64,000 nucleotides of DNA. It comes from an uncultured candidatus Porisulfidus sp. (GTDB lineage Bacteria > Pseudomonadota > Gammaproteobacteria > Poriferisulfidales > Poriferisulfidaceae). Under the pieces are notes generated by a model. The model made no database searches, had not been told where the DNA came from, and saw only the letters and a list, made by a program, of their open reading frames with translations. This document shows, one piece after another, positions 1 to 64,000 of the stretch; positions within the stretch are counted from its first letter, which is position 1; each line of letters opens with the position of its first letter. A program made the position numbers and the translations under genes. Location of the stretch: the NCBI GenBank assembly GCA_965116025.1, contig OZ220480.1, forward strand, positions 193,335 through 257,334, read 5' to 3'.

Positions 1-1013
1 TCCTGGATGTGCATGAAGCGGTTCTCGAAGATCGTCTCGGTGATGGCGCTGGTTCCCTCCGCCACCGCGCTGACCGCCGCCATCTGCGCCTGCATATCCG
101 TCGGAAACCCCGGATAGGCCGCCGTGTGGATATCCGCGGCCCGGGGCCGGCCGCCTCGCATGTCCAGTTCCACGTAGTCCTCTCCCAGCTTGATATCCGC
201 GCCGTATTCGCCAAGTTTGACCAGCACGGCCTCCATGGTGTCGGGCCGCACCCGAGTGACCCGGACGTTCCCTCCGGTGACGCAACCCGCGGCCAGATAG
301 GTGGCCGCCTCGATTCGGTCGGGCAATACCCGGTGCGTCGCACCACGCAACGCGCGGACCCCCTCAATCTCGATTCGGCTGGTCCCCGCCCCCCGAACAC
401 GCGCGCCCATCGCCGTCAGACAGGCGGCCAAGTCCTCGACCTCAGGCTCGCGGGCGGCGTTCTCGATCACTGTCGTGCCCTCGGCCAGCGTCGCGGCCAT
501 CATCAGATTCTCCGTTCCGGTCACCGTGATCTGGTCAAAGGCCAGCGCAGCGCCCCGAACGCGCTTGGCGCGCGCCCGAATATAGCCGCCGTCAACCTCG
601 ATGCGGGCGCCCATCAACCTGAGATTCGAAAGATGCAGGTCGATCGGCCGGGTCCCGATCGCGCACCCGCCAGGCAACGACACCTCCGCTCGGCCATAAC
701 GCGCCAAGAGCGGACCCAGAACCAGAATGGACGCGCGCATGGTGCGCACGATCTCGTACGAGGCATGGCAACGGTCGAGCTTACGGGCGTCCACGCGCAA
801 GCTGTTGTCCTCGCCTAACGTCACGGTCGCCCCCATGCTGCTCAGCAAGAGCATGGTCGAGGCCACGTCCTGAAGGTGCGGGACGTTCTGGACTATCAAA
901 GGCTCCTCGCTCATCAACGAGGCGGCTAGCACGGGAAGCACGGAGTTCTTGGCGCCGGAGATCGGCACCTCGCCGCATAGCGGCGCTCCGCCCTCGATCA
1001 GCAGCCGATCCAT
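1..1013 (-). CDS. murA: UDP-N-acetylglucosamine 1-carboxyvinyltransferase MurA (3' end truncated by the window edge)
   Basis: Reverse-strand translation gives [34 protein letters not shown]...[29 protein letters not shown]...[27 protein letters not shown], the canonical MurA N-terminus and motifs. The ATG maps to 1011-1013. The ORF-track frames 9..818(+) and 781..978(-) are antisense or out-of-frame artefacts. Confidence 0.85.
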
Positions 1014-1032
1014 CGCGAGGGTGGAACGCGAA

Positions 1033-1689
1033 TCAGGCCCGCGCGGTCGGCGGCGCGAGCCGTCGGGAGGATATCCCGGGAGCCTCGCCCCGCAAACGCT
1101 GAATCACGGAATCCAAGCCATTCTGGTTGATTTCGGGACGCAGGCTATCTTTCAGGCTCTTGATCAGGAACACCCCGTCGGCGCGAATCTCGAACACGCG
1201 CCACTCGCCCTCGGTCTCGCGCATCAGATAGGTCAGGTCGACCGGCTCCTTGCCCGACATCACGAACTTGGTGCGAACCACTTGGTAGCTCTTGTCTGGC
1301 AGCATCTCGAACGGCAGGTAGCTCACCTTTCCATCGGCGTACTTGAGAATGATCTTCGCGTACAGCTGAAGCAACTGCCGCCTCAGAGAGACGATGAACT
1401 CGCGACGCTTCTCGAAGGACGTTTCCTGGTAGACCTTCTTGCCAAGAATAATTCGCGCGATCCGGTCGTAGTCCAGCACCCCGCCCAGCGTATCACTCAC
1501 GAACCTGTACAGCGTCTCATCGTCGCGCTCGAACTCATCCATTCTCAGACGGATCTGCGACAGCAACTCGTCGCTAACGCCGCGCAACCGGGCCTGCGGA
1601 GAGTCCGCCGCCTCAAGATTTGAGCACGGCAACAGGACGGAGAGCGCGAGCGCGCCCCCGAACAAACGCAGCGATGCAATGCTCGTCAC
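1033..1689 (-). CDS. mlaC: phospholipid-binding periplasmic protein MlaC (Ttg2D family)
   Basis: 218-aa ORF with an N-terminal signal peptide ([21 protein letters not shown]). The body resembles MlaC ([38 protein letters not shown]...GLDSVIQRL). It is directly followed by murA on the same strand, as in mla-murA clusters. Confidence 0.7.
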
Positions 1690-1757
1690 CCTACAGTCTC
1701 GCGCGGATCAAGTGAGGAATTATAGCAAGTCGGGCGTGGTCGGGAGTGCCATTTCTA

Positions 1758-3527
1758 ATGCCATTGGCGCTATTGGCGGCGGGGCTTTCGGCGCTGGCGC
1801 TGCCGGCGCGGGCGGAGACGATCAACCTGTACGGGTGGCAGAACCACTCGTGGGAGTTCGTGGACATCGACGGCGGGCGCAGCTTCGACCGCATCCAGTC
1901 GAACGCCGGGAACATCGGCTTCTCGGCCAGCGTGGACACTGGCATGAGCGACATAAAGGTGAACCTGCAGTGCGAGCAGTTCACCTACTACAACCACTTC
2001 GCCGGCGGCACCGGCTGGTGCAACCGCAACTCCAAGATCGGGCTGGCGCACCCGATGGCCGGCGAGATCATGTTCGCCACCTGGCTGCTGCCGTACAACG
2101 AGGGCGTGGCCCAGTGGGTGGACCCGTTCTACGACGCCGGGGCCGACTCGCACACCAGCATCATGGGCTCGGTCGGGGCCAACACCATCTTCTACAACAC
2201 CGGCGACTTCGACCAGCAGGCGTCGGCGTCGGGGCCGGCGACCGGCTTCTCCGGGGCGGAGTTCAACTACGCCGGGGCCGGCTACGACACCGGCTTCAAC
2301 CGGCGCCAGGAGAACATCATCCAGTACTGGTCGCCGAACTGGAACGGCTTCGTGTTCCGCTTCGCCTGGACGGCCGGCAACCGCGACGAGACGAACGCGC
2401 CGACCGGCGGCGGGAAGATCGACCCGGTGATCCGCTCGAGCAGCCTGGCGTACACGAACGGCCCGCTGTGGCTGGCGGCGACCTGGCAGGACCACGAGGA
2501 CTGGACGGCGGTCTCGGTCGGGGAGATGGAGAGCTCGGACGCGGAGAGCTTCCGCCTGGCCGGGCGCTACATCATGGACCTGGGCGACGGCATGAGCGTT
2601 CAACTGTCGGCCATGTGGGAAACGCTGGAGTACGAGTTCCACGGCGTGACCACCATCGATAAGGCCATGAAGGCGTTCGGGTATGGGAATTTCATGGATT
2701 CTTACGAGTTGAGCGTCACGGATGCGGAGATAATGAAGAAGAAGACCCAAGGGCTGGCGCTCGATATCTTGACGGATGAGAAGGGCATGCTGATTCCTAT
2801 GGGGGACACGGCGCGGGGTTTATATGGGGAGCAGGTTAAAACCACTATGAGCCTGTACACCGCATACATGGGTGAGATAGACACCGTAACCTCCACCAGC
2901 TTGAACTTGGTCGCTGAACGCAGAACTGTGGTCGACTGGAACGACTATTACAAAGAGGCGCCTGATAATCCTGTTAAAGTCAGCACTACCGCCATGCGAA
3001 CCGGGTCCCAAAATGTCATGCTTTTCACGACCATGCTGAGCACGACTACGCTGAACGCGGCTAAAACGGCCGCGGAGGAGGCCAAAATGAAGGATATGGA
3101 TGATCGAACGGACGAGGACAAATCGAAAATCAAGTTCTATGACGATCTGGTCTCGATGGCGAAATCCCGAGCCCGCGACGAGAAGAGCATGGGCGGGAAC
3201 GTGAAGATCGAGCGAGACGCCTGGATGGTGTCGGGCAAGATCAAGTTCGGCGGCCCGCTGGACTTCCGCTTCTCCTACATGGACGCCGACGACCTGGAGC
3301 TGTCATGCAACTACTGCATGGGAGACTGGGACGAGACGGCGGCGGACGCCTGGAACGTCGGGGTGTTCTACACGATGCCGGCGGGAACCGAGCTGCGGCT
3401 GACGTATTCGGAGGTCAACAACGACGACAACGGGACCTACGGGCAGGGCATCTCGGGGACCGGCTTGGGAACGCCGGGGGCGGAGATCGAGATGTTCGCG
3501 CTGGGGATCGTGCACTGGTTCGACTGA
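1758..3527 (+). CDS. porin-like secreted/outer-membrane protein, family copy 1 (N-form A, cassette type X)
   Basis: ATG at 1758 with GGGAG 11 bp upstream (the ORF track starts at a GTG at 1746). Signal peptide MPLALLAAGLSALALPARA followed by ETINLYGWQNHSWEFVDIDGG. The conserved N and C frameworks are shared with 7 paralogs, with alternating hydrophobic beta-strand-like patterns and a terminal ...EIEMFALGIVHWFD. Confidence 0.8.
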   Translation: MPLALLAAGLSALALPARAETINLYGWQNHSWEFVDIDGGRSFDRIQSNAGNIGFSASVDTGMSDIKVNLQCEQFTYYNHFAGGTGWCNRNSKIGLAHPMAGEIMFATWLLPYNEGVAQWVDPFYDAGADSHTSIMGSVGANTIFYNTGDFDQQASASGPATGFSGAEFNYAGAGYDTGFNRRQENIIQYWSPNWNGFVFRFAWTAGNRDETNAPTGGGKIDPVIRSSSLAYTNGPLWLAATWQDHEDWTAVSVGEMESSDAESFRLAGRYIMDLGDGMSVQLSAMWETLEYEFHGVTTIDKAMKAFGYGNFMDSYELSVTDAEIMKKKTQGLALDILTDEKGMLIPMGDTARGLYGEQVKTTMSLYTAYMGEIDTVTSTSLNLVAERRTVVDWNDYYKEAPDNPVKVSTTAMRTGSQNVMLFTTMLSTTTLNAAKTAAEEAKMKDMDDRTDEDKSKIKFYDDLVSMAKSRARDEKSMGGNVKIERDAWMVSGKIKFGGPLDFRFSYMDADDLELSCNYCMGDWDETAADAWNVGVFYTMPAGTELRLTYSEVNNDDNGTYGQGISGTGLGTPGAEIEMFALGIVHWFD

Positions 3528-3549
3528 CCCGTTGGGTCATCCACGACAG

Positions 3550-3582
3550 CGAGCGGGCGCCTTCGGGCGCCCGCTTTCTTTG
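3550..3582 (+). terminator. rho-independent terminator of copy 1
   Basis: AGCGGGCGCC-ttcg-GGCGCCCGCT followed by TTCTTT, 23 bp after the stop codon. Confidence 0.7.
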
Positions 3583-4062
3583 AGGATCAGGATTCTCGAC
3601 TTGATCCGCCGCCACGAGGCAAATCGTGATGATGGCGGATCGCGAGAGCCAGATGTAACCGCTTCGGATGGTCGCGCGGGCGCTTGGAGTGATGCCACGA
3701 AAGCTGTGCGGGGCGTTCCGGCTTCAGGCTTTCATCAAAGATCGGAAACTCGATAGTTCCAGAGATCGATAGGCTGACCCCTGTTCGTCGCCACGCGGGA
3801 AGTCTGCTTGATCGAGGACGACGGGCCTCTCACCCTCTTTCCTCCCCGAGGCGCGCGCCGATCCACGCCCTCCGATTTCTCACCGCGTCTCTTATATCCA
3901 AGCGATATCAAGAATTCTCAGTCCACCGCACCACCTTGTGGTGGATCGGGTCATCCCGATCCGGTCTGCCGCGAGCGGATCGCCTTCCGGGCGCGTCGGA
4001 ACCAGGCCTCGCGCCGCCGGCGCTGGCCCGACTCTCGATCTGGTCGCGAAGCGCCGACCTCA

Positions 4063-4095
4063 AAGAAAGCGGGCGCCCGAAGGCGCCCGCTCGCT
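4063..4095 (-). terminator. rho-independent terminator of copy 2
   Basis: Mirror image of the same GC hairpin plus T-tract on the minus strand, immediately 3' of the convergent paralog. Confidence 0.7.
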
Positions 4096-4115
4096 GTCGT
4101 GGATGACCCAACGGG

Positions 4116-5947
4116 TCAGTCGAACCAGTGCACGATCCCCAGCGCGAACATCTCGATCTCCGCCCCCGGCGTCCCCAGGCCGGTCCCCGAGATGCCCTGC
4201 CCGTAGGTCCCGTTGTCGTCGTTGTTGACTTCCGAATACGTCAGCCGCAACTCGGTTCCCGCCGGCATCGTGTAGAACACCCCGACGTTCCAGGCGTCCG
4301 CCGCCGTCTCGTCCCAGTCCCCCATGCAGTAGTTGCACGACAGCTCCAGGTCGTCGGCGTCCATATAGGAGAAGCGGAAGTCCAGCGGGCCGCCGAACTT
4401 GATCTTGCCCGACACCATCCAGGCGTCCCGCTCGATCTTCACGTTGGAGCTCATGGTTTGCTTCAGCTTGGCGTCGGCGTATTCCGTCATCTTCTTCTCG
4501 TACTCCATCACCTTCTCGTTGTGCGGCTCCAGGGCGTACTCCCTCGCCTTCGCCACGTATTCCTTGTAGAAGTCCATGTCCGTCTTGTCATCCAGATACT
4601 TCGTGGTCGATGTCTTCAACTTGTTCAGGATCGTGGTGCTCAGCTTGGTAGTCAGGGCCGCTTTGTACGCCGTGTTCAATCCCCCAGTGGTGAACCTGTA
4701 GTAGCGATCGATCGCTGGGATGTTCTGATAATTACTCCAACTTTGATTATCGAAGTATTTTTTATAGGACCCCCCGTATCACTAGGACTTAAGTCGGTGG
4801 GCCATACGGCCAGACCGGCCATGTTGGTCCTCCATTTCCCGTTCTCGTCCGTCAGCAGCTCGACCGCGAGCCCCCCGGTCATCTGCGCCTCTATCAGCGG
4901 CTTCAGCTCCGCTTCGGTGGGCATCGTCGGCTTCGTCGGCATGTCCATGTCGGCGGGGGCCATGACCTTCATGTCGTAGTAGGTTTTCTCGAAATGGTTG
5001 ATGTTGGGATCGGTACCGCCGTACCCGAACGCCTTCATGGCCTTGTTGATGTCGGTCACGCCGTGGAACTCGTACTCCAAAGTCTCCCACATGGCCGACA
5101 GTTGAACGCTCATGCCGTCGCCCAGGTCCATGATGTAGCGCCCGGCCAGGCGGAAGCTCTCCGCGTCCGAGCTCTCCATCTCCCCGACCGAGACCGCCGT
5201 CCAGTCCTCGTGGTCCTGCCAGGTCGCCGCCAGCCACAGCGGGCCGTTCGTGTACGCCAGGCTGCTCGAGCGGATCACCGGGTCGATCTTCCCGCCGCCG
5301 GTCGGCGCCATCGTCTCGTCGCGGTTCCCGGCCGTCCAGGCGAAGCGGAACACGAAGCCGTTCCAGTTCGGCGACCAGTACTGGATGATGTTCTCCTGGC
5401 GCCGGTTGAAGCCGGTGTCGTAGCCGGCCCCGGCGTAGTTGAACTCCGCCCCGGAGAAGCCGGTCGCCGGCCCCGACGCCGACGCCTGCTGGTCGAAGTC
5501 GCCGGTGTTGTAGAAGATGGTGTTGGCTCCGACCGAGCCCATGATGCTGGTGTGCGAGTCGGCTCCGGCGTCGTAGAACGGGTCCACCCACTGGGCCACG
5601 CCCTCGTTGTACGGCAGCAGCCAGGTGGCGAACATGATCTCGCCGGCCATCGGGTGCGCCAGCCCGATCTTGGAGTTGCGGTTGCACCAGCCGGTGCCGC
5701 CGGCGAAGTGGTTGTAGTAGGTGAACTGCTCGCACTGCAGGTTCACCTTTATGTCGCTCATGCCGGTGTCCACGCTGGCCGAGAAGCCGATGTTCCCGGC
5801 GTTCGACTGGATGCGGTCGAAGCTGCGCCCGCCGTCGATGTCCACGAACTCCCACGAGTGGTTCTGCCACCCGTACAGGTTGATCGTCTCCGCCCGCGCC
5901 GGCAGCGCCAGCGCCGAAAGCCCCGCCGCCAATAGCGCCAATGGCAT
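4116..5947 (-). pseudogene. porin-like family copy 2 (N-form A, cassette type Y), frameshifted
   Basis: ATG at 5947 (MPLALLAAG...). The reading frame breaks near 4680-4800, giving two overlapping ORFs (4676..5947 and 4116..4679). Both halves are homologous to the intact copy 4. Low-complexity odd sequence sits at 4740-4800. Confidence 0.6.
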
Positions 5948-6171
5948 TAGAAATGGTATCGTAGGGCATCAGCAAATCGAAAAACTCTCCACGGAATATC
6001 TGGCCAAAACGTCGCTTCTCCCATATATTGTTCGGTGAAATTCCGCCTCCCAAACTCTCGATTTCCGTTCCCTAGATTCCGCATTGAATTGCGGCACCAT
6101 TTCCTTTGTGGGAAAATAAGACGCTATGGGACGGGATTATCAATGTTGGCAAGGAAACCGGGAGAGGGTTG

Positions 6172-7395
6172 ATGAGAGGAACTAGAGTCCCACCGCGAAT
6201 CGAGCGATTAAAGGTGCAGAACTTCCGCGCGTTGCGCGATGTGGAGCTAAACCTTACGCCGCTCACCGTGTTACTTGGCCCAAATGGCAGTGGAAAGTCC
6301 ACGATTTTTGATGTCTTCGCCTTTTTGGCAGAGTGTTTTGAGAGCGGGCTACGTCGAGCGTGGGAAAAACGTGGCAAAGCTCGGGAACTTAGGTCGCGGG
6401 GCGGAGAGGGTCCTATATTGATTGAAATCGCATATCGCGAAAAACCGCGCACACCCTTGATCACGTATCACCTTCAAGTGGACGAGAAAAATGGCCGACC
6501 TCGCGTGGTCTGCGAATGGCTCCGATGGAAGCGGGGGCGCTACGGGCAACCGTTCAAATTTCTCGATTACGCGGACGGAGTTGGGCAGGTCATCTCGGGT
6601 GAGATGCCTGACGCGCGGGCTGAGCGGATAGAGATCCCTTTGAGTTCTCCTGATACGCTCGCGGTTAACGCGCTTGGCCAACTGGCGGAAAATTCTCGTG
6701 TCGTCGAGCTGAGAGATTTCATCATGGGATGGCATGTGTCCTACTTGTCAGCCGAGGATACGAGAGGACAACCGGAAGCGGGGCCACAGGAACGCCTGAG
6801 CAGGACAGGAGACAATCTCGCTAACGTGATTCAATATCTGTCCGAAGAACATCCAGAACTTTTGGAGTCCATTCTTGGCAGCATCAGAGAAAGGATCCCG
6901 AAAGCCCAGAGCGTGGTGGCGGACCAGATGCCGGACGGAAGGTTGTTGCTGAAAATCAAGGATGCCCCATTCGCTGACCCCGTCATGGCGCGCTTCGCGT
7001 CCGATGGCACACTTAAAGTGCTCGCCTATCTAGTCTTGTTGCGTGATCCAACCCCTCCTCCTTTTATTGGCATTGAGGAGCCGGAGAACTTCCTGCATCC
7101 ACGCCTGCTTCACGGTTTGGCGGAAGAATGCCGAACCTCCTCCGAGGCCACACAGGTCCTCGTGACCACCCATTCTCCTTTTTTCCTTGATGCGCTTCGT
7201 CCCATGGAAGTTCGGGTGTTGTGGCGCGACGAATTCGGTTACACGAGATGCGACCCCTTGGATGAGAACAAAAAAATTTTGGCGTTTATGGAAGCGGGCG
7301 CCCAGCTTGGAGATCTTTGGATGGAAGGACATTTCGGGGTTGGAGATCCGCTGACTTCGGAAGGAATGGCCATGCCGGGAAGAGGCGGGAGCTGA
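6172..7395 (+). CDS. OLD/ABC-type (AAA_21-like) ATPase
   Basis: Walker [10 protein letters not shown] near the N-terminus. Walker B/D-loop [13 protein letters not shown] and H-loop LVTTHSPFF near the C-terminus. ATG at 6172 is preceded by GGGAGAGG (the ORF track begins at 6106). Confidence 0.7.
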
Positions 7396-7396
7396 C

Positions 7397-8014
7397 ATGC
7401 CCGCGTCTCATTTGGAGTTCCTCGTGGAGGAGCGTTCCATGGAAGCGTTTCTCGTTGCTTGGCTACCAAAGTTTCTGCCGGAGGGCTGCACTTTCAAGGT
7501 CTATGCGCACCAAGGCAAAAACGCGTTGTTGAGAAAAATCGAAGATCGACTCGGAGCATATAAGGCATGGATGCCAAACGAATGTCGTATCGTGGTGGTA
7601 GTGGACCGCGACCGGGATGCGTGCGATGAACTCAAGCTCAAGATGGAGCGATTCTGTGAGAAAGCGGGATTGCGGTCGAGACGGGCCGCTGATGGTTCGG
7701 ACTGGCAAGTGGTGACGCGGATAGCCATAGAAGAGCTTGAAGCATGGTATTTTGGGGACTGGCAGGCGGTGTTGGCCGCTTTTCCGGGTGTCGCGGAGAA
7801 TATCCCAGACCGCGCGGCTTACCGGGATCCAGATGCGATTCAAGGTGGAACTTGGGAGGCATTCGAGCGGATTCTCCAGAAACATGGATATTTCGCGCAA
7901 GGACTGGCAAAAGCGCAGGCCGCTAGCGAGATTGGCCGACATATCGACCCTGTTCGCAATCGGTCCCGCAGTTTTATCGTTTTTCGCGATGCCATCGTCG
8001 ATGCCACCACATGA
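7397..8014 (+). CDS. DUF4276-like (Toprim-like) partner protein of the ATPase
   Basis: Start lies 1 bp after the ATPase stop (translationally coupled). The acidic motifs EFLVEERSMEAF, VVVVDRDRD and IEELEAWYF match my recollection of the DUF4276 consensus; this is not confirmed by a search. Confidence 0.55.
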   Translation: MPASHLEFLVEERSMEAFLVAWLPKFLPEGCTFKVYAHQGKNALLRKIEDRLGAYKAWMPNECRIVVVVDRDRDACDELKLKMERFCEKAGLRSRRAADGSDWQVVTRIAIEELEAWYFGDWQAVLAAFPGVAENIPDRAAYRDPDAIQGGTWEAFERILQKHGYFAQGLAKAQAASEIGRHIDPVRNRSRSFIVFRDAIVDATT

Positions 8015-8174
8015 ACATGCCATAGAAGCTATCGTGTTTCCGCAATTGAAATATCTTTGCTATGGCTATAGGAAAGCCGGTTTTCAGGACCCTCTGACCT
8101 CTGCGGTAAAATAATCGCCCAGCATGATTTTCTGGGCCCGCCGAGCCCGAAGCCGGACTTTCAGGAGACGTTAC

Positions 8175-9308
8175 TTGGCCAAACGCGCGTTGCTCGCTCT
8201 CGAAAACGGCGCGTTGTTTTTCGGAGATTCCATCGGGGCGAACGTCACCGCCATCGGGGAGGTCGTCTTCAACACCTCCATCACGGGCTACCAGGAAATC
8301 TTGACTGACCCGTCGTATTGCCGCCAACTGATCACGCTGACGCATCCGCATATCGGGAACGTCGGGGCGAATGACGAAGACAGCGAATCCGGCGCTCCGG
8401 CGCGCGCCGCTGGCCTGATCGCGCGCGATGTCCCTGCGCGCGCGAGCAACTGGCGCGCCAAGCGGTCTTTAGGGGATTTTCTTGACGAGCACGGACTGCC
8501 TGGGATCGTGGGCATCGACACGCGCCGCCTCACGCGAATCCTGCGCGACCAAGGAGCCCAGTCGGGTTGCCTCACGACCGATGTCTCCGACCCGGACCAA
8601 GCGGTCGATCAGGCCCGCGCGTTCCCGGGGCTAGCGGGAATGGATTTGGCGCGAGAAGTCTCCACGAAGGAGTCGTACGAGTGGGACGAGGGACCTTGGG
8701 GGGCAATGCCAGACGAGCTGCCGCCCGCGCGATATCGAGTTGTGGCTTACGACTACGGGATCAAGCGAAACATTCTCCGCCTCCTGCGCGCGCGCGGATG
8801 CGCGGTCACGGTCGTGCCGGCCAAGACCCCGGCATCCGAGGTGCTGAGCCGGGATCCAGATGGAGTTTTTCTATCCAACGGACCTGGAGATCCAGATCCA
8901 TGCACGTACGCCCGGGACACGATCCGAGAATTGATCCAGACCCGGACTCCGATGTTCGGCATCTGCCTTGGTTGCCAGTTGCTCGGCTTGGCCAACGGAG
9001 CGCGCACGGTCAAGATGAAGACCGGGCATCACGGAGCCAACCACCCAGTTCTCGAGATGGACACGGGCCGGGTTCTGATCAGTAGTCAGAACCATGGTTT
9101 CGCGATTGAGGAAGAGTCTCTTCCAGAATGCCTGCGCTTGACCCACCGCTCGCTTTTCGACGGCACCGTGCAAGGCATCCGGCATGTCGAGGCCCCAGCG
9201 TTCGCTTTCCAAGGACACCCGGAAGCGAGCCCCGGGCCACGCGACTTGGCTGGCTTGTTCGATCAGTTCATCGACCTGATGCGGCATCGCCCCGGACGAC
9301 TTGGTTAA
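8175..9308 (+). CDS. carA: carbamoyl-phosphate synthase small subunit
   Basis: [20 protein letters not shown]...[19 protein letters not shown], and a GATase domain with the GICLGCQLL catalytic Cys. Probable TTG start at 8175 with AGGAG 5 bp upstream (E. coli carA also uses UUG). An alternative ATG lies at 8124. Confidence 0.85.
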
Positions 9309-9312
9309 CGCC

Positions 9313-12300
9313 ATGGCGAAGCGGACCGATATCGAGAGCGTCCTCGTGATCGGGGCAGGACCAATCGTCATCGGCCAAGCCTGCGAATTCGATTACTCCG
9401 GGGCGCAAGCTTGCAAGGCGCTACGCGAGGAAGGCTACCGCGTCATCTTGGTCAACTCCAACCCCGCCACCATCATGACCGACCCGCAGATGGCGCAATC
9501 CATTTATATCGAGCCAGTCGAGTGGCGAACGCTGTCGCGCGTCATTGAGCGTGAGAAGCCGGACGCGTTGTTACCAACCATGGGCGGACAGACCGCGTTG
9601 AACTGCACGCTGGACCTGCATCGAGAGGGAACGTTGCAGGCTCATGGCGTGGAGTTGATTGGCGCCTCCCTTGAAGCCATCGCGATGGCCGAGGACCGGC
9701 AACTGTTCCGGGAGGCTATGGAGGAGATCGGGCTGGAGCAGGCGCGGTCCCGGGTGGTGCGCGGCGTGGAGGAGGCGCTGGGCTTTCAGCCCCACATCGG
9801 CTATCCCGTCATCGCGCGGCCCTCGTTCACCTTGGGCGGAACGGGAGGGGGCGTGGCCAGGAGCGAGGAGGAGCTCAGGCGCGTCGTCGCGCACGGGTTG
9901 GATCTGTCGCCCACCCGCGAGGTCCTTTTGGAGGAATCTCTTCTGGGCTGGAAGGAATTCGAGATGGAGGTGGTCCGCGACGCCAAGGACAACTGCATCA
10001 TCGTCTGCTCGATCGAGAATCTGGATCCGATGGGGGTGCACACCGGAGACTCGATCACGGTCGCGCCAGCGCAGACCTTGACGGACAAGGAATACCAGCG
10101 GATGCGCGACGCCTCCATCGCGGTATTGCGCAAGATCGGCGTGGACACTGGTGGTTCCAACGTGCAGTTCGCGACGCATCCAGGAACTGGGCGATTGCTC
10201 ATCATCGAGATGAACCCGCGCGTCTCGCGCTCCTCGGCGCTGGCCTCCAAAGCGACCGGATTTCCTATCGCCAAGGTGGCGGCCCGCCTGGCCGTGGGCT
10301 ACACCCTGGACGAGTTGCGCAACGACATCACGGACGGCGCGACTCCGTGCTCGTTCGAGCCGACTCTGGATTACATCGTGACCAAGATCCCGCGCTTCAC
10401 GTTCGAGAAGTTTCCGCAGGCGGAACCGCTCCTGACGACCCAGATGAAATCGGTCGGGGAGGCGATGGCGATCGGGCGCACCTTCCAGGAATCCTTGCAG
10501 AAGGCGTTGCGTAGCTTGGAGACTGGGCAATGCGGACTGGATCCGCTTGGCCCGATGGATCGGGAAGAGCGGAAAGATCGGCTAGTCCACCCGGATCCGC
10601 ATCGGCTGAGACATGTCGCCGACGCCTTGCGCGAGGGCTGGAGCCTGGAGGAGATCCACGAACTGACCGGCATCGATCCGTGGTTCATCGCGGAAATCGA
10701 GGATCTTGTGGCGCGTGAGCGAGCCCTGTCGGGAAGGGACTTGGACGACTTGTCGAGGGAAGAGTTGCTCGTCCTGAAGCGCGCCGGGTTTTCGGACCGG
10801 CGCCTAGGGCAATTGCTTCATGTGGATGAGGAAGACGTGCGCGCGCGGCGTCACGCGCAGGGCCTGCGGCCAGTATACAAGCGGGTCGACACTTGCGCGG
10901 CGGAGTTTCCGACTTCCACGGCCTATCTCTACTCCACCTACGAGGAGGAATGCGAGGCCCGACCGACGAACGCGCGGAAAGTGGTGGTGCTCGGCGGCGG
11001 CCCAAACCGAATCGGACAGGGCATCGAATTCGACTACTGTTGCGTGCATGCCGCGCAGAGCGCGCGCGAGCTGGGCTTCGAGACCATCATGGTCAACTGC
11101 AATCCAGAGACGGTCTCCACCGATTACGACACTTCCGATCGTCTGTATTTCGAGCCTCTCGCGCTGGAGGACGTGCTGGAGATCCTGCATGTCGAGCGTC
11201 CGTACGGAGTGATCGTCCAGTTCGGGGGGCAGACTCCCCTGAAACTCGCTCAAGGATTGGCGCGGGCGGGGATCCCGATCCTGGGCACGTCCCCGGACGC
11301 GATCGACGCTTCCGAGGATCGAGAGCGCTTTACCGGAGTGCTTGATCGCCTAGGCCTGCGTCAGCCGCCGGGGGGAACGGCGCGCGACCGCGAGGGAGCG
11401 CTGAGGTTGGCCCGCGAACTAGGCTATCCTTTGGTCGTGCGGCCTTCCTACGTGCTGGGTGGGCGGGCGATGGAGATCGTGTTCGACGAAGTGGAACTCG
11501 AGCGCTACATCAAGGACGCGGTCCAAGTGTCCGACCAGACCCCGGTGTTGCTCGATCGCTATTTGCAGGACGCGGTGGAAGTCGATGTCGACGTGGTGCG
11601 CGATGGGGAGGAAACGCTGATCGGAGGGATCATGCAACACATCGAGCAGGCCGGGATCCACTCCGGGGATTCGGCCTGCTCCCTGCCCGTCTACTCGATC
11701 GAGGAACCGGTCCTGGATATCCTGCGCGACCAAGCCACGGCGCTGGCGCGCGCGCTGGAGGTGGTGGGCCTGATGAATATTCAGTTCGCGGTGCGGGGAG
11801 ACTCGATCTACGTGATCGAGGCCAACCCCCGCGCCTCGCGTACCGTGCCGTTCGTTTCCAAAGTGACCGGTCGCTCGCTGGCGCGGATCGCGACCGCCTG
11901 CATGCTGGGCCGGTCCTTGCGCGAGCAAGACTGCCGCGAGGAGGCGCGGCTGGAATACTTCGCGGTTAAGGAAGCGGTGTTTCCCTTTCTCAAATTCTCG
12001 GGGGTCGACCCGATCTTGGGCCCGGAGATGAAGTCGACCGGCGAGGTGATGGGGGTTGGCGAGCGCTTCGAGGAGGCGTTCGCCAAATCGCAACGCGCGG
12101 CCGGGGTGCGCATCCCAACTGGCGGGCGAGCCCTGATCAGCGTGCGAGACCAGGATAAGCCTGGATGCTCTCGGTTGGCGCGCGAACTGCTCGCGGCTGG
12201 CTTCGAACTGGTGGCGACCCACGGAACGGCGGAACACTTGCGCCAGGAAGGCCTGGACTGCGCTGGCATCAACAAGGTGGCGCAAGGCTCGCCTCATGTC

Positions 12301-12552
12301 GTTGACAGGATTCGGGGCGGCGAGATCGACTTGATCATAAACACGACCCAAGACAAGCTGGCGATCCGCGATTCGCTAGCCATTCGCCGGGAAGCGCTGC
12401 AACGTCAAGTTTGCTACACGACGACCTTGACCGGCGCCAGCGCGTTGGTCCGCGTGTTAAAATCCGAGGTGATCGAGGATGTGTATCAATTGCAAGCCTT
12501 GCACGAGAAGCGCGTGCGCCGGATGCCGGCGCGAGATGATGTTTCCGAATAG
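9313..12552 (+). CDS. carB: carbamoyl-phosphate synthase large subunit
   Basis: [30 protein letters not shown]..., with duplicated ATP-grasp halves and an MGS-like C-terminus. About 1080 aa. Confidence 0.95.
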
Positions 12553-12561
12553 ACCGGGAGA

Positions 12562-13041
12562 TTGATGGGCATGGTGCCAATGACCGCGCGCGGGGCCTCC
12601 CTCTTGCGCGAAGAGCTTGAGCGGCTCAAGCGAGTGGAGCGCCCGGCCGTCATCCAAGCGATCGCTGAGGCGCGCGCCCATGGGGATTTGCGCGAGAACT
12701 ACGAGTACAAGGCGGCGCGGGATCAGCAAGGATTCCTGGAAGGACGCATCAAGGAAATCGAGGCCAAGCTATCTCGCGCGCAGGTCATAGACATCTCCGA
12801 ACTGCAACTCAACGGCAAGGTGGTGTTCGGCACCACGGTGGAATTGGTCGACTTGGAATCTGGAGAGCGGGTGCGCTACCAGATTGTTGGCGAGGATGAG
12901 GCGGATATCGAGAAAGACCGGCTCTCGGTGCATACGCCGATCGCTCGGGCGTTGATCGGACGCCCGGAGGGAGAAGAGATAACGGTGGAAACGCCGGGCG
13001 GGAAAAGGGTTTTCGAAATTGTCGCGGTGCGCCGCGAATAA
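12562..13041 (+). CDS. greA: transcription elongation factor GreA
   Basis: [66 protein letters not shown]. The true start may be the ATG at 12571. Confidence 0.9.
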
Positions 13042-13118
13042 TCAGGACCGCGTAGACCGCTCGCTTACCACCATCCCGCCGCTCTTCACGGGCGTACAAT
13101 GACTCTTGCGTTCACGAG

Positions 13119-15929
13119 TTGAAGCGGCGCATGCGAAAAACCACCATTTCGACCTCTTGGTTCATTCGCTGGACCCTCGTCGCTCTGACGCTGATTCTGG
13201 CCGCGTCCCCGGCGTGGGCCGAAAGCGCGTCAAAGCCATCCGGCGATTTAGAGCAAGTGACGGTGACTGGATCTCGCATCAAGCGGACGTTGCAACAGGA
13301 TGTCGCCACGCCACTGGCGAGCTACGATTTGGAAGATCTTCGGAATCTGGGCGCCAGCGATATCCGGGATCTGGTGCAGTCGCTGCCCGGCAACGCCGGC
13401 GCCCAGAACAACGCTGACGCTCTTTCGCAGAACTACACGGTCGGCACCTCGAACATTAATCTTCGCGGACTCGGAGTGTCCTCGACCTTGGTGCTGCTCA
13501 ACGGTCGCCGGCAGGTCGTCTCGGCGCTTCCCACCATCGACGGATCTAGTTTCGTGGATCTGTCGGCATTGGTGCCGACGCTCGCGTTGGAGAGGGTCGA
13601 GATCCTGAAAGACGGAGCGGCCGCGGTCTATGGTTCAGACGCTATCGCCGGCGTCGCCAATTTCGTCACCCGCTCCGATTTTCGAGGATTCGAAGTAGCG
13701 GCCGAGCGTCGCGAGCGGACCAACGACGGATCCCAGTCGGATGATCGCGTGGAACTCGTGTATGGACGAGATTTTATAGAATCTGGCGATCTGCTGCTCG
13801 CGCTGAGTTATTTGGATCGGACGCGGCTGGTTATGGATGAGGTTTCTTGGGTCACCCCGTCGTGGAGCACCGCGGCGAATCCTGGTAATTTCGTCATGTT
13901 GGGCGAGACGGCTTTGCCGGACGGAACCCGGCTAGCGTCCGGCGCGATCACGGCCGCGCCCCATTGCTCCGAGCACGTCCCGCCAGCCAGTTACGTCCCG
14001 CCAGCGGCCTTCGCCAAGAACTCTGGAACGCACAGCGTCTGTCGTTTCGACTATGGACCGCAGGTTACGGTCGTGCCAGAGGAAGAGCGAGTCCAGGCTT
14101 TCGCCCAACTCAAATTCGGTCTTGGCGAGAAGGCCCGCCTGACGGCGGAACTCGGCTACGCGCGAAACGATATCCGCCGCCTCATCTCTCCCAGCCTTCC
14201 CGCCATCAGTCCCAATCTGTCCTACATTCCGGCCATGCACCCCGGCAACCCGTTCCGAAATGACGATGGCGACCCAGTCGCGGCGCGCTACATCGGTCGC
14301 GTATATGGTGTCAGCGAGCCGCCCGAGACCAACGATTTCAAGAACGAGACAAGCCGCATGGCGCTGATGGCCGAAGGCGACGCGACTGACCGTCTGTCGT
14401 GGGAAATGTCCTTCCTGCATGCCCGTAGCGATATCGATTGGCGGATCCCCGACACGCTATACCGCAATCTGCAGAGCGCCATGGGCGCGGGCGAGAACGA
14501 TACCGCCTTGCTCGGCGTGGGCCCGGACTGTCCAGTCGATCGCGGCGCTCTTGAGAAAGGAGATGTCTGCCTGTTCTACAATCCGTTCAGCGTCGCCAAC
14601 AAGGTGCTGGCCATGACTTGGGATGGCGGCGCGTTCGGAGGAACGCGCGCTGGCACGGCGGGCGAGCAAGCGTTCATGCGCGACTATCTTCTCGCGGACG
14701 CGCTTGGCGCCGCCGAATCCGAGTTGAACGTCTTCGAGGCGGTTTTGACCGGCGATGGAATGTCTCTGCCAGGCGGCAATCTAGTCGGCTACGCCCTCGG
14801 CATTCAGTACCGAGACGAAACCATTCGTGGCGATTTCAGCTCGCTCTTCAACGACTTCGAGTTCTCGTTCGTAGGGGGAGGCCCCGACTATTCTGGCTCC
14901 CGGGACGCTATCGCCGTCTTCGGTGAGGTTTTGTTGCCTTTGGGGCCGGATCTTGAGGCGACGCTTGGCGCGCGCCATGAGGACTACGGAGGCGCCATCG
15001 GTAGCGCGACCGATCCGAAGCTGTCTCTGCTCTGGACGCCAACGAACATTCTTTCGCTACGCGCTTCCGCGAGCAGCTCGTTCCGCGCTCCCGCGTTGCA
15101 CCAAACGCAGGGCGTGCAAACGTCCTTCTCCGATATCGTGGAAGGCGGGCGACAGTTCTTCGTCCCCAACCTGACCTACGGCAACGAGAATCTAAAACCG
15201 GAAACCGCCACGTCTCTGAATCTGGGCGGCTCCATAGCCGTGGAAGATTGGGAGCTCAACCTGGATTACTGGAACTTTCGCTTCGAGGACGCTCTGGCGC
15301 GCGAGAACCCTCAGTCGGTCGTCGAGGCCGACGCGCGACGCGTCGCCGCTGGCGAGGAGAGCCGTGTGATTCGCACGGCGGACGGAACGGTCGCTCGCGT
15401 TCGCACTCGATACATCAACACCGACGAGATCCGCGCCTCTGGATTGGATTTCTCGGTCAGCGGGAGAATCTGGACGGAATTCGGGAGCCTCCTTCCCGGC
15501 TTGCGGGCGACGCGCGTCCTCGAATACGAGATCACGCGCCCCGACGGGCGAAAGATCGATGGGGCCGGCTACCTGAATTTCGCCAATATTGGCAGTCCCA
15601 TGCCGGAATGGCGTGGCGCGCTGAGTCTGGTCTGGCGGCGCGGCGACCACCAAGCGGGCTTGACTCTCAACTACACGGATGGCTATCAGTATCGCCGCTC
15701 AGTCGCGGCCTTGGATCGCATCGATTCCACTACCACCCTTGATTTCCAGTATCGCCTCACTCTCGGAGGACTGTTCGACTCGGATTCCGAGACATCGCTG
15801 ACGGCCGGGGCGCTCAACATCATGGACGAGGACCCACCGTACGTGAACATACCCGGTGGGTACGACTCGCGCACCGCCGACCCACGGGGGCGACGGGCGT
15901 ACGTGTCGATCCGGTCCCGTTTCGAATGA
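13119..15929 (+). CDS. TonB-dependent outer-membrane receptor
   Basis: Signal peptide and a plug region (QVTVTGSRIKRTLQQDVATPLASYDLEDL...), a long beta-barrel body, and a terminal ...YVSIRSRFE. Confidence 0.8.
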   Translation: MKRRMRKTTISTSWFIRWTLVALTLILAASPAWAESASKPSGDLEQVTVTGSRIKRTLQQDVATPLASYDLEDLRNLGASDIRDLVQSLPGNAGAQNNADALSQNYTVGTSNINLRGLGVSSTLVLLNGRRQVVSALPTIDGSSFVDLSALVPTLALERVEILKDGAAAVYGSDAIAGVANFVTRSDFRGFEVAAERRERTNDGSQSDDRVELVYGRDFIESGDLLLALSYLDRTRLVMDEVSWVTPSWSTAANPGNFVMLGETALPDGTRLASGAITAAPHCSEHVPPASYVPPAAFAKNSGTHSVCRFDYGPQVTVVPEEERVQAFAQLKFGLGEKARLTAELGYARNDIRRLISPSLPAISPNLSYIPAMHPGNPFRNDDGDPVAARYIGRVYGVSEPPETNDFKNETSRMALMAEGDATDRLSWEMSFLHARSDIDWRIPDTLYRNLQSAMGAGENDTALLGVGPDCPVDRGALEKGDVCLFYNPFSVANKVLAMTWDGGAFGGTRAGTAGEQAFMRDYLLADALGAAESELNVFEAVLTGDGMSLPGGNLVGYALGIQYRDETIRGDFSSLFNDFEFSFVGGGPDYSGSRDAIAVFGEVLLPLGPDLEATLGARHEDYGGAIGSATDPKLSLLWTPTNILSLRASASSSFRAPALHQTQGVQTSFSDIVEGGRQFFVPNLTYGNENLKPETATSLNLGGSIAVEDWELNLDYWNFRFEDALARENPQSVVEADARRVAAGEESRVIRTADGTVARVRTRYINTDEIRASGLDFSVSGRIWTEFGSLLPGLRATRVLEYEITRPDGRKIDGAGYLNFANIGSPMPEWRGALSLVWRRGDHQAGLTLNYTDGYQYRRSVAALDRIDSTTTLDFQYRLTLGGLFDSDSETSLTAGALNIMDEDPPYVNIPGGYDSRTADPRGRRAYVSIRSRFE

Positions 15930-16035
15930 AAACAGATTTTTGATTCGACGGGCGCGCCCTCGCCTCGCGGCGATCAGGAAGAATCGGGACGAAACGCCAT
16001 TGACGATTTTCGCGCGCGTGATTCGATAAGCGGGT

Positions 16036-16097
16036 GTATAATTAGCGGCAGGAGATCATCCGGGTTCCAAAGAGAAGCCCCCGAAAGGGGGTTTCTG
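16036..16097 (+). promoter_or_regulatory. rimP-nusA leader: TATAAT box plus GC hairpin with T-tract (attenuator-like)
   Basis: TATAAT at 16036-16041, preceded by GTG. Hairpin GCCCCC-gaaa-GGGGGT followed by TTCT at 16075-16097, just upstream of the rimP RBS GGGAGG. Confidence 0.4.
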
Positions 16098-16112
16098 TTA
16101 GGTGCGGGAGGA

Positions 16113-16586
16113 ATGTTGATGAGGGCCGATGGCGCGACTCACACATTGAGATCCCTGGTCGCTCCCCAAGTCGAGAAAATGGGCTATGAGTTATGGGGGC
16201 TGGTGTGCCGGCTCGGCGCGCGCCAGGGTCGGGTGTGCGTGTATATAGACCATCCGGACGGCATCAGCCATGCGGATTGCGAGGTCGTGAGCGACCAAGT
16301 GAGCGGATTGCTGGACGTGGCGGATCCGATTCGAACCCCGTATCGGCTGGAGGTTTCCTCGCCGGGGCTGGACCGGCCGTTGCTGTGTCCGGAACACTTC
16401 CGGCGTTATCGGGGCTCGCGGGTCGACATGCGCTTGCGCTGGCCGCTGGAAGGACGCCGCCGTCTGTTTGGGCGAGTGGAGGAAGCCGACGGTGACGCCG
16501 TGGAAATCCGGGAGGAGGATGGGCGGACGTTCGTGGTTCCGTACAACGTGATCGCGCGGGCGCGATTGCATTACGAGGAGGAATGA
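16113..16586 (+). CDS. rimP: ribosome maturation factor RimP
   Basis: Position immediately upstream of nusA. Motifs GYELWGLVCR...VYIDHPDGISHADCEVVSDQVSGLLDV. Confidence 0.85.
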   Translation: MLMRADGATHTLRSLVAPQVEKMGYELWGLVCRLGARQGRVCVYIDHPDGISHADCEVVSDQVSGLLDVADPIRTPYRLEVSSPGLDRPLLCPEHFRRYRGSRVDMRLRWPLEGRRRLFGRVEEADGDAVEIREEDGRTFVVPYNVIARARLHYEEE

Positions 16587-16592
16587 CTGGCG

Positions 16593-18089
16593 ATGGGCGA
16601 TGACGTGATAGACGTTCTGGGCGTGGTTGATGCCGCTTCCGCGGAGAAGGGCATTGAGCGCGAAGTGATTTTCGAGGCTCTGGAGATGGCGCTGGCCGCC
16701 GCGACCCGCAAGAATCTGGGTGGCGATGCCGACGTTCGCATCGCCATCGACCGGGAAACGGGAACCTACGAGACCTTCCGGCGCTGGCTGGTGATGGCGG
16801 ACGACGACCCCGAGTTTCAGTCGCCCGATGGGCAGAGGCTGTTGAGCGTCGCGCGGCAGACCGATCCGGGGGACCCAAAGCTTGAGGTCGGAGACTACAT
16901 TGAGGAACCGATCGATTCAGTAGACATCGCGCGGATTTCCGCGCATACCGCCAAGCAGGTCATCGTGCAAAAAGTGCGCGAGGCGGAGCGAGCGCAGATC
17001 GCGGAAGCCTACCAGGACAAGGTCGGCGAGTTGCTCATTGGGATCGTCAAGCGAGTCGAGAACTCTGGGGCTTACATAGACTTGGGCGGCAACACGGAAG
17101 GATTCATTCCGCGAGAGGACACCATCCAGCGCGAAATCATTCGCACGGGCAACCGACTGCGCGCCTATCTGCGCGAGGTGCGCGAGGAAGCCCGAGGCCC
17201 GCAACTGATCCTGTCCCGGACCGTTCCGGAGTTCCTGGTCCAGCTGTTTCACTTGGAGGTTCCAGAGATCGACCAAGGACTCATCGAGATCGTGGGAGCG
17301 GCTCGGGACCCAGGAATTCGCGCCAAGATCGCGGTGCGCACCAACGATTCGCGACTGGACCCGGTCGGCGCCTGCGTGGGCATGCGGGGATCCCGGGTGC
17401 AGGCGGTCTCCAACGAGCTTTCGGGCGAGCGCATAGACATCATCACCTGGAACGAGAACGCGGCGCAATACGTGATCAACGCCATGTCGTTGCCTTCGGT
17501 CGACGAGATCGTTCAGGACGAGGAAGGGAAGGTTATGGACATCGCGGTCGAGGAGGATCGTCTGTCGCAGGCGATTGGCCGCAACGGGCAGAATGTCCGT
17601 CTGGCGAGCCAGCTGACCGGTTGGACGCTGAACGTCATGACCGCGCAGGAGTTGCGCGAGAAAAGCGACCAGGAGCAACGGGCGCTGGAGGAGCGCTTCC
17701 AGCAAGAGCTGGATGTCGATGAGCACATCGCGGCGATTCTGGTGGAGAATGGCTTCCGCGAGATCCAGGAGTTGGCGTATGTCCCGGATCAAGATCTTCT
17801 GCAGGTGCCCGAATTCAACGAGCAAGTGGTGACGGAGCTAAAGGAGCGGGCGCGAGACAGTCTGGAGCAGAGCGCGGAGGTGGCGGAAGACGAGGATATC
17901 CTCAACGTCGAGGGAATGGATCCCGACCTCGCTATGCAACTGGCGCTTCATGGCATCACCACGCGGCGGCAGCTAGCGGAACTGGCCCTGGACGAGTTGC
18001 CCGAGATCGAGTCGTTGGACGAGGAGCGCGCGGGCGCCTTGATCATGAAAGCGCGAGAAAATCTGGAACTGCAGTTGCCGGACGCTTGA
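16593..18089 (+). CDS. nusA: transcription termination/antitermination factor NusA
   Basis: S1 and KH domains plus C-terminal acidic repeats. Canonical NusA N-terminus [31 protein letters not shown]. Confidence 0.95.
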
Positions 18090-20500
18090 GGCGCGCCAAC
18101 ATGCCCACGATCGCCGAATACGCCCCATCCTTGCGCATGTCGCCCGAGCAGTTGCTCGCGATGTGCCAGCGGGCTGGACTGGCGAAGCGCGACGAGTCGG
18201 ACGCGCTCAGTGACGAGGACAAGAAACAGTTGGTGCGCTACATGCGCGGCGGCGGACCCATGGGCGCGACGCTGGTGAAGTCCCGGCCATCGGCTGGCCA
18301 GGTCGAGATCCCGAGGACGGGCGGACCCGGCCGCAATCGAGTCAAGGTCAAGCTCAAGGGCAAGTATCGCGTGGTGCGACCCAAGATCGAGACGAGTGAA
18401 AAGACGCCAGAGCCACCTGTCGAGCCCGCGCCCGAGGTCCAGTCCGGGTCCCCTGCCGAAGTGAAGTCGGAGGAGCCGCGAGAGGAGCGGCCGGAGAAGC
18501 CCGCCACGCAGCCCAAGGAAGAGAAGAAAACCCCTGCCGCGCCGCCTCGCTCTGGGCGAAAGGGTAAGCCGCGCTCCAAGCCGCGCGACGCCAAGGATTC
18601 TCGCGGCAAGGCGCCCTCAGGCCGAGGGCGGCGCCGTGGCCAGTTGCACATAGACGACCAACGCCGAACGCGCAAGCCACGCGCCAAGAAGCAGGGCAAG
18701 GTGGTGGTCGACAACAAGCATCAGTTCACCGAGCCAACCGCCCAGATCGTGCGGGAGGTCGTCTTGGGGGGGCCGATGACGGTGGCGGAGCTGGCGATGG
18801 CGATGGCGGTCAAAGCCTCCGCGGTGATCAAGACCATGATGGAACTGGGCGAGACGGCCACCATCAATGATGTGCTGGATCCCGACACCGCGGAGTTGGT
18901 CGTCGAGAACATGGGACACAAGGCGCGGCGCTCCCGCGACGAGGATGTGGAAGCGGGCTTGCTTTTGGATTCCGCGTCGGAAGGCGATCCCGTGCCGCGC
19001 CCGCCCGTGGTGACCGTCATGGGGCATGTCGATCATGGAAAAACCTCGTTGCTGGACCATCTGCGAGAAACTCGAGTGGCCGCCGGCGAGGCGGGCGGGA
19101 TCACCCAGCACATTGGCGCCTACCAGCTGGAGACGCCGCGCGGCAAGATCACGTTCCTGGACACGCCCGGGCACGCCGCGTTCACCGCGATGCGTGGACG
19201 TGGCGCTCGGTGCACCGACATCATCGTGCTGGTGGTCGCGGCCGACGATGGCGTGAAACCGCAAACCGAGGAGGCGATCCGGCACGCGCGGGAAGCGGAA
19301 GTCCCGATCATCGTGGCGATCAACAAGATTGATCGCGAAAACGCGGATATTGAGAAGGTGCGCACGGAGCTCACGGCTCTGGGCTTGCAGCCCGAAGATT
19401 GGGGCGGCGATACGATGTTCGTACCGGTCTCGGCCAAAACGGGAGAGGGAATGGACGCGTTGCTGGAGGCTATCTCCCTGCAAGCCGAATTGATGGACCT
19501 CAAAGCACCAGCCGAGGGCATGGCCCGTGGCGTGGTGATCGAATCCAGTCTGGATCGCGGCCGTGGCTCGACCGTGACGGTGCTGGTCGAGGAAGGACGT
19601 CTGCGTCAGCGCGATCTGCTTCTGTGCGGCCAGGAATACGGGCGAGTCAGAAGCATCTTCGACGACAACGGGCGAAAAGTCGACCAAGCGGGACCGTCTT
19701 CCCCGGTGCTGGCGCTGGGCTTGTCGGGAGTCCCCCAAGCGGGGGATCCTATGCATGTGGTGGCGGACGAGCAAAAGGCGAGGGAAATAGCCGATTATCG
19801 AAAGGAGGCAGCGCGACGCCAGCAGACGGACGAGCCGCGCGAGGCTAGCCTGGCCTGGGCGATGCAAATGGGCGAGGAGCGGAAAGCGGCACTCAATCTG
19901 ATCATCAAGACGGACGTGCGCGGGAGCGGCGAAGCCCTTCGGGGAGCGCTGGATGGCTTGTCCACCGACGAGGCGACTATCAAAATCGTGCTATCAGGGG
20001 TCGGGGGCATCAACGAATCCGATGCCTTGCTGGCGGATGCCTCCAAGTCCACCCTGCTAGGCTTCAACGTGCGCGCCGATAGCGCGGCGCGGCGCGTCGT
20101 CGCGGACCGAAGCCTGGACTTGCGCTATTACAGCGTGATCTACGAGCTGGTCGACGACATCAAGGAAATGCTGGAGAAGCAATTGGCTCCAGAAGTCCGC
20201 GAGGAGATCATGGGACTGGCGAACGTCATCGAGGTCTTCCGTTCCAGCAAGATGGGTCCAGTCGCCGGTAGTCGGGTGGACCAAGGCGTGGTCCAGCGAG
20301 GTGGCTACCCAATCCGGGTGCTACGCGACAACATAGTCATTTACGAGGGAGAACTAGAGTCTTTGCGGCGCCACAAGGAGGATGTCCAGGAAGTGCAGGC
20401 CGGTACTGAATGCGGCATAGCGGTGGCCAACTACAACGATGTGCAGGTCGGCGACCAGATCGAGGTGTACCGCCGCGTGGAGACCGCCCGCACGCTTTAA
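18086..20500 (+). CDS. infB: translation initiation factor IF-2
   Basis: GTP-binding domain [17 protein letters not shown]...DTPGHAAF...NKIDR. Overlaps the nusA stop by 4 bp. Confidence 0.95.
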
Positions 20501-20509
20501 GGAAGGCGA

Positions 20510-20875
20510 GTGATTCCCGGACGGCGCCCGTTGGCGGTGGGCGAGCAAATGCGCCGGCTTCTCGGCTTGGCTCTGTTGCATGAGGCCAATGACCCGCGCT
20601 TGCGGCGGCTGACGGTCGCCGATGTCGTCATGAGCCGCGACCTCAAGCACGCCACCGTGTACGTAATCAGCGCCGAGACTCCAGATTCACGCCGTCGCGC
20701 GGAGATCGCCGCCGGGCTCACGCGCGGCATCCCGTTCTTTCGCCGGTTGATCGGCGCGCGCGCGGGCCTGCGCTATGTGCCAAAACTGCGTTTCGTTTTG
20801 GACGATACCGAGGATCGGGCGGAGCGGATCGAGAGCCTCCTGAAGGAATCCGCCCGCGCCAAGACGACCTCATGA
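20510..20875 (+). CDS. rbfA: ribosome-binding factor A
   Basis: RRLLGLALLHEANDPRLRRLTVADVVMSRDLKHATVYV. Confidence 0.85.
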   Translation: MIPGRRPLAVGEQMRRLLGLALLHEANDPRLRRLTVADVVMSRDLKHATVYVISAETPDSRRRAEIAAGLTRGIPFFRRLIGARAGLRYVPKLRFVLDDTEDRAERIESLLKESARAKTTS

Positions 20876-21786
20876 ATCGGCGGGAGCCTTGTGGCTGGCT
20901 ACTGCTGGACAAGCCGATCGGCCTGAGCTCGGCCCACGCCGTGGCCCGCGTCAAGCGCGCTTTTCAAGCGCGGCGCGCTGGCCACGCGGGCACTCTCGAC
21001 CCACTGGCGAGTGGTCTTTTGGCGATTGCGCTGGGTCCGGCCACGCGCTGGTGCGCCTACCTGCTGGACGCCCCGAAATCTTACCGGTTCACGATCCGCC
21101 TAGGGCAGACCACGGACAGTCACGATGCGGAAAGCCTTGCGCGCACGGTCCCGCCCGAAGTTGACATTCCTTCACTAAATCAAGACGATATCAAGGCTTT
21201 GCTGGCTCGCTTCACCGGGACCATCCAACAGGTTCCGCCGATGTTCTCCGCGCTCCACAGCGGGGGGCGGCGCCTGTACGAGCTGGCCCGCGAGGGCAAG
21301 GAGGTCGCTCGACCCGCCCGCGCCGTGCGGATCGATCATCTACGCTTGGTCCGGGACCGCGGGGAGGAGTGGGATCTGGAAGTCCGCTGCGGCAAGGGCA
21401 CGTATGTGCGCTCGCTCGCCCACGATATTGGCCAAACCTTGGGTTGCGGAGCTTATGTGAGCCGGTTGCGCCGCTCGGGACTCGGCTCCTTCGACGAATC
21501 GCGGGCTGTTAGCCTTGAGTGGATCGAGAGAGACTCGCGCGAGGGTCGCGAGGCGCGCTTGCTACCAGCGGATGCGGCGTTGCCGGAATGGCCGATTCGC
21601 GTCTGCGCGGCGGACGAGGAGCGCGCTTTGCGCGCCGGGAAACAGGTCACGCTTGAAGGGCCTGCGGGGTTCTGGAAACTGGTGGACGCGCGCGGGCGGT
21701 TCTTCGGCGTGGCTGAATCGCGGGACGCGGGGCGGCTTCAGCCGCGCCGCCTGATGACGATGCCAGAAGATTCGGTACAATCGTGA
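20872..21786 (+). CDS. truB: tRNA pseudouridine(55) synthase
   Basis: GWLLLDKPIGLSSAHAVARVKRAF...GHAGTLDPLASGLL. The catalytic Asp sits in the TLDP motif. Confidence 0.9.
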   Translation: MNRREPCGWLLLDKPIGLSSAHAVARVKRAFQARRAGHAGTLDPLASGLLAIALGPATRWCAYLLDAPKSYRFTIRLGQTTDSHDAESLARTVPPEVDIPSLNQDDIKALLARFTGTIQQVPPMFSALHSGGRRLYELAREGKEVARPARAVRIDHLRLVRDRGEEWDLEVRCGKGTYVRSLAHDIGQTLGCGAYVSRLRRSGLGSFDESRAVSLEWIERDSREGREARLLPADAALPEWPIRVCAADEERALRAGKQVTLEGPAGFWKLVDARGRFFGVAESRDAGRLQPRRLMTMPEDSVQS

Positions 21787-21805
21787 AACTGGAGGTGTAG
21801 CCGCT

Positions 21806-22729
21806 ATGGACGAAAAAGAATCCGCCTTGGTCGTCGCGGTCCGGGAACTAACCGTCGAGACCCGCCGGGCCCGACGCTGGCGGACCGCGTTTGGGCTGTT
21901 ACCGGTTTTGGTTCTGTTTTTAGTGCTGCTCGCGGTTCTTGGAAACGAGACTTCCCTGCCGAGCCAGAGTCCGCACTCCGCCCGGATCGACGTGTCCGGT
22001 TTGATCGCGCCCCAAGCCCCGGCAGGCTCGGAGTTCGTGAACCAGTCGTTGCGGGCCGCGTTCGAGGAAGATCTGGCGAAAGGGGTGATTCTGTGGATCA
22101 ACAGCCCCGGAGGGTCCCCGGTACAGGCGGATCGCATAGCCGTGGAGATCCAGAAGTTGAAAGCGGAATACCCAAGCAAGAAAATCTACGCGGTGGTCGA
22201 GGATCTGTGCGCCTCCGCCGCGTACTACATTGCCGTCGCGACGGACGAGATCTATGTGAACGAGAGCAGTCTGGTCGGCTCTATCGGGGTGATCGCTAGT
22301 GGGTTCGGCTTGGTAGATCTGATACGGGAGTGGGGCATCGAGCGGCGCGTGATCACGTCCGGGCGCCACAAGGCGATGTTGGACCCGTTTCTACCAATGG
22401 ATCCGGAAGCCGAGGCGCATCTGCAGGCGATAGTGGACGAGGTCCATGGGCAGTTCCGGGATATCGTCAAGGAAGCGCGGGGGGATCGCTTGGTCGCGTC
22501 AGACGAGACGCTGTTCGATGGACGGATCTGGACGGGCGATCAGGCTTGGGAAATGGGGCTGGTGGATGGATTCTCGGATGTCGAGCGAGTCGCGCGCGAG
22601 TTGATCGGTGCCGAGGATGTGGTGGATTACACCTACGAGCCGGATCTTTTGGAGCGCTTCGCGGATCGAGTCGGGACCCGCGTTGGCCAGATCATGGAGG
22701 CCTGGTCGCGCGCGCCCGTCAGATTCTAG
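21806..22729 (+). CDS. sppA: signal peptide peptidase SppA (S49 family, 36K type)
   Basis: GVILWINSPGGSPVQADRIAVEIQKLKAEYPSKKIYAVVEDLCASAAYYIAVATDEIYVNESSLVGSIGV. Confidence 0.8.
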   Translation: MDEKESALVVAVRELTVETRRARRWRTAFGLLPVLVLFLVLLAVLGNETSLPSQSPHSARIDVSGLIAPQAPAGSEFVNQSLRAAFEEDLAKGVILWINSPGGSPVQADRIAVEIQKLKAEYPSKKIYAVVEDLCASAAYYIAVATDEIYVNESSLVGSIGVIASGFGLVDLIREWGIERRVITSGRHKAMLDPFLPMDPEAEAHLQAIVDEVHGQFRDIVKEARGDRLVASDETLFDGRIWTGDQAWEMGLVDGFSDVERVARELIGAEDVVDYTYEPDLLERFADRVGTRVGQIMEAWSRAPVRF

Positions 22730-23336
22730 TCCGAGCCGGGAATCTCGAGCCCGGCATCCTGAAGCAACTCGATCAGGCGGATCATCGGCAACCCAATCAG
22801 AGCGGTCGGGTCGTCGCCTATGATGTGATCCGTGAGGCTGGCTCCCAGTCCCTCGGATCTGAAACTCGCGGTGCAGTTGTATGGCCTCTCGCTTCGCAGG
22901 TAACGCTTGATTACGTCCTCGCTCAATTCCTTGTAACGTACCGTGTGGCGGGACTCGGAGTAGCGGCATACGCCGGCGCTGGTGTCCAGAAGGCATAGAC
23001 CGGTCAGGAAAGCCACCTCCTGCCCGCTGAGCTGGCGTAGTTGCTCCACGGCCGCGCCATGCGTTCCCGGCTTGCCCAGCAACTTCCCGCTTAGCTCCGC
23101 GCACTGGTCGCTACTGATTATCAGGGAATCCGGGTGTCGGACCCCAACCTCCGCGGCCTTCTCATGGGCGAGCCGTCGCACGTAGTCCGAAACCCTCTCG
23201 CCTAGCCGCGGGGTCTCGTCGATATCGGGCGCGTCCACCGTGAAGTCTAGGCGCAAGCGTTCAAGAAGTTCTCGACGATAAGGAGAGCTGCTACCGAGCA
23301 CGAGAGGACGCGTCGCCGCCATTTCGATCATCATGG
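22726..23336 (-). CDS. maf: Maf-family nucleoside triphosphate pyrophosphatase
   Basis: LVLGSSSPYRRELLERLRLDFTVDAPDIDE...SLIISSDQ. The likely start is the MIEMAATRPLVLGSSS Met (the ORF track extends to 23382). Confidence 0.8.
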
Positions 23337-25010
23337 CGAGAGACCGACAGGATTTTCGTTGGACAGCGGAGCTCGGTTCCATCGCGCGTCTCGCTTCCGG
23401 TCTGGATTCGCGATTACGTGCAAGTAGGAAGTGGCGCGGCTAAACCCGACGTAAGCGAATCGGTCTGGACTCTCTCCAGAAGGTCGGTCGAGCACCACGA
23501 CCACCGCGAGGGATTCCAGTCCCTTAAAACGAGCGATCGTCTCGGTCACGATGCCATCGGCATCATACTGGCAAAAAACAGTGTCGGATACATCCATATC
23601 GAGGAGGCGATTCCGGAGAGACGGCGTTTCGCAAAGCACGACAATATCCTGCCGTTCAAAGTTCTCGGACAATAGGCGGTCAACGACTCGGCGTACGATC
23701 TTTTCTGGTTTCTGGGAAGGCTGGAGGTCCGTCCAGCGGGGTTTCGGACCGGATGCCCCGGAAGCGAGCGTGGTCGCCCCAGTGGTAGCCGCGACTCGCT
23801 CGGCGATCGGTTGCGCGTTTCGGCAGTTCATGGACAAATCGATCATCACGAAACCTTCGGGCGTGTCCCAGTCCCTTTCCCACAGTTTTTGGTCCTCATC
23901 CGCCAAAATCAGGAACGGAGTGTCCGAACCCCTTTCGCAAAGCGTCTGGAGCGCCTCGAGCCAAAGGCTGGAAAAGTCTTGGCCCTCATCAACGATGATC
24001 GCGTCGAATCGCGCGCCCGCCCGCTCCGCCGCGTCAACGAGAATATAAGGCACTTCCTTCTCCCACCATTCCGCTTGAGGCGCGTCGGGAACCTCGACTC
24101 CGGCCTGGCGCGCCGTGGACATGCATAAGGCATGAAACGTGTGCGCCGCAACCCCCTCCAAGGAGGGGTCGTCCCCGAGTTTTTGACCAAGCAGTTTGTT
24201 GTAGCAGGTCAGCAGCACTCGATGACCCGACGCGTGAAGTTGCCTCGCTTTCTCGCAAGCGAGAATCGTTTTTCCTGTGCCAGCCCCACCGAACACGACG
24301 ACTCGCCGATTCCGGCGCATCATGTCAAGAACCCGAATCTGCTCCTCGGTCAAATTCACAAGGCGGACCTTGGCATCGTGCGCCTCATCAGACAGGGTTC
24401 GCCGAACCTGGACGGTAGGCGCCAAGGCGTTAGCGATATCTTGGACTTGACGGAAGGATAAATCCGCGGAAAGCCGCCAATGAAGAACTACATCGCGAAT
24501 GGCGGAAGGCGCGTCCGTCAAATGGCCCGCGTCCAACGCGATCGCTTTCGGGGCATCTGGACCCAACAACGGCAATTCCCGCAAGTCAGGGAACCAAACG
24601 GCATGGCACGTCGGAACGCGACGCTCGAATCGCTCCGCTATGAACCGACCCAGAGCGGCCTTGGACGCTACCGCCTGCTCAAACGGGTTTTTGATGTCGT
24701 GGACTTCCTCGTTTCGGTCCCGGGACTTCCAACGTCCGGCTTCGACGTGGACTCCTCCGCCCTTCACCTCAAGCACGACGATCCCATGCGACCGATGAAT
24801 CAGGACAAAATCCGCTTCTCCGTCGCCGGTCCGTCGCCCGCGCGGGCCCTGCCAAGCGACGGAGTGAAGCACCGTCCAATCATCGGATAGCGTAGACAGC
24901 GCGTCGTAGACCTTCCGTTCCGAATCGGCATCGACTCCGACTGTGGGGCAGGCGAATGTGATGGCCATGACCGTGGCGTTTCCGTTCGACTCCGGCTCAC
25001 CCGAAGTCAA
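23331..25010 (-). CDS. NERD-domain protein fused to a UvrD/DUF2075-like P-loop helicase
   Basis: N-terminal NERD-like region (SERKVYDALSTLSDDWTVLHSV...GEADFVLIHRSHGIVVLEVKGG) and a Walker A motif VVVFGGAGTGKTILACEKARQL. The likely start is MAITFACP at ~24965. Confidence 0.6.
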   Translation of the reverse strand: MTSGEPESNGNATVMAITFACPTVGVDADSERKVYDALSTLSDDWTVLHSVAWQGPRGRRTGDGEADFVLIHRSHGIVVLEVKGGGVHVEAGRWKSRDRNEEVHDIKNPFEQAVASKAALGRFIAERFERRVPTCHAVWFPDLRELPLLGPDAPKAIALDAGHLTDAPSAIRDVVLHWRLSADLSFRQVQDIANALAPTVQVRRTLSDEAHDAKVRLVNLTEEQIRVLDMMRRNRRVVVFGGAGTGKTILACEKARQLHASGHRVLLTCYNKLLGQKLGDDPSLEGVAAHTFHALCMSTARQAGVEVPDAPQAEWWEKEVPYILVDAAERAGARFDAIIVDEGQDFSSLWLEALQTLCERGSDTPFLILADEDQKLWERDWDTPEGFVMIDLSMNCRNAQPIAERVAATTGATTLASGASGPKPRWTDLQPSQKPEKIVRRVVDRLLSENFERQDIVVLCETPSLRNRLLDMDVSDTVFCQYDADGIVTETIARFKGLESLAVVVVLDRPSGESPDRFAYVGFSRATSYLHVIANPDRKRDARWNRAPLSNENPVGLSP

Positions 25011-25438
25011 TCATGAATTCGATCAAGAGCGCGCGCCAAGGGCCGCGGTCAGATTCCGGAAAACTTGAGGAATCAATAGTTCGCCAAGAGGTCTTGAACG
25101 TCGACTTGAAGTCAAGCAAGCCCGGCGTGCCCGGAAAAAGAAAGATATCGCGTCTTGAGCCATGCTCGAGATGGAAATCCCTCCTTCTTGCGGCATTTCA
25201 CTCGGGGTGGTTTCTTTCGGGATAGGAAAAGGCAAAGTGCCAACATGTTACTCAATAGATCGCTGGCGTTTCTCCGGCTCTACGGCGTTGGCCGCGAAAG
25301 GACCAGATCATGTGAAAGAGGGATCAAAGCTGGGTGGGAAATACAAACGAACGCATAGCCGAGTCTCTAACTCGTGATGCGTGGTCGATTATAAATCACG
25401 CGCGATCATCATGAGCGCGGACGCGCTCGATATCCAAA

Positions 25439-27268
25439 TTGGCCCGAGCACGGGATTCCGTAGCAATCTCATTTCTAATCCCATTGACGCTGCTGGCGGC
25501 GTCGCTGTCGGCGCTGTCGCTGTCGGCGCGGGCGGAGACGATCAACCTGTACGGGTGGCAGAACCACTCGTGGGAGTTCGTGGACATCGACGGCGGGCGC
25601 AGCTTCGACCGCATTCAGTCGAACGCCGGGAACATCGGCTTCTCGGCCAGCGTGGACACCGGCATGAGCGACATAAAGGTGAACCTGCAGTGCGAGCAGT
25701 TCACCTACTACAACCACTTCGCCGGCGGCACCGGCTGGTGCAACCGCAACTCCAAGATCGGGCTGGCGCATCCGATGGCCGGCGAGATCATGTTCGCCAC
25801 CTGGCTGCTGCCGTACAACGAGGGCGTGGCCCAATGGGTGGACCCGTTCTACGACGCCGGGGCCGACTCGCACACCAGCATCATGGGCTCGGTCGGGGCC
25901 AACACCATCTTCTACAACACCGGCGACTTCGACCAGCAGGCGTCGGCGTCCAATCCTGGCACTGGCTTCTCCGGCAACGAGTTCAACTACGCCGGGGGCG
26001 GCTACGACACCGGCTTCAACCGGCGCCAGGAGAACATCATCCAGTACTGGTCGCCGAACTGGAACGGCTTCGTGTTCCGCTTCGCCTGGACGGCCGGCAA
26101 TCGCGACGAGACCCACGCGCTCAAGGACGCCAAAGGTAATTACGCGGCCGGCCCCAAGATCGACCCGGTGATCCGCTCGAGCAGCCTGGCGTACACGAAC
26201 GGCCCGCTGTGGCTGGCGGCGACCTGGCAGGACCACGAGGACTGGACGGCGGTCTCGGTCGGGGAGATGGAGAGCTCGGACGCGGAGAGCTTCCGTCTGG
26301 CCGGGCGCTACATCATGGACCTGGGCGACGGCATGAGCGTTCAATTGTCCGCCATGTGGGAGACCTTGGAGTACGAGTTCCACGGCGTGACCACCATCGA
26401 TAAGGCCATGAAGGCGTTCGGGTATGGGAATTTCATGGATTCTTACGAGTTGAGCGTCACGGATGCGGAGATAATGAAGAAGAAGACCCAAGGGCTGGCG
26501 CTCGATATCTTGACGGATGAGAAGGGCATGCTGATTCCTATGGGGGACACGGCGCGGGGTTTATATGGGGAGCAGGTTAAAACCACTATGAGCCTGTACA
26601 CCGCATACATGGGTGAGATAGACACCGTAACCTCCACCAGCTTGAACTTGGTCGCTGAACGCAGAACTGTGGTCGACTGGAACGACTATTACAAAGAGGC
26701 GCCTGATAATCCTGTTAAAGTCAGCACTACCGCCATGCGAACCGGGTCCCAAAATGTCATGCTTTTCACGACCATGCTGAGCACGACTACGCTGAACGCG
26801 GCCAAAACGGCCGCGGAGGAGGCCAAAAAGAAGGATATGGATGATCGAACGGGCGAGGACAAATCGAAAATCAAGTTCTATGACGACCTGGTCTCGATGG
26901 CGAAATCCCGAGCCCGCGACGAGAAGAGCATGGGCGGGAACGTGAAGATCGAGCGAGACGCCTGGATGGTGTCGGGCAAGATCAAGTTCGGCGGCCCGCT
27001 GGACTTCCGCTTCTCCTACATGGACGCCGACGACCTGGAACTGTCGTGCAACTACTGCATGGGAGACTGGGACGAGACGGCGGCGGACGCCTGGAACGTC
27101 GGGGTGTTCTACACGATGCCGGCGGGGACCGAGCTGCGGCTGACGTATTCGGAAGTCAACAACGACGACAACGGGACCTACGGGCAGGGCATCTCGGGGA
27201 CTGGCTTGGGAGTGGCTGGCGCGGAGATCGAGATGTTCGCGCTGGGGATCGTGCACTGGTTCGACTGA
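25439..27268 (+). CDS. porin-like family copy 3 (N-form B, cassette type X)
   Basis: Near-identical framework to the other copies. There is no ATG, so the ORF track uses TTG at 25439 (MARARDSVAISFLIPLTLLAASLSALSLSARA then ETINLY). Its cassette is almost identical to copy 1. Confidence 0.7.
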   Translation: MARARDSVAISFLIPLTLLAASLSALSLSARAETINLYGWQNHSWEFVDIDGGRSFDRIQSNAGNIGFSASVDTGMSDIKVNLQCEQFTYYNHFAGGTGWCNRNSKIGLAHPMAGEIMFATWLLPYNEGVAQWVDPFYDAGADSHTSIMGSVGANTIFYNTGDFDQQASASNPGTGFSGNEFNYAGGGYDTGFNRRQENIIQYWSPNWNGFVFRFAWTAGNRDETHALKDAKGNYAAGPKIDPVIRSSSLAYTNGPLWLAATWQDHEDWTAVSVGEMESSDAESFRLAGRYIMDLGDGMSVQLSAMWETLEYEFHGVTTIDKAMKAFGYGNFMDSYELSVTDAEIMKKKTQGLALDILTDEKGMLIPMGDTARGLYGEQVKTTMSLYTAYMGEIDTVTSTSLNLVAERRTVVDWNDYYKEAPDNPVKVSTTAMRTGSQNVMLFTTMLSTTTLNAAKTAAEEAKKKDMDDRTGEDKSKIKFYDDLVSMAKSRARDEKSMGGNVKIERDAWMVSGKIKFGGPLDFRFSYMDADDLELSCNYCMGDWDETAADAWNVGVFYTMPAGTELRLTYSEVNNDDNGTYGQGISGTGLGVAGAEIEMFALGIVHWFD

Positions 27269-27287
27269 CCCTTCGTCATCCACGAAG

Positions 27288-27318
27288 CGAGCGGGCGCCC
27301 TCGGGCGCCCGCTTTCTT
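27288..27318 (+). terminator. rho-independent terminator of copy 3
   Basis: GCGGGCGCCC-tcg-GGCGCCCGC followed by TTTCTT. Confidence 0.7.
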
Positions 27319-27843
27319 GTGGGCTCAGGAATTCCTGACAGGTCCGCCACCAGGCGGGACCAAGACGATGGCCAGCCTCGAGACCGAGACGGACCCGCTT
27401 CGGACTACCCCCCGAATGCTTGGAGTGGCTCCACGGAAGCCGTGAGGGAAACTCCGGTTTCAGGCTTTCATCAAAGACTGTGCACCCGATATTCTTGAGA
27501 AAGGAGTTCCGGGGACCGATGGACTTGTGAAAGCCTTGGTTCACCCACCGCGCGAGCGAGACGCGTCGCGCGAAGTCCACTCGATCAAGGGCGATGGCCC
27601 TCTCGCTCTTTTCCTCCCCGAGGCGCGCGCTGACCCGAACCCTCCGGTTTCCCGCCGCCTCGCCTGGATTCCAGCTATACCGAGAATTCTCGGTCCTCCA
27701 TCACTTTGTCGTGGATTGGGTCATCCCGATCTCGCCCGCCGCGAGCGAATGGCCTTCCGAGCGTGTGGCGGGCGCGGCGAAGCCAGGTCTCGCGCCGCCG
27801 GCGCTGGCCCGACTCCCGATCTGGCCGCGAAACGCCGGATCCA

Positions 27844-27876
27844 AAGAAAGCGGGCGCCCGAAGGCGCCCGCTCGCT
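27844..27876 (-). terminator. rho-independent terminator of copy 4
   Basis: Mirror GC hairpin plus T-tract on the minus strand. Confidence 0.7.
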
Positions 27877-27894
27877 GTCGTGAATGACGAAGGG

Positions 27895-29830
27895 TCAGTC
27901 GAACCAGTGCACGATCCCCAGCGCGAACATCTCGATCTCCGCCCCCGGCGTCCCCAGGCCAGTCCCCGAGATGCCCTGCCCGTAGGTCCCGTTGTCGTCG
28001 TTGTTGACTTCCGAATACGTCAGCCGCAGCTCGGTCCCCGCCGGCATCGTGTAGAACACCCCGACGTTCCAGGCGTCCGCCGCCGTCTCGTCCCAGTCTC
28101 CCATGCAGTAGTTGCATGACAGCTCCAGGTCGTCGGCGTCCATGTAGGAGAAGCGGAAGTCCAGCGGGCCGCCGAACTTGATCTTGCCCGACACCATCCA
28201 GGCGTCCCGCTCGATCTTCACGCTCGACCCCATGGTCTGCTCCAGCTTGGCGGCAGCATATTTTTCCTTGCCCTCCTCGTATGCCGTCATGGCATCGTCG
28301 TAGGCTTTCTTAGCCTCGTTGTACTTCTCGTCATATGGCCTCATGGCCTCCTCCTTGACCTTCGCCACGTATTCCTTGTACCAGTCAGCGCCTGTTTTGT
28401 CGCCCGAATATTTCGTGGTCGATGTCTTTAAAGTATTCAGTGTCGTGGAGCTCAGTTTGGTGGTAACGAGCGTTCGCAGCGCCTGATCCGTTCCTATAGT
28501 GTTAAGTCTATAGTATTGAACCAGCTTTCTCCGATGTACGAGGCCAGAACCCCATTGCGCTAGCTCTGTGTGGAAGCTGCCTTGGAGAGTACTTAATTCC
28601 TTGGGCACCGCGATATTACTGAGGCTTGATGTCGCGCTCTTGCTATCCACTGGAATGGTCCGCCAGTACCCGCTCTCGTCAAGCAACATCTCCATCGCAA
28701 GCCCTTGGGTCATCTGCGCGTCGATCTCGGCTTGGGTGGCCATCCCTCGTTCAGGCTTCGTCGTGGTCGGCTTCGTCGGCATGTCCATGTCGGCGGGGGC
28801 CATGACCTTCATGTCGTAGTAGGTCTTCTCGAAATGGTTGATGTTGGGATCGGTGCCGCCGTACCCGAACGCCTTCATGGCCTTGTTAATGTCGGTCACG
28901 CCGTGGAACTCGTACTCCAAAGTCTCCCACATGGCCGACAATTGAACGCTCATGCCGTCGCCCAGGTCCATGATGTAGCGCCCGGCCAGACGGAAGCTCT
29001 CCGCGTCCGAGCTCTCCATCTCCCCGACCGAGACCGCCGTCCAGTCCTCGTGGTCCTGCCAGGTCGCCGCCAGCCACAGCGGGCCGTTCGTGTACGCCAG
29101 GCTGCTCGAGCGGATCACCGGGTCGATCTTGGGGCCGGCCGCGTACTTGCCCTCGGCGTTCTTGAGCGCGTGGGTCTCGTCGCGATTGCCGGCCGTCCAG
29201 GCGAAGCGGAACACGAAGCCGTTCCAGTTCGGCGACCAGTACTGGATGATGTTCTCCTGGCGCCGGTTGAAGCCGGTGTCGTAGCCGCCCCCGGCGTAGT
29301 TGAACTCGTTGCCGGAGAAGCCAGTGCCAGGATTGGACGCCGACGCCTGCTGGTCGAAGTCGCCGGTGTTGTAGAAGATGGTGTTGGCCCCGACCGAGCC
29401 CATGATGCTGGTGTGCGAGTCGGCCCCGGCGTCGTAGAACGGGTCCACCCACTGGGCCACGCCCTCGTTGTACGGCAGCAGCCAGGTGGCGAACATGATC
29501 TCGCCGGCCATCGGGTGCGCCAGCCCGATCTTGGAGTTGCGGTTGCACCAGCCGGTGCCGCCGGCGAAGTGGTTGTAGTAGGTGAACTGCTCGCACTGCA
29601 GGTTCACCTTTATGTCGCTCATGCCGGTGTCCACGCTGGCCGAGAAGCCGATGTTCCCGGCGTTCGACTGGATGCGGTCGAAGCTGCGCCCGCCGTCGAT
29701 GTCCACGAACTCCCACGAGTGGTTCTGCCACCCGTACAGGTTGATCGTCTCCGCCCGCGCCGACAGCGACAGCGCCGACAGCGACGCCGCCAGCAGCGTC
29801 AATGGGATTAGAAATGGTATCTCCTCGAAA
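27895..29830 (-). CDS. porin-like family copy 4 (N-form B, cassette type Y')
   Basis: Full-length framework with an intact cassette homologous to the two halves of copy 2. There is no in-frame ATG near the signal peptide (...EEIPFLIPLTLLAAS). The ORF-track extension to 29973 reads into the IS4 junction. Confidence 0.7.
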
Positions 29831-29975
29831 TCCCAATCCCACCGAGAACCATGATGACCATGCGCCCCAAGACTCCGCCCAAGAGACCGTGGAAACCGAA
29901 ATCCACCGATCCCCGGAGCATGGGAAACTGAGACGAAACCATGGCTGATTCTGAAACTTCGGGATGACTCCAACT

Positions 29976-31311
29976 CACTAGTGTCCCAACGTTTCAGTTC
30001 GATTGGTCTGCAATAGATTGTTTATAATGAGTTTTTTCGCGATTTCCAGCGTTGTCGATTTCAATCTTTGGCCGGAGCCCGTGGCGGACCCTGCCCGGCG
30101 CGAGCTGTCGCGAGGGGGGTCAAGCCAATGCATTCCGGAAAACTCGTGTTCGCTCAAGTGATGGATCATCTTCCCTGGCCCAGTTTCCAGCGGCGCGTCG
30201 AGCGCCACGGCGGACATCACAAGGTCAAGTCCTTCAGTTGCGGCGATCAGTATCGCTGCATGGCTTTCGCGCAACTGACCTATCGGTCCTCCCTGCGCGA
30301 CGTCGAGGCCTGCCTGCGCGCGCAGTCGAGCAAGCTGTACCACATGGGCATCCGCGGGGGCGTGGCGAGGAACACGCTGGCGAACGCCAACGCGACCCGG
30401 GACTGGAGGATCCATGCCGATTTCGCGCGCGACCTGATTGACGAGGCGCGGCGTCTTCTTGGCGAGGAGAGCCACGGACTGGATCTGGACCGCACCGTCT
30501 ACGCGTTGGACTCGTCCACCATCGACCTGTGCCTGTCGCTGTTTCCGTGGGCGCCGTTTCGCGCGACCAAGGCGGCCGTCAAGATGCATACGCTGCTCGA
30601 CCTGCGCGGAAACATCCCGACTTTTCTGCATGTTACGGACGGAAAGGTTCACGACGTGAACATTCTGGACCTGCTGGTTCCAGAGCCCGGGGCCTTCTAC
30701 GTCATGGATCGGGCCTACCTCGATTTCTCCCGCTTGCACGCGCTGCGCCTGCATGGGGCCCACTTCGTGTTGCGCTCCAAGTCCAACATCAAACTCCGGC
30801 GCTTGTCTTCCCGCGCGGCCGACCGCGACGCGGGCGTTCTTCGCGACCAGGTGGTCCGGGCCAGCGGCGCCACCACCGCGAGCGCCTATCCCGACCGGCT
30901 TCGGCGCGTCAAGCATCGAGACCGAGAGCGGGAGAAGACCCTCGTGTTCCTGACCAACGACTTCACGCTTCCGGCGCGGACGATCGCCGAGCTGTATCGG
31001 GCGCGCTGGCGCGTGGAGCTGTTCTTCAAATGGATCAAGCGGCATCTGAGGATCCAGTCGTTCTTCGGCACGACGGAGAACGCCGTGAAGACCCAGATCT
31101 GGATCGCGATCTCGGTTTACGTGCTGGTGGCGATCCTTCGGAAGCGGTTGCGGCTGGAGACGGAGCTGCGCGCTATTCTCCAGATTTTGAGCCTCACTCT
31201 TTTTGAGAAAGTTCCTTTATATCAATTACTTGCGAAGAATGAACCCCAAATCGAACTGCCGGGGGGCCCTAAACAGTTGAATTTGCTACCATTAACGTTG
31301 GGACACTAGTG
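29976..31311 (+). mobile_element. IS4-family insertion sequence (1336 bp), perfect 18-bp terminal inverted repeats, 9-bp target-site duplication
   Basis: Left end CACTAGTGTCCCAACGTT (29976-29993). Right end AACGTTGGGACACTAGTG (31294-31311). Direct repeat ACTCCAACT at 29967-29975 and 31312-31320. Confidence 0.85.
30068..31309 (+). CDS. IS4-family DDE transposase
   Basis: 413 aa, with an IS4-like N-terminal domain (MHSGKLVFAQVMDHLPWPSFQRRVERHGG...KVKSFSCGDQY) and a DDE core. Confidence 0.85.
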   Translation: MAGARGGPCPARAVARGVKPMHSGKLVFAQVMDHLPWPSFQRRVERHGGHHKVKSFSCGDQYRCMAFAQLTYRSSLRDVEACLRAQSSKLYHMGIRGGVARNTLANANATRDWRIHADFARDLIDEARRLLGEESHGLDLDRTVYALDSSTIDLCLSLFPWAPFRATKAAVKMHTLLDLRGNIPTFLHVTDGKVHDVNILDLLVPEPGAFYVMDRAYLDFSRLHALRLHGAHFVLRSKSNIKLRRLSSRAADRDAGVLRDQVVRASGATTASAYPDRLRRVKHRDREREKTLVFLTNDFTLPARTIAELYRARWRVELFFKWIKRHLRIQSFFGTTENAVKTQIWIAISVYVLVAILRKRLRLETELRAILQILSLTLFEKVPLYQLLAKNEPQIELPGGPKQLNLLPLTLGH

Positions 31312-31473
31312 ACTCCAACTATGCCGACAGATTGCCGAACCAACCCATTCCGAGGCAGGAAACGACGACGATGGCCACCCTAATAGGCGAGCGTCTTGAG
31401 CGTTGGCTTATGCGGTGTGAGAGTCGATGTCTACCATCGGGCGATACTGAGTGATGGAATTGATAATTCGCGC

Positions 31474-33033
31474 TTATTTGACTGGCACGGGAGACGTGAA
31501 CACGAATCGAGCCAAGCCATCGCCATAGCGGACCGCGCACCGTGATGGCAAAGACTGCAACATGTTGGTGTCCACAAGGTAGCGCTCTGACTGACGCAGG
31601 CCACGAATGTTTCGCTCGCGCTCGGCGAGGACCGCGTTGGCCTCGAAATCGCGCATCTCGTCATCGATTAGGATGCTGCCGCTCATGCGGGCCAGCCATA
31701 ATGCCGTGTCTGGATCGTTGACCCGGTAGGCGAATTTCAGGCCGCAGTTCTCGGTTACTGAAGATATCACCTGTTCCGGGTCCAGATCGTCGGGAACGTT
31801 GCGCAAGTCGTTGACCGTCTGATGCGCCAGCACTAGGTGCGCCCGTTTGTCCCGGATAGAGGCGAGCGCCTCCAGTAGCGGAGCGCTGATCAGATAGCGG
31901 AGCTCATCCAGAAACATGCAGACTTGGCGGGATCTTTCGCGGGCGCGGCGCTCGCAACTCTGGATCACCGACAGCACGAACATCTTCTGAAGCTTGAGAA
32001 TACGGGAGTGGCGTGGGGAGCCGAGCACGTAGATCACCGCGCCCTCCTCAATCGCTCGCGCGACATCCAACCCCTCCTCGGCCCGAGCCGCGGGGGTCGC
32101 CGCGATCTCTTCCATATCATCAATGAACTTCGTGGCCTTGCGCGCAACGGTCTCGCTTCGGAACGTCGCCAAAAGATTCGGCAGGGACTCGCCGTCATGC
32201 AACCGCGCGAATTCTCGTGCGGCGCGACGATCATTGAGACGATAGAAATCCGCCTCGGAGCCTCGCTCTCCGAGGCCGAAGCTTGCCACCAGGAGCTCCT
32301 CAATCTCATCGGAACTCTTTCCGCGCAGGGGATTCCATCGCGCCTCCTCGCCCATGAGATCCAAGCGATAGAAGGGTTTGCCGGCCTCGCGGGCCGCACG
32401 CTCCAAGACTCGTGGAGCGTACTCGTCACGCTTAGGGTCCACCACCACGACCGCCTCGCCTTGCCGCGCGGCCTGGGTTAGCAGAATTCCTGCCAAGACA
32501 CCTTTTCCACTTCCGGTCATCCCGATAATATCGATATGGGACCGCCTCCATAGATTCTGATCCACGTGCACGGGATCGCCGTTCGGATCCAGCCCTAAAA
32601 ATAGTCGGTCATCAGACTGGCAGAACGGCAAGGGGTCATACTCGTTCCGGGCCTTCGGCAGGAAGTCTCCGATGTCGCGGATATCGGTCCGCGCGTCCCG
32701 GGCCAGTGGGCTACGTTTCATCCATCGCGCGCGCCACCGCTCGAGCGCGCCGCTTCCTCGACGCGCCATGAGGATGGCCAGCGCGGTGCCAATGAGAAAC
32801 TGTCCCATGAAGAGCGGGACATGCCAGCCCGGATGGTTTGTCCCTATCGCATGCGGCACCAGCACCAAGAGCGCCGTAAAGACGGACAAGGTCAGCATCA
32901 GCAAGCCAAGCGCCCTCGGCGCTTGTAGCAGACCAAGCGTCATGAGAATGCCGCCGGGCAACCCAAGCCAAGGCCAACTCCATCCGTAGAACATGTTTTC
33001 GGACAGGCCGCCGACGATCTCCCAAAACCCCAT
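31474..33033 (-). CDS. TraD/VirD4/TrwB-like type IV coupling ATPase (orphan)
   Basis: N-terminal transmembrane segments, Walker [15 protein letters not shown], Walker [12 protein letters not shown], and LAHQTVNDL. No other conjugation genes lie nearby. Confidence 0.6.
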
Positions 33034-33057
33034 GCGAGCGTCCTATTGGGGTCGGGC

Positions 33058-33147
33058 TGGCGGAGAGGGAGGGATTCGAACCCCCGGAACCTTTCGATTC
33101 AACGGTTTTCAAGACCGCCGCATTCGACCACTCTGCCACCTCTCCGC
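33058..33147 (-). tRNA. tRNA-Ser (anticodon UGA)
   Basis: The reverse complement reads GGAGAGGTGGCAGAGTGGTCGAATGC...CGGTCTTGAAAACCG...GGGGGTTCGAATCCCTCCCTCTCCGCCA. It has a long variable arm, an anticodon loop CTTGAAA, and a 3' CCA. Confidence 0.9.
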
Positions 33148-33183
33148 ATAGCGTTCCGGTGGACCGCGTCCGCGCGAGCCAGT

Positions 33184-33990
33184 CTACACCGCGAGCACGT
33201 CCTGCATGGAATACAGGCTAGGAGGCTGACCCACCACCCAAGCGGCCGCGCGCATGGCGCCACTGGCGAAGATCTCCCGGCTTCCGGCATGGTGCGCCAG
33301 CTCCAGCCGCTCGCCGTTCCAAGCGAAAATCACCCGGTGCTCACCGACCACGTTCGCCATTCGCATGATGTGGAACTGTATCTTGTCGATTTCCCGCTCG
33401 ACACCCGTCGCCAGTGCCTGAAAAGACGCGCAATCCGGGAATCGCTGGCCAGTTCCCTTGGCCACGGCCTCGCCCAGCGCTAGCGCGGTGCCAGAGGGCG
33501 CGTCATGCTTCTCGCGATGATGCAATTCTACGATGTCCGCTTCCGCTTCGGAACCAAGCGCCTTGGATGCCGCGGTGACCAGATTCAGCATCAGGTTAAT
33601 GCCAACGCTCATGTTCGGCGCCATCACGATAGGAATTTCCCGGGCTCCTTGGGCGATAGCCTCCAGCTGCTTTTGGTCGTGCGCGGTCGTGCCGATGACC
33701 ATTCCCTTGTTTTTCTCCACGCAGAATTGAACCAGATCCACCGTGTACTCGGGGCAGGTGAAGTCAATAGCCACATCGAAGTCCGTGTGACAGTATTCCA
33801 GCGATCCAGAAATCGCCACGCCCGATTCCTTTCCTCCCGTGAACAGTCCCGCATCCCGCCCAATCACCAACTCGTCCTTGCTACGCGAGCTAGCCGCGCC
33901 GAGCGTGATGCCGGGGGTCTCCAGCGATACTCGAACCAGGATGCTTCCCATGCGGCCGGTGACCCCGGCGATTCCCACGCGAACCTTCTC
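33184..33990 (-). CDS. dapB: 4-hydroxy-tetrahydrodipicolinate reductase
   Basis: [20 protein letters not shown] (NAD(P)-binding) ... [14 protein letters not shown]. Located downstream of dnaJ as in Pseudomonas-type synteny. Confidence 0.85.
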
Positions 33991-33995
33991 CATCT

Positions 33996-35141
33996 CTAGT
34001 GCAGCCACGATTTCAGGTTGTCCACGAAGTGCCGCCCTCGTTTCAGCCAAGAATCGGCACGGGGGGAGTGTACCTCATTTCCGGTCAGGGAGCCCTCCAG
34101 CTCTTCCAAGAGCCTGCGTTGCTCGGGGTTCAAGTTCACGGGAGTCTCCACGACCATAGCGCAAATCATATCGCCCTTAGCTTGGTCGTGGAGCGAGCGC
34201 ACGCCCTTGCCGCGCAGGCGCAACGACATCCCGGTCTGCGTTTCCGGTGGAACTCTCAGATTGACGTGACCGTCAAGCGTCGGCACTTCGATAGTCCCTC
34301 CCAACGCGGCCGTGGCGAAACTGACCGGCACGTCGCAATGCAGATCGTCGCCCTCGCGACGAAACAGGTGGTGCGGCCGCACCGTCACGTCGACGTACAG
34401 GTCCCCCGGCGGGCCACCTCGCGCGCCGGCCTCGCCCTTGCCAGACAAACGAATCCGGTTTCCTTGGTCCACGCCCGCCGGAATCTTGACGTTCAGGGTG
34501 CGCGTTTCGCGCACGCGCCCTGAGCCATGACACTTATGGCATGGCACGCGAATGATCCGACCCCGCCCGTGGCATTTCGGGCAGGTCTGGCGCAAGGTGA
34601 AAAATCCTTGCTGGACGGTCACCTCGCCTCGGCCTTGGCAATTCGGGCAGATTTCCGGCTTAGTGCCTGGCGCGCAACCGGAGCCGTCGCAAGCAGGGCA
34701 TTGCACGGCCATGCTGACATTAATTTCGCGGGAGGTCCCGAGCGCCGCCTCTTCCAGATCCAGATCAATGCGGTAGACAAGATCCGCGCCACGCGATTCC
34801 GCGTGCCCTCGAGCGGCTCGACCGACGCCACCGAACAAGTCCCCGAACATGTCGCCAAACATGTCCTCGAACCCGGCGGCGGCCCCCGACCCCGCCGCAT
34901 TCGCGTAGCCCGCGGCCCCGACTGCATCGTGCCCAAAACGGTCGTAGAGGGAGCGTTTCTGGGAGTCGGAAAGAACGCCGTAGGCTTCCTGGACTTCCCG
35001 GAATTTCTCGTCGGCCCCGGTATCGCCCTTGTTGCGATCCGGGTGGTGCTTCATGGCCAGCCGGCGATAGGCTTTCTTTAGATCCGCCTCATTGACCTGG
35101 CGATCCACGCCCAGCACTTCATAGTAGTCACGTTTGGCCAT
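33996..35141 (-). CDS. dnaJ: chaperone DnaJ
   Basis: J-domain MAKRDYYEVLGVDRQVNEADLKKAYRRLAMKHHPDRN, a G/F-rich region, and four CxxCxGxG zinc-finger repeats. Confidence 0.95.
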   Translation of the reverse strand: MAKRDYYEVLGVDRQVNEADLKKAYRRLAMKHHPDRNKGDTGADEKFREVQEAYGVLSDSQKRSLYDRFGHDAVGAAGYANAAGSGAAAGFEDMFGDMFGDLFGGVGRAARGHAESRGADLVYRIDLDLEEAALGTSREINVSMAVQCPACDGSGCAPGTKPEICPNCQGRGEVTVQQGFFTLRQTCPKCHGRGRIIRVPCHKCHGSGRVRETRTLNVKIPAGVDQGNRIRLSGKGEAGARGGPPGDLYVDVTVRPHHLFRREGDDLHCDVPVSFATAALGGTIEVPTLDGHVNLRVPPETQTGMSLRLRGKGVRSLHDQAKGDMICAMVVETPVNLNPEQRRLLEELEGSLTGNEVHSPRADSWLKRGRHFVDNLKSWLH

Positions 35142-35171
35142 CGGATGCTCGGCATCGAGCCACCTTCACCT

Positions 35172-37127
35172 TCAGGCGGATTTGCCGTTGCCCTTGTCTG
35201 ATCGATTCTCGGGCGAGTCGTCGACCTCGACGAAGTCGGCGTCCACCACGTCCGGGTCACGCTCGGAATCTCTCGCGGACTCTTCGTCGCCGTCCTTTTT
35301 CCGCCGAGTTTCCTGATAGGCGCGTTGCACGATATCGCCGCTGGCCTCGGTCAGCGCTTTGGTCTTGGCCTCTACGGTGGCCAGGTCGTCGCCTTTCAGC
35401 GCGTCCTTGAGATCGTTCATCGCGCTCTCCACTCGCGCGCGCTCGTCGCCCGAAACTTTGTCGCCCAAGTCCTCCATCGCCTTGCCCGTGGCATGGACGA
35501 GAGCATCCGCGGCGTTGCGCGCCTGCACCAGCTCTTGGAATTTTCGGTCCTCATCGGCGTGCTTCTCGGCATCCTTGACCATCTGCTCAATCTCGGATTC
35601 CGACAGCCCACTGGACGCTTTGATCACGATAGACTGTTCCTTCCCCGTGGCCTTGTCCTTGGCCGACACGCTGAGAATGCCATTGGCATCGATATCGAAC
35701 GACACCTCGATTTGCGGCACGCCGCGCGGCGCGGGCGGCAGGTCCGCCAGATCGAACCGGCCCAGAGACTTGTTGGCTTCCGCGCGCTCCCGTTCACCCT
35801 GCAGCACATGCACCGTAACGGCGGGTTGGTTGTCCGCCGCGGTCGAGAATACTTGGGTCTGGGTGGTCGGGATGGTAGTGTTCTTCTCGATCAGACGCGT
35901 CATCACTCCTCCCAAGGTCTCAATGCCGAGCGACAGCGGGGTCACGTCCAGCAACAAGACATCCTTGACGTCTCCGCCAAGCACGCCGCCTTGGATGGCC
36001 GCGCCGATCGCCACCGCTTCGTCTGGATTGACATCCTTGCGCGGCGCCTTGCCGAACAGGGATTCGACTGCTTCCTGAACTTTAGGCATTCGGGTCTGAC
36101 CACCAACCAGGATGACTCCAGAGATATCCCCGGCCGAAACGCCAGCGTCGCGCATCGCGACGCGGCATGGCTCCATCGTGCGCTCGATCAGGCCCTCAAC
36201 CAAGGACTCGAGCTTGGCGCGGGTGATCTTCGCGTTCAGATGCTTCGGTCCACTGGCGTCAGCCGTGATATACGGAAGATTCACTTCCGTTTGCTGCGAG
36301 CTGGATAACTCGACCTTGGCCTTCTCGGCCGCCTCCTTCAGGCGCTGGAGGGCGATCGGATCGTTGTGCAGGTCCACGCCGTGCTCTTTTTGGAAGCCTT
36401 CCGCCAAGTGGTCGATCAGGCGCAGGTCGAAGTCCTCGCCGCCTAGGAAAGTGTCGCCGTTGGTCGCCAGCACCTCAAACTGATGCTCGCCATCAACCTC
36501 GGCGATCTCAATGATCGAGATGTCGAACGTCCCGCCACCCAAGTCGTACACCGCGATCTTGGTGTCGCCATGCTTTTTGTCCATGCCATAGGCCAGCGCC
36601 GCGGCCGTGGGCTCGTTAATGATGCGCTTCACCTCAAGCCCGGCGATTCGCCCAGCGTCCTTGGTCGCTTGGCGTTGCGAATCGTTGAAGTAGGCCGGCA
36701 CGGTGATCACCGCCTCAGTCACTTTCTCGCCCAGATACTCCTCGGCCGTCTGCCTCATCTTGCCAAGCACGCGCGCAGAGACCTCTGGGGGCGCCATCTT
36801 CTTTGCGCGCGCCTCGACCCAAGCGTCGCCATTGTCCGCCTTGACGATGCCGAACGGTACCAGCTTAATATCTTTCTGCACCTCGTCTTCATCGAAACGC
36901 CGGCCAATCAGCCGCTTGACCGCGAACACGGTATGCTTCGGATTGGTGACCGCCTGGCGCTTGGCGGTCTGGCCCACCAGCACCTCGCCACCCTCATCAG
37001 GAAACGCCACAACCGACGGGGTGGTCCGATCACCCTCGCTGTTCTCAAGGACGCGCGCGCCAGAGCCCTCCATCACCGCTACGCAGGAATTGGTGGTCCC
37101 CAAGTCAATGCCAATTATTTTTCCCAT
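35172..37127 (-). CDS. dnaK: chaperone DnaK (Hsp70)
   Basis: [18 protein letters not shown]...DLGGGTFD...[11 protein letters not shown]. The ORF track starts 11 codons upstream, at 37160. Confidence 0.95.
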
Positions 37128-37200
37128 GAGGTCTGATTCTCCTGAAAGACTGGCCGACACCGGCCGCGTTAGTCATAAATATGGATTAATTGGGGGAAAA

Positions 37201-37854
37201 TCAAGCCAGGTCCGCGGGCCCACCCGGCGGGGCGGCATCAGCGTCCTCGGCATCTGGTTCCTGTTTCTCGGACTTTGGCTCAGCCGCTACTACGACCCGA
37301 GCTGGGCGCAACAAGCGATCATGCATTCGGTAGCCTTTCCGAAACACTTCCAGCACGCCGCCAGGAGCCAAGTCCTCGCTGGGCCGCGTCGCCACCGCCT
37401 CATGCAACTGCGGATCGAAAGGCTTTCCTTCCGGGTCGAGCGCCTCAATCGAGAATCGTTCCAGCACCCGCGCCATGTGGCGCAAGGTCAGCGCATGTCC
37501 CTCGCGAACGATTTCCGGCACGCTCTCATCCTGCGTCATCACTTCCCGCGCCTCCTCCATCACGTCCAAGATTTCTGGAAGCTCGCGCGCTAGCGGCTCG
37601 ACCCGGTAGCGCGCCGCCGCCGCTCGCTCGCGCTCATGCCGTTTCTGCAGGTTAGCGAGCTCCGCTCGCGCCCGCGCTAGCCCGTCCTGGAGCCGCCGCG
37701 TCTCCTCGCGCAGGCGCTCAATCTCCGCGTCTTCCTCGGATGGCTCTTCCAGAACGTCCTCGCCAGTGGTTTCCTTGGGCTCGGCGGCATCCGTGGGCGG
37801 AGCGTCGTTCGATGAGATGGAAGCCATGGATTGAAACGCTGGAATTCCTTTCAA
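37201..37854 (-). CDS. grpE: nucleotide exchange factor GrpE
   Basis: Coiled-coil region followed by a GrpE beta-domain (KGYRMHDRLLRPARVVV). Sits upstream of dnaK. Confidence 0.85.
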   Translation of the reverse strand: MKGIPAFQSMASISSNDAPPTDAAEPKETTGEDVLEEPSEEDAEIERLREETRRLQDGLARARAELANLQKRHERERAAAARYRVEPLARELPEILDVMEEAREVMTQDESVPEIVREGHALTLRHMARVLERFSIEALDPEGKPFDPQLHEAVATRPSEDLAPGGVLEVFRKGYRMHDRLLRPARVVVAAEPKSEKQEPDAEDADAAPPGGPADLA

Positions 37855-37965
37855 TATGGGGGCTAATCGAGTGGATTCAAGCCGGGCGGGTCGTTGTGGC
37901 CCAACGCGCTCCCGTCGCAGGGATTACAATACGAACCGCCATCAAGTCATGAGGATCGTCCCCTG

Positions 37966-38829
37966 ATGCCCGAATTCCGGCGCGTCGGCGTCGTCTCCCG
38001 CCCTAGCGCGGAAACCGACGCGGAAACCCTCCGTCGGGTGGCCCGGCTGGTTCGGGAGAAAGGGCGGGAGTTGCTGGTGGACCCGACGACCGCCCGAGCT
38101 CTCGGGATGTCTGGAGGACTCGAGTTGCCCGAACTCGCCAAGCGGGCCGATCTCGGCGTGATCGTTGGCGGTGACGGCACCTTGTTGCGCGCGGTTCGCC
38201 AAATGGCGCCGCGCGGCGTTCCGGTTTGCGGCGTCAACCGGGGCCGGCTGGGCTTCTTGGCGGACATCTATCCAGAACAGGTCTCCAGCGTCTTGGGCGC
38301 CATCCTAGATGGAGAGCATATGGCCGACCTGCGCTCAATCTTGGTCGGTGAAGTATGGCGCGGAGAAGAGCGGTTGCGCGTCTCGGACGCGCTCAATGAC
38401 GTAGTGGTCCACAGCTATCGGGATCTGCATATGATTGAGCTCCAAACCTTGATTAGCGGACATCCGTTGAGCGCGCTACGCGCGGACGGCCTGATCATTT
38501 CCACGCCGACTGGCTCGACCGCTTACGCTCTGTCCGGAGGTGGGCCGATCCTGCATCCCTCGCTGGATGTGCTCGTGATGGTGCCCATTTGCCCTCACAT
38601 GCTGAGTAGCCGGCCCATCGTGGTCGATCTGGACAGCGAGATTGAGCTGGAGGTGATCGGCCGCCCAGAAAGCCGGGGAATGGTTTCTTTCGACGGTTCC
38701 GCCAACCAAGAACTGAGGATCGGCGATCGCGTGCGCATCCGCCGACAGAAATACCCGCTGACCATCGTCCAGCCGAAGGGTCATGATTATTTCGAGATCC
38801 TGCGGCGGAAACTGTCTTGGAATTTGTAG
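37966..38829 (+). CDS. nadK: NAD(+) kinase
   Basis: GGDGTLL motif and NDVVVH...ADGLIISTPTGSTAYALSGGGPI. Probable start MPEFRRVGVV at 37966 (the ORF track begins at 37894). Confidence 0.85.
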   Translation: MPEFRRVGVVSRPSAETDAETLRRVARLVREKGRELLVDPTTARALGMSGGLELPELAKRADLGVIVGGDGTLLRAVRQMAPRGVPVCGVNRGRLGFLADIYPEQVSSVLGAILDGEHMADLRSILVGEVWRGEERLRVSDALNDVVVHSYRDLHMIELQTLISGHPLSALRADGLIISTPTGSTAYALSGGGPILHPSLDVLVMVPICPHMLSSRPIVVDLDSEIELEVIGRPESRGMVSFDGSANQELRIGDRVRIRRQKYPLTIVQPKGHDYFEILRRKLSWNL

Positions 38830-38835
38830 CTTCCA

Positions 38836-40524
38836 ATGTTGCGCGCCCTGAGCATTCGCGGCCTGGCCGTTATCGAGAAGCTGGACTTGGAGTTTCATCC
38901 GGGGCTGAGCGTTTTCAGTGGAGAGACCGGGGCTGGAAAATCTATTCTGGTCGGCGCGCTCGGCCTCGCGCTCGGCGCCCGCGCGTCTCGAAGCCTGATT
39001 CGCCGTGACGCTGAGCGGGCCGAGGTGACCTTAGAGTGCGATCCTGCCGCGCGGCCTGAAGCCTGCGCGTGGCTTGATCGACGCGATTTCGATTTCCGCG
39101 ACGGATTATTCCTTCGGCGCGTCCTCGCCCGGAACGGCTCATCCCGCGCGTACATTAACGACACTCCGGTCTCGGCCGCCGCCTTGCGCTCAATCGGCCA
39201 ACGACTGATCGAGATTCATGGCCAGCGAGAGCACCAGCGCTTGCTACGCCGCGACCAGCAACGCGTTATCTTGGATTCGGCCTGCGGTCATGCGGAAACG
39301 CTGGACGCGCTGGCCGAGCATTATCGGCTCTGGAGCGAGGCGCGGGCGCGGCTTGACGAGATCAGCGGGGACGCTGAACAGCGCTCCCAAGCCTTATCCC
39401 TCTTGAAGTTTCAAGTCGAGGAGCTCAATGCCCTTGAGCTTGAAGACCAGACGTACGAGGATCTGGACGAACGCCAGCGCGCGCTCGCTGGAGCGGACGA
39501 GCTTCAGGCGCTCTGCCAAGAGTTGATTGATGCTCTGTACGATCATGACGAGCGGGCCGAGTACGCCCGGCTCGCGGAGCTCGCGGACCGACTGGAGCGG
39601 GCCGCGCGAATCGACCCAAAGCTGGAACCGGCCCGGGAACTGCTTCCGCAAGCGATGGCCTGCGTGGAGGAGGCGGTCGGGCTGTTGCGCGCGACGCTGG
39701 ATCGAGTGGATCTGGATCCCGAAAGCCTGGCTGAGGTCGAGCAGGGACTAGGCGCTCTCCACGACCTCGCCCGCAAGCACCAAGTCGCCCCGAGAGATCT
39801 ATGGAAGCATGCGCGAGGCCTGAGCGAGAAATTGGAGCGATGGCAGTCACCGGAGCATGATATCGTCTCATTGTCCGAAGAAGTGGACCGGCTGGAACGA
39901 GAGTATCGCGCCTTGGCCAGAATGGCGCACCAGACCCGATCCAAAACGGCGAAGCGAATCTCTGAACGGGTCACCGAAATCCTGCACCGTCTAGGTATGC
40001 CGCACAGCGAGTTTCGGATCTCGGTGAGCTATGATCACCAGCGTGCGCCCGGGCCGCATGGGCTGGACGACATAGACTATCGCCTCGCTACCGGTCCTAG
40101 ACAGGATCCCGGTCCAGTCGGCGAGATCGCCTCGGGCGGCGAGCTATCGCGCCTGTCACTCGCCGTCCAACAATCCACGACCGGCGGCGATGACCCTCCG
40201 GTCATGATTTTCGATGAGGTGGACGCGGGAATTGGGGGCGGAGCCGCGGAAATCGTCGGCCAGCTGTTAGCCCGGCTCGCCGAGCGCGCGCAGGTGTTGT
40301 GCGTCACGCATTTGCCGCAAGTGGCGATGCAGGCCCATCACCAATATCGCGTGCGCAAGCATGGAGGAACGCGCGCCGAAGTCGAATCGCTGGATCGGGA
40401 AGGCCGGGTGGAAGAACTTGCGCGCATGCTCTCGGGGGTGAGGAAAACCGATACCGCGCGCGAGCATGCCGAAACGCTGCTTCAGCGTGGCCGCGACCGC
40501 TCCTTGCTAGAATTGGAGTCATGA
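38836..40524 (+). CDS. recN: DNA repair protein RecN
   Basis: N-terminal Walker A GETGAGKSIL and a C-terminal ELSGGELSRLSLA signature with FDEVDAGIGG. About 560 aa. Confidence 0.9.
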   Translation: MLRALSIRGLAVIEKLDLEFHPGLSVFSGETGAGKSILVGALGLALGARASRSLIRRDAERAEVTLECDPAARPEACAWLDRRDFDFRDGLFLRRVLARNGSSRAYINDTPVSAAALRSIGQRLIEIHGQREHQRLLRRDQQRVILDSACGHAETLDALAEHYRLWSEARARLDEISGDAEQRSQALSLLKFQVEELNALELEDQTYEDLDERQRALAGADELQALCQELIDALYDHDERAEYARLAELADRLERAARIDPKLEPARELLPQAMACVEEAVGLLRATLDRVDLDPESLAEVEQGLGALHDLARKHQVAPRDLWKHARGLSEKLERWQSPEHDIVSLSEEVDRLEREYRALARMAHQTRSKTAKRISERVTEILHRLGMPHSEFRISVSYDHQRAPGPHGLDDIDYRLATGPRQDPGPVGEIASGGELSRLSLAVQQSTTGGDDPPVMIFDEVDAGIGGGAAEIVGQLLARLAERAQVLCVTHLPQVAMQAHHQYRVRKHGGTRAEVESLDREGRVEELARMLSGVRKTDTAREHAETLLQRGRDRSLLELES

Positions 40525-41039
40525 GAACGTTCTTGGCTCGATCCGCCCTCGCGCGCTTGGCGCTATCGTGCGGATGCGCGGCGACCGCTGGATGCGAATA
40601 CATGTTGCCGGACGGGTTCGAGTTGGGGCAGCATCGGATCGCCGTGCAGCAAGGCAACACGCTGACGGAGGAATCTATCCGGAACCTGCGCGCCGGAATG
40701 GATGCTCAGCAAGTGCTGTTCTTGCTAGGAACGCCCTTGGTCAAGGACGCGTTCCACCCGGATCGATGGGATTATCCTCTGTACGTAGAGGCGAAGGAAA
40801 GCGGCGAGAAATCCCGCCTCGACGTGGTCAGCTTGCGCTTCAAGGAGGGCAAACTCGAGGAGGTTCGCAGGCTAGTGCCGATTAACCCGGAAGTCGCGAG
40901 CGTCGAGCCTGGAGGCCAACTTGACGCGGCGGCTGAATGGTTCGAACTAGGCGACGCGTTGGTCGCGGACAAATCTCCAGAACCAGCGGCGATTGATGGC
41001 GAGGTCATCGCGGAGCCCGAGCAAACGCATCGGGACTGA
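40521..41039 (+). CDS. bamE: outer-membrane protein assembly factor BamE (SmpA/OmlA) with a C-terminal extension
   Basis: ATG overlaps the recN stop (ATGA). A lipoprotein-like N-terminus (LALSCGCAATAGC) is followed by the SmpA/OmlA core VQQGNTLTEESIRNLRAGMDAQQVLFLLGTPL. Confidence 0.7.
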   Translation: MRTFLARSALARLALSCGCAATAGCEYMLPDGFELGQHRIAVQQGNTLTEESIRNLRAGMDAQQVLFLLGTPLVKDAFHPDRWDYPLYVEAKESGEKSRLDVVSLRFKEGKLEEVRRLVPINPEVASVEPGGQLDAAAEWFELGDALVADKSPEPAAIDGEVIAEPEQTHRD

Positions 41040-41089
41040 TAACGCCCACGGATGAGCGTCGCCCGAACGGCGTTCTCCGTTCAGACATC

Positions 41090-41353
41090 TCACTTTTTCG
41101 CCGCCGCGCGGCGGCGGACCTCTTGCGGCGATATCTCCAACGGCGGACAGATCTCTAGCCGGTCTCCCTCCCGAAGCTCGTACCCAAGGGAGACCGTTCG
41201 GCCGAACACGCCAATCCCCCATTTTCCTCTCTTTTCCTCCGGCTCTGTCCAGCCATAGTGGGACAGCGCGTCGGACACGGTCGCTCCTTCTGGCAACGTT
41301 AGGATCCGCGTCGCCGGACGCGGGTCGCTAGCGTCAACCACCTCGATTTTCAT
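41090..41353 (-). CDS. RnfH/RatB (UPF0125) family protein
   Basis: MKIEVVDASDPRPATRILTLPEGATVSDAL... is ubiquitin-fold-like. The position between bamE and ratA matches the E. coli yfjF context. Confidence 0.6.
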   Translation of the reverse strand: MKIEVVDASDPRPATRILTLPEGATVSDALSHYGWTEPEEKRGKWGIGVFGRTVSLGYELREGDRLEICPPLEISPQEVRRRAAAKK

Positions 41354-41786
41354 CCCCGCTCCGCGCGCGGCGGTGAGCTTCCGCGACGAAAGACTGCACC
41401 AACCGCCCACATACTTCGGCGAACACGGCGGAAAGCGGCAAAAAACGGAACGAGCCTTTCACCTCGAATTCCATGTCCAACGCGACCCGGCAGCCATGTG
41501 GCCGTTCGGAAAAGGTCCAGATTCCCTGCAGATGCCGGAACGGGCCGTCTTGCAGGCGCATGTCGATTCGCTCGCGTGGGGTCAGCGCGTTGCGCGTGGT
41601 GAACGAAGTGCGCAAGCCACCACGCGCGAGCGTCAATCGGGCCGTCACTTCAGCGTCAGCATGGCTCAGCAACTCCGCCCGGGGACACCAGGGAAGAAAT
41701 TTCGGATAGGATTCGACGTCGTTGACGAGCTCGTACATCAAGGAAGCCGGGTACGGCACCCGGGCCTCGCGGTGAATGCGCACGGA
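41334..41786 (-). CDS. ratA: SRPBCC/RatA (YfjG)-family ribosome-association protein
   Basis: REARVPYPASLMYELVNDVESYPKFLPWC...TSFTTRN aligns with E. coli RatA. The start was trimmed to avoid overlapping the upstream transporter gene (the ORF track gives 41873). Confidence 0.65.
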   Translation of the reverse strand, partial: SVRIHREARVPYPASLMYELVNDVESYPKFLPWCPRAELLSHADAEVTARLTLARGGLRTSFTTRNALTPRERIDMRLQDGPFRHLQGIWTFSERPHGCRVALDMEFEVKGSFRFLPLSAVFAEVCGRLVQSFVAEAHRRARSGDENRGG

Positions 41787-41794
41787 ACCGTGGG

Positions 41795-43162
41795 TCAGAG
41801 CCAGCCGAAACCGTTCAGCAGGATCAAGAAGACCGCCACCGGGACGAGCAACCGGACCAACCAGAGCCAGCACTCGAACAGCCAGCCTTTTCCCATATCC
41901 GCTTCGCCCTCAAGCACGGATCGCTTGACCATCCAGCCCGCGTAGACCGCGATCAGGATGCCGCCGACCGGCAACATGACGTTCGAGGCCAAATAGTCCA
42001 TCCACTCGAAGAAGTTCTGCCCGTGGAATGTCCAGTCCTTTCCGATATTGAACGAGACCACGGTGCCTAAGCCCGCGAGCCAGATCACGGCCGAGCTGGC
42101 CAAAGTCGCCGCGCGGCGACTCATTCCACGCGAGTCCACCAGCCAAGAGACCGCTGGCTCTAGTAGCGAGATCGCCGAGGTCCAAGCCGCAATCAGGGTC
42201 AGCGCGAAAAACAGGACACCGATCAGCCAACCCCCAGGCATTTGTCCGAAGGCGATCACCAGGGTCTGGAAAATCAATCCCGGTCCGGCATCCGGCTCCA
42301 TGCCGCTCGCGAATACGATTGGGAACAAGGCGATGCCCATCAGGATCGCGACGAGCACATCCGCGGTCACGACTACTCCGGCCGCTTCCGGGATAGAGAA
42401 CTGGCGAGGCAGGTAGGCACCATAGACCATAATCGCGCCCATGCCAATGCTCAGCGAGAAGAACGCCTGGCCCATCGCCTTGAGCGCGACTTCTGGAGAT
42501 AGCTGCTCATAGTTGAACGAGAACAGGTAATTGATGCCACGGCCGAAATCTCCATGCAACGCGGCGAAACCGACCAGTAGCAGCAACAACCCGAAGAGGG
42601 AGGGAATGAGAATGGTCGTGGCCTGCTCAATGCCTCTGTTGACACCGCGCAGAATGATCCAGGCGACCAGAATGGTCATCAGGGTGTGCCAGCCAAGCAA
42701 CCTCCAGGGACTTTCAGTCAGTCGGGCGAAGTGACTCTCCGCGGTCGCCCGATCAAAGCCTTGGAACGTGCCGAATATGCTGTCCACCAAATACGCCGCG
42801 GTCCAGCCAGAAATAACCAAGTAGAAAGACAAGATCATCACTCCGGCCAGCATGCCGAGCCAGCCGATCGCTTGCCAGTTCCTTGAGCGTCCGTCCTGCT
42901 TAGCTAAGCGACGCATGGTCTGGATCGGACTGTGGCGGCCGCGACGACCTAGCACGATCTCGGCCATCATGACCGGAAAACCGATCAGCACCACGCAGGC
43001 TAGGTACACTAGGACGAACGCGGCCCCGCCATTCTCCCCAGTCATGTAGGAAAATTTCCAGATGTTGCCTAATCCCACCGCTGAGCCAATGGCGGCGAAC
43101 ATGAACGCGGTGCGCCGCGACCACAACCCATGTTGCGAGAATTCGGGGGAAGACGCTTTCAT
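41795..43162 (-). CDS. sodium-dependent transporter, NSS/SNF family
   Basis: FMFAAIGSAVGLGNIWKFSYMTGENGGAAFVLVYL, with about 12 predicted TM helices. Confidence 0.8.
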   Translation of the reverse strand: MKASSPEFSQHGLWSRRTAFMFAAIGSAVGLGNIWKFSYMTGENGGAAFVLVYLACVVLIGFPVMMAEIVLGRRGRHSPIQTMRRLAKQDGRSRNWQAIGWLGMLAGVMILSFYLVISGWTAAYLVDSIFGTFQGFDRATAESHFARLTESPWRLLGWHTLMTILVAWIILRGVNRGIEQATTILIPSLFGLLLLLVGFAALHGDFGRGINYLFSFNYEQLSPEVALKAMGQAFFSLSIGMGAIMVYGAYLPRQFSIPEAAGVVVTADVLVAILMGIALFPIVFASGMEPDAGPGLIFQTLVIAFGQMPGGWLIGVLFFALTLIAAWTSAISLLEPAVSWLVDSRGMSRRAATLASSAVIWLAGLGTVVSFNIGKDWTFHGQNFFEWMDYLASNVMLPVGGILIAVYAGWMVKRSVLEGEADMGKGWLFECWLWLVRLLVPVAVFLILLNGFGWL

Positions 43163-43275
43163 CGAAAAAGAGGGAGTGCCGACTTCCGTATGGAATCGGA
43201 CGCGACAAAATCACCGCGCCCGGATCTAATAACGGTTATCCGAGCGCGATCAGAGCTGGTTGTGGATCGCGCGCG

Positions 43276-43953
43276 TCAATCGTCGCCGAACGCGGAGAGC
43301 AGATGCAGCAGACTAGTGAACAGGTTATACAGCGACACGTACAAAGTCACGGTCGCCATGATGTAGTTGGTCTCCCCACCGTGGATGATGGCACTGGTCT
43401 GGTATAGGATCAGGCCACACATCAGCAGAACGAACATGGCCGAGATTCCGAGCATGGCTCCAGACACCTCCATGCCGAACATTGAGGCGACGACCAAGCC
43501 CAGCCCAGACAGGAAAGCGACCAGAATTCCCACCATCAACATCCCGCCCATGAAACTGAAGTCTTTGCGCGTGGTCAGCACATAGCCGGACAGTAGCAGG
43601 AAGATGCCGCCGGTCATCCCGAGGGCAGTGGTCACCAGTTGCGAGCCGTTTCGCGTAGCCGTCAGGTAATAGTCGATGATCGGACCAAGCGTGAGTCCCA
43701 TGAAGCCGGTCAGGGCGAAAACGCATAGCAGTCCCCATCCGCTGTCACGGAACCGGGTCGTGAGAAACAACAGCCCGAAATAGCCAACCAGCGTCAGAAT
43801 CAGCCCCGGATGCGGCCAGTTGAATGCCATGGAAAGTCCGGCCATCGCCGCGCTGAACAACAGCGTGAGAGACAGTAGCGCATAGGTGTTGCGCAAAACG
43901 CGGTTGACGGCAAATGCCGGAGCCGAGGCGGAAATCGCGCGATGTTGATTCAT
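43276..43953 (-). CDS. Bax inhibitor-1/YccA-family membrane protein
   Basis: Seven hydrophobic helices. YccA-like motifs NRVLRNTYALLSLTLLFSA and a charged C-terminal tail. Confidence 0.8.
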   Translation of the reverse strand: MNQHRAISASAPAFAVNRVLRNTYALLSLTLLFSAAMAGLSMAFNWPHPGLILTLVGYFGLLFLTTRFRDSGWGLLCVFALTGFMGLTLGPIIDYYLTATRNGSQLVTTALGMTGGIFLLLSGYVLTTRKDFSFMGGMLMVGILVAFLSGLGLVVASMFGMEVSGAMLGISAMFVLLMCGLILYQTSAIIHGGETNYIMATVTLYVSLYNLFTSLLHLLSAFGDD

Positions 43954-44061
43954 TGGAGAATCCTCCCTGAAAAGATAGCGACTAGTTTACCAAATCCCTA
44001 GCCACGCGAGTTTCTGGGTTTCTCGATTTGCTGATGCTCTACGATACCATTTCTAATCCCA

Positions 44062-45948
44062 TTGACGCTGCTGGCGGCGTCGCTGTCGGCGCTGTCGCTG
44101 TCGGCGCGGGCGGAGACGATCAACCTGTACGGGTGGCAGAACCACTCGTGGGAGTTCGTGAACATCGACGGCGGGCGCAGCTTCGACCGCATCCAGTCGA
44201 ACGCCGGGAACATCGGCTTCTCGGCCAGCGTGGACACCGGCATGAGCGATATCAAGGTGAACCTGCAGTGCGAGCAGTTCACCTACTACAACCACTTCGC
44301 CGGCGGCACCGGCTGGTGCAACCGCAACTCCAAGATCGGGCTGGCGCATCCGATGGCCGGCGAGATCATGTTCGCCACCTGGCTGCTGCCGTACAACGAG
44401 GGCGTGGCCCAATGGGTGGACCCGTTCTACGACGCCGGGGCCGACTCGCACACCAGCATCATGGGCTCGGTCGGGGCCAACACCATCTTCTACAACACCG
44501 GCGACTTCGACCAGCAGGCGTCGGCGTCGGGGCCGGCGACCGGCTTCTCCGGGGCGGAGTTCAACTACGCCGGGGCCGGCTACGACACCGGCTTCAACCG
44601 GCGCCAGGAGAACATCATCCAGTACTGGTCGCCGAACTGGAACGGCTTCGTGTTCCGCTTCGCCTGGACGGCCGGCAACCGCGACGAGACGATGGCGCCG
44701 ACCGGCGGCGGGAAGATCGACCCGGTGATCCGCTCGAGCAGCCTGGCGTACACGAACGGCCCATTGTGGCTGGCGGCGACCTGGCAGGACCACGAGGACT
44801 GGACGGCGGTCTCGGTCGGGGAGATGGAGAGCTCGGACGCGGAGAGCTTCCGTCTGGCCGGGCGCTACATCATGGACCTGGGCGATGGTATGAGCGTGCA
44901 GCTGTCGGCCATGTGGGAGACTTTGGAGTACGAGTTCCACGGCGTGACCACGGTCGAGAAGGCGATGGCGGCGTTCGGCTACGGGAACTTCGCGTCCTCC
45001 TACGCCGAGCCGATCTACGCCATGGATGCGGCCACCAAGAAGGTGGACGAGACGGTCATGGACCCCACCCAGGCCGAGATCGACGCGCAGAAAACTCGTG
45101 GAGCGGCGCTCGAGTTCCTCACGGACGAGAAGGGGCTCCTAAGGTCGATGGAGGTTAAAGAAGGGGACAGTGGCAACCCGAGAGGCACATCCTTAAAAGG
45201 AATGTTCGTATCCAAGCCTTTATTCAATGATCTCACCACGAACGATAAAGGAATGCTGATCGGCTGGACGGATCAGACCGATCTGAGCATGCCTGATGCC
45301 ACCTCAGTTCATGGCGCGTACGCGGCCTTCCTCACCACTGACGCCGCCAAAACGGCTATTCGAGCGGGAAACCTGAAAGAGGTGATGCGCAAGCAGTCGT
45401 TCTACACCACCCGGCTGACCTCCACCGAGCTCACGGCTCTGAAGCTACCCGATAAAGCTGTCTCAGGAGCGGATACCGGCGCGGTGGTTGGCGACAAATG
45501 GCTCTACGACAACATCGTGGCGCATGCCAAGACCGAGGCCAAGAAGATGAAGGAAACGGCCAAGGAGGCGGAGATGAAGGCCGTGGAGACGGCCCGGATG
45601 GCCAAGAGCATGGGGTCGAACGTCAAGATCGAGCGGGACGCCTGGATGGTGTCGGGCAAGATCAAGTTCGGCGGCCCGCTGGACTTCCGCTTCTCCTACA
45701 TGGACGCCGACGACCTGGAGCTGTCGTGCAACTACTGCATGGGGGACTGGGACGAGACGGCGGCGGACGCCTGGAACGTCGGGGTGTTCTACACGATGCC
45801 GGCGGGGACCGAGCTTAGGCTGACGTATTCGGAAGTCAACAACGACGACAACGGGACCTACGGGCAGGGCATCTCGGGGACCGGCCTGGGGACGCCGGGG
45901 GCGGAAATCGAGATGTTCGCGCTGGGGATCGTGCACTGGTTCGACTGA
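44062..45948 (+). CDS. porin-like family copy 5 (N-form A, cassette type Z)
   Basis: Conserved frameworks. An in-frame TGA sits immediately upstream of ...IPFLIPLTLLAAS, so the only available start is TTG at 44062. Promoter-like box TTTCTCGATTTGCTGATGCTCTACGATACC upstream. Confidence 0.7.
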   Translation: MTLLAASLSALSLSARAETINLYGWQNHSWEFVNIDGGRSFDRIQSNAGNIGFSASVDTGMSDIKVNLQCEQFTYYNHFAGGTGWCNRNSKIGLAHPMAGEIMFATWLLPYNEGVAQWVDPFYDAGADSHTSIMGSVGANTIFYNTGDFDQQASASGPATGFSGAEFNYAGAGYDTGFNRRQENIIQYWSPNWNGFVFRFAWTAGNRDETMAPTGGGKIDPVIRSSSLAYTNGPLWLAATWQDHEDWTAVSVGEMESSDAESFRLAGRYIMDLGDGMSVQLSAMWETLEYEFHGVTTVEKAMAAFGYGNFASSYAEPIYAMDAATKKVDETVMDPTQAEIDAQKTRGAALEFLTDEKGLLRSMEVKEGDSGNPRGTSLKGMFVSKPLFNDLTTNDKGMLIGWTDQTDLSMPDATSVHGAYAAFLTTDAAKTAIRAGNLKEVMRKQSFYTTRLTSTELTALKLPDKAVSGADTGAVVGDKWLYDNIVAHAKTEAKKMKETAKEAEMKAVETARMAKSMGSNVKIERDAWMVSGKIKFGGPLDFRFSYMDADDLELSCNYCMGDWDETAADAWNVGVFYTMPAGTELRLTYSEVNNDDNGTYGQGISGTGLGTPGAEIEMFALGIVHWFD

Positions 45949-45969
45949 CCGGTTGGGTCACCCACGATA

Positions 45970-46002
45970 GCGAGCGGGCGCCTTCGGGCGCCCGCTTTCT
46001 TT
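45970..46002 (+). terminator. rho-independent terminator of copy 5
   Basis: AGCGGGCGCC-ttcg-GGCGCCCGCT followed by TTCTTT. Confidence 0.7.
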
Positions 46003-46487
46003 GAGGATCAAGATTCTCGACTTGATCCGCCGCCACGAGGCAAATCGTGATGATGGCGGATCGCGAGAGCCAGATGTAACTGCTTCGGATGGTCGCGCGG
46101 ACGCTTGGAGTGATGCCACGAAAGCCGTGCGGGGCGATCCGGCTTCAGGCTTTCATCAAGGATCGGAAACTCGATAGTTCCAGGGATCGATAGGCTGACC
46201 CCTGTTCGTCGCCGCGCGGGAAGTCTGCTTGATCGAGGACGACAAACCTCTCACTCCGTTTCTTCCTCGCGGCGCGCGCTAACCCGAACCCTCCGATTTC
46301 CCGCCGCCTCGCTTGGATTCCAGCGATGTCAAGAATTCTTGGTCCACCACCTTGTCGTGGATCGGGTCATCCCGATCTGGCCTGCCGCGAGCGGATCGCC
46401 TTCCGGGTGCGTGGGGGCGCGTCGGAACCAGGCCTCACGCCGCCAGCGCTGGACCCACTCTCGATCCAACCGGAAAACACCAGTCTC

Positions 46488-46520
46488 AAAAGAAAGCGGG
46501 CGCCCGAAGGCGCCCGCTCT
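46488..46520 (-). terminator. rho-independent terminator of copy 6
   Basis: Mirror GC hairpin plus T-tract on the minus strand. Confidence 0.7.
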
Positions 46521-46541
46521 CGTCGTGAATGATCCAACGGA

Positions 46542-48449
46542 TCAGTCGAACCAGTGCACGATCCCCAGCGCGAACATCTCGATCTCCGCGCCAGCCACCC
46601 CCAGCCCGGTCCCCGAGATGCCCTGCCCGTAGGTCCCGTTGTCGTCGTTGTTGACTTCCGAATACGTCAGCCGCAGCTCGGTCCCCGCCGGCATCGTGTA
46701 GAACACCCCCACGTTCCAGGCGTCCGCCGCCGTCTCGTCCCAGTCTCCCATGCAGTAGTTGCATGACAGCTCCAGGTCGTCGGCGTCCATGTAGGAGAAG
46801 CGGAAGTCCAGCGGGCCGCCGAACTTGATCTTGCCCGACACCATCCAGGCGTCCCGCTCGATCTTCACGTTCGACCCCATGCTCTTGGCCATCCGGGCCG
46901 TCTCCACGGCCTTCATCTCCGCCTCCTTGGCCGTTTCCTTCATCTTCTTGGCCTCGGCCGTCGCATGCTTCACGATGTTGTCGTAGAGCCATTTGTCGCC
47001 AGTCACATCACCGGTATCCGCTCCTGAGACAACTTTATTGGGTAGCTTCAGGGCCGTGAGCTCCGTGGAGGTCAGCCGGGTGGTGTAGAACGACTGCTTG
47101 CGCATCACCTCTTTCAGATTGCCCGCTCGAATAGCCGTTTTCGCGGCGTCAGTGGTGAGAAAAGCTCCGTACTCGCCGTGAACCGTGGACGTACTAAGAT
47201 TGTTGAAGTTTCTCGTCGTCCAACCGGTCAGCATTCCTTTATCGTTCGTGATCAGCGTATTGAATAAAGCGCCAGTTACGGCTCTTGTGATGGATGTACC
47301 GGCATTAGTACTCCCAGAAGGCGTCATTAATCCTTTCTCGTCCGTCAGAAACTCAAGCGCCGCTCCACGAGTTTTCTGCGCGTCGATCTCGGCCTGGGTG
47401 GGGTCCATGACCGTCTCGTCCACCTTCTTGGTGGCCATGTCCATGGCGTAGGCCTGCTCGGCGTAGGAGGACGCGAAGTTCCCGTAGCCGAACGCCGCCA
47501 TCGCCTTCTCGACCGTGGTCACGCCGTGGAACTCGTACTCCAAAGTCTCCCACATGGCGGACAATTGAACGCTCATGCCGTCGCCCAGGTCCATGATGTA
47601 GCGCCCGGCCAGACGGAAGCTCTCCGCGTCCGAGCTCTCCATCTCCCCGACCGAGACCGCCGTCCAGTCCTCGTGGTCCTGCCAGGTCGCCGCCAGCCAC
47701 AGCGGGCCGTTCGTGTACGCCAGGCTGCTCGAGCGGATCACCGGGTCGATCTTGGGGCCGGCCGCGTAATTACCTTTGGCGTCCTTGAGCGCGTGGGTCT
47801 CGTCGCGATTGCCGGCCGTCCAGGCGAAGCGGAACACGAAGCCGTTCCAGTTCGGCGACCAGTACTGGATGATGTTCTCCTGGCGCCGGTTGAAGCCGGT
47901 GTCGTAGCCGCCCCCGGCGTAGTTGAACTCGTTGCCGGAGAAGCCAGTGCCAGGATTGGACGCCGACGCCTGCTGGTCGAAGTCGCCGGTGTTGTAGAAG
48001 ATGGTGTTGGCCCCGACCGAGCCCATGATGCTGGTGTGCGAGTCGGCCCCGGCGTCGTAGAACGGGTCCACCCATTGGGCCACGCCCTCGTTGTACGGCA
48101 GCAGCCAGGTGGCGAACATGATCTCGCCGGCCATCGGATGCGCCAGCCCGATCTTGGAGTTGCGGTTGCACCAGCCGGTGCCGCCGGCGAAGTGGTTGTA
48201 GTAGGTGAACTGCTCGCACTGCAGGTTCACCTTTATGTCGCTCATGCCGGTGTCCACGCTGGCCGAGAAGCCGATGTTCCCGGCGTTCGACTGAATGCGG
48301 TCGAAGCTGCGCCCGCCGTCGATGTCCACGAACTCCCACGAGTGGTTCTGCCACCCGTACAGGTTGATCGTCTCCGCCCGCGCCGACAGCGACAGCGCCG
48401 ACAGCGACGCCGCCAGCAGCGTCAATGGGATTAGAAATGGTTTTTTCAT
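46542..48449 (-). CDS. porin-like family copy 6 (N-form B, cassette type Z), best-supported expressed copy
   Basis: Canonical ATG with AGGAG 8 bp upstream, and a classical signal peptide MKKPFLIPLTLLAASLSALSLSARA. Confidence 0.85.
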   Translation of the reverse strand: MKKPFLIPLTLLAASLSALSLSARAETINLYGWQNHSWEFVDIDGGRSFDRIQSNAGNIGFSASVDTGMSDIKVNLQCEQFTYYNHFAGGTGWCNRNSKIGLAHPMAGEIMFATWLLPYNEGVAQWVDPFYDAGADSHTSIMGSVGANTIFYNTGDFDQQASASNPGTGFSGNEFNYAGGGYDTGFNRRQENIIQYWSPNWNGFVFRFAWTAGNRDETHALKDAKGNYAAGPKIDPVIRSSSLAYTNGPLWLAATWQDHEDWTAVSVGEMESSDAESFRLAGRYIMDLGDGMSVQLSAMWETLEYEFHGVTTVEKAMAAFGYGNFASSYAEQAYAMDMATKKVDETVMDPTQAEIDAQKTRGAALEFLTDEKGLMTPSGSTNAGTSITRAVTGALFNTLITNDKGMLTGWTTRNFNNLSTSTVHGEYGAFLTTDAAKTAIRAGNLKEVMRKQSFYTTRLTSTELTALKLPNKVVSGADTGDVTGDKWLYDNIVKHATAEAKKMKETAKEAEMKAVETARMAKSMGSNVKIERDAWMVSGKIKFGGPLDFRFSYMDADDLELSCNYCMGDWDETAADAWNVGVFYTMPAGTELRLTYSEVNNDDNGTYGQGISGTGLGVAGAEIEMFALGIVHWFD

Positions 48450-49181
48450 TTTTTGACTCCTGAAAAATTAGTCTCCGCAAGGCAATCACTCCTCACGAAC
48501 AATGTGGTGAAATTACCACATTTCGGCGTGGATTATATAGCCTAGAGATGATGTCAATCGGCCATGCTGTTGTTTTTTAGAAACAAGTTTGGTTTAGGTA
48601 AGGTGGATGTCGATATCAGCATCTTTCTAATTTAAAAACAACAGGATTTCTTTACCTACTGCATTGCCTCGATAGGCGTATAGATATCCGAAACTGATAA
48701 TGTTTTCTAGCTTTAGGAGATTTTCTGGAGTCATAGCGAGATGATCACTTCCCATGGATATGGTAGTAAAACGACCACATTTCTGCACGGTTATAGAACC
48801 TCTGGACACAGGCAAACGTCATGCCTATTGTTAGATTTTAGTGACAGGAGCGAATGAGAAAACCAGAAGCTGGTTTCAGTTTTCTATTGTTCTAAAAACA
48901 ACAACATATCTTTCCACCAAAATTTCTATCGGATAGGATATAGTGAACGTATCAAGTTCGCCGTTATCAACTCGGCAACTGATTAGCGAATTGGCCTACA
49001 AAAATGAACGGAGCGGCGACGAAAATGCGTTCAAGCCAATTCGATTTTGCAACTGGCTTGGCACGGGTTTTCATGGTCCAAATATAGTAATGAATCCAAT
49101 TATCAATAGTGACCGTCGCTTGCTCCCGCCTGAAATCTCGTTATCAGAGCTCGGAAGAGCGACGCTCAAACTTAATCCTTA

Positions 49182-50357
49182 ATGAAGGAGAAAATAAAAA
49201 TGACAGCAAGAGACTTTGAGATGGTTGAGGAATCTGGCCGTTCGGTCCCTTCCAAAACGTACGCTAGCTACGTCGGACTCGATGTCCACAAGGACAGCAT
49301 CGCCGTCGCCGTCGCTCATGCGGGCCGAGGAGCTCCAGAATCCTGGGGTACCATACCGAACACGAAGAAAGCGATCGCAAAACTCGTGGATCGGCTGTAT
49401 GCGAAGAACGAGACTTTCCTGATTTGCTACGAGGCTGGCCCATGCGGATACACCCTGTATCAGAACCTGATTGCCATGGGGGTAGATTGCCGGGTCGTGG
49501 ATCCTCCAAGAAACGAAAAGATCAAGACGGACCAGCGGGACGCGTTACGTTTGGCACGGCTTTTGCGCGCTGGAGAACTGGTAGAGATTTGGGTGCCGGA
49601 TCAAGAGCAAGAAGCGATTCGCGACCTGTGCCGTTGTCGAGCCGATTTCATGGTGCAGCAACGGAAACTGCGCCAGCAATTCAACGCTTTCTTGCTACGC
49701 CATGGACACCATTGGCCAACAAACTGGAAACGCTGGACGCAAAAACATCTCGATTGGTTGGAAAAGCTCGATTTCCCGTATATTTTCATGAGCGAGGTTC
49801 GAGATGAATATATCTCGGCCGTCCGCCTGTCCGCGTCAAGAATTCTTGATCTCGACAAAAAAATCGACAAGGCTGTGCAGGCTTGGTCGTGGGCGCCAGT
49901 GGTCAACAGCCTGAAAGCGTTGCGTGGGTTCGACCAGTTATCCGCGGTTATGTTGCTATCCGAATTGGGTGATATCAGTCGTTTCGAATCTCCTAGTCAA
50001 CTTATGGGCTACTTGGGACTGGTTCCGTGCGTGTATAGCTCTGGGGCGTATCACCGCACCGGGGGCGCCACGCGAGCGGGAAACCGTCATGCCCGGCAAG
50101 TATTGATCGATTCGGCTTGGTGCTACCGGTTCCCCGCTCGTCAAACCGCCTACATGAGCCGCAAATCGGAAGGCGCATCCGCATACGCCCAAACTATTTC
50201 GTGGAAAGCGCAAAAACGATTGTGCGGACAATATCGGAAGTTGACCACGGCGGGAAAGAGCCAGAAAGTTGTTTGCGTGGCGATTGCGAGAGAATTGTCG
50301 GGGTTTGTCTGGGATATCGTCTGTCACGAAAAAGCCCGCCTAAGCCGAGTGAGATAG
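49182..50357 (+). CDS. IS110-family transposase
   Basis: YVGLDVHKDSIAVAV...ICYEAGPCGYTLY, with a C-terminal IS116/IS110/IS902-type domain. Embedded in an AT-rich segment whose IS boundaries are undetermined. Confidence 0.85.
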   Translation: MKEKIKMTARDFEMVEESGRSVPSKTYASYVGLDVHKDSIAVAVAHAGRGAPESWGTIPNTKKAIAKLVDRLYAKNETFLICYEAGPCGYTLYQNLIAMGVDCRVVDPPRNEKIKTDQRDALRLARLLRAGELVEIWVPDQEQEAIRDLCRCRADFMVQQRKLRQQFNAFLLRHGHHWPTNWKRWTQKHLDWLEKLDFPYIFMSEVRDEYISAVRLSASRILDLDKKIDKAVQAWSWAPVVNSLKALRGFDQLSAVMLLSELGDISRFESPSQLMGYLGLVPCVYSSGAYHRTGGATRAGNRHARQVLIDSAWCYRFPARQTAYMSRKSEGASAYAQTISWKAQKRLCGQYRKLTTAGKSQKVVCVAIARELSGFVWDIVCHEKARLSRVR

Positions 50358-50608
50358 GAGGTATATGCCGAGACTTGTCGCAAAAATCAGGGTGCTTCAG
50401 TCTGTCGGAGAATCCTTGTAATTTCTATATCGGTGCGAGACCGTGTATGCTTGATTCGCATATTTGAACTCGTGATCCATGCTATTAGACAAAGGTTCAG
50501 CTCCGCGACTTCTACAGGTCACATCGGTAACCAACCCGAGTTTCATCCATGGCCTGCTATCGCAAATGATTGGAGTATCCTGGTTTTTGCGCCGCGTCTA
50601 GGGGGCAG

Positions 50609-51507
50609 CTACTTGATGCTCTCGAGCCAATGTCCTTCGGAGACAATCCTGATTGGAAATTCTTGGGTACGCAACGTCACAGCCTTCTCAATTTTTCGGC
50701 CATACGCGGACTGTATCCAAGTACCCTCAGCATAGGATCCGATCACCAAATAATCCGTTGCTCTTGTGGGGGATTTTTGGCAAATTCCCTGCCGTGTTTG
50801 GATTTCACGCTCGCACTGTATGCGGCTACCATAGAAAAACTTTCCAGTCAGGCAAAATTTGCGACCCGCGAATACGACTTCCGGGGGTGGGTCATCCAGC
50901 CATAGCGTTGTCGCATTCAGGCACTCCCCAACTTCCGTCTTCCCGCCGACCAAGCCGCTCAGCAGTTGTAGCAATTGCATAGTTCTATCGGTATCTCCCG
51001 CGTTCTGCCCCCAAAAAGAGTTCAGCTTCTCTCGGAACGCCTTGGCCACTGGATTGTTGAATGTCTCTTCATGATCTATCAGCCAAGTACGCAACGCCCG
51101 TGTCTCGCTTTCAGCAATTTTTCCATCCGCGATCAAGCCGCGGCATAGCCCCAGCAATTCGGGGATGTAACCACCGTCCAATTCGTTGATTGCAATTCGA
51201 CCGTGACCAAATGATTCCTCTCCACCCGAATAATCATCCAAAAGAATATGAACTAGTTGCGTCAGTTCCTCGCTTTCACTGGTATCCAGCGTCTCGTCCT
51301 TGAGCATTTGTCCGACGCGCGTCCGCAGAATTTCCACGAGAGAATTCCCTGTCTCTTGATCGATCAGCCAAGCATAAAGCGATTCCACTTCGCTTTGGAC
51401 GATTTTTCCGTCCGCGATCAGGCCCTTGCATAGGCCTATTAGTTCTGAACTTTGGCGTCCATTCAAACGACCACGATGGTACTTCAAGAAATTCGATTGA
51501 TCAGACA
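50609..51507 (-). CDS. protein with two TerB-like repeats and a C-terminal BRCT domain
   Basis: Repeats LIGLCKGLIADGKIVQSEVESLYAWLID and LLGLCRGLIADGKIAESETRALRTWLID. C-terminal region FAGRKFCLTGKFFYGSRIQCEREIQTRQGICQKSPTRATDYLVIGSYAEGTWIQSAYGRKIEKAVTLRTQEF is BRCT-like. Start MSDQ at 51507. The ORF-track extension to 51811 is antisense read-through into copy 7. Confidence 0.6.
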
Positions 51508-51590
51508 TTAGGAAGAGCGACGTTTTGGCCAGATATTCCGTGGAGAGTTTTTCGATTTGCTGATGCCCTACGATACCATTTCTAATCCCA

Positions 51591-53486
51591 TTGACGCTGC
51601 TGGCGGCGTCGCTGTCGGCGCTGTCGCTGTCGGCGCGGGCGGAGACGATCAACCTGTACGGGTGGCAGAACCACTCGTGGGAGTTCGTGGACATCGACGG
51701 CGGGCGCAGCTTCGACCGCATCCAGTCGAACGCCGGGAACATCGGCTTCTCGGCCAGCGTGGACACCGGCATGAGCGACATAAAGGTGAACCTGCAGTGC
51801 GAGCAGTTCACCTACTACAACCACTTCGCCGGCGGCACCGGCTGGTGCAACCGCAACTCCAAGATCGGGCTGGCGCACCCGATGGCCGGCGAGATCATGT
51901 TCGCCACCTGGCTGCTGCCGTACAACGAGGGCGTGGCCCAGTGGGTGGACCCGTTCTACGACGCCGGGGCCGACTCGCACACCAGCATCATGGGCTCGGT
52001 CGGCGCGAACACCATCTTCTACAACACCGGCGACTTCGACCAGCAGGCGTCGGCGTCGGGGCCGGCGACCGGCTTCTCCGGGGCGGAGTTCAACTACGCC
52101 GGGGCCGGCTACGACACCGGCTTCAACCGGCGCCAGGAGAACATCATCCAGTACTGGTCGCCGAACTGGAACGGCTTCGTGTTCCGCTTCGCCTGGACGG
52201 CCGGCAACCGCGACGAGACGATGGCGCCGACCGGCGGCGGGAAGATCGACCCGGTGATCCGCTCGAGCAGCCTGGCGTACACGAACGGCCCGCTGTGGCT
52301 GGCGGCGACCTGGCAGGACCACGAGGACTGGACGGCGGTCTCGGTCGGGGAGATGGAGAGCTCGGACGCGGAGAGCTTCCGCCTGGCCGGGCGCTACATC
52401 ATGGACCTGGGCGACGGCATGAGCGTTCAATTGTCGGCCATGTGGGAGACTTTGGAGTACGAGTTCCACGGCGTGACCACGGTCGAGAAGGCGATGGCGG
52501 CGTTCGGCTACGGGAACTTCGCGTCCTCCTACGCCGAGCCGATCTACGCCATGGACATGGCCACCAAGAAGGTGGACGAGACGGTCATGGACCCCACCCA
52601 GGCCGAGATCGACGCCCAGATGACCCGCGGGCTCGCCATCCAGCTGCTCACGGATGACCGAGGACGGGAGAAAGAGGACGATGATGGCAACAGCTTTTTG
52701 GCTACCGCTCTAGGCCAGGAAATAGTGACGACGGCCGCTCCCAACAAGCCCGCCGAGTGGACGTTCAAAGAAATAGATGCCAGTGCTGACCTGCCAACGA
52801 CTACGGTCATAGGAGAGTACCGGCAGTATCTTAGTACCGCCCTCAAGAAAATCGCCGGTCCGGGCGGACATCAAACCTCGGGGCTCATCTACAGCGTGAA
52901 TCCCGTGAAGCATCGCCAGTCGCAGCCGTTCTGGACCACCCGGCTGACCTCCACGGAGCTCACGGTCCTGAAGCTGGGCTACGCGACGACCATGATCGCC
53001 TCATCCGGGGAGAATCAGAAAGTGTTTGGCGACCCTGCGCTGTACACGGCGATCATGAACGCGGCGAAGGAAAATGCCAAAACGAAAAAGCAGATGGACA
53101 AGGAGGCGGAGATGAAGAAGGTGGAGGACGCCCGGATGGCCAAGAGCATGGGCTCGAACGTGAAGATCGAGCGGGACGCCTGGATGGTGTCGGGCAAGAT
53201 CAAGTTCGGCGGCCCGCTGGACTTCCGCTTCTCCTACATGGACGCCGACGACCTGGAGCTGTCATGCAACTACTGCATGGGAGACTGGGACGAGACGGCG
53301 GCGGACGCCTGGAACGTCGGGGTGTTCTACACGATGCCGGCGGGGACCGAGCTGCGGCTGACGTATTCGGAGGTCAACAACGACGACAACGGGACCTACG
53401 GGCAGGGCATCTCGGGGACCGGGCTGGGGACGGCTGGCGCGGAGATCGAGATGTTCGCGCTGGGGATCGTGCACTGGTTCGACTGA
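51591..53486 (+). CDS. porin-like family copy 7 (N-form A, cassette type Z)
   Basis: Same 5' box as copies 2 and 5. No ATG (TTG at 51591). Intact frameworks. Confidence 0.7.
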   Translation: MTLLAASLSALSLSARAETINLYGWQNHSWEFVDIDGGRSFDRIQSNAGNIGFSASVDTGMSDIKVNLQCEQFTYYNHFAGGTGWCNRNSKIGLAHPMAGEIMFATWLLPYNEGVAQWVDPFYDAGADSHTSIMGSVGANTIFYNTGDFDQQASASGPATGFSGAEFNYAGAGYDTGFNRRQENIIQYWSPNWNGFVFRFAWTAGNRDETMAPTGGGKIDPVIRSSSLAYTNGPLWLAATWQDHEDWTAVSVGEMESSDAESFRLAGRYIMDLGDGMSVQLSAMWETLEYEFHGVTTVEKAMAAFGYGNFASSYAEPIYAMDMATKKVDETVMDPTQAEIDAQMTRGLAIQLLTDDRGREKEDDDGNSFLATALGQEIVTTAAPNKPAEWTFKEIDASADLPTTTVIGEYRQYLSTALKKIAGPGGHQTSGLIYSVNPVKHRQSQPFWTTRLTSTELTVLKLGYATTMIASSGENQKVFGDPALYTAIMNAAKENAKTKKQMDKEAEMKKVEDARMAKSMGSNVKIERDAWMVSGKIKFGGPLDFRFSYMDADDLELSCNYCMGDWDETAADAWNVGVFYTMPAGTELRLTYSEVNNDDNGTYGQGISGTGLGTAGAEIEMFALGIVHWFD

Positions 53487-53508
53487 CCCGTTGGGTCACT
53501 CACGGCAA

Positions 53509-53540
53509 TGAGCGGGCGCCTTCGGGCGCCCGCTTTCTTA
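53509..53540 (+). terminator. rho-independent terminator of copy 7
   Basis: GCGGGCGCC-ttcg-GGCGCCCGC followed by TTTCTT. Confidence 0.7.
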
Positions 53541-54030
53541 TGGGCTCAGGAATTCCTGACAGGTCCGCCACCAGGCGGGACCAAGACGATGGCCAGCCTC
53601 GAGACCGAGACGGACCCGCTTCGGGCGGTCGCGCAGGCGCTTGGAGTGATGCCACGAAAGCCGTGCGGGACGCTCCGGCTTCAGGCTTTCATCAAGGATC
53701 GGAAACTCGATAGTTCCAGGGATCGATAGGCTGACCCCTGTTCGTCGCCGCGCGGGAAGTCTGCTTGATCAAGGACGACGGACCTCTCACTCCCTTTCCT
53801 CCTCGAGACGCGCGCCGATCCACGCCCTCCGATTTCTCACCGCGTCTCTTAGATCCAAGCGATATCAAGAATTCTCGGTCCACCGCACCACCTTGTGGTG
53901 GATCGGGTCATCCCGATCCGGTCTGCCGCGAGCGAATGGCCTTCCGAGCGTGTGGCGGGCGCGTCGAAGCCAGGCCTCGCGTCCGCCGGCGCTGGCCCGA
54001 CTCCCGATCTGGCCGCGAAACGCCGGACCC

Positions 54031-54063
54031 AAAGAAAGCGGGCGCCCGAAGGCGCCCGCTCGC
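54031..54063 (-). terminator. rho-independent terminator of copy 8
   Basis: Mirror GC hairpin plus T-tract. Confidence 0.7.
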
Positions 54064-54084
54064 TATCGTGGATGACCCAACGGG

Positions 54085-55998
54085 TCAGTCGAACCAATGC
54101 ACGATCCCCAGCGCGAACATCTCGATCTCCGCCCCCGGCGTCCCCAGCCCGGTTCCCGAGATGCCCTGCCCGTAGGTCCCGTTGTCGTCGTTGTTGACTT
54201 CCGAATACGTCAGCCGCAGCTCGGTCCCCGCCGGCATCGTGTAGAACACCCCCACGTTCCAGGCGTCCGCCGCCGTCTCGTCCCAGTCTCCCATGCAGTA
54301 GTTGCATGACAGCTCCAGGTCGTCGGCGTCCATGTAGGAGAAGCGGAAGTCCAGCGGGCCGCCGAACTTGATCTTGCCTGACACCATCCAGGCGTCCCGC
54401 TCGATCTTGACATTGGAGCCCATGCTCTTGGCCATCCGGGCCGCCTCCACATCCTTCACCTTCTTGTCATGAGCCGTTTTCGCGGCCGTCTCCTTCATCT
54501 CCTTGGCATTGGTCTTCGCCTGCGTCATGATCGCCGTGTACAGTTGTTGGAAACCCCACACCGGATCGCTTGTCGAAGGACTGGTGTCTGGGCCTGGCCG
54601 CGCGAGGGCCGTGAGCTCCGTGGAGGTCAGCCGGGTGGTCCAGAACGGCTGCTTCTGGCGAAGCTCCACGTAATCCCCGCCAGCGTTATATGCAACTCTG
54701 TTGTCAAAAAGAAATTTGTTGTACTCTCCGTACACCGTGGTCGTCGGAAGGTTGCTGTTATTGGTACTGGTGAATCTCCACGCGGTGGGATCGCCCGGCT
54801 TGTCGTTCGTGTTTATGGTATGGGCTATGGCGTTAATTACTCCCTGTTGATCGGTAGCTACAGGATTGCTTGCGCTTGCCCTATACAGTTTAAACAATCC
54901 CCGGTCATCCGTGATCAACTCGATGGCGAGCCCACGGGTCTTCTGCGCGTCGATCTCGGCCTGGGTGGGGGCCGCCACCTCCCCCATCGGGTCCACCTTC
55001 TTGGTGGTCTCGTCCATGGCGTAGATCGGCTCGGCGTAGGAGGACGCGAAGTTCCCGTAGCCGAACGCCGCCATCGCCTTCTCGACCGTGGTCACGCCGT
55101 GGAACTCGTACTCCAAAGTCTCCCACATGGCCGACAATTGAACGCTCATGCCGTCGCCCAGGTCCATGATGTAGCGCCCGGCCAGACGGAAGCTCTCCGC
55201 GTCCGAGCTCTCCATCTCCCCGACCGAGACCGCCGTCCAGTCCTCGTGGTCCTGCCAGGTCGCCGCCAGCCACAGCGGGCCGTTCGTGTACGCCAGGCTG
55301 CTCGAGCGGATCACCGGGTCGATCTTGGGGCCGGCCGCGTAATTACCTTTGGCGTCCTTGAGCGCGTGGGTCTCGTCGCGATTGCCGGCCGTCCAGGCGA
55401 AGCGGAACACGAAGCCGTTCCAGTTCGGCGACCAGTACTGGATGATGTTCTCCTGGCGCCGGTTGAAGCCGGTGTCGTAGCCGCCCCCGGCGTAGTTGAA
55501 CTCGTTGCCGGAGAAGCCAGTGCCAGGATTGGACGCCGACGCCTGCTGGTCGAAGTCGCCGGTGTTGTAGAAGATGGTGTTGGCCCCGACCGAGCCCATG
55601 ATGCTGGTGTGCGAGTCGGCCCCGGCGTCGTAGAACGGGTCCACCCATTGGGCCACGCCCTCGTTGTACGGCAGCAGCCAGGTGGCGAACATGATCTCGC
55701 CGGCCATCGGATGCGCCAGCCCGATCTTGGAGTTGCGGTTGCACCAGCCGGTGCCGCCGGCGAAGTGGTTGTAGTAGGTGAACTGCTCGCACTGCAGGTT
55801 CACCTTTATGTCGCTCATGCCGGTGTCCACGCTGGCCGAGAAGCCGATGTTCCCGGCGTTCGACTGAATGCGGTCGAAGCTGCGCCCGCCGTCGATGTCC
55901 ACGAACTCCCACGAGTGGTTCTGCCACCCGTACAGGTTGATCGTCTCCGCCCGCGCCGACAGCGACAGCGCCGACAGCGACGCCGCCAGCAGCGTCAA
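54085..55998 (-). CDS. porin-like family copy 8 (N-form B, cassette type Z')
   Basis: Intact frameworks. The N-terminus reads ...TTGIQKPFLIPLTLL, with ATT in place of the ATG of copy 6 and no RBS. Confidence 0.7.
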   Translation of the reverse strand: MTLLAASLSALSLSARAETINLYGWQNHSWEFVDIDGGRSFDRIQSNAGNIGFSASVDTGMSDIKVNLQCEQFTYYNHFAGGTGWCNRNSKIGLAHPMAGEIMFATWLLPYNEGVAQWVDPFYDAGADSHTSIMGSVGANTIFYNTGDFDQQASASNPGTGFSGNEFNYAGGGYDTGFNRRQENIIQYWSPNWNGFVFRFAWTAGNRDETHALKDAKGNYAAGPKIDPVIRSSSLAYTNGPLWLAATWQDHEDWTAVSVGEMESSDAESFRLAGRYIMDLGDGMSVQLSAMWETLEYEFHGVTTVEKAMAAFGYGNFASSYAEPIYAMDETTKKVDPMGEVAAPTQAEIDAQKTRGLAIELITDDRGLFKLYRASASNPVATDQQGVINAIAHTINTNDKPGDPTAWRFTSTNNSNLPTTTVYGEYNKFLFDNRVAYNAGGDYVELRQKQPFWTTRLTSTELTALARPGPDTSPSTSDPVWGFQQLYTAIMTQAKTNAKEMKETAAKTAHDKKVKDVEAARMAKSMGSNVKIERDAWMVSGKIKFGGPLDFRFSYMDADDLELSCNYCMGDWDETAADAWNVGVFYTMPAGTELRLTYSEVNNDDNGTYGQGISGTGLGTPGAEIEMFALGIVHWFD

Positions 55999-56093
55999 TG
56001 GGATTAGAAATGGTTTTTGAATCCCAGTTGTGGCAAAATTAGTCTAGAGTTTCCCGTTAGACGGGTTTCCGAATAAACTGACTGGTCAAAATC

Positions 56094-56366
56094 ATGCCTA
56101 AATACATTATTGAACGCGAAATTCCCGGTGCAGGGAACTTGTCAGCCGAAGACCTGCATGACATTTCCCAAAAATCCTGCAGCATCTTAAATTCTATGGG
56201 ACCACAGATCCAATGGGTCGAGAGTTATGTGACGGACGATAAGGTCTACTGCACTTATATCGCTCCCAATGAGGACGCGGTCCGTGAACATGCCAAAAAA
56301 GGTGGATTTCCAGCCAATCGTATCTCTGAAGTGCGGGCGGTGATCAATCCCACGACCGGAGAATAA
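56094..56366 (+). CDS. small conserved hypothetical protein (DUF4242-like)
   Basis: MPKYIIEREIPGAGNLSAEDLHDISQKS...WVESYVTDDKVYCTYIAPNEDAVREHAKKGGFP. Confidence 0.5.
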   Translation: MPKYIIEREIPGAGNLSAEDLHDISQKSCSILNSMGPQIQWVESYVTDDKVYCTYIAPNEDAVREHAKKGGFPANRISEVRAVINPTTGE

Positions 56367-56369
56367 GCG

Positions 56370-56699
56370 ATGCCCGAAATGAGCGCGTTGGGTCGGATCC
56401 GGGAACAGGTTACCGGAAATCCTGTTATCCTGTATATGAAAGGTACGCCCCAGATGCCGCAATGCGGTTTCTCCAGTCGCGTCGCGCAGGCCCTGATGGA
56501 GTGTGGCGAGGAGTTCGCTTACGTAAACGTCCTGATGGATCAAGAAGTTTTTCAGGATCTGCCGAAATTCGCCGATTGGCCGACTTTTCCCCAGTTGTAT
56601 ATCGGTGGCGAACTGATTGGCGGTTGCGATATCGCCATGGAATTGCACCAGAAAGGAGATCTTCAGGAAATGGTGCGGAAGGCGCGCGCGAGTGCTTAA
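56370..56699 (+). CDS. grxD: monothiol glutaredoxin Grx4/GrxD
   Basis: VILYMKGTPQMPQCGFSSRVAQAL with a CGFS active site...WPTFPQLYIGGELIGGCDI. Confidence 0.9.
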   Translation: MPEMSALGRIREQVTGNPVILYMKGTPQMPQCGFSSRVAQALMECGEEFAYVNVLMDQEVFQDLPKFADWPTFPQLYIGGELIGGCDIAMELHQKGDLQEMVRKARASA

Positions 56700-57365
56700 T
56701 CAGCTCGAAGGTTCTCTCTGATCCTGCGCGGGATGTCCCGCGCGGGCCGCGTTCTGGTATTGGTCTCGCCAATAGTTGACGATCATGCAGAACACTCGCG
56801 CCGTCATGGCGGCGTCATAGTTGGCGCTGTGCGCCTGGCTCTCGTCCCAGCCAAGTCCCGCTCGTTCCGCGATCCTCGATAGCACCGTTTGTCCAAACGC
56901 TACCGCCCCCAAGCTGACCGTATCCAGTGTACTGAACGGGTGAAACGGATTTCTCTTGATTCGGCAACGCTCACAAGCGGCATTGATAACCGCTAGATCG
57001 AACGCCGCGTTGTGCCCAAGCAAAACCGCTCGCTGACAGTGATGCTCTCGAACCGCTTTCCGGATCGCCTTGAAAATGGTTTCCAGAGCCTTTTTCTCAG
57101 ATATCGCCTCGCGTTCAGGATCATGCGGATCAATGCCAATCAACTGCAGTGAGGCCGGATCGGTCCGAGCTCCTTCGAACGGATGGACCGCGAGGGAAAT
57201 GGGACTCTCGGGGAACAGATAACCGTCGGCGTCCATGCGCAACAATACCGCCGAGACTTCCAACAACGCGTCGGTTTCTGGAACCAGCCCACCGGTTTCC
57301 ACGTCCACCGCGACCGGCAGGAAACCGCGAAATCGGTTTTCTAGACTAATCCCTGTCATTTCCAT
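56700..57365 (-). CDS. rnt: ribonuclease T
   Basis: DEDDh exonuclease motifs (VAVDVETGGL, HNAAFDLAVI, ANYDAAMTARVF). Confidence 0.85.
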   Translation of the reverse strand: MEMTGISLENRFRGFLPVAVDVETGGLVPETDALLEVSAVLLRMDADGYLFPESPISLAVHPFEGARTDPASLQLIGIDPHDPEREAISEKKALETIFKAIRKAVREHHCQRAVLLGHNAAFDLAVINAACERCRIKRNPFHPFSTLDTVSLGAVAFGQTVLSRIAERAGLGWDESQAHSANYDAAMTARVFCMIVNYWRDQYQNAARAGHPAQDQREPSS

Positions 57366-57436
57366 TCCCCTGCACTCAGGTCTCCCCCTTATAATATCAA
57401 CCCGCTTTCACCGGCGCTTCGCCAAGTCTCTCCATC

Positions 57437-58648
57437 ATGTCGAAATACCGCAAGGTCGTGTTAGCGTATTCGGGAGGTTTAGACACATCGATCATCCTGA
57501 AATGGTTGCAGGAACGCTACGAATGCGAAGTCGTAACGTACACTGCCGATTTGGGCCAGCAAGAGAATCTCGAACCAGCCCGGCAACGGGCGCGAGCGTT
57601 GGGCATCCAAAATATAAGGATTGAGGACCTGCGCGAGACGTTCGCGCGGGACTATATTTTTCCGATGTTGCGGGCCAACCCTTTGTATGAGGGACAGTAT
57701 CTTCTTGGCACCGCGATCGCCCGGCCGCTCATCGCGGCGGGAATGGCGCGGGCCGCGCGCGAGACAGGAGCCGACGCGGTCGCGCATGGCGCGACCGGGA
57801 AAGGAAACGATCAGGTGCGTTTCGAACTGGCTATCCGCGCGCTGAATCCGAACTTGGGCATTATCGCTCCATGGCGAGAATGGGATCTGAGGTCCCGGGC
57901 CGACTTGCTCGCGTACGCGGGACGAAATGGCATTGAGGTCGAACGAAATCCAGATGGTGGGAGCCCCTACTCAATGGATGCCAATCTGTTGCACATCTCT
58001 TACGAGGGAGGGGTTCTGGAAGATCCGAATGCCGCCCCACCCGTCGATATGTGGCGTTGGACCACGGACCCTCGGGAAGCTCCGGACGAGCCCCAGATAT
58101 TGCGTATCTCGTTCGAGGAGGGAGACCCCGTCGCCGTGGATGGGGAAGAATTGGAGCCAGCCGCGTTGATGAAGGCGGTTAACGCGGTTGCCGCGCGCCA
58201 TGGCATCGGCCGGGTCGACATGGTTGAGAACAGATATCTGGGCCTCAAGTCACGTGGGTGCTACGAGACTCCCGGCGGTACTGTGCTGATGGCCGCGCGC
58301 CGGGCAGTGGAATCGCTGACTCTGGATCGCGAGGTCGCGCACCTCAAGGAATCGCTAATGTCACGGTACGCGACGATGGTCTACAACGGCTACTGGTTCA
58401 GTCCAGAGCGCGAAGCCATGCAACGGATGATCGATTATTCCCGACAAGATGTTCGCGGAGAGGCCAGAATGCGCCTGTACAAAGGCTCGGTCACTGTGGA
58501 AGGCAGGCAGTCCCCCAACAGCCGGTATGACCCAACCCAGGCGACTTTTGAGGACGACCAAGGCCGGTTCGATCACACTGACGCCACGGGATTTATCCGG
58601 CTGTCCGGCCTGAGACTGGAATCCTGCCGACCTGTGGATGGTATATAG
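57437..58648 (+). CDS. argG: argininosuccinate synthase
   Basis: [19 protein letters not shown] (PP-loop) ... [13 protein letters not shown]. Confidence 0.9.
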
Positions 58649-58679
58649 TAGCCTAGCAACGTTCATGCCCCGGAAATCC

Positions 58680-59402
58680 ATGCATCGTCAACTCCGTTCT
58701 TCCGCCCTGTCATTGGCTTGCCTGTTGACGCTCTCTGTTCCCGCGCTAGCTGACGATCTCGCCCCCAACGATCCGCGTGATCCTTGGGAAGGATACAATC
58801 GCGCGATATACGGCTTCAACAAGGGAGTCGACTCGATGCTCTTGAAACCGGCCGCGCAAGCCTACGACGCGCTGACCCCGGAAGCGGTCGACCAAGGCAT
58901 CACCAATTTTTTCTCCAACCTCGGAGAGATCCGAAATTCGCTCAATAATTTCCTGCAGGGCAAGCCGGACAAGGGAGCCACTTCTCTCGCGCGGTTGCTG
59001 ATCAACACTACGGTCGGATTGCTTGGGTTCATTGATGTCGCTACCGAGGTTGGAATTCACAAATCCAAAGAGGACTTCGGTCAGACTCTTGGTGCTGGAG
59101 GGATCGAGCCTGGTCCTTATTTCGTGTTGCCATTTCTTGGCCCAAGCACGGTGCGCGACGCCATCGCCACACCTGTCGATATCGCCACCAATCCCTTCAC
59201 TTGGGCGGATGACAGCGAAGTCAGAGCCGTCGCCTTTGGGGTTCAAGTCGTGGATTATCGGGCTGACCTTCTGGATACGGAGGAGGCCGTTGAAGGCATT
59301 ACCGAGGATGAGTACGCGCTGGTGCGCAACGCCTATTTGGATCAGCGCCGGTTCGACGTAAGCGATGGCGCGGTCGCCGACGACTACGAGATAGAAGACT
59401 GA
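58680..59402 (+). CDS. mlaA: MlaA/VacJ-family lipoprotein
   Basis: Signal peptide, then DPWEGYNRAIYGFNKGVD...TTVGLLGFIDVATEVG...GPYFVLPFLGPSTVRD. The ORF track begins at 58638; the ATG at 58680 fits better. Confidence 0.8.
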   Translation: MHRQLRSSALSLACLLTLSVPALADDLAPNDPRDPWEGYNRAIYGFNKGVDSMLLKPAAQAYDALTPEAVDQGITNFFSNLGEIRNSLNNFLQGKPDKGATSLARLLINTTVGLLGFIDVATEVGIHKSKEDFGQTLGAGGIEPGPYFVLPFLGPSTVRDAIATPVDIATNPFTWADDSEVRAVAFGVQVVDYRADLLDTEEAVEGITEDEYALVRNAYLDQRRFDVSDGAVADDYEIED

Positions 59403-59692
59403 CGAGCGGCCCACCGACTAGGCGGATCGCTCGCCCACAGGTGCTTTCCTCGGCTTGGCTCTAACCGCAAAACAGCTTTTTCAGCCAAGCGCAGAACCCA
59501 CTGTTCTGGCTTTGTTGCCCCTCGCTTTGGCTTTGGGAATCGCTACACGAACCACTGTCGCTGGCCGCGGTGGAAGAACCGCCTGAACCGCTTCGGCTGA
59601 TCATTTGTTCGTGATGGCGTTTCAACACGGAATCTGTTGGTGCGCTCATTATCAGTTGGCCCTCGTGCCATTATCACTCTGACATTGTACAT

Positions 59693-61134
59693 AGTCGTTG
59701 CTGAAGTATCCGCCTCCGGTCATGCGGGACGGAGAGAAAATCGCCTCGAAAAGCTGAGGATCCGGCCTCGGAGGAGAAATTCCCGGAATTTTCTCCAGGC
59801 GCGGGAAAACCCGGCCAGAAGCTTGGCGAAGTCGTGCCCGGCCGCCGCCAGAACCGCGTTGGCGCGGTCGCCGGAGCGGCCTTTCAGCCGATTCCGATGC
59901 AGCCGGTGATCCGATTTCAGATGGCCGATGGTCGGCTCGATCACCGCCCGCCGCTTCATCCACTTCCGCGCCATTCGCGTCGCCGTCTTCGGGATCTTCC
60001 CCACCACATGCGCCCGCGTCTCTCCCGACACCCCGTGCCCCCGATACCCCTGGTCGCAGTAGACCCGCTTCGGCCGCTGGCCCGCCAGCCGCTCGATCCG
60101 CTCCAGCGCGGCGGCCAGCGTGCGCCCGTCATACGGGTTCCCCGCCAGGCTCATCGCCGACACCAGCCAGTTCCCCTTCGAGGTCGTCGCGAACGAGACC
60201 TTGCACCCGAACTCGTAACGCCGATGCGGCCTGCCCTTGGCGACGCGCTCCACCTCCGGCGCATGCACGCTGTACAGCTTGCCCTTGTCCTCGCGCTTCT
60301 GTTTCAGCAGGTGCTCGGATCGCTCCAGTAGCGTCTCCAGCGCCGCGTCCGGGCTCGGAACCTTCCGCCGAATGTCCCGCGCCACCCGCCCGAGCATCGT
60401 CTTCAAGGTGCGCTTCTGGCGCACGTACCCGTAACGCCCGCACAGGATCAGCGCCTTCTTCCCGACCCGCTGGTAGCTCTGCCGCAGAGCCACGCCGCGC
60501 TTCCACGCCTCCCGAACCAGCGCCGCCCGCGCCTTGTGATACAGCCGCGCGTCGGTCGGGAACGCCACCGCCTTCTCCTGCACCGTCGTGTCCACGTTCA
60601 CCCGCTCCAGCTCGCGCGCCCATGAACCCTTCCCGCCGCGCCACCCGGATCGTCCGCGTCAGCAAGCAGTCCAGACGCTCCCCCACCCGCTCTCGCCAGC
60701 ACGTCATGCCGCTCGAGTGCAGAGGCGCCTTCATCTGCATGCGCTCATAACCGCAGAACGCCTGCCAGTACGGGTTCTGCCGCCAGATCCAGACCACCCG
60801 CTCGTCGCTCATGCGCGCGCTTCAGAAAGTGGAGACCCGCCATCAGCCGGGTCGGCAACGGCAGCTGTCCCGGTCCGGGCGTGTGCAGGCCGCCGAGCTC
60901 CTCCTCCATCTCCTCCCAGTCGATCTTCTCGCCCAGAAGCGGCAAGGGCTCCTTCGGGTCCAGCATCTGGGACAGGCGGGCGCGGAACAGGTCGGCGTGA
61001 TTATCGGGCTTTTTCGGTTTCATGTTTCGCAAGGAATCGGCGCTCGAGCGCGGGAAAACTTGCGATGCGGCATACCCGAAAACGGATTCTATGTCAAGTG
61101 AATCAGGCAGTTAGGAATATTTCAGCAACGACTA
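59693..61134 (-). mobile_element. IS5-family insertion sequence, degenerate (transposase in three frames)
   Basis: Terminal inverted repeats share TAGTCGTTGCTGAA (59693-59706) and TTCAGCAACGACTA (61121-61134). The transposase is split into 60745..61032, ~60640..60812 and 59720..60601, all on the minus strand, with IS5-type motifs. Confidence 0.7.
59720..61032 (-). pseudogene. IS5-family transposase with two frameshifts
   Basis: N-terminal part MRNMKPKKPDNHADLFRARLSQMLD.... Middle part SDERVVWIWRQNPYWQAFCGYE.... C-terminal DDE part ...VYCDQGYRGHG... in a third frame. Confidence 0.7.
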
Positions 61135-61327
61135 AAATATCTGAAATAAATTAAACTTTATTCGGTGCAAGTAAGCCTGCCGGGAAGGTAGCGCGGTCGC
61201 AAAAAAGTTTTTAGCTTCGCCTGTTTTGGTGTCGTGTTATGATTATCAAACTTGACCAGATGGATTACTGACATCCTTGTGACCTTCCTTAAAAAACGTT
61301 TGATTTTTATTCGGGAAGAAAATTTTT

Positions 61328-61909
61328 ATGACTCAAGCCCACGCTCAAGAGGCTTCCCAGCGGCCGCCCGCGTTTGATACGATAAAGGGGCAGAAGAAGC
61401 TGACGAACGGGGGCTTCTCGGAGAATCAGGCCATGACCATCGTCGAGACCATCCAAGACTCCCAAGCGGAGCTCGTCACGAGAGACGATTTGCTCTCGAC
61501 GCGGAAAGATCTGAAAGCCGAGATCGTGAAATTGGGACTTGAGCTTCGCAACGAGTTCCGTAACGCGATTAACACCTTGCGCGACGAGTTCCGAGGCGAG
61601 TTGCATAGAGAGATTGACGGCCTGCGCCAGGAGATGCATAGAGAGATTGGCGACCTGCGCCAGGAGATGCATAGAGAGATTGGCGGCCTGCGCAAGGAGA
61701 TGCATAGCGAGATTGGCGGCCTGCGCAAAGAAATGCGAGATCAATTTTCCGCCATGCATGATCAATTTTCGGCCATGCAGGGTCAGTTTTCCGCTATGCA
61801 GGATCGTCTTTCCACTATGCTGTGGCGCATCCTGATTGGTTTCGGGGTGATCGTTGGTATTTTCGGAACCATTGTCGGGATCATCTTCACGCTGATTGGC
61901 GGAAAGTAG
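61328..61909 (+). CDS. DUF1640-like coiled-coil membrane protein with internal tandem repeats
   Basis: 193 aa. Four 11-aa repeats HREIxxLRxEM (4 x 33 bp at 61604-61735), then four 7-aa repeats xxQFSAM (4 x 21 bp at 61738-61821), and a C-terminal TM helix ILIGFGVIVGIFGTIVGIIFTLIGG. Confidence 0.65.
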   Translation: MTQAHAQEASQRPPAFDTIKGQKKLTNGGFSENQAMTIVETIQDSQAELVTRDDLLSTRKDLKAEIVKLGLELRNEFRNAINTLRDEFRGELHREIDGLRQEMHREIGDLRQEMHREIGGLRKEMHSEIGGLRKEMRDQFSAMHDQFSAMQGQFSAMQDRLSTMLWRILIGFGVIVGIFGTIVGIIFTLIGGK

Positions 61910-62230
61910 TGCTTCGAGCCAGACGGCTTTACCAGATCGTCAACGTCGCGAGCTGGAGTGCCCACCGGACAGTGCGGGGATTCCTGAACAAATGACTAGA
62001 GCAAGTGAAGACGCGCGATCACCATGATCGTGCTTAATCTGGCGAGGCAGCGGACTTAAAAACAAGATGAGCGACAATCCATCGATCTCCGTATGGTCGC
62101 TATTGTCAAAGCCGAGTTGATCTCTGGTGAAAACCACGGTCTTGCCCGCAAAACGGTCGGATCCGTCCTTAATTTCTCGAAGGTTCTGGATACGAACAAG
62201 GAAGAGACCAAAGTACCCCGGACATCCTGA

Positions 62231-64000
62231 ATGGAAAACCGAAAATGGATGCGCCGAGCATTATGGATCACGCTGGCCTGCATCATCATCGTTTTGGCTT
62301 CGACGCTCGCCGCGCTTTTTCTCAGCCGCCCGCAAGTTTCTGGATTTGAGAATCTCATTGGTCTGGACCACCCGGTCGCCGTTTCCCGAGACATCATCGG
62401 GCATACCAAGATACAGGCTAGATCGCGGGAAGACATCGCTCGGGCCGCGGGCTTCATCCATGCGCAGGAGCGCTTTCTTTCCATGGATTTACGTCGTCGG
62501 TTCGCGGCGGGCGAGATAGCCGCTTTGCTGGGAACCTTTGGATTAGGACAGGATCGAGAAAATCGACCGCACCGTTTTCGAGAAAAGGCGCGGAAAATCG
62601 TCACCGGCTTATCCGAAAAGGAGCACGCCATCCTGCGGGCCTACGCGGAAGGAGTCAACCAGGGTCTGGAAGCGCTTCCCGTTTGGCCTTTTCCCTATGT
62701 CTTGTTTCTGACCCGACCCGATCCATGGAAACCGGAAGACAGCATTCTGTCGCTCTTCGCCATGCATTTGGTTCTCCAAGGCGGGCGCTGGAAATACGAT
62801 TCCGTGGTGGGAGTCCTCCACGAGGTTTTCGGGGCGGATGTCACGGACTTCCTAGTGCCGGTAGGCACCCACCACGACGCTCCTTTGGATGACACTCCGA
62901 TTCCACTATATCTCCCACGAGTGCCCGAAGCGCATGAGATTGACCTGAGATCAACCCCCTTGAATCCAGAAAATATCAAGAATGTACGAATGTCGTGGGA
63001 AACCCCCGGAAGCAACGCTTTCGCTGTTAGTGGCGACCTGAGCTCTCACGACAGCGCTTTATTGGCCAACGATATGCATCTGGTATTGCTGGTGCCGAAC
63101 ATTTGGTATCGGATGCATTGGCAATGGAAAGAAGATGGAACGAGTCACATGGTCAGTGGCCTTACCCTCCCGGGGCTGCCTTGGCTGATCGCTGGAAGCA
63201 ACGGACGAATCGCTTGGGGCTTCACCAATAGCAACGTCGATAGTCAAGACTTGATCGAGCTTAGTCCCGGAGATGCCTCGTTAACCACGATCAAGGAAAC
63301 GTTGGAAGTCCGCTTTGGTATGGACGAGAAATTCGCTTATGAAGTTTCTCCTTGGGGGCCCGTCGTCAGCGAAACATCCGAAAACCGGAAGCATGCGCTG
63401 CGCTGGGCCTCGTATTGGTTGACGGGAGACCACATCAATTTCAGCCAGATTGAAACGTCCGAAGACGCGCGTTCCGCTATTCCTTTGTTTCAGAAATCCG
63501 CGATTCCAGGGCAAAACGTGGTGATGGCGGACCATAAAGGAAATATCGCTTGGACTATCGCCGGCATCTTGCCCAAGCGCGATGGTTATAGTGGCCGAAT
63601 CCCGATCGGGAGCACCGTGCCGAGCCTTCCTCCTCAGTGGCTGTCGCTCGGCGAATACCCTGTGGAGATCAATCCTCCCGGCCAACGCCTCTGGTCAGCG
63701 AACAGTCGTCATGTCGGTGGCGAGCGATTCGCCGTTCTGGGAGATGGCCGCTACACATCCGGGATGCGAGCTCGGCAGATTCGAAACCGTCTGAGAGAGC
63801 AAGAAACGTTTCGCGAATCCGACTTGCTGGCTATACAACGTGACAACCGGGCGGAATATTTGGATGAGTGGTATCCCAGGATCGAGCGCGCGATGAACCA
63901 GCCCAGCGTCACCCCTTTGGTGAAGCGCCACCGCATTCGCGAATGGCTGGAAAAATGGAACGGGCGAAGCGATGCTGACAGCGTCGGCTACCGAATCATG
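62231..64000 (+). CDS. penicillin acylase family (Ntn-hydrolase) protein, 3' end beyond the window
   Basis: N-terminal TM/signal anchor, then long similarity to penicillin/AHL acylases (...GPVVSETSENRKHALRWASYWL..., SNAFAVSGDLSSHDSALLANDMHL). The open frame runs to the window end. Confidence 0.6.
   Translation, partial: MENRKWMRRALWITLACIIIVLASTLAALFLSRPQVSGFENLIGLDHPVAVSRDIIGHTKIQARSREDIARAAGFIHAQERFLSMDLRRRFAAGEIAALLGTFGLGQDRENRPHRFREKARKIVTGLSEKEHAILRAYAEGVNQGLEALPVWPFPYVLFLTRPDPWKPEDSILSLFAMHLVLQGGRWKYDSVVGVLHEVFGADVTDFLVPVGTHHDAPLDDTPIPLYLPRVPEAHEIDLRSTPLNPENIKNVRMSWETPGSNAFAVSGDLSSHDSALLANDMHLVLLVPNIWYRMHWQWKEDGTSHMVSGLTLPGLPWLIAGSNGRIAWGFTNSNVDSQDLIELSPGDASLTTIKETLEVRFGMDEKFAYEVSPWGPVVSETSENRKHALRWASYWLTGDHINFSQIETSEDARSAIPLFQKSAIPGQNVVMADHKGNIAWTIAGILPKRDGYSGRIPIGSTVPSLPPQWLSLGEYPVEINPPGQRLWSANSRHVGGERFAVLGDGRYTSGMRARQIRNRLREQETFRESDLLAIQRDNRAEYLDEWYPRIERAMNQPSVTPLVKRHRIREWLEKWNGRSDADSVGYRIM

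What the first reader, a model, noticed from the sequence alone, without database searches (positions are those of the whole stretch)
25439..29973. Second convergent pair is a near-duplicate of the first but carries the alternative N-terminal allele (reticulate pattern)
Two framework alleles exist.
- Form A: signal peptide ...LSALALPARA or the same 5' box as copies 5 and 7, a loop SGPATGFSGAEFNYAGAGY, and a loop DETMAPTGGGKIDP. Found in copies 1, 2, 5 and 7.
- Form B: ...LSALSLSARA, SNPGTGFSGNEFNYAGGGY and DETHALKDAKGNYAAGPKIDP. Found in copies 3, 4, 6 and 8.

Three cassette types exist.
- X: copies 1 and 3 (...TTIDKAMKAFGYGNFMDSYELSVTDAEIMKKK...).
- Y: copies 2 and 4 (...TDINKAMKAFGYGGTDPNINHFEKTYYDMKVMAPADMDMPTKPT...).
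- Z: copies 5-8 (...TTVEKAMAAFGYGNFASSYAEPIYAMD...).

Every combination A+X, B+X, A+Y, B+Y, A+Z and B+Z occurs. Flanking DNA is almost SNP-free; for example 1801-1860 and 25521-25580 are identical. Independent assortment of alleles and cassettes, together with near-identical flanks, indicates ongoing gene conversion or segmental recombination among the copies.
Basis: seen in the sequence. Interest (0 to 1): 0.8.

Follow-up and report, generated by a model that had tools for sequence, protein, structure and literature searches.

The report
Variable porin genes with RNA-guided switch
A sponge-symbiont bacterium keeps at least eight near-identical porin genes that differ only in their surface loops, and it appears to change which one is expressed using a domesticated, RNA-guided "jumping-gene" recombinase.

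Summary
The mosaic is real but described too neatly. The window (a Candidatus Porisulfidus-like sponge symbiont) has eight OmpF-type porin paralogs in four tail-to-tail pairs.

- **Framework versus loops.** Barrel-coding DNA is 99-100% identical between copies. The predicted surface loops L3, L4, L6 (a 185-230 aa "cassette") and L8 differ.
- **What holds.** The A/B loop alleles are as stated, and the X cassette is shared by c1 and c3 (98.9% aa). A/B, cassette and 3' polymorphisms are mutually incompatible (PHI-like p<0.0005; at least 13 events in the framework), so recombination among copies is shown.
- **What does not hold.** Y (c2/c4) shares only its first ~45 aa, and Z is heterogeneous (52-76%). 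The quoted "identical" 60-mers differ by 1 nt. c2 is frameshifted.
Only c6 has an SD and an ATG(MKK) start. All other copies, including both genes of the finding, begin exactly at ATTTCTAAT with unrelated upstream DNA.
- **Conserved module.** Beside c6 lies a single-copy IS110-family recombinase, a structured RNA and a BRCT protein, conserved across the lineage. One internal loop of the RNA matches both strands of ATTTCTAAT.
- **Inference.** RNA-guided inversions move the expression flank between copies (Piv-like or sapA-like), while gene conversion makes the mosaics.

No inversion was observed directly.

The parts
25471..27268 (+). Porin copy c3 (in the finding). Form B loops and cassette X. 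It begins at ATTTCTAAT and has no SD or canonical ATG; the only candidate start is a TTG at 25439 without an SD.
27269..27894 (.). Spacer between the convergent genes c3 and c4. A GC-rich hairpin plus T-run follows each stop codon. It is homologous to the spacers of the other three pairs and is itself mosaic.
27895..29815 (-). Porin copy c4 (in the finding). Form B loops (variant KNAEGKY). Its cassette shares only the first ~45 aa with c2. It begins at ATTTCTAAT and has no usable start codon next to the site.
1751..3527 (+). Porin copy c1. Form A loops, cassette X, signal-peptide allele LSALALPARA.
4116..5954 (-). Porin copy c2. Form A loops. The cassette start resembles that of c4. A frameshift lies near 4775-4790.
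44049..45948 (+). Porin copy c5. Form A loops, Z-type cassette (76% aa to c6). A 31-nt '5' box' lies upstream at 44018-44048.
46542..48449 (-). Porin copy c6. This is the only copy with a canonical start (ATG 48449-48447, MKKPFLIPL...). Form B loops, Z-type cassette.
48450..48557 (-). Expression flank of c6: TTGACA at 48557-48552, a 5'UTR hairpin plus U-run at 48499-48474, and an SD (AGGAG) at 48461-48457. It is homologous to the flank conserved in ten other loci.
49200..50357 (+). IS110-family DEDD recombinase (385 aa). It is single copy and is conserved in the same position in other Porisulfidus-like assemblies.
50374..50596 (+). Structured noncoding RNA, a homolog of bridge/seek RNAs. Loop 1 carries AATTTCTA (50420-50427, same sense as the site) and ATTAGA (50484-50489, antisense to it).
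50615..51508 (-). BRCT-domain protein. It is conserved between the RNA and the next porin copy in ten other loci from public assemblies.
51516..51577 (+). 62-nt '5' box' between the BRCT start and the c7 site. An identical copy lies at c2 (5955-6016), although the gene side differs immediately after the site.
51578..53486 (+). Porin copy c7. Form A loops, Z-type cassette. It lies head-to-head with c6 across the 3.1-kb module.
54085..56011 (-). Porin copy c8. Form B loops, Z-type cassette. The upstream flank lacks an ATG (ATTCAAAAACC).

Best explanation
The finding is one pair (c3/c4) of an eight-copy family in this window. At least ten copies exist in the genome. The genes encode 16-stranded OmpF-type porins in a Candidatus Porisulfidus-like sponge symbiont.

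Shown:
- The barrel-coding framework is almost identical in all copies.
- All variation sits in predicted surface loops: the L3/L4 alleles A and B, a 185-230 aa helical insert in L6 (the 'cassette'), and L8.
- These segments assort independently, so homologous recombination among copies has built the mosaic.
- Only c6 carries an SD and an ATG-AAA-AAA start, behind a flank conserved across the lineage that contains a promoter-like TTGACA box.
- The other seven copies start exactly at the 9-nt site ATTTCTAAT, with unrelated upstream DNA.
- Between the head-to-head copies c6 and c7 lies a module conserved across the lineage: a single-copy IS110-family DEDD recombinase, a structured RNA homologous to the bridge/seek RNA of related insertion sequences, and a BRCT protein.
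- The two strands of one internal loop of that RNA match the two strands of ATTT-CT-AAT and overlap at the core.

Inferred:
- The recombinase, guided by this RNA, recombines pairs of ATTTCTAAT sites.
- In this window adjacent sites alternate in orientation, so the products are inversions. The four single-step inversions are the 3.1-kb module, the 4.4-kb c5/c6 pair, and 23-kb or 47-kb segments reaching c3 or c1.
- Each inversion places a different, otherwise silent porin copy behind the single expression flank.
- Gene conversion or crossovers in the shared framework then create new loop and cassette combinations.
- The result is programmed variation of a surface-exposed porin domain. Its likely role is escape from phage or host recognition in the sponge.
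For: Porin identity:
- PF13609 matches at E about 1e-17.
- The AlphaFold model has 16 strands, and Foldseek finds OmpF, Omp32, PorB and ChiP at E 1e-9 to 6e-13.
- The variable segments map to L3, L4, L6 and L8.

Mosaic and recent homogenisation.

Single expression flank:
- Only c6 has AGGAG-N7-ATGAAAAAA.
- In each public assembly sampled, one copy was seen with this conserved flank. The others lack an ATG or have an in-frame stop.
- ATTTCTAAT occurs 8 times, only at the eight 5' boundaries, against 0.12 expected.

Module:
- Recombinase: NF033542 'IS110 family RNA-guided transposase', 229 bits against a cut-off of 140, plus PF01548 and PF02371.
- The same recombinase-RNA-BRCT order between divergent porin copies is seen in 10 loci and in 2 JGI contigs. 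An 11th locus (L025) has the recombinase between divergent copies but no BRCT hit.
- Each cluster of this recombinase clade sits on 1-3 contigs.

RNA:
- 97.4% of cells are paired, against 34-43% with slid partners. Nine pairs show compensatory changes, and 0 of 500 shuffles reach that number or the observed covariation score.
- Adding two insertion-sequence (IS) relatives gives 19 compensatory pairs.
- G-U pairs place the RNA on the recombinase strand.

Guide match:
- In the L003-type RNA the matches are CATTTCTA plus ATGCAATTAGA (8 + 11 nt; 0 of 20000 shuffles). The nine other aligned RNAs share the same loop core, GGCATTTCTAC / GCAATTAGACA.
- In the window the match is 7 + 6 nt (339 of 20000 shuffles).
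- In bona fide IS relatives (56-58% aa identity, with subterminal inverted repeats) the homologous loop strands match their insertion flanks at 21 of 33 positions (P = 3e-6).

Published rules fit:
- The two loop strands pair with opposite DNA strands and overlap at the core. Elements of the IS1111 group encode the RNA downstream of the recombinase (PMC11208160).
- Reprogramming an IS1111-type element required changing both the seekRNA target matches and the target-derived sequence flanking the donor IS (PMC11187229).
Against: - No inversion product or alternative junction was seen. The window's own genome is not in the searchable collections, and the metagenome scan returned only module contigs that end in the repeats.
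- The second loop of the RNA, which is the donor-binding loop in the IS relatives, varies between genomes. It has no recognisable core or target, so how two sites would be synapsed is unknown.
- In the window the guide match is weaker than in relatives: 7 + 6 nt, or 7 of 11 programmable positions.
- In the window the TTGACA box is only 14 nt from TATAAT, against 17 nt in relatives. The promoter scan did not call it.
- Some silent copies could use internal ATG or TTG starts: c1 and c2 MPLALL..., c3 TTG at 25439.
- In some relatives, copies lie in the same orientation, where recombination would delete DNA rather than invert it.
- Sharp breakpoints at the site are also expected from gene conversion that stops at the end of homology.
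Confidence: 0.6

Rival explanations
1. This is an ordinary multigene family under concerted evolution. All eight porins are expressed from their own promoters and non-canonical starts. Gene conversion homogenises the barrel while selection diversifies the loops. The IS110-family element is an immobilised passenger with no role.
For: - Recombination and homogenisation are shown.
- Seven of eight ORFs are intact.
- Internal ATG or TTG codons exist in the signal-peptide region.
- The donor-type loop of the RNA looks decayed.
Against: - It does not explain why homology ends at exactly ATTTCTAAT in copies with unrelated flanks in many genomes.
- It does not explain why one SD+ATG flank is conserved across the lineage while other copies carry in-frame stops there.
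- It does not explain why a single-copy recombinase, RNA and BRCT module keeps its position between two divergent copies in ten other loci at 71-84% aa identity.
- It does not explain why the RNA loop that binds targets in IS relatives is invariant in nine aligned RNAs and matches that site.
Confidence: 0.22
2. The A/A and B/B pattern of pairs 1 and 2 comes from reciprocal RecA-type crossovers between inverted copies, not from gene conversion. One inversion between c2(-) and c3(+), with the crossover between loop L4 and the cassette, would convert two (A+X, B+Y) pairs into (A+X, A+Y) and (B+X, B+Y). This is compatible with the main explanation.
For: - c2 and c3 are inverted repeats 19.5 kb apart, with about 640 nt at 95% identity (I17).
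- Within-pair N-terminal arms are 98-99% identical over 940-980 nt (I4 and I6).
- The allele distribution fits a single event.
Against: - It is not distinguishable from conversion with one genome.
- At least 13 events are needed in the framework, so one inversion cannot explain everything.
- The orientation of the carAB-to-truB block relative to an outgroup was not tested.
Confidence: 0.3
3. The mosaic is an assembly artefact: a chimeric consensus of strains, or collapsed and mis-joined repeats.
For: - The source is a metagenome-assembled genome.
- Repeats of about 1 kb at 98-100% identity are hard to assemble.
- c2 has a frameshift next to a homopolymer.
Against: - The proteins sit on one 2.02-Mb contig.
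- Each copy has unique flanks and a unique cassette.
- The same architecture recurs in independent assemblies from other samples.
- The alleles differ by blocks of 13-29 nt, not by scattered errors.
Confidence: 0.03

Closest known systems
Piv invertase and the tfpQ/tfpI pilin inversion of Moraxella lacunata and M. bovis
   Same: - A DEDD recombinase related to IS110-family transposases, kept as a host gene next to the locus it acts on.
- Recombination sites lie at the 5' part of alternative surface-protein coding sequences.
- Alternative gene bodies lie tail-to-tail on an invertible segment, with a constant promoter and start outside it.
- The G..P....SG motif is present (GLVPCVYSSG).

   Basis: PMC11187229, and my own knowledge for the Moraxella layout.
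   Different: - The target is a porin, not a pilin.
- There are eight or more full-length copies spread over more than 55 kb among housekeeping genes, instead of two gene segments.
- The recombinase is 385 aa, larger than the 315-330 aa Piv/IS621 group, and has its noncoding RNA downstream.
- A guide-like RNA and a BRCT partner are present; I know of neither for Piv.
- Inversion was not observed here.
Bridge RNA / seekRNA-guided IS110 and IS1111 insertion sequences (IS621, ISEc11)
   Same: - The recombinase family is the same (NF033542).
- A structured RNA lies next to the gene.
- The two strands of an internal loop match opposite strands of the target and overlap at a CT/AG core.
- The RNA scaffold is shared with real IS relatives.

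   Different: - There is one copy per genome, in a fixed syntenic position.
- There are no recognisable subterminal inverted repeats or element ends. The part of the right end that lies beyond the RNA in IS relatives has no room here: only 18 nt separate the RNA from the BRCT stop codon.
- The donor-type loop is degenerate.
- The 'target' is present as 8 inverted and direct copies at host gene starts, and none of them is interrupted by the element.
Campylobacter fetus sapA S-layer variation (promoter inversion among homologs)
   Same: - Several full-length homologs share a conserved 5' region but have no promoter of their own.
- One promoter sits on a segment flanked by oppositely oriented homologs.
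- Nested inversions can bring any homolog to the promoter.

   Basis: my own knowledge, compared.
   Different: - sapA inversion depends on RecA-type recombination within about 600-bp conserved regions.
- Here a dedicated site-specific recombinase and a 9-nt boundary site are present.
- The copies here also share a conserved 3' region.
Gene-conversion antigenic variation with silent donors (Anaplasma msp2/p44, Neisseria pilE/pilS, Treponema tprK)
   Same: - A surface protein has conserved flanks around a hypervariable central region.
- There are one expression site and many non-expressed donors.
- Variants are mosaic.

   Basis: my own knowledge.
   Different: - The donors here are complete genes that lack only the first three codons and the SD.
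- They are arranged in convergent pairs.
- A recombinase with a guide-like RNA is attached to the expression site.

Membership tests
Gram-negative general porin (Porin_4, OmpF-like) | Sequence match to the family profile above the curated cut-off | tested here: met
   PF13609 scores 65-67 bits against a cut-off of 27 for c3, c4, c6 and c8.
Gram-negative general porin (Porin_4, OmpF-like) | 16-stranded beta-barrel fold | tested here: met
   The model has 16 strands (pLDDT 65, pTM 0.61). Foldseek finds VhChiP, Omp32, OmpF and PorB at E 6e-13 to 1e-9 with TM(target) 0.55-0.67.
Gram-negative general porin (Porin_4, OmpF-like) | Sec signal peptide with a charged N-region | tested here: inconclusive
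   It is present in c6 (MKKPFLIPLTLLAASLSALSLSARA). The other seven copies lack the MKK codons. No signal-peptide predictor was available.
IS110/IS1111-family RNA-guided recombinase | DEDD (RuvC-like) domain plus a Tnp_20 domain with a conserved SG motif | tested here: met
   - PF01548 and PF02371 match.
- NF033542 scores 229 bits against a cut-off of 140, over its full length.
- GLDVHKD, KTDxRDA and YSSG are invariant in 12 orthologs.
- A weak profile hit to IS621 covers the SG region.
IS110/IS1111-family RNA-guided recombinase | Adjacent structured RNA with an internal loop whose two strands match opposite strands of the target and overlap at the core | tested here: met
   The structure is supported by covariation. 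The loop strands are CATTTCTA and ATTAGA against the site ATTTCTAAT. The homologous loop matches the insertion flanks in IS relatives.
IS110/IS1111-family RNA-guided recombinase | Mobile element: defined ends or subterminal repeats, a donor loop matching its own ends, and several copies or variable locations | tested here: not met
   - It is single copy and syntenic.
- No significant match to the subterminal inverted repeat was found.
- Loop 2 is variable and lacks the AG core seen in IS relatives.
- It should therefore not be filed as an active IS.
Piv-type site-specific inversion system | Recombination sites in inverted orientation at the 5' ends of alternative surface-protein genes, with one constant expression flank | tested here: met
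   The eight sites alternate + and -. There is one SD+ATG flank.
Piv-type site-specific inversion system | Both orientations of the invertible DNA are observed, and inversion depends on the recombinase | not testable with these tools
   No reads or second assembly of this organism were available.
Diversity-generating retroelement | Reverse transcriptase with a template/variable repeat pair | tested here: not met
   No RT domain was found in any of the ~40 ORFs scanned. Variation is in blocks and indels, not adenine-specific substitutions.

The most novel reading that the evidence does not exclude
This would be a natural, host-domesticated bridge-RNA-guided recombinase. An immobilised IS110-family enzyme keeps only its target-binding guide, programmed to a 9-nt site at the start of every porin paralog. 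It uses that guide to invert chromosomal segments, so that one of many silent porin genes is placed behind a single promoter and start codon. This would be a heritable, RNA-programmed antigenic-variation switch conserved across a lineage of uncultured sponge symbionts.
Probability: 0.5. Interest if true: 0.9.

Novelty: new variant of a known kind. Interest (0 to 1): 0.82.

Why it matters
Bridge and seek RNAs were described in 2024 as the targeting device of selfish IS110/IS1111 elements. Four full-text searches of the held library found no paper describing a host-domesticated one.

This locus offers a concrete, testable case. The candidate guide, the 9-nt target, the set of substrates and a candidate accessory protein (BRCT) can all be read from the sequence.

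- It links the long-known Piv type of pilin inversion to RNA guidance.
- It suggests how an obligate sponge symbiont with a 2-Mb genome can vary a dominant surface protein, for example against phage or host phagocytes.
- It explains why short-read assemblies of these symbionts break at porin genes.
- Independently of the switch, the family is a clear example of concerted evolution of a barrel scaffold with old, reshuffled surface cassettes.

Tried and rejected
- **Bridge RNA upstream of the recombinase (IS110-type position).** Only a small conserved hairpin was found, with no consensus structure.
- **Rfam scan of 43.9-56.3 kb.** No match at E<=1.
- **PDB sequence search.** Neither the recombinase nor the BRCT protein gave a hit. 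Only a weak profile hit to IS621 was found.
- **A target for RNA loop 2.** k-mer matches in each locus were at chance level and not at homologous places. A 13-nt inverted match to the BRCT leader in L026, L017 and L008 is absent from the window.
- **My first reading of silent flanks as out-of-frame ATGs in a poly-A tract (slipped-strand switch).** The stop codons are TAA or TAG, and there is no ATG except in L006. Rejected.
- **Similarity of the c8 flank to the c6 expression flank.** Only about 11 nt are shared, below the alignment threshold.
- **Remnant of the subterminal inverted repeat in the window.** Not significant.
- **Looking up the window's own proteins to get the rest of the genome.** They are not on record.
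- **Metagenome scan for alternative junctions.** It returned only two module contigs that end inside the repeats, plus one chance hit.
- **A breakpoint exactly at the site (L003 vs L071: flank 100/100, gene side 93/110).** Real, but it does not separate site-specific exchange from conversion that stops at the end of homology.

Full report
**1. What is in the window**

The 64-kb window is chromosomal. It carries carAB, greA, rimP-nusA-infB-truB, grpE-dnaK-dnaJ, recN and argG. Scattered among these genes are eight paralogs of one gene, arranged as four convergent pairs.

The closest relatives are loci of metagenome-assembled 'Candidatus Porisulfidus' and related Gammaproteobacteria, and the named isolates include sponge samples. 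The window's own 2.02-Mb contig holds at least two further copies, P0004 and P0006. That contig is not in the searchable collections.

**2. The protein**

All copies match Pfam Porin_4. An AlphaFold model of c3 (pLDDT 65, pTM 0.61) has 16 strands. It resembles solved general porins: VhChiP, Omp32, OmpF and PorB, at Foldseek E 6e-13 to 1e-9.

I applied the standard porin topology, in which the β1-β2, β3-β4 and following connections are external. This is established knowledge for OmpF-type porins. Under that topology every variable segment falls in a surface loop:

| Variable segment | Loop |
|---|---|
| The 'cassette', a 185-230 aa mostly helical insert | L6 |
| The TP/VA/TA polymorphism | L8 |

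Strands and periplasmic turns are invariant.

**3. Checking the observation**

The A/B alleles are as described, and cassette X is shared by c1 and c3 (98.9% aa). Three statements are too strong:

- The two 60-mers quoted as identical differ at one base.
- 'Y' is not a single cassette. c2 and c4 share only the first ~100 nt and then diverge (318 differing columns). c2 is also frameshifted near a G6 run.
- 'Z' covers cassettes that are only 52-76% identical.

The reticulate signal itself is solid. Multi-nucleotide partitions are mutually incompatible. A PHI-like statistic is far below all 2000 permutations. The four-gamete bound is at least 13 events in the framework alone.

Homogenisation must be recent. 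c3, c6 and c8 differ at 2 of 900 framework nucleotides, while their cassettes are about 30% identical. The framework is only 88-92% identical (aa) to the best foreign copy.

Discrete L4 alleles and mixed combinations are seen throughout the family in other genomes.

**4.

Homology between copies starts abruptly at ATTTCTAAT. This 9-mer occurs eight times in the window, only at the eight gene starts, against 0.12 expected.

Only c6 has AGGAG-N7-ATG-AAA-AAA-CC in front of it, which gives MKKPFLIPL.... The other seven, including both genes of the finding, have unrelated upstream DNA and no canonical start. No promoter-like site was called upstream of c3 or c4.

The same split holds in other assemblies:

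- One copy carries a strongly conserved flank (TTGACA ... 5'UTR hairpin ... TTTTTAGGAGTCCTAAAAAATGAAAAAACC).
- The rest have other flanks, often with an in-frame stop where the ATG should be.
- Gene callers consequently gave them truncated 'MALAAAPFAAQA' starts.

**5. The conserved module**

c6 and c7 lie head-to-head, 3.1 kb apart. Between them are three elements:

- a 385-aa IS110-family DEDD recombinase (PF01548 and PF02371; NF033542, 229 bits);
- a ~220-nt noncoding stretch;
- a BRCT-domain protein.

The same three elements, in the same order and between two divergent porin copies, are found in ten loci from public assemblies and in two JGI contigs. An eleventh locus (L025) has the recombinase between divergent copies but no BRCT hit. 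Identities to the query are 71-84% aa for the recombinase and 63-95% for BRCT. Each cluster of this recombinase clade sits on 1-3 contigs. More distant relatives (56-65%) look like ordinary multi-copy insertion sequences on short contigs.

**6. The RNA**

The noncoding stretch is more conserved than its neighbours and folds into a long closing stem with two sub-domains.

- On ten sequences, 97.4% of cells pair, against 34-43% when partners are slid. Nine pairs show compensatory changes, and 0 of 500 shuffles reach that number or the observed covariation score.
- Many G-U pairs place the RNA on the recombinase strand.
- With two bona fide IS relatives added, the scaffold is kept and 19 pairs show compensatory change.

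The first internal loop carries, on its 5' strand, CATTTCTA (window: AATTTCTA). On its 3' strand it carries ATGCAATTAGA (window: ATTAGA). These are sense and antisense matches to ATTT-CT-AAT that overlap at the core.

This is the published signature of bridge and seek RNAs:

- The two loop strands pair with opposite DNA strands and both include the core.
- Elements of the IS1111 group carry the RNA downstream of the gene (PMC11208160; PMC11187229).

In the IS relatives, which do have subterminal inverted repeats and defined ends, the homologous loop strands match the flanks of three insertions at 21 of 33 positions (P = 3e-6). Their second loop contains the element's right end.

In the Porisulfidus-type RNAs the first loop is invariant in nine aligned RNAs, but the second loop varies and has lost the core. 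In addition, only 18 nt separate the RNA from the BRCT stop codon, so there is no room for the distal right end seen in the relatives. I read this as an immobilised element that has kept its target guide.

**7. Proposed mechanism**

Shown:

- the porin family and its mosaic;
- the single expression flank;
- the shared 9-nt boundary;
- the conserved recombinase, RNA and BRCT module;
- the guide-to-site complementarity.

Inferred:

- The recombinase, guided by the RNA, recombines pairs of sites.
- The eight sites alternate + and -, so the E site (c6, -) can recombine by inversion with c7 (3.1 kb, flipping the module), c5 (4.4 kb, flipping the pair), c3 (23 kb) or c1 (47 kb).
- Each event puts another copy behind the promoter, SD and ATG. 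Further inversions would be needed to reach the remaining copies.
One crossover between c2 and c3 would be enough for the A/A and B/B pattern of pairs 1 and 2.

Reprogramming an IS1111-type element required changing both the seekRNA target matches and the target-derived sequence flanking the donor IS (PMC11187229). This makes site-by-site recombination with a single guide loop plausible, but it is not shown.

**8. Weak points**

- No inversion product was seen.
- The role of loop 2 is unknown.
- In the window the guide match is only 7 + 6 nt (339 of 20000 shuffles reach it).
- In the window the TTGACA box is 14 nt from TATAAT, against 17 nt in relatives. The scan did not call a promoter.
- Some silent copies might use internal starts.
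- Some relatives have copies in the same orientation.
- Breakpoints at the site are also expected from conversion that ends at the homology boundary.

**9. Comparison and novelty**

The closest known system is the Piv invertase of Moraxella, an IS110-family relative that inverts pilin gene segments (PMC11187229). The layout also recalls Campylobacter fetus sapA promoter inversion, and gene-conversion systems with silent donors.

It differs in four ways: the target (a porin), the number and spread of full-length copies, the identifiable guide-like RNA, and the BRCT partner.

Four full-text searches found no description of this locus or of a domesticated bridge-RNA system. I class it as a new variant of a known kind.

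**Verdict**

- The locus is considerably more interesting than the mosaic alone suggests.

Noticed in passing
window 4770-4790 (c2): A frameshift inside the c2 cassette lies next to a G6 run and an A6 run. It is either a real pseudogene or a homopolymer error in the assembly.
   Followed up: partly
window 5955-6016, 44018-44048, 51516-51577: A 62-nt box is identical at c2 and c7, and 31 nt of it is present at c5, immediately upstream of the site. At c7 it is the leader of the BRCT gene. c2 and c7 differ at 9 of the first 45 nt right after the site, so a breakpoint coincides with ATTTCTAAT. The box contains ACGTTTTGGCCAG, a weak and non-significant resemblance to the subterminal repeat of the IS relatives.
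   Followed up: partly
window 48474-48499 (- strand): A terminator-like hairpin plus U-run lies inside the 5'UTR of the expressed copy, just before the SD. It is conserved in the expression flank of ten other loci and could be an attenuator or a stabiliser.
   Followed up: no
window 3528-4115, 27269-27894, 45949-46541, 53487-54084: The ~600-nt spacers between convergent genes are homologous in all four pairs. Each is bounded by the same GC-rich hairpin after each stop codon, and each is itself mosaic (sp1 resembles sp3 and sp2 resembles sp4 in the first 120 nt, with other groupings further on). No gene or Rfam family was found in sp3 or sp4; sp1 and sp2 were not scanned against Rfam.
   Followed up: partly
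window 30068-31309 (+) and 31474-33033 (-): An IS4/IS5-type DDE transposase (DDE_Tnp_1 plus DUF4372) lies directly upstream of c4. Next to it is a TraD/TrwB-like type IV coupling protein ORF, between the porin pair and dapB.
   Followed up: no
window 6106-8014 (+) and 23331-25010 (-): An AAA_21 (AbiEii-like) ATPase with a DUF4276 partner lies next to c2. A NERD plus UvrD-like helicase protein lies next to c3. These are possible defence genes flanking the porin pairs.
   Followed up: no
outside the window (P0004, P0006; same 2.02-Mb contig): There are two more porin copies in the genome. P0004 also starts MKKPFLIPL, so there is a second expression-type start. Only one recombinase of this clade from this 2.02-Mb contig appeared among the 120 listed hits (P0121).
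   Followed up: partly
L059/L064 and L071 (the same ~13-14 kb inter-site segment); L070 (6.1 kb): In some relatives, 3.6-10 kb of extra DNA lies between the recombinase and the expression flank. Short-read contigs end exactly inside the porin repeats on both sides.
   Followed up: no
L024 (OZ251520.1): A related lineage has shorter porins (443-475 aa, MKKTSLIV...). Every copy has its own ATG, the ATTTCTAAT site is absent, and no recombinase lies within 4 kb. It serves as a natural contrast.
   Followed up: partly
L026 3918, L017 2598, L008 3867: A 10-13-nt stretch of the 3' stem strand of the RNA (GATGGTCTGCTGT) is repeated, inverted, in the leader of the BRCT gene. It is not present in the window and remains unexplained.
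   Followed up: partly

Follow-up and report, generated by a model that had tools for sequence, protein, structure and literature searches.

An intact, probably mobile IS4-family insertion sequence of the ISPosp4/ISGme2 clade in the spacer upstream of a porin paralog

The window, that is, the whole 64-kb stretch of DNA that was analysed, very likely carries an intact and probably mobile IS4-family element of the ISPosp4/ISGme2 clade, which entered the spacer between a tRNA-Ser/TraD-like gene pair and a porin paralog (copy 4) by simple insertion. No evidence contradicting this identification was obtained. The coordinates of the element and of the neighbouring features were listed in Table 1.

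Table 1. Features of the insertion sequence and of its surroundings, in window positions
Feature	Position	Strand	Evidence or remark
Insertion sequence, 1336 bp	29976..31311	+	Repeats, duplications, comparison of ends with relatives L001, L002, ISPosp4, ISGme2 and the Thiodictyon element
Left target-site duplication ACTCCAACT, 9 bp	29967..29975	.	Abuts the left inverted repeat
Left terminal inverted repeat CACTAGTGTCCCAACGTT	29976..29993	+	Repeat finder, mismatch-tolerant search
Candidate transposase promoter TCGATT-18 nt-TATAAT	29999..30028	+	Relaxed scan; consensus match only
Transposase gene, 393 aa, single frame, TAG stop inside the right inverted repeat	30128..31309	+	ORF list, profile matches
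Right terminal inverted repeat, 18/18 complementary to the left	31294..31311	-	Repeat finder, mismatch-tolerant search
Right target-site duplication ACTCCAACT, 9 bp	31312..31320	.	Abuts the right inverted repeat
Porin paralog copy 4 (Pfam Porin_4), intact, downstream of the insertion	27898..29820	-	PF13609, 66 bits
Orphan TraD/VirD4-like coupling-protein ATPase gene, upstream of the insertion, co-directional with copy 4	31474..33033	-	Domain matches
tRNA-Ser(UGA)	33058..33145	-	Pairs with the TraD-like gene, conserved in three relatives

The element is a complete insertion sequence, real and well defined. The initial annotation had described inverted repeats of 18 bp without mismatch, flanked by a target duplication of 9 bp, and both descriptions held on re-inspection: the two repeats are exact reverse complements of each other, and identical 9-mers stand directly outside them. 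When the left repeat was searched through the whole 64 kb with up to three mismatches allowed, only the two inverted repeats were returned, where shuffled sequences would be expected to give 0.01 matches. The outermost 8 bp of the left repeat, CACTAGTG, form a palindrome. By our own arithmetic, nine bases beside two given ends would agree by chance with a probability of 4^-9, or about 4e-6. The repeat finder itself gave longer units, 19 bp for the inverted and 11 bp for the direct repeat. The bases beyond the 18-bp and 9-bp units are coincidental, since A is the first and T the last base of the duplication, and the right end happens to close with the same 'TG' that precedes the left duplication. 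A third occurrence of ACTCCAACT, at 4734-4742 inside porin copy 2, was treated as a chance match, 0.22 being expected per window. No second copy of the element was found in the 64-kb window, and the element is thus not part of a composite transposon within these 64 kb.

The transposase is encoded in a single open reading frame without frameshift, and its length is shared by the related proteins P0001 and P0002. Residues 121-333 matched PF01609 (DDE_Tnp_1) with 116 bits against a cut-off of 23, residues 4-76 matched PF14294 (DUF4372) with 104 bits, and the NCBIfam model NF033592 (IS4 family transposase) was passed with 261.2 bits against its cut-off of 115. The candidate catalytic residues D128 (in LDSST), D194 (in MDRAY) and E297 were assigned by motif context, not by structure. 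It has been reported that the hallmark of the IS4 family is the motif Y-(2)-R-(3)-E-(6)-K in region C1, the E of which is the DDE glutamate; that IS4-family target duplications measure about 8-13 bp; and that IS701, ISH3 and IS1634 make duplications of 4-6 bp and are without the full YREK motif (De Palmenaer, Siguier & Mahillon 2008, PMC2266710). In our transposase this motif is complete (Y290-RA-R293-WRV-E297-LFFKWI-K304). Judged by its sequence, the element belongs to the IS4 family, with a DDE_Tnp_1-type transposase, the YREK motif, a single-frame gene, a duplication of 9 bp and the NF033592 match; the family membership proposed in the initial annotation is thus one on which Pfam, the NCBIfam profile and the YREK motif all agree. 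It is highly improbable that the element belongs instead to a neighbouring DDE family (IS5, IS1634, IS701 or ISH3) or is an inactive relic. Weak partial matches to the IS1634, IS701 and IS5 models and to DDE_Tnp_1_4 would point towards such a misclassification, as would the solved-structure search, in which phmmer found no match at E<=1 among PDB chains including those of Tn5 transposase. However, the competing models all scored far below their cut-offs (IS1634, 53.9 bits against 100; IS701, 26.6-35.1 against 150-250; IS5_3, 28.3 against 110; IS1380, 19.4 against 180; IS982, 19.1 against 130), while NF033592 exceeded its own cut-off more than twofold, and the complete YREK motif and the 9-bp duplication are unlike those of IS701, ISH3 and IS1634 (PMC2266710). 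Against the relic reading, the open reading frame is not shortened in comparison with its relatives, and the two inverted repeats match at every base. The element is probably still mobile. The candidate transposase promoter of Table 1 came from the relaxed scan and was absent from the list of the stricter one.

The boundaries of the element were confirmed by relatives inserted independently elsewhere, which share its ends and are also flanked by 9-bp duplications. These relatives carry exactly CACTAGTG or a variant with one or two base changes on both sides. The duplication reads TCACAGTGC in L001 and CTTCTAAAT in L002 (both from ENA ERZ25068685), AGATTCGAT in ISPosp4 (1328 bp), AGTGGAATA in ISGme2 (1314 bp) and ACGACGAGC in an element of Thiodictyon syntrophicum pTs417 (1332 bp). 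A perfect 9-bp duplication was present in 13 of 25 full-length relatives, namely L001, L002 and 11 of the 23 pairs from the genome contig collection. The clade showed a weak A-N7-T target preference (A at position 1 in 12/18, T at position 9 in 11/18), with which ACTCCAACT agrees. The same terminal 18-mer occurred in at least 119 stretches of species-representative genomes, with record titles from many bacterial phyla. L001/L002 were the closest relative (82% amino acid and 80.5% nucleotide identity), and in a collection of 5.8 billion proteins no transposase more than 82% identical was found apart from P0001, the source contig's own entry. The genome with the nearest transposase (82%) has housekeeping genes 67-90% identical to those of the window, and the G+C content of the element (60.4%) equals that of the window (60.5%). 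These facts suggest that the IS lineage has long been resident and did not arrive recently from elsewhere.

The target was a non-coding spacer of about 330 bp between the tRNA-Ser/TraD-like pair and copy 4, and the element lies antisense to both protein genes. The domain matches of the TraD-like gene were all below the NCBIfam family cut-offs; its orthologs are 77-80% identical. Copy 4 is one of eight porin copies in the window and shares 70-90% amino acid identity with the other seven. Its similarity to the paralogs starts at 29818, with a conserved in-frame TTG at 29802, so that the insertion lies 157 nt upstream of the first paralog-shared base, in good agreement with the 'about 150 bp' first given, and 173 nt upstream of the TTG. 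Rfam returned only the tRNA-Ser over 27500-33500 and no RNA element at the target, and the reconstructed spacer folded no better than its shuffles (z = +0.2). The initial annotation had also stated that copy 4 has been parted from its native upstream DNA by the element. This was correct in part: a 153-nt stretch, which is the 3' flank of the TraD-like gene, has been cut away, but 157 nt remain attached to copy 4. Moreover, no upstream region is common to the eight paralogs, and there is thus no family-wide 'native' promoter to lose. A recurrent insertion beside a TraD-like ortholog, considered on account of the DUF87 gene adjoining L001, was rejected because L001 has no similarity to the TraD-like region of the window; the true TraD-like ortholog on the contig of L001 lies elsewhere (L122).

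The element arrived as a simple insertion that occurred once. Given the matching duplication, the empty site predicted earlier, GGGATGACTCCAACTATGCCG, is the right reconstruction. A 26-mer across this reconstructed empty site (TCGGGATGACTCCAACTATGCCGACA) had no match in the genome or metagenome contig collections. Neither did a 29-mer made of the left flank and the duplication, which fits filled and empty alleles alike, match any of the metagenome contigs, which indicates that the source population is not represented among them. Three orthologous loci (L122, L123 and L125) were inspected as possible empty sites, and in each of them nucleotide similarity ends with the TraD-like stop codon; the nearest relatives are different species (DnaK at most 92% identical). 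The description of the insertion as recent is plausible, but by our own calculation the unchanged 9 + 9 nt bound its age only loosely, the upper limit being about 0.17 substitutions per site (95%), and the empty site was found in neither contig collection. Similarly, the view that the porin family sits in a hot spot for mobile DNA was borne out in some respects. There is an IS110-family gene between copies 6 and 7, at 59720-60812 stands a broken IS5-family gene, and in each of the four related genomes examined other DNA follows the TraD-like gene; however, the window is otherwise housekeeping chromosome.

The insertion most likely would have had no effect on copy 4, or would have cost it read-through from the upstream gene. 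The reading that we tentatively prefer, at somewhat less than an even chance, is that copy 4 was already poorly expressed or silent, and that the spacer which received the element tolerates insertions and is prone to recombination. Copy 6 alone has an AGGAG-spaced ATG, a Lys-Lys start to its signal peptide and an AT-rich stretch upstream, and the in-frame start codons of copy 4 are TTG only (29973 and 29802). The variable DNA behind the TraD-like gene marks a plastic junction, and the fit of ACTCCAACT to the weak target preference of the clade also suits a neutral landing. On the other hand, copy 4 is not obviously decaying, since its open reading frame is intact over the roughly 640 codons common to the copies and has a high GC3 like theirs. 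A possible but rather unlikely alternative is that copy 4 needs transcription that arrives from upstream, be it from a promoter beyond the attached 157 nt or by read-through of the tRNA-Ser/TraD-like unit on the same strand, and that the antisense element blocks it; silencing is one of the two effects that the initial annotation had named. Before the insertion the TraD-like gene and copy 4 lay on the same strand about 330 bp apart, with no terminator-like site found between them and no significant structure in the reconstructed spacer. Besides, the scans showed no sigma-70-like promoter within the 157 nt that copy 4 has kept, and copy 4 is without a Shine-Dalgarno sequence and ATG start of the kind seen in copy 6. 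However, the scans were equally blank upstream of most other copies, which makes such absences uninformative, and the upstream region differs in every paralog, so that copy 4 may never have been well expressed.

Activation of copy 4 by the insertion, the other effect suggested at first, is unlikely. Outward or hybrid promoters have been documented for IS10 and other IS4-family elements, for example ISAba1. It is very doubtful that copy 4 would be transcribed here in such a way, from an outward promoter comparable to pOUT of IS10, placed at the transposase-proximal end, or from a hybrid promoter at the junction. The end facing copy 4 is indeed the transposase-proximal one, and a transcript running outward from it would read copy 4 in the sense direction. 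Against this, the minus strand from 30140 to 29780 contained no -35/-10 pair even under relaxed criteria (3/6 + 4/6 matches), a stricter scan was blank on either strand, and 157-173 nt separate the end of the element from the point where copy 4 may start. As consensus scans have little power and found almost nothing upstream of the other paralogs, these blanks count as weak negative evidence. We also regard as a long shot a model in which the eight porin copies would form a variation system, with copy 6 as the expression copy and seven start-less copies, and in which the element would switch copy 4 on or fix it off. If this were true, the insertion would be functional and not incidental, switching on would proceed via outward or hybrid transcription, and the IS clade would regulate which surface protein an uncultured marine gammaproteobacterium uses.

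The value of these results is chiefly one of annotation, since the exact ends, the target duplication and the transposase of an unnamed IS4-family element have been defined. The clade, as marked by its terminal 18-mer, has a very wide distribution among environmental bacteria. The spacer downstream of the tRNA-Ser/TraD-like pair was marked as a plastic junction in this lineage, and copy 4 was flagged as the paralog whose expression most likely varies between strains. Knowledge of transposition or gene regulation is unchanged, the element being of an ordinary, common and well-understood kind.

Among the known subgroups of the family, IS4Sa comprises elements of 1150-1750 bp with ends CA------T and direct repeats of 8-10 bp (Table 1 of De Palmenaer, Siguier & Mahillon 2008, PMC2266710). 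Our element, with 1336 bp, ends CACTAGTGT (T at position 9), a 9-bp duplication and a complete YREK motif, resembles it, and a provisional placement in IS4Sa, drawn from DNA features only, would fit by size, ends and duplication length. The IS10 subgroup (5'-CT termini, 1200-1350 bp, 9-bp direct repeats; PMC2266710) was rejected because the termini of the element are 5'-CA, although its size and direct-repeat length would fit. The IS50 subgroup, with the end consensus CW------Y---CA-A--W-, a length of 1350-1550 bp and a Tn5-type transposase (PMC2266710), was rejected as well, since positions 13-14 of the element are AA and not CA, position 16 is G and not A, its length is 1336 bp and no Tn5 structure was matched. 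The literature search returned nothing usable on the subgroup assignment of ISPosp4 or ISGme2.

With IS10 (of Tn10) and IS50 (of Tn5) themselves, the element shares a DDE transposase with YREK, terminal inverted repeats and a 9-bp target duplication, whereas its transposase has DUF4372 as N-terminal domain and no detectable similarity to the solved Tn5 transposase structures. The mechanistic analogy therefore rests on family membership. A hairpin intermediate occurs in the transposition of IS10 and IS50. By analogy with these two elements, the transposase would bind both terminal inverted repeats, the element would be excised by cut-and-paste and joined to target strands cut 9 bp apart, and repair of the gaps would produce the 9-bp duplication. 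The IS4 family as a whole has been described as cut-and-paste, in vivo for IS231A, with in vitro study limited to IS10R and IS50R (PMC2266710).

The unnamed environmental elements (L001/L002, the Thiodictyon element and those of many MAGs) are like ours in carrying the same 18-mer or a variant with one or two base changes, in their length of 1308-1426 bp and in their 9-bp duplications, but they differ in insertion sites and duplication sequences, and their transposases are at most 82% identical. The nearest named IS4-family elements are ISPosp4 (Polaromonas sp. JS666 plasmid 2) and ISGme2 (Geobacter metallireducens plasmid), which likewise encode one DUF4372 + DDE_Tnp_1 transposase of about 390 aa, measure about 1.31-1.33 kb, have termini CA(C/G)TA(G/C)TGTCC and generate 9-bp duplications. 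However, transposase identity is 58% to ISPosp4 and 53% to ISGme2, and the inner half of the inverted repeat reads ...TCCCAACGTT in our element and ...TCCGGTTAAA in these two. By the ISfinder convention a new name is given below about 95% amino acid or 90% nucleotide identity. An isoform of ISPosp4 or ISGme2 was therefore rejected, as these identities, like the best values from another genome (82% and 80.5%), are under the threshold, and the element is a previously unnamed IS that would probably earn a new name beside its two plasmid-borne relatives.

The element between porin copy 4 and the TraD/VirD4-like coupling-protein ATPase gene, which the initial annotation had described as an IS4-family element with 18-bp inverted repeats and a 9-bp duplication at 29967-31320, proved to be real and accurately described. 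It is an intact IS4-family insertion sequence (IS) with features of the IS4Sa type; its clade is ISPosp4/ISGme2-like, and it is standard in mechanism and architecture, 1336 bp long and with a G+C content of 60.4% (window, 60.5%). At up to 3 mismatches, its terminal repeat CACTAGTGTCCCAACGTT matched only the two ends of the IS in the 64-kb window (0.01 matches expected from shuffles), and no second copy of the IS was found there. The duplicated 9-mer was present on both sides on re-inspection. A repeat finder reported a 19-bp inverted and an 11-bp direct repeat, but the extra bases were shown to be coincidental by comparison with relatives, whose ends confirmed the annotated boundaries. The outermost 8 bp, CACTAGTG (29976-29983, 31304-31311), form a perfect palindrome that, at each end of the IS, carries TAG on either strand, and the transposase stop codon TAG (31307-31309) falls within the right repeat. 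The internal 10-bp inverted repeat just inside the ends is possibly due to chance, since it is not conserved in L001, an IS copy with an 82% identical transposase.

Features of the window and short elements in other genomes (genome_contigs stretches)
Feature	Position	Strand	Remarks
Porin_4 paralog, first	1746-3524	+	
Porin_4 copy 2	about 4116-5959	-	
Defence-like gene	6106-7395	+	AAA_21 ATPase, partial similarity to MADS3 and PtuA
Defence-like gene	23331-25010	-	NERD-domain helicase-like protein, UvrD-helicase and AAA-domain matches
Porin_4 copy 3	25466-27265	+	
Porin_4 copy 4	29820-27898	-	
Target duplication	29967-29975, 31312-31320		ACTCCAACT, abuts both ends
Left inverted repeat	29976-29993		CACTAGTGTCCCAACGTT
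Internal inverted repeat	29995-30004, 31249-31258		CAGTTCGATT / AATCGAACTG
Transposase	30128-31309	+	single ORF, 393 aa
Right inverted repeat	31294-31311		exact reverse complement of CACTAGTGTCCCAACGTT
tRNA-Ser(UGA) and TraD-like gene	31474-33145	-	conserved pair; L122, L123, L125 5889-7572
Porin_4 paralog, fifth	44044-45945	+	
Porin_4 copy 6	48440-46545	-	
IS110-family transposase	49182-50357	+	between porin copies 6 and 7
Porin_4 copy 7	51573-53483	+	
Porin_4 paralog, eighth	56013-54088	-	
IS5-family transposase (NF033578)	59720-60812	-	broken in two overlapping frames
Short element, L013	1066-1258		perfect 9-bp duplication
Short element, L041	7310-7502		perfect 9-bp duplication
Short element, L111	2174-2377		perfect 9-bp duplication
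Short element, L121	171-364		perfect 9-bp duplication
Short element, L047	5709-5879		8/9 duplication
Short element, L101	1984-2152		7/9 duplication

The transposase gene has an SD-like sequence (GAGGGGGG) 8 nt 5' of its ATG and an alternative TTG start at 30068. Its product matched Pfam DUF4372 (residues 4-76, 104 bits) and DDE_Tnp_1 (residues 121-333, 116 bits; cut-off 23) and the NCBIfam model NF033592 'IS4 family transposase' (261 bits, cut-off 115), while the IS1634, IS701, IS5, IS1380 and IS982 models and three other IS4 models were all below cut-off. Candidate catalytic residues are D128 (LDSST), D194 (MDRAY) and E297, and the YREK signature is full, Y290-(2)-R293-(3)-E297-(6)-K304.

The transposase was searched against a collection of 5.8 billion proteins. 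The best match (P0001, 100% identical) was the source's own, from one 2.02-Mb contig held by NCBI and ENA; the second (P0002) was 82% identical and all others were at most 75%. P0002 is encoded by two IS copies, L001 and L002, on one 1.07-Mb contig of ENA ERZ25068685, each 1332 bp long, with 80.5% DNA identity to the IS, termini CACTAGTGTCCCAACGT(T/A) on each side and different 9-bp duplications (TCACAGTGC, CTTCTAAAT). With 82% identity to its closest relative in a different genome, the IS probably deserves a new name. At least 119 stretches in the collection of species-representative genomes carry the terminal 18-mer; the matches listed come from MAGs and isolates labelled Proteobacteria, Desulfobulbaceae, Acidobacteria, Nitrospirae, Omnitrophota, Acidimicrobiia, Pirellulales, Aminicenantes and others. 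Of 25 full-length pairs (1308-1426 bp), 13 had a perfect 9-bp duplication, with an 8-of-9 match in one more. There were also elements of 169-218 bp with the ends of the clade and 9-bp duplications, which look like non-autonomous, MITE-like derivatives in other genomes; the six tabulated measure 169-204 bp, and one of them has a single mismatch in its 18-bp terminal repeats. The 18 perfect duplications compiled start with A in 12 cases and end with T in 11, a weak A-N7-T target preference with which ACTCCAACT agrees.

The window represents an ordinary part of the chromosome of an uncultured gammaproteobacterium, whose nearest DnaK matches, with identities of 92% or less, are in MAGs labelled Gammaproteobacteria. 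Its genes run from carA-carB-greA, a TonB-dependent receptor, rimP-nusA-infB and truB through an S49 peptidase gene, maf and the NERD-helicase gene to porin copies 3 and 4 and the IS, followed by the TraD-like gene, tRNA-Ser(UGA) and dapB-dnaJ-dnaK-grpE (all minus strand), nadK and recN. The IS has split the spacer that separates copy 4 from the TraD-like stop codon (31474), leaving 153 nt on the TraD-like side, with its transposase gene antisense to both neighbors. The intact duplication means that the two flanks adjoined each other before the IS inserted, and the empty site predicted in the initial annotation is therefore correct. Direct scans of genome_contigs and metagenome_contigs gave no match to the 26-mer of the empty site, and the left flank alone had none in metagenome_contigs.

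Three relatives, L122, L125 and the TARA ocean scaffold L123, carry TraD-like orthologs (77-80% identical). tRNA-Ser(UGA) directly precedes the gene in all three, and dapB-dnaJ-dnaK-grpE lies upstream, as in the window, in two. These loci were unusable as empty sites because DNA similarity to the window ends at the TraD-like stop codon. Beyond it, L122 has a polyprenyl synthase gene, L125 a Fic gene, L123 small ORFs followed by carA-carB-greA-TonB, and the window the IS with copy 4; this difference in each relative indicates that the junction is plastic in the lineage. The orphan ATPase itself scored below all TraD/VirD4 family cut-offs, and the window ORFs that were scanned included no further conjugation genes. 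The carA-carB-greA-TonB block of L123 (8332-13286) is 83% identical in nucleotides to window 8098-13050, which lies about 18-23 kb away from the TraD-like gene and is inverted. This displacement suggests an inversion, and the porin paralogs, copies of which lie near both ends of the rearranged segment, may have taken part in it.

A recent insertion and an active element would agree with the perfect repeats, the intact ORF and the duplication free of changes. The annotated recency holds to that extent, but the bound on age is loose: 18 unchanged neutral sites give less than about 0.17 substitutions per site at 95%. The closest known relative of the IS has 82% aa and 80.5-82.5% nt identity to it; between the window and the genome of this relative, amino acid identity was 90% for DnaK, 81% for DapB and NadK, 79% for the TraD-like protein, 75% for DnaJ and 68% for GrpE, so that the IS relative is about as diverged as the housekeeping genes of its host. 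This similar divergence, together with the matching G+C content, suggests that the IS lineage has long been resident in this bacterial clade and was not freshly imported.

Eight Porin_4 paralogs with 70-90% amino acid identity are dispersed through the window. Their common DNA begins abruptly at ACCATTTCTAAT, within the signal peptide, and upstream of it they are otherwise unrelated in DNA. Copy 6 alone has AGGAG-N7-ATG at Shine-Dalgarno spacing, a Lys-Lys n-region and an AT-rich upstream region (38% G+C); the other seven offer no more than an in-frame TTG or ATG within the signal peptide. The family might comprise one expression copy and start-less copies. Two ORFs (4676-5947 and 4116-4679, minus strand) make up copy 2, whose tblastn match breaks between aa 439 and 486; this copy is probably a pseudogene with a frameshift. 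Over its N-terminal 390 aa, copy 4 is 89.5% identical to copy 2 and about 72% to the rest, which suggests a mosaic.

Copy 4 is uninterrupted across the approximately 640 codons common to the other copies, and its only canonical in-frame starts are TTG 29973, inside the duplication, and TTG 29802. The IS does lie about 150 bp upstream of copy 4, as was annotated, but the claim that it separates copy 4 from its native upstream region stands only in part: 157 nt are kept to the first paralog-shared base (29818) and 173 nt to the conserved TTG 29802, and, the paralog upstream regions being mutually unrelated, there is no common native promoter region to remove. A neutral insertion is tentatively ranked as the leading outcome for copy 4. 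It is rather unlikely that the insertion costs copy 4 read-through from the upstream unit, a reading favored by the shared orientation of copy 4 and the TraD-like gene. Activation by an outward promoter of the IS ranks last and is very improbable, as even a relaxed scan gave no promoter facing copy 4. In 29600-31600, the tool scan was negative on both strands for sigma-70-like promoters and for terminators, and the relaxed scan gave only TCGATT-18-TATAAT at 29999-30028 (+), plausible by its sequence as the transposase promoter. Such scans are of little power here, since they were nearly blank upstream of the other paralogs too. The reconstructed spacer had no significant RNA structure (z = +0.2) and no Rfam match.

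The family was also said to sit in a hot spot for mobile DNA. The IS110-family gene (Pfam DEDD_Tnp_IS110 and Transposase_20; NF033542, 229 bits, cut-off 140), the broken IS5-family gene and the defence-like genes adjoining porin copies 2 and 3 speak for this, but most of the window is conserved housekeeping DNA. The IS5-family frames cover profile positions 65-128 (60129-60812) and 137-418 (59720-60601), and the gene is probably a degraded IS.

Among known elements, the nearest in annotated plasmids were a Thiodictyon element (66% aa; 1332 bp; termini CACTAGTGTCCCAACG, duplication ACGACGAGC), ISPosp4 (58%; 1328 bp; CAGTAGTGTCCGGTTAAA, AGATTCGAT) and ISGme2 (53%; 1314 bp; (T/C)ACTACTGTCCGGT, AGTGGAATA), while ISRm16, ISRel1, ISAbe18 and IS5377 are remoter kin (29-33% identity). 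This shared anatomy places the IS in a well-populated clade of fixed architecture. De Palmenaer et al. (PMC2266710) give the YREK signature and the lack of a frameshift as hallmarks of the IS4 family; in the families IS701, ISH3 and IS1634, which were split off, the motif is incomplete and the duplications are 4-6 bp long. The IS does not fit the CT ends of IS10 or match the end consensus of IS50 (PMC2266710). The IS4Sa subgroup has lengths of 1150-1750 bp, ends CA------T and direct repeats of 8-10 bp (PMC2266710, Table 1), and by these DNA features the IS, with its 1336 bp, ends CACTAGTGT and 9-bp duplication, fits IS4Sa.

Follow-up and report, generated by a model that had tools for sequence, protein, structure and literature searches.

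The region 44062-55998 of the window (the whole 64,000-nt stretch of DNA analysed) holds four full-length porin copies, c5, c6, c7 and c8, all of which were located as described in a preliminary account of this DNA; nearly all differences among them lie in one large domain predicted to be exposed at the surface. We read the locus as probably serving programmed variation of this domain by inversion and gene conversion; the domain would be switched within populations. The features of the region are as follows.

44047..45948, + strand: porin c5, startless; homology to the other copies from codon 4 (CCATTTCTAAT)
44950..45621, + strand: L6 insert of c5, 224 aa; entry module 44947-45009, internal module 45400-45444, end of exit module 45592-45615
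45949..46541, no strand: spacer of the convergent pair c5/c6; terminator hairpins 45974-45995 and 46496-46517
46542..48449, - strand: porin c6, candidate expression copy, 635 aa; ATG-AAA-AAA (MKK) and ribosome-binding site
46869..47516, - strand: L6 insert of c6, 216 aa; entry module 47457-47519, internal module 47046-47090, end of exit module 46875-46898
48450..48578, - strand: genus-conserved region upstream of c6; A-rich box 48568-48578, AGGAGT 48456-48461
48552-48557 (TTGACA) and 48532-48537 (TATAAT), - strand: promoter-like boxes of c6, with a spacer of only 14 nt
48502-48521 and 48474-48499, - strand: leader hairpins of c6
49182..50357, + strand: IS110-family (DEDD) recombinase, 391 aa; G--P----SG motif at residue 279
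50609..51508, - strand: BRCT-like gene, 299 aa; two internal repeats, weak C-terminal BRCT match
51576..53486, + strand: porin c7, startless; partner of c6 across the recombinase module
52479..53159, + strand: L6 insert of c7, 227 aa; entry module 52476-52538, internal module 52929-52973, end of exit module 53130-53153
53487..54084, no strand: spacer of the convergent pair c7/c8; terminator hairpins 53512-53533 and 54038-54059
54085..56013, - strand: porin c8, startless
54412..55089, - strand: L6 insert of c8, 226 aa; entry module 55030-55092, internal module 54601-54645, end of exit module 54418-54441

The preliminary description was silent on this organization, in which a single candidate for expression stands among copies without a start and a conserved recombinase module separates c6 from c7.

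All four copies are Porin_4 paralogs (profile scores of 66-68 bits, cut-off 27), and their frameworks are 92-99.9% identical at the DNA level. AlphaFold and Foldseek yield a 16-strand general porin, the predicted barrel of which matches Omp32, PorB, VhChiP and OmpF at a Foldseek E of 1e-15 or better. A structure prediction had been proposed as the check on the location of the variable insert, and AlphaFold places it in extracellular loop L6, between strands 11 and 12, on the side of the barrel that also bears L3; the periplasmic turns T2-T7, the six internal ones, comprise 2-6 residues each. Each copy is predicted to carry a mostly helical domain of about 220 residues (216-227) in L6, with entry, internal and exit modules common to all. 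The entry module noted earlier, TTVEKAMAAFGYGNFASSYAE, recurs in all four. The internal module is present too, but its first two positions had been given incorrectly, the exact form being F(Y/W)TTRLTSTELT(A/V)L(K/A). The K/E/A-rich insert ends were confirmed, all four terminating in ARMAKSMG, and a helical nature is predicted for the stretch in c6, where AlphaFold draws a single 38-residue helix (residues 485-522) with pLDDT >90. The view that the modules are embedded in otherwise unrelated sequence did not hold: the inserts align end to end as a single homologous domain, the base of which is nearly invariant among 120 family members. The modules are also common at the DNA level, where exact matches of at least 14 nt form islands amid sequence of 30-50% identity. 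In our reading, what the copies share as modules is the conserved scaffold of one domain, which consists of helices at the base, one internal helix and a long helix leading back, and the hypervariable stretches are its distal parts.

Mapped on the model, the differences among the mature copies are confined to predicted outer loops, two strand-end columns aside. For the seven intact window copies, variable columns number 4 in L3, 12 in L4, 252 of 285 in L6 and 2 in L8, and periplasmic turns contain none. The three smaller sites in L3, L4 and L8 had not been mentioned before. dN/dS is elevated in the inserts (0.42-0.96, values above 1 not being demonstrated) as compared with the frameworks (0.00-0.25). 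Together with the L6 position and the outer-loop variation, this supports the earlier suggestion of a hypervariable surface domain under diversifying pressure.

Insert GC amounts to 0.57-0.60 in c5-c8 and 0.52-0.54 in c1, c3 and c4, 5-13 points under that of the frameworks (0.64-0.67). The direction of this contrast had been correctly described, but its size was overstated with frameworks at about 0.70, and the two example windows, 2690-3060 and 47180-47340, are as low as claimed (0.52 and 0.47), yet represent local minima. The lower GC is what speaks for inserts as horizontally acquired foreign cassettes, an origin that had been put forward and that we regard as extremely improbable. Such an origin finds no support in GC3, which is the same in the inserts (0.71-0.81; 0.75-0.81 in c5-c8) as in housekeeping genes of the window (0.68-0.80); it is the frameworks that are outliers within the window (0.94-0.97). 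All relatives examined show this contrast too, insert GC3 falling below that of its own framework in 37 of 37 copies from related genomes. Also at odds with foreign cassettes are the mutual homology of the inserts, their conserved base and the lack of any Pfam match within the insert or structural match for its domain. Neither close insert matches outside the porin family nor non-host codon usage, both predicted by such an origin, were found.

Among the eight window copies, c6 alone has a start codon together with a ribosome-binding site and a genus-conserved leader. In the other seven, homology begins exactly at codon 4, and starts are absent as judged from the sequence. An in-frame TGA lies 5 codons upstream of c5, which has neither ATG nor ribosome-binding site; an in-frame TAG lies 11 codons upstream of c8, with no start codon from there to the boundary; and the 60 nt upstream of c7 are identical to those upstream of c2. 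The TTGACA/TATAAT pair of c6 was not called in a promoter scan. ATG copies from at least nine related genomes have the upstream box, TTGACA, the two leader hairpins and AGGAGTC in common, and the hairpins are supported by nine compensatory pairs. ATG occupies the start position in 12 of 37 copies in related genomes, and the startless copies would be silent. At least one further MKK-start copy (P0002) resides elsewhere in the genome, which therefore has more than one expression site.

These observations also bear on a rather unlikely alternative, an ordinary multigene family in which all copies are expressed, jointly or conditionally, from unrecognised starts and no programmed switching occurs; concerted evolution would keep the frameworks alike while diversifying selection drives L6 apart. 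Every window copy but c2 has an intact reading frame, the startless copies contain an in-frame TTG at codon 9 that yields MTLLAASLSALSLSARA and is the start used by public annotation, and in c1 a GTG directly precedes codon 4. Ehrlichia-type tandem outer-membrane protein families indeed vary by differential expression (PMC4534519). The TTG, however, lacks a ribosome-binding site, and the resulting signal peptide has no charged N-region. Furthermore, TAA, TAG or TGA stands exactly at the ATG position in 9 of the 25 startless copies of relatives, the conserved leader is missing from all 25, and the recurrent pairing of an ATG copy with an inverted startless copy would not be expected for independent genes. 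That the startless copies are decaying, functionless remains of segmental duplication appears very improbable. The frameshift of c2, at a G6 run, and the region upstream of c8, which is unlike the c6 leader and retains no remnant of it, would fit such decay. On the other hand, 36 of 37 copies in related genomes are intact over 1.3-2.0 kb, fast-evolving inserts included, and because homogenisation of frameworks cannot repair inserts, intact inserts count against decay, as do an insert dN/dS below 1 between startless c5 and c6 (0.42) and the retention of at least ten porin copies in a genome of about 2 Mb.

By gene order, the layout of the locus is conserved across related genomes. Active porin, recombinase, BRCT gene and startless porin follow each other in the window and in at least 12 related Ca. 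Porisulfidus loci; in L020 the BRCT gene is missing and the recombinase points the other way. In L001 and L012, flank X lies next to the startless copy, but in L004 it lies, inverted, next to the active copy, and this comparison shows one inversion of the central segment relative to the flank between species (one species pair). Traces of gene conversion are evident from the alignments: only 4 of 573 nt distinguish the insert of c1 from that of c3, whereas their N frameworks show 44 differing sites and a 24-nt indel and the identity of their spacers is 72%; framework haplotypes are mosaic. Read in the same orientation, the c5/c6 spacer is 73-87% identical to the spacers of the three remaining pairs, and no conserved ORF was found in it.

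The recombinase scores 229 bits (cut-off 140) against NF033542, the NCBIfam equivalog model of RNA-guided transposases in the IS110 family, and retains the catalytic SG motif. Close orthologues form one cluster per genome-sized contig among the matches listed. The gene shows no sign of mobility because orthologues occupy the equivalent position in at least 12 loci of related genomes and the window contains a single copy. Amino-acid identity among orthologues (71-82%) exceeds DNA identity (67-77%), which indicates purifying selection. The BRCT-like gene is a conserved neighbour, its start codon 67 nt off the c7 boundary. Several hundred non-coding nucleotides precede the recombinase gene; searches of this region returned no guide-like complementarity to the porin boundary, no conserved structure and no Rfam match. 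The recombinase may have a role in porin exchange. It is possible, if doubtful, that switching is real and relies on general homologous recombination (RecA/RecF-type) only, the IS110-family gene playing no part and descending from an insertion sequence that settled beside the porin promoter in an ancestor. The inverted framework repeats (880-920 bp in the N framework, about 330 bp in the C framework) are ample substrates, a guide-like match is absent, more distant recombinase homologues, on short contigs, resemble typical multicopy IS110 elements, and the RecA-dependent inversion at C. fetus sap sets a precedent. Contrary to this stand the preserved catalytic motif, the purifying selection, the constancy of position and BRCT partner in 12 loci and the single copy in the window.

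According to the programmed variation that we favour, c5-c8 are paralogous genes for a 16-strand general porin in a sponge symbiont resembling Ca. Porisulfidus, with c6 as the expressible copy (promoter-like region, structured leader, ribosome-binding site and ATG) and c5, c7, c8 and c1-c4 as a startless store of alternative L6 domains. By recombining, the near-identical frameworks could bring a different L6 cassette behind the c6 start, either through inversion, when copies of opposite orientation exchange across the promoter (c6/c7) or across the spacer (c5/c6), or through non-reciprocal gene conversion among any copies. This exchange may be catalysed or aided by the IS110-family recombinase together with its BRCT-like partner. 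The exposed face of the major porin would thereby be altered, plausibly evading phages, contact-dependent toxins or host recognition. To our knowledge, sponges lack antibody-based immunity. Points against programmed variation are the 14-nt gap between TTGACA and TATAAT, the codon-9 TTG, the GTG of c1 and P0002, and further the missing guide-like match, the deviating L020 locus, a mean insert dN/dS below 1 and the antibody-less host. A metagenome scan yielded just two contig ends and no read-level or population evidence of switching.

The Anaplasma Msp2/P44 expression site acquires mosaics through segmental gene conversion (PMC4534519). Besides this, similarities to the locus as we read it comprise an outer-membrane protein, possibly a porin, whose hypervariable centre is bounded by conserved 5' and 3' ends, few promoter-bearing sites, many unexpressed donors ('functional pseudogenes') and a small genome (PMC4534519). 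Msp2/P44, however, belongs to pfam01617 and not to Porin_4, and its donors are truncated at both ends, whereas those described here are full-length except for the first three codons and the leader. Moreover, at least two ATG copies, an antibody-less host and a recombinase gene embedded in the locus set the present system apart.

In C. fetus, a single sap promoter reportedly resides on an invertible segment, inversion of which picks the expressed homologue (Dworkin & Blaser 1996, as cited in PMC4902306). There, as here, the promoter segment is flanked by oppositely oriented homologues with a conserved 5' region, about eight of which are clustered. In contrast, sap encodes an S-layer protein instead of a porin, and its invertible segment is not known to carry a recombinase, while one lies between c6 and c7; convergent pairs occur here as well, and variation resides in an internal loop domain, not in the entire C-terminal body. 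Moraxella Piv, a DEDD recombinase related to IS110/IS1111 with a required G--P----SG motif, is encoded beside an invertible segment that exchanges variable parts of a surface protein, pilin (PMC11187229), and resembles our case in adjoining a locus of, here proposed, surface-protein variation. Piv falls into the short (315-330 aa) IS492/IS621 branch, unlike the 391-aa protein described here, acts on pilin and not on a porin, has defined inversion sites, none of which were found here, and has no BRCT-like partner.

IS110-type elements possess a non-coding region upstream of the recombinase gene (PMC11187229), and bridge-RNA recombinases are able to perform inversion (PMC11208160). The NCBIfam match and the upstream non-coding region of several hundred nucleotides agree with bridge-RNA/seekRNA recombinases, although a guide RNA was not detected by Rfam, complementarity and conserved-structure searches. 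In Treponema pallidum TprK, finally, segmental gene conversion from donor sites rewrites the variable regions (PMC4534519). TprK, too, is a predicted outer-membrane barrel with variable regions, but these are seven and short and draw on more than 50 short donor segments, whereas the porin copies offer one large loop domain and full-length donors.

The window contains eight copies of one porin gene in four convergent pairs. Its contig measures 2.02 Mb, and the genome carries at least two further copies outside the window (P0002 and P0004). Copies c5 to c8 are the main subject here, with c1 to c4 serving as further copies.

Porin gene copies in the window
1749-3527, plus strand, porin copy c1, paired with c2
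4116-5956, minus strand, porin copy c2, paired with c1
25472-27268, plus strand, porin copy c3, paired with c4
27895-29817, minus strand, porin copy c4, paired with c3
44047-45948, plus strand, porin copy c5, paired with c6
46542-48449, minus strand, porin copy c6, paired with c5
51576-53486, plus strand, porin copy c7, paired with c8
54085-56013, minus strand, porin copy c8, paired with c7

An assembly fold-back artefact as the origin of the convergent pairs was ruled out, because the arms differ in their inserts and the spacer is not palindromic. The spacers between the convergent genes hold no ORF common to the pairs, resemble related genomes only in their terminator hairpins and gave no match when the whole window was scanned at Rfam gathering thresholds, the one tRNA detected lying elsewhere. 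The spacer is treated here as a terminator-bearing intergenic region. Only one reading-frame defect occurs in the window, a one-base frameshift at a G6 run inside the insert of c2 (4767-4780, minus strand), and with G7 instead the whole gene is in frame. Possible causes of the G6 run are an error in sequencing the homopolymer, slipped-strand variation and the decay of a silent copy. Defence-type genes lie close to porin pairs other than c5-c8 (6106-8014, 23331-25010 and 31474-33033). A HEC-01 candidate pair (AAA_21 and DUF4276, E 2e-154 and 1.5e-80) has a porin copy at a distance of about 500 nt or less, and so does a NERD/UvrD helicase (E 1.6e-55); a TraD/mad8-like ATPase is found about 1.7 kb from c4. 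In the related locus L069, the porin pair adjoins TerB, BrxC/D and a DEAD helicase.

Pfam Porin_4 (PF13609) is matched by every copy with 66-68 bits (cut-off 27), in two stretches that the insert separates. An AlphaFold2 model of the monomer, built from a 120-sequence alignment (mean pLDDT 73), shows a barrel of 16 strands with long outer loops and short periplasmic turns, the six internal ones (T2-T7) comprising 2-6 residues each. Its top Foldseek matches are Omp32, PorB, VhChiP and OmpF (E 1e-15 to 1e-10). By strand count, L3 corresponds to residues 115-190 and is long and modelled with low confidence. Because strand counting puts the insert (residues 308-526) between strands 11 and 12, it is predicted to be loop L6, on the extracellular side. 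The size of L6 varies from about 10 to about 380 residues across the wider family, and no structural relative of the L6 domain was found in the PDB. Most outer-membrane barrel proteins end in an aromatic residue, the typical outer-membrane targeting signal. All copies studied here end in ...GIVHWFD (e.g., 45925-45945), with Phe at -2, Asp last and thus no terminal aromatic residue; note that such a residue is not among the Pfam Porin_4 criteria, and the deviation is merely unusual.

Variation is concentrated in the predicted L6. When the seven intact window copies were aligned, 252 of 285 columns proved variable in L6, compared with 12 in L4, four in L3, two in L8, two at strand ends and none in the periplasmic turns. 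The insert differences consist of indels and whole blocks beyond point changes, and dN/dS amounts to 0.42-0.96 for the inserts versus 0.00-0.25 for the frameworks, i.e., the near-identical porin sequence surrounding them. The extracellular placement predicted for L6, the variable columns in outer loops and the raised insert dN/dS bear out the surface variation that the preliminary description had proposed for c5-c8. The entry module reported there, TTVEKAMAAFGYGNFASSYAE, is found in c5, c6, c7 and c8, as are the K/E/A-rich ends, all of which terminate in ARMAKSMG. The internal module is likewise present in all four copies; its exact form, F(Y/W)TTRLTSTELT(A/V)L(K/A), differs from the one originally given. 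These modules are common to the copies as DNA, too, where exact matches of at least 14 nt form islands amid 30-50% identity. The sequence around them is not otherwise unrelated, as had been stated: the inserts align end to end, and 120 homologues show little or no variation in the domain base A-M-x-A-F-G.

The inserts had also been described as visibly AT-richer than the frameworks and, as one possibility, as cassettes of foreign origin. The direction of this contrast holds (GC 0.57-0.60 for the inserts of c5-c8 versus 0.64-0.67 for the frameworks), but its size falls below that claimed, and the two stretches put forward as examples, with measured values as low as 0.52 and 0.47, are both local minima. 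At third codon positions, GC is 0.94-0.97 in the frameworks of all eight copies (e.g., 44047-44949 and 45622-45945) and 0.71-0.81 in the inserts. Twelve other ORFs of the window range from 0.60 to 0.80, the ten housekeeping-type genes among them from 0.68 to 0.80. Since insert GC3 is near that of the other ORFs and framework GC3 far above it, it is the inserts that resemble the host genome, with the frameworks as compositional outliers. GC3 thus argues against a foreign origin of the inserts, a reading that was rejected on this ground; the contrast recurs in the relatives, where framework GC3 exceeds insert GC3 in all 37 copies examined. The high framework GC3 may be due to strong codon selection or to GC-biased conversion in homogenised frameworks, with the inserts turning over fast.

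The copies also differ in their predicted capacity to be expressed. Copy c6 is the only one in the window that reads caggagtcaaaaaATGAAAAAACCATTTCTAATC and the only one equipped with a ribosome-binding site, an ATG and a genus-conserved leader; P0002 is a second such copy elsewhere in the genome. In the other seven copies, six of them intact, similarity starts exactly at CCATTTCTAAT (codon 4); the boundary is sharp, in-frame stops lie just upstream, and neither an ATG nor a ribosome-binding site is present. A similar picture emerges from the related genomes, which are metagenome-assembled genomes named Candidatus Porisulfidus, a sulfur-oxidising sponge symbiont. Here, the reading frame is intact in 36 of 37 copies, while an ATG occupies the start position in just 12. 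In nine of the 25 startless copies, TAA, TAG or TGA stands at this position. A metagenome scan for active-type starts yielded 31 matches, two of them in this porin family and both at contig ends. In three startless copies (L004 2934, L020 6001 and L028 472), the sequence reads AATGAAAAACCATTT, with the ATG out of frame and an A-run of five instead of six; in copies of this type, a slip of one base would bring back the MKK start.

The region upstream of c6 is common to the ATG copies of at least nine related genomes. The conserved elements are, from 5' to 3', an A-rich box, a TTGACA box, a -10-like element, two leader hairpins and AGGAGTC. The two adjacent hairpins (48474-48521, minus strand) exhibit nine compensatory base pairs across ten sequences, namely c6 and the ATG copies in L001, L003, L004, L010, L012, L013, L014, L017 and L020, and could serve as a stabilising leader or as an attenuator. 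A U-rich run follows the second hairpin just ahead of the ribosome-binding site. The strength of the c6 promoter is uncertain because the TTGACA-TATAAT spacing is just 14 nt and a promoter scan gave no call there. A degenerate leader was considered upstream of c8 and rejected, its alignment score being equal to the shuffled mean. Over 60 nt, the sequence upstream of c7 (51516-51575) agrees with that upstream of c2 (5957-6016) at 100% identity, and 29 of these nt recur upstream of c5 (44018-44046) at 93% identity. These shared stretches suggest a copy of the c7 boundary as the origin of c2 and c5.

Several observations argue for exchange between the copies. The inserts of c1 and c3 differ at only 4 of 573 nt (99.3% identity), whereas their N-terminal frameworks differ at 44 sites and by a 24-nt indel and their downstream spacers are just 72% identical. 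Such near-identical inserts inside diverged flanks point to recent conversion of the insert alone. The variable sites of the frameworks form mosaic haplotypes. Moreover, the spacers of the pairs (72-88% identical) are more diverged than the frameworks (92-99.9% among window copies), which points to homogenisation of the coding frameworks. With regard to inversion, the N-terminal frameworks of c6 and c7 constitute inverted repeats of about 0.9 kb with 94% identity. The segment that they bound, running from c6 (minus strand) to c7 (plus strand), contains the promoter-like c6 leader, a recombinase gene and a BRCT-like gene. With the recombinase as the reference for orientation, the related loci L001 and L012 have a 3.7-kb flank next to the startless copy, at its 3' end. 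The same flank is inverted in L004, where it lies at the 3' end of the active, ATG-bearing copy. This arrangement, a single between-species comparison with one comparable flank, is the outcome that would be expected if the central segment had flipped by crossover inside the porin genes. In L069, the closest relative, a single porin pair lies between a Bax-inhibitor gene and carA (2252-17788). The same two junctions are split in the window between pair 3 and pair 1, 42 kb apart (43276-48449 and 1749-5956), and rearrangement breakpoints therefore coincide with porin pairs.

The gap between c6 and c7 is a low-GC stretch with two genes.

Genes between c6 and c7
49182-50357, IS110-family recombinase, 391 aa, PF01548 and PF02371, NF033542 with 229 bits against a cut-off of 140
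50609-51508, -, BRCT-like gene, 299 residues, weak C-terminal BRCT match

The recombinase contains the motif G--P----SG as GLVPCVYSSG at residue 279, a motif needed by Piv for inversion (PMC11187229). A 2.3-kb block (49241-51508) recurs in other genomes, at 12 loci and with 67-77% identity as DNA; L020 retains just its recombinase part and L028 just its BRCT end. In every locus with both flanks in view, an ATG-bearing porin is followed by the recombinase, the BRCT gene and a startless porin. This layout is conserved in the relatives, and c6-recombinase-BRCT-c7 is therefore the ancestral core, to which c5 and c8 were added as convergent partners. Signs of mobility were not found: the recombinase occurs once in the 64-kb window and has the same position and neighbours in the 12 loci, with no variable insertion positions. 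Its close orthologues (71-82% amino-acid identity, 385-394 aa) form one cluster per genome-sized contig among those listed, and more distant relatives resemble ordinary multicopy insertion sequences. The BRCT-like protein has about 58 full-length orthologues, and those on megabase-sized contigs appear to belong to the same clade as the porin matches.

About 200 nt upstream of the recombinase gene are common to several relatives. In this region, a guide RNA was not detected by Rfam searches at E up to 5, RNAalifold returned no consensus structure, and local alignment of the non-coding part with the porin 5' boundaries did not score above shuffled controls. Apparent guide matches in L020 and L012 were explained by overlap with either a porin or an antitoxin gene. 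Neither a short inversion site at the porin boundary nor a guide match at the sharp CCATTTCTAAT boundary was found. Locus L020 (OZ244883.1, 4601-5698) deviates in that its recombinase lies between two opposed porin copies with no BRCT gene and is reversed relative to the MKK-start copy, the facing copy having an alternative in-frame start (MSMKINEK...). In L001, L011, L014, L025, L033, L044 and L067, but not in the window, an extra small gene is located between the active porin and the recombinase; it starts METVGAYEAKMHLPKLLDRV... and, read by eye, is Phd/YefM-type antitoxin-like.

A more fitting description of the region is that of a conserved porin variation locus in which one copy is predicted to be expressible and startless cassettes accompany an embedded recombinase. 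We propose that the L6 cassette following the c6 start is exchanged for another by recombination between frameworks. Through an inversion between c6 and c7, promoter, leader and ATG would move onto c7, and an inversion between c5 and c6 would exchange the two inserts; gene conversion could copy any cassette, in whole or in part, into the expression site. In each case, the result would be an altered outer face of the major porin. Porins are classic receptors for phages and toxins, and porin pairs here have defence-type genes as neighbours; the selective agent acting on L6 may be phage, toxin or host-cell recognition. We hold those parts of this proposal that concern the surface domain and gene conversion to be highly probable, and programmed switching of the porin surface domain to be fairly likely. 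An involvement of the recombinase in switching, suggested by its conserved position and intact motifs, is a tentative idea. It is likewise rather doubtful that programmed inversion or cassette exchange at the porin expression site is the work of a domesticated IS110-family recombinase, possibly RNA-guided, together with a clade-specific BRCT-like partner.

Most known cases of cassette-based surface variation come from antibody-evading pathogens. If our reading is correct, the same cassette logic operates in a sponge symbiont with a reduced genome; its target would be a general porin whose outer-loop domain is unusually large, and the pressure behind it would be expected to come from phage, toxin or host-cell recognition. 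IS110-family recombinases are an enzyme class of current interest for programmable genome rearrangement. Should the recombinase and the BRCT-like protein indeed be responsible, a member of this family would have a natural, conserved cellular role, and a mutualistic symbiont would possess a dedicated heritable system rewriting a large surface-exposed domain. Existing long-read sponge metagenomes would allow the locus to be tested directly.

No description of this porin system was found in the searchable literature. A diversity-generating retroelement was also considered, and comparison with Pfam of 29 window ORFs located outside 38836-41945 and 58638-64000 revealed no reverse-transcriptase domain. 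Features of expression-site/silent-cassette systems (Msp2/P44, pilE/pilS or vlsE type) are present, i.e., few promoter-bearing sites, coding-capable startless donors and a variable region between conserved substrates. Anaplasma Msp2/P44 resembles the porin locus in combining an expression site and full or partial donor copies with a central hypervariable region, but the Anaplasma protein is from another family, and the donors there are truncated (PMC4534519). The sap locus of C. fetus shares a single promoter on an invertible segment (reference in PMC4902306); it differs in encoding an S-layer protein and is not known to have an embedded recombinase. In Moraxella, the IS110-related invertase Piv adjoins invertible DNA, as the recombinase here adjoins a candidate invertible segment, but Piv is a shorter enzyme with a pilin target and defined sites (PMC11187229). 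The short Piv/IS492/IS621 branch comprises proteins of 315-330 aa (PMC11187229), and by its size the recombinase, like its close relatives, falls outside this branch. If the recombinase-based reading is true, the locus offers a parallel to Piv, yet on a porin and in a non-pathogen. The porin locus thus works like several known systems and is a member of none.

Follow-up and report, generated by a model that had tools for sequence, protein, structure and literature searches.

The locus analysed here raises the question of what a gene for a BRCT-domain protein does between the 5' ends of two inverted porin cassettes, and whether its product takes part in switching between such cassettes or travels with them as cargo. 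The whole stretch of DNA that was analysed, referred to below as the window, comprises 64 kb. The minus-strand open reading frame of the gene was confirmed with its end at position 50609, and its conserved start is the ATG at 51508. An earlier start at 51507 had to be corrected, being out of frame by one base. In a 28-sequence alignment, the methionine encoded by the ATG at 51508 (MSD...) is the start in 27 full-length relatives. A longer frame of 400 amino acids with a GTG start (50609..51811) was rejected, as it runs into the adjacent porin gene and the 101 residues that it adds at the N-terminus are not shared by homologues. Because the relatives start at this methionine and the part further upstream overlaps the porin gene, we place the coding sequence at 50609..51508 on the minus strand. 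It encodes a protein of 299 amino acids with two helical modules and a BRCT domain that belongs to the phrog_3989 family. An exact-protein look-up for P0001 found no record.

The C-terminal BRCT domain that the first-pass annotation had proposed was borne out at the level of the family. It covers residues ~208-299 (50612..50887, minus strand), has the parallel beta-sheet flanked by helices that is typical of the fold and falls into the RFC1/LigA class. Taken alone, the window protein reaches 16-16.7 bits against the Pfam BRCT profile (PF00533), which is under the cut-off of 21.3, and a phmmer search of the PDB with the single window sequence gave no match. The same profile is matched by 27 of the 28 two-module relatives (best E-value 1.5e-6) and by 47 of the 57 one-module relatives (best 1e-8); the family members P0078 and P0065 score 35.7 and 28.1 bits, respectively. 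NCBIfam models gave matches to the BRCT ends of PRK06195 and LigA, and the family profile matched the BRCT chains of RFC1 (8.9e-7) and LigA (4.5e-6). Residues T221, G222 and R229 are invariant in the 28 sequences and align to the TG and R of the RFC1 BRCT domain, the placement of the pocket lysine being uncertain. A PADLOC match of the window protein to GajB (E=0.0034) was judged spurious. BRCT domains of the class found in RFC1 p140 and in the bacterial NAD+-ligase LigA reportedly bind 5'-phosphate DNA ends, a finding ascribed to Kobayashi et al. The window protein differs from RFC1 and LigA in having no attached ligase, clamp-loader or exonuclease domain, and DNA binding by its BRCT domain is a prediction.

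For the remainder of the protein, two TerB-like repeats had been suggested, and here the outcome was divided. The tandem duplication is real. Module 1 (residues ~14-95; 51224..51469, minus strand) is a four-helix bundle with the hairpins IADGKIxxSE and LKDETLDxSESEE, and BLASTP and alignment identify module 2 (residues ~109-190; 50939..51184, minus strand) as its duplicate, residues 5-82 of each half being 40% identical with E=2e-17. Both modules carry the motif L(I/L)GLC(K/R)GLIADGKIxxSExxxLxxWLID, and module 2 is the counterpart of the single module in one-module forms of ~200 amino acids. The TerB homology, by contrast, stayed sub-threshold in all tests. True TerB domains would place the protein among the Ter-type systems for stress or metal sensing. 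In line with this reading, the short helix-loop-helix with the ADGxhxxxE signature of TerB (PF05099; 2JXU) occurs twice per module, as two hairpins with a TerB-like (A/E)DGxhxxxE pattern. Moreover, hmmscan returned matches to TerB with E<1 in 7 of 28 and 14 of 57 members and to DUF533 in 15 of 57 members, and hhalign paired the ADG hairpin with TerB positions 45-70. However, the best E-values were 0.0034 for TerB and 0.0045 for DUF533, the DUF533 matches were likewise sub-threshold and the TerB gathering score was reached by none. With a reference consisting of the 2JXU sequence plus close and diverse TerB sequence sets, hhalign gave the modules a probability of only 1.6-3% against canonical TerB and of 21-32% against a set of 56 diverse ones, where the alignment covered no more than 26 columns around ADGxhxxxE. 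Beyond this motif no significant sequence or profile match was obtained, nor a clear fold match. The protein also stands without a ter operon: no ter or TerY-type genes were found in the window or among the 106 and 140 neighbour proteins of its relatives. Given the sub-threshold profiles and an hhalign match limited to 26 columns, we use "TerB-like" as the description of a motif and not as established homology, and we consider it very unlikely that the modules are true TerB domains.

A clearer assignment was provided by phrog_3989, a family of small phage, prophage and plasmid proteins. The window protein matches its profile with E=2.7e-57 in two stretches that extend up to profile position 292 of 296, and one-module relatives match it at 1e-49 to 1e-60. 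The architecture of helical module plus BRCT domain is the same over the full length of the profile, and the window protein differs by the duplication of the helical module. Homologue searches yielded ~59 full-length two-module relatives with 46-66% identity and many invariant residues, plus many one-module forms of ~200 amino acids. A genome scan found 239 relatives, and 79 loci from many phyla were kept; two-module forms occurred in Ca. Porisulfidus and allied sponge-associated MAGs, one-module forms in many phyla. The window protein is thus a new, duplicated member of a catalogued, uncharacterised family of phages and mobile elements. As phrog_3989 is a family without known function, this membership explains no mechanism. 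PADLOC has no model for the family, and in the source databases (NCBI, JGI) its members are named "BRCT domain-containing protein" or, wrongly, "NAD-dependent DNA ligase".

The neighbourhoods of the relatives show where the family lives. One-module relatives are encoded on 120 IMG/VR contigs, mostly of 30-50 kb, and CI-type repressors of phrog_4 dominate among the neighbours on these viral contigs with 17 of 140 flanking genes, accompanied by other repressors, CII-like regulators and anti-repressors. Immediate neighbours at bacterial one-module loci include AAA_15/21 with OLD-TOPRIM, integrases, HigB and HTH genes. No conserved partner of the one-module forms emerged when neighbours were clustered by BLAST or when 106 and 140 of them were scanned with Pfam and PHROG. 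The two-module genes at loci L082 and L083, whose products share 51-53% identity with the window protein, adjoin IS1595, a DNA methylase with HATPase_c_3, HipA toxin-antitoxin modules, DndB and SNF2/NOV_C/methylase genes. Members of the family are therefore shown to live as solo genes in the immunity regions of prophages, where CI-type repressors adjoin them, and in islands of a variable or defence type across many phyla. Since phrog_3989 genes are often neighbours of prophage repressors, functions linked to lysogeny or defence can reasonably be proposed for the family.

The setting of the BRCT gene in the window is more interesting than the gene itself. Eight porin cassettes in alternating orientation are present, and cassette switching had been considered in the first-pass annotation; for this locus the idea is now strongly supported. 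A low-GC segment of 3133 bp (48442..51574; GC 0.50-0.56 versus 0.60-0.65 in the flanks) lies between the inverted 5' ends of cassette 6 (46542..48449, minus strand) and cassette 7 (51576..53486, plus strand), and we propose it as the invertible element on the basis of its inverted flanks, its GC content and the opposite orientations met in relatives. From the expressed to the silent junction, the segment consists of the promoter/ATG end, ~730 nt of non-coding DNA, a recombinase gene, ~250 nt of non-coding DNA and the BRCT gene, which is convergent with the recombinase gene. The promoter end (48450..48560, minus strand) comprises a promoter-like TTGACA/TATAAT, conserved 5'-UTR hairpins, a ribosome-binding site and the porin start codon. 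Cassette 6 is the expression site, being the sole one of the eight that has AGGAG-N7-ATGAAAAAA, and hence a ribosome-binding site and ATG, in front of the box described below, and these are supplied by the segment. Cassette 7, like cassette 6 a Porin_4 gene by Pfam and delimited by junction alignments, starts without them and is presumed silent. A single promoter and start thus sit between inverted cassette 5' ends, the other cassettes having none.

At the silent junction, a 67-nt spacer (51509..51575) recognized in the alignment of the eight cassette 5' ends stands where cassette 6 has its ribosome-binding site and ATG. It confirms that the BRCT gene is divergent from porin copy 7, which begins 67 nt from the gene's ATG. 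The claim that the BRCT gene shares its upstream region with copies 2 and 7 also proved right, as 66 nt of the spacer (51510-51575) are identical to positions 5957-6022 beside silent cassette 2; there, the 66-nt copy precedes an AAA_21/AAA_15 ATPase gene and a DUF4276 gene. The likeness of all eight cassettes starts at one and the same base, before an 11-base box, CCATTTCTAAT, found at 48430..48440 (minus strand) at the expressed junction and at 51576..51586 (plus strand) at the silent junction beside the BRCT gene. Plain insertion of an IS into a porin gene was rejected as an account of this arrangement, as two complete inverted boxes bound the segment and promoter and ATG join cassette 6 directly.

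Inversion of such a segment could be driven by RecA-dependent homologous recombination between the ~650-nt 5' regions, in which case the recombinase, its RNA and the BRCT gene would be bystander cargo. The inverted arms speak for this, for they are long (645 nt, with 3133 nt between them) and 97% identical, but the fact that the homology of the eight cassettes ends at an identical base before CCATTTCTAAT speaks against it.

The recombinase (49182..50357, plus strand) has 391 amino acids and belongs to the IS110/IS1111 family of DEDD recombinases. It scores 229 bits against NF033542 (cut-off 140), matches PF01548 at 9.4e-17 and PF02371 at 1.9e-17, combines a DEDD/RuvC-like N-terminal domain with a Transposase_20 C-terminal domain and has the sequence GLVPCVYSSG at residue 279, in agreement with the GL-P----SG motif described for such recombinases (PMC11187229). 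The gene is resident: it is present as a single copy per locus in syntenic position across species, and its identity of 83-89% to the copy at locus L003 runs parallel to the divergence of the housekeeping neighbours. No subterminal inverted repeats of 8 nt or more were detected between the ends of the recombinase module in 7 of 8 loci, whereas ISSfr2, the positive control, shows a 10-nt repeat. Nor is the module bordered by half-sites as a mobile element would be; its flanks are whole inverted boxes 0.7-3.8 kb away. Owing to the lack of subterminal repeats and half-target flanks, we read the recombinase and its RNA as an immobilised pair aimed at the porin boxes. Retention of the recombinase at the locus, with housekeeping-like divergence and without IS ends, argues against the bystander role that it would have if RecA drove inversion.

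In the IS1111 type, a non-coding guide region follows the recombinase gene on its 3' side and matches both strands of the target in overlapping stretches (PMC11187229, PMC11208160). A region of this kind is present in the window as a conserved structured RNA at 50376..50596 (plus strand), which resembles seekRNA/bridge RNA by conservation, covariation, fold z-score and homology to the ISSfr2 region. Its mean column identity over 12 loci is 89%, far above that of any coding sequence at the locus, and the window copy folds at z=-4.08. The fold predicted by RNAalifold has 65 pairs, arranged in two arms and a long stem that closes them, 98.7% of cells being paired. Eight compensatory pairs were counted; shuffles gave 2.5+-1.2 (0/500) and slid controls no more than 4. 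No Rfam family was found for the RNA at E<=1.

Arm 1 of the RNA contains a 10x10 internal loop, the strands of which are invariant in 11 of 12 sequences. The 5' strand of the loop (50418..50427, plus strand) reads GUAAUUUCUA in the window and GGCAUUUCUA in relatives and has the sense of the box; the 3' strand (50482..50491, plus strand) reads CUAUUAGACA in the window and CAAUUAGACA in relatives and is the reverse complement of the box. GGCAUUUCUA and CAAUUAGACA overlap at TCTA and together cover CATTTCTAATTGC(AT), that is 13-15 nt, giving overlapping matches to both target strands in an RNA adjacent to the recombinase gene. When every locus was scanned for sites that the loop matches in this dual-strand manner, a porin box was the best match in each of 11 related loci, with 10-15 nt. 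The match of the window loop to the box is only 9 nt long (ATTTCTAAT), and at this length all eight boxes tie with three chance sites in 64 kb. Guide and target showed no covariation, since the window loop differs from that of the relatives and the window box is unchanged. A second loop of the donor type was not found, arm 2 having no consistent dual-strand match in any locus.

As a homology control we used ISSfr2, a mobile relative with 48% identity, after other records had been compared to locate its ends. The non-coding region at the 3' side of ISSfr2 is homologous to the Porisulfidus RNA, with the common stems GGAGAACCCUYG, GCUCCGCGAC and CGGUAnYCAACCCG. In ISSfr2 the loop strands are UUUCCACUA and AACUAGAC, and they match the site at which the element itself is inserted, CAACTAG|TGGA; an empty copy of this site has the sequence CTAGTGGA. 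That the Porisulfidus loop strands match exactly the box and that the homologous loop of ISSfr2 matches its real target is a further argument against RecA as the driving force. The window recombinase thus shares with IS1111/IS110 elements that carry seekRNA or bridge RNA the DEDD type of recombinase, the GL-P----SG motif, the structured 3' RNA and a loop matching both strands of a site. It differs from ISSfr2 in that the Porisulfidus module lacks the 10-nt subterminal inverted repeats and is not flanked by target halves, and its RNA points instead at two or more inverted boxes inside host porin genes. Another relative, on a Marinobacter plasmid (55.7% identity), has its 3' non-coding region interrupted by IS630, and its target is unreadable.

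The locus was then compared among relatives. All 12 Porisulfidus-type loci contain, in this order, the silent porin, the BRCT gene, the recombinase and the promoter end joined to a complete porin. In each of them the BRCT gene has the 5' end of a porin cassette on either side, the two cassettes being inverted relative to each other. This also holds for the distant genome L002, where the flanking genes are different and a gene for a DUF87/HerA-like ATPase occupies the place of the recombinase and overlaps the start of the BRCT gene. A nine-locus alignment that includes L002 shows the promoter (TTGACA-16-GACAAT), the hairpins, the AGGAG ribosome-binding site and ATGAAAAAA to be conserved on the segment. 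With polyprenyl synthase and PPK as markers of one side and the genes for proteins of 165 (p165) and 783 (p783) amino acids as markers of the other, L001, L005 and L008 fall into orientation class I and L003, L006, L012 and the window into class II, so that, as far as the assembled sequences tell, both orientations of the segment occur among related genomes. The two classes are interspersed on the tree of recombinase plus target as well as on the housekeeping tree. This suggests, from comparison between species, that the segment has inverted at least two times, with breakpoints always at the box. Within a population no orientation polymorphism was seen in a metagenome scan, which returned three contigs, all of a single genotype that matches L004 exactly.

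These comparisons bear on the RecA explanation in both directions. L002 keeps the inverted layout with no IS110 gene within 6 kb, and in both orientation classes the fully matching variant of the box tends to stay at the expressed junction, which fits crossovers deeper in the repeat. The box, on the other hand, does not vary between species, while the codons next to it have diverged. Weighing these points together with those given above, we regard RecA-driven inversion as rather unlikely but as a live alternative. The evidence favours the adjacent IS110-family recombinase, together with its RNA, as the switch machinery, and we think it probable that the locus is an RNA-guided switch in which an immobilised IS1111-like recombinase, with a 3' RNA aimed at an 11-13-nt box, moves one promoter and start among eight porins.

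Whether the BRCT protein belongs to this machinery is a separate matter. It could act as an accessory or regulator of the switch that binds sites, intermediates (nicks, 5'-phosphates) or the recombinase and so sets the frequency or direction of inversion. Its co-localisation with the cassettes in 12 of 12 Porisulfidus-type loci and in L002 could mean that the protein has a function in the switch rather than being a passenger: the gene lies inside the segment, 67-95 nt separate its 5' end from the silent box, in 8 of the 12 loci the 3' ends of the gene and of the guide-type RNA adjoin each other, and in L002 the gene is kept despite the different flanks and the ATPase gene that replaces IS110. 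The DNA-binding class of the BRCT domain would suit such a role. However, unrelated genes are inserted between the BRCT gene and the recombinase/RNA unit in L004, L008 and L012, and the characterised IS110/IS1111 systems need the recombinase and the RNA alone, with no third component (PMC11187229, PMC11208160). Relatives do without the presumed partners. The proposal that the protein is a partner of the porin paralogs holds for the 12 Porisulfidus-type loci and L002 but fails elsewhere: no porin pair or IS110 gene was found near the two-module genes of L082 and L083 or near any one-module homologue, all of these sites being unrelated islands or prophages, and none of the 68 non-Porisulfidus loci has an IS110 homologue beside the BRCT gene. 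Co-occurrence with the porin family is hence local.

On present evidence, we conclude that the BRCT protein travels on the switch as a passenger and is not a demonstrated component of it. Because of the porin-free relatives, the absence of IS110 beside one-module forms, the inserted genes and the two-component nature of IS110/IS1111 systems, we rank a mobile-element accessory protein carried as cargo of the switch above a switch accessory; judged from sequence comparison, the former is somewhat favoured and the latter rather unlikely. That the protein is part of an RNA-guided switch at all appears doubtful, and the combination of domesticated RNA-guided inversion with the BRCT protein as a working accessory, which might for instance bind nicked intermediates or control how often inversion occurs, is more doubtful still.

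In the model that we prefer, with the BRCT protein as cargo, it would be a cytoplasmic protein whose BRCT domain, to go by its class and the T-G...R residues, recognizes a phosphorylated ligand, the likeliest one being a DNA end or nick with a 5'-phosphate. The helical modules may form its sensor or adaptor part, as domain class and context suggest. This ligand and this role of the modules would make it a DNA-end- or nick-binding accessory of mobile elements, which it may serve in conflicts of the superinfection, defence or lysogeny type. The form with two modules would be conserved cargo on the 3.1-kb invertible segment in Ca. Porisulfidus. Flipping of the segment between the inverted boxes would shift the single promoter, ribosome-binding site and ATG from one porin cassette to another, and the resident IS110/IS1111-type recombinase, together with the guide-type RNA whose loop matches the box, would drive this flipping.

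Switches in which cassettes are inverted relative to a single promoter are known from sapA of Campylobacter fetus, from vsa/HvsR of Mycoplasma pulmonis and from pilin inversion in Moraxella. Inversion of sapA in C. fetus depends on general (RecA) homologous recombination, and Piv, which acts in Moraxella pilin inversion, is an IS110-family relative that is RNA-free as currently described. The porin locus resembles these systems in having one promoter on an invertible segment between opposed cassettes with conserved 5' regions, silent cassettes without expression signals and several cassettes in alternating orientation. Unlike them, it has cassettes that encode porins of a sponge symbiont, and its segment carries the start codon in addition to the promoter. 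Its candidate driver is an IS1111-like recombinase with a guide-type RNA, as opposed to RecA, a tyrosine recombinase or the RNA-free Piv. A full-text search of the literature on bridge RNA and phase variation turned up no natural example of this kind, and to judge by titles and abstracts none of the papers mentioning Porisulfidus concerns this locus. If our reading is true, the locus would be a natural case of guide-RNA-directed inversion and the first example found in the searched literature of a recombinase of the bridge/seekRNA type that is kept by its host, without IS ends, for programmed inversion of a surface protein. It would tie RNA-guided IS110/IS1111 recombination to the classical phase and antigenic variation of Piv, sapA and vsa, and would suggest a way for sponge symbionts to change a major protein of their outer membrane when phages or the host exert pressure.

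The eight Porin_4 cassettes of the window start at 1749 (+), 5956 (-), 25472 (+), 29817 (-), 44047 (+), 48440 (-), 51576 (+) and 56013 (-), in strict alternation of orientation, and the invariant box CCATTTCTAAT forms the start of all eight. Inverted boxes therefore bound every segment between a divergent cassette pair, a layout that resembles a shufflon. An RBS and an ATG are present at just one of the eight cassettes (46542..48449, -). The 5' leader of this expressed porin contains a near-perfect hairpin, AATGTGGTAATTTCACCACATT (48499-48520, -), whose position is conserved across nine loci; it could serve as an operator or as a regulatory element in the RNA.

The 5' end of cassette 8 (55990-56022, -) retains AAAAA before the box and has ATT-CAA upstream in place of ATG-AAA; it resembles the expression-site start in a decayed form. 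At the 'silent' junction of L008, a Porisulfidus-type locus of a relative, ATGAAAAA is found (9837-9880), whose A-run is shorter by one A than that of the expressed form, so that this start is out of frame. Slippage in this A-run could provide a second level of on/off control. The alignment of cassette 2 (4119-5956, -) with cassette 6 is split into two parts (5956-4838 and 4652-4119). Cassette 2 lacks residues ~374-455 and is probably disrupted or frameshifted.

The resident IS110/IS1111-type recombinase (49182-50357, +) is accompanied by a highly conserved structured 3' RNA (50376-50596, +), for which no matching family was found in Rfam. This RNA has an internal loop whose strands, at 50418-50427 and at 50482-50491, show matches to the two strands of the porin box, and no subterminal inverted repeats were detected at the recombinase module in the window. 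The mobile relative ISSfr2 has its insertion site, CTAG|TGGATGG, at the end of an IS630-family element (L169:1079-2615; L170:110-135), which recalls IS1111 members that target the terminal repeats of transposons.

In the more distant genome L002 (4283-7069), the segment between inverted porins carries a DUF87/HerA-like ATPase gene that overlaps the start of the BRCT gene by 17 nt, and neither an IS110 gene nor a guide-type RNA was found within 6 kb. Several relatives carry inserted PhdYeFM-PIN toxin-antitoxin pairs within the invertible segment or beside it (L001:8601-9247; L007:4335-5485; L009:5530-6176). The database protein P0067 joins the N-terminal part of the BRCT protein to a Phd antitoxin, probably as an assembly or gene-call artefact. 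Many putative temperate phages (IMG/VR contigs L087-L166) encode one-module phrog_3989 homologues of the BRCT protein within their immunity region, where the homologues adjoin CI-type repressors and anti-repressors.

The 66-nt spacer upstream of the BRCT gene has a second copy at 5957-6022, beside silent cassette 2. Two genes follow it there in another low-GC patch, one for an AAA_21/AAA_15 ATPase (6106..7395) and one for a DUF4276 protein (7397..8014), and they form a defence-like pair. A NERD and UvrD-like helicase gene (23331-25010, -) adjoins cassette 3, and an RNase_T-type exonuclease gene (56700-57365, -) adjoins cassette 8. The gaps at the 5' ends of the cassettes resemble landing sites for accessory genes.
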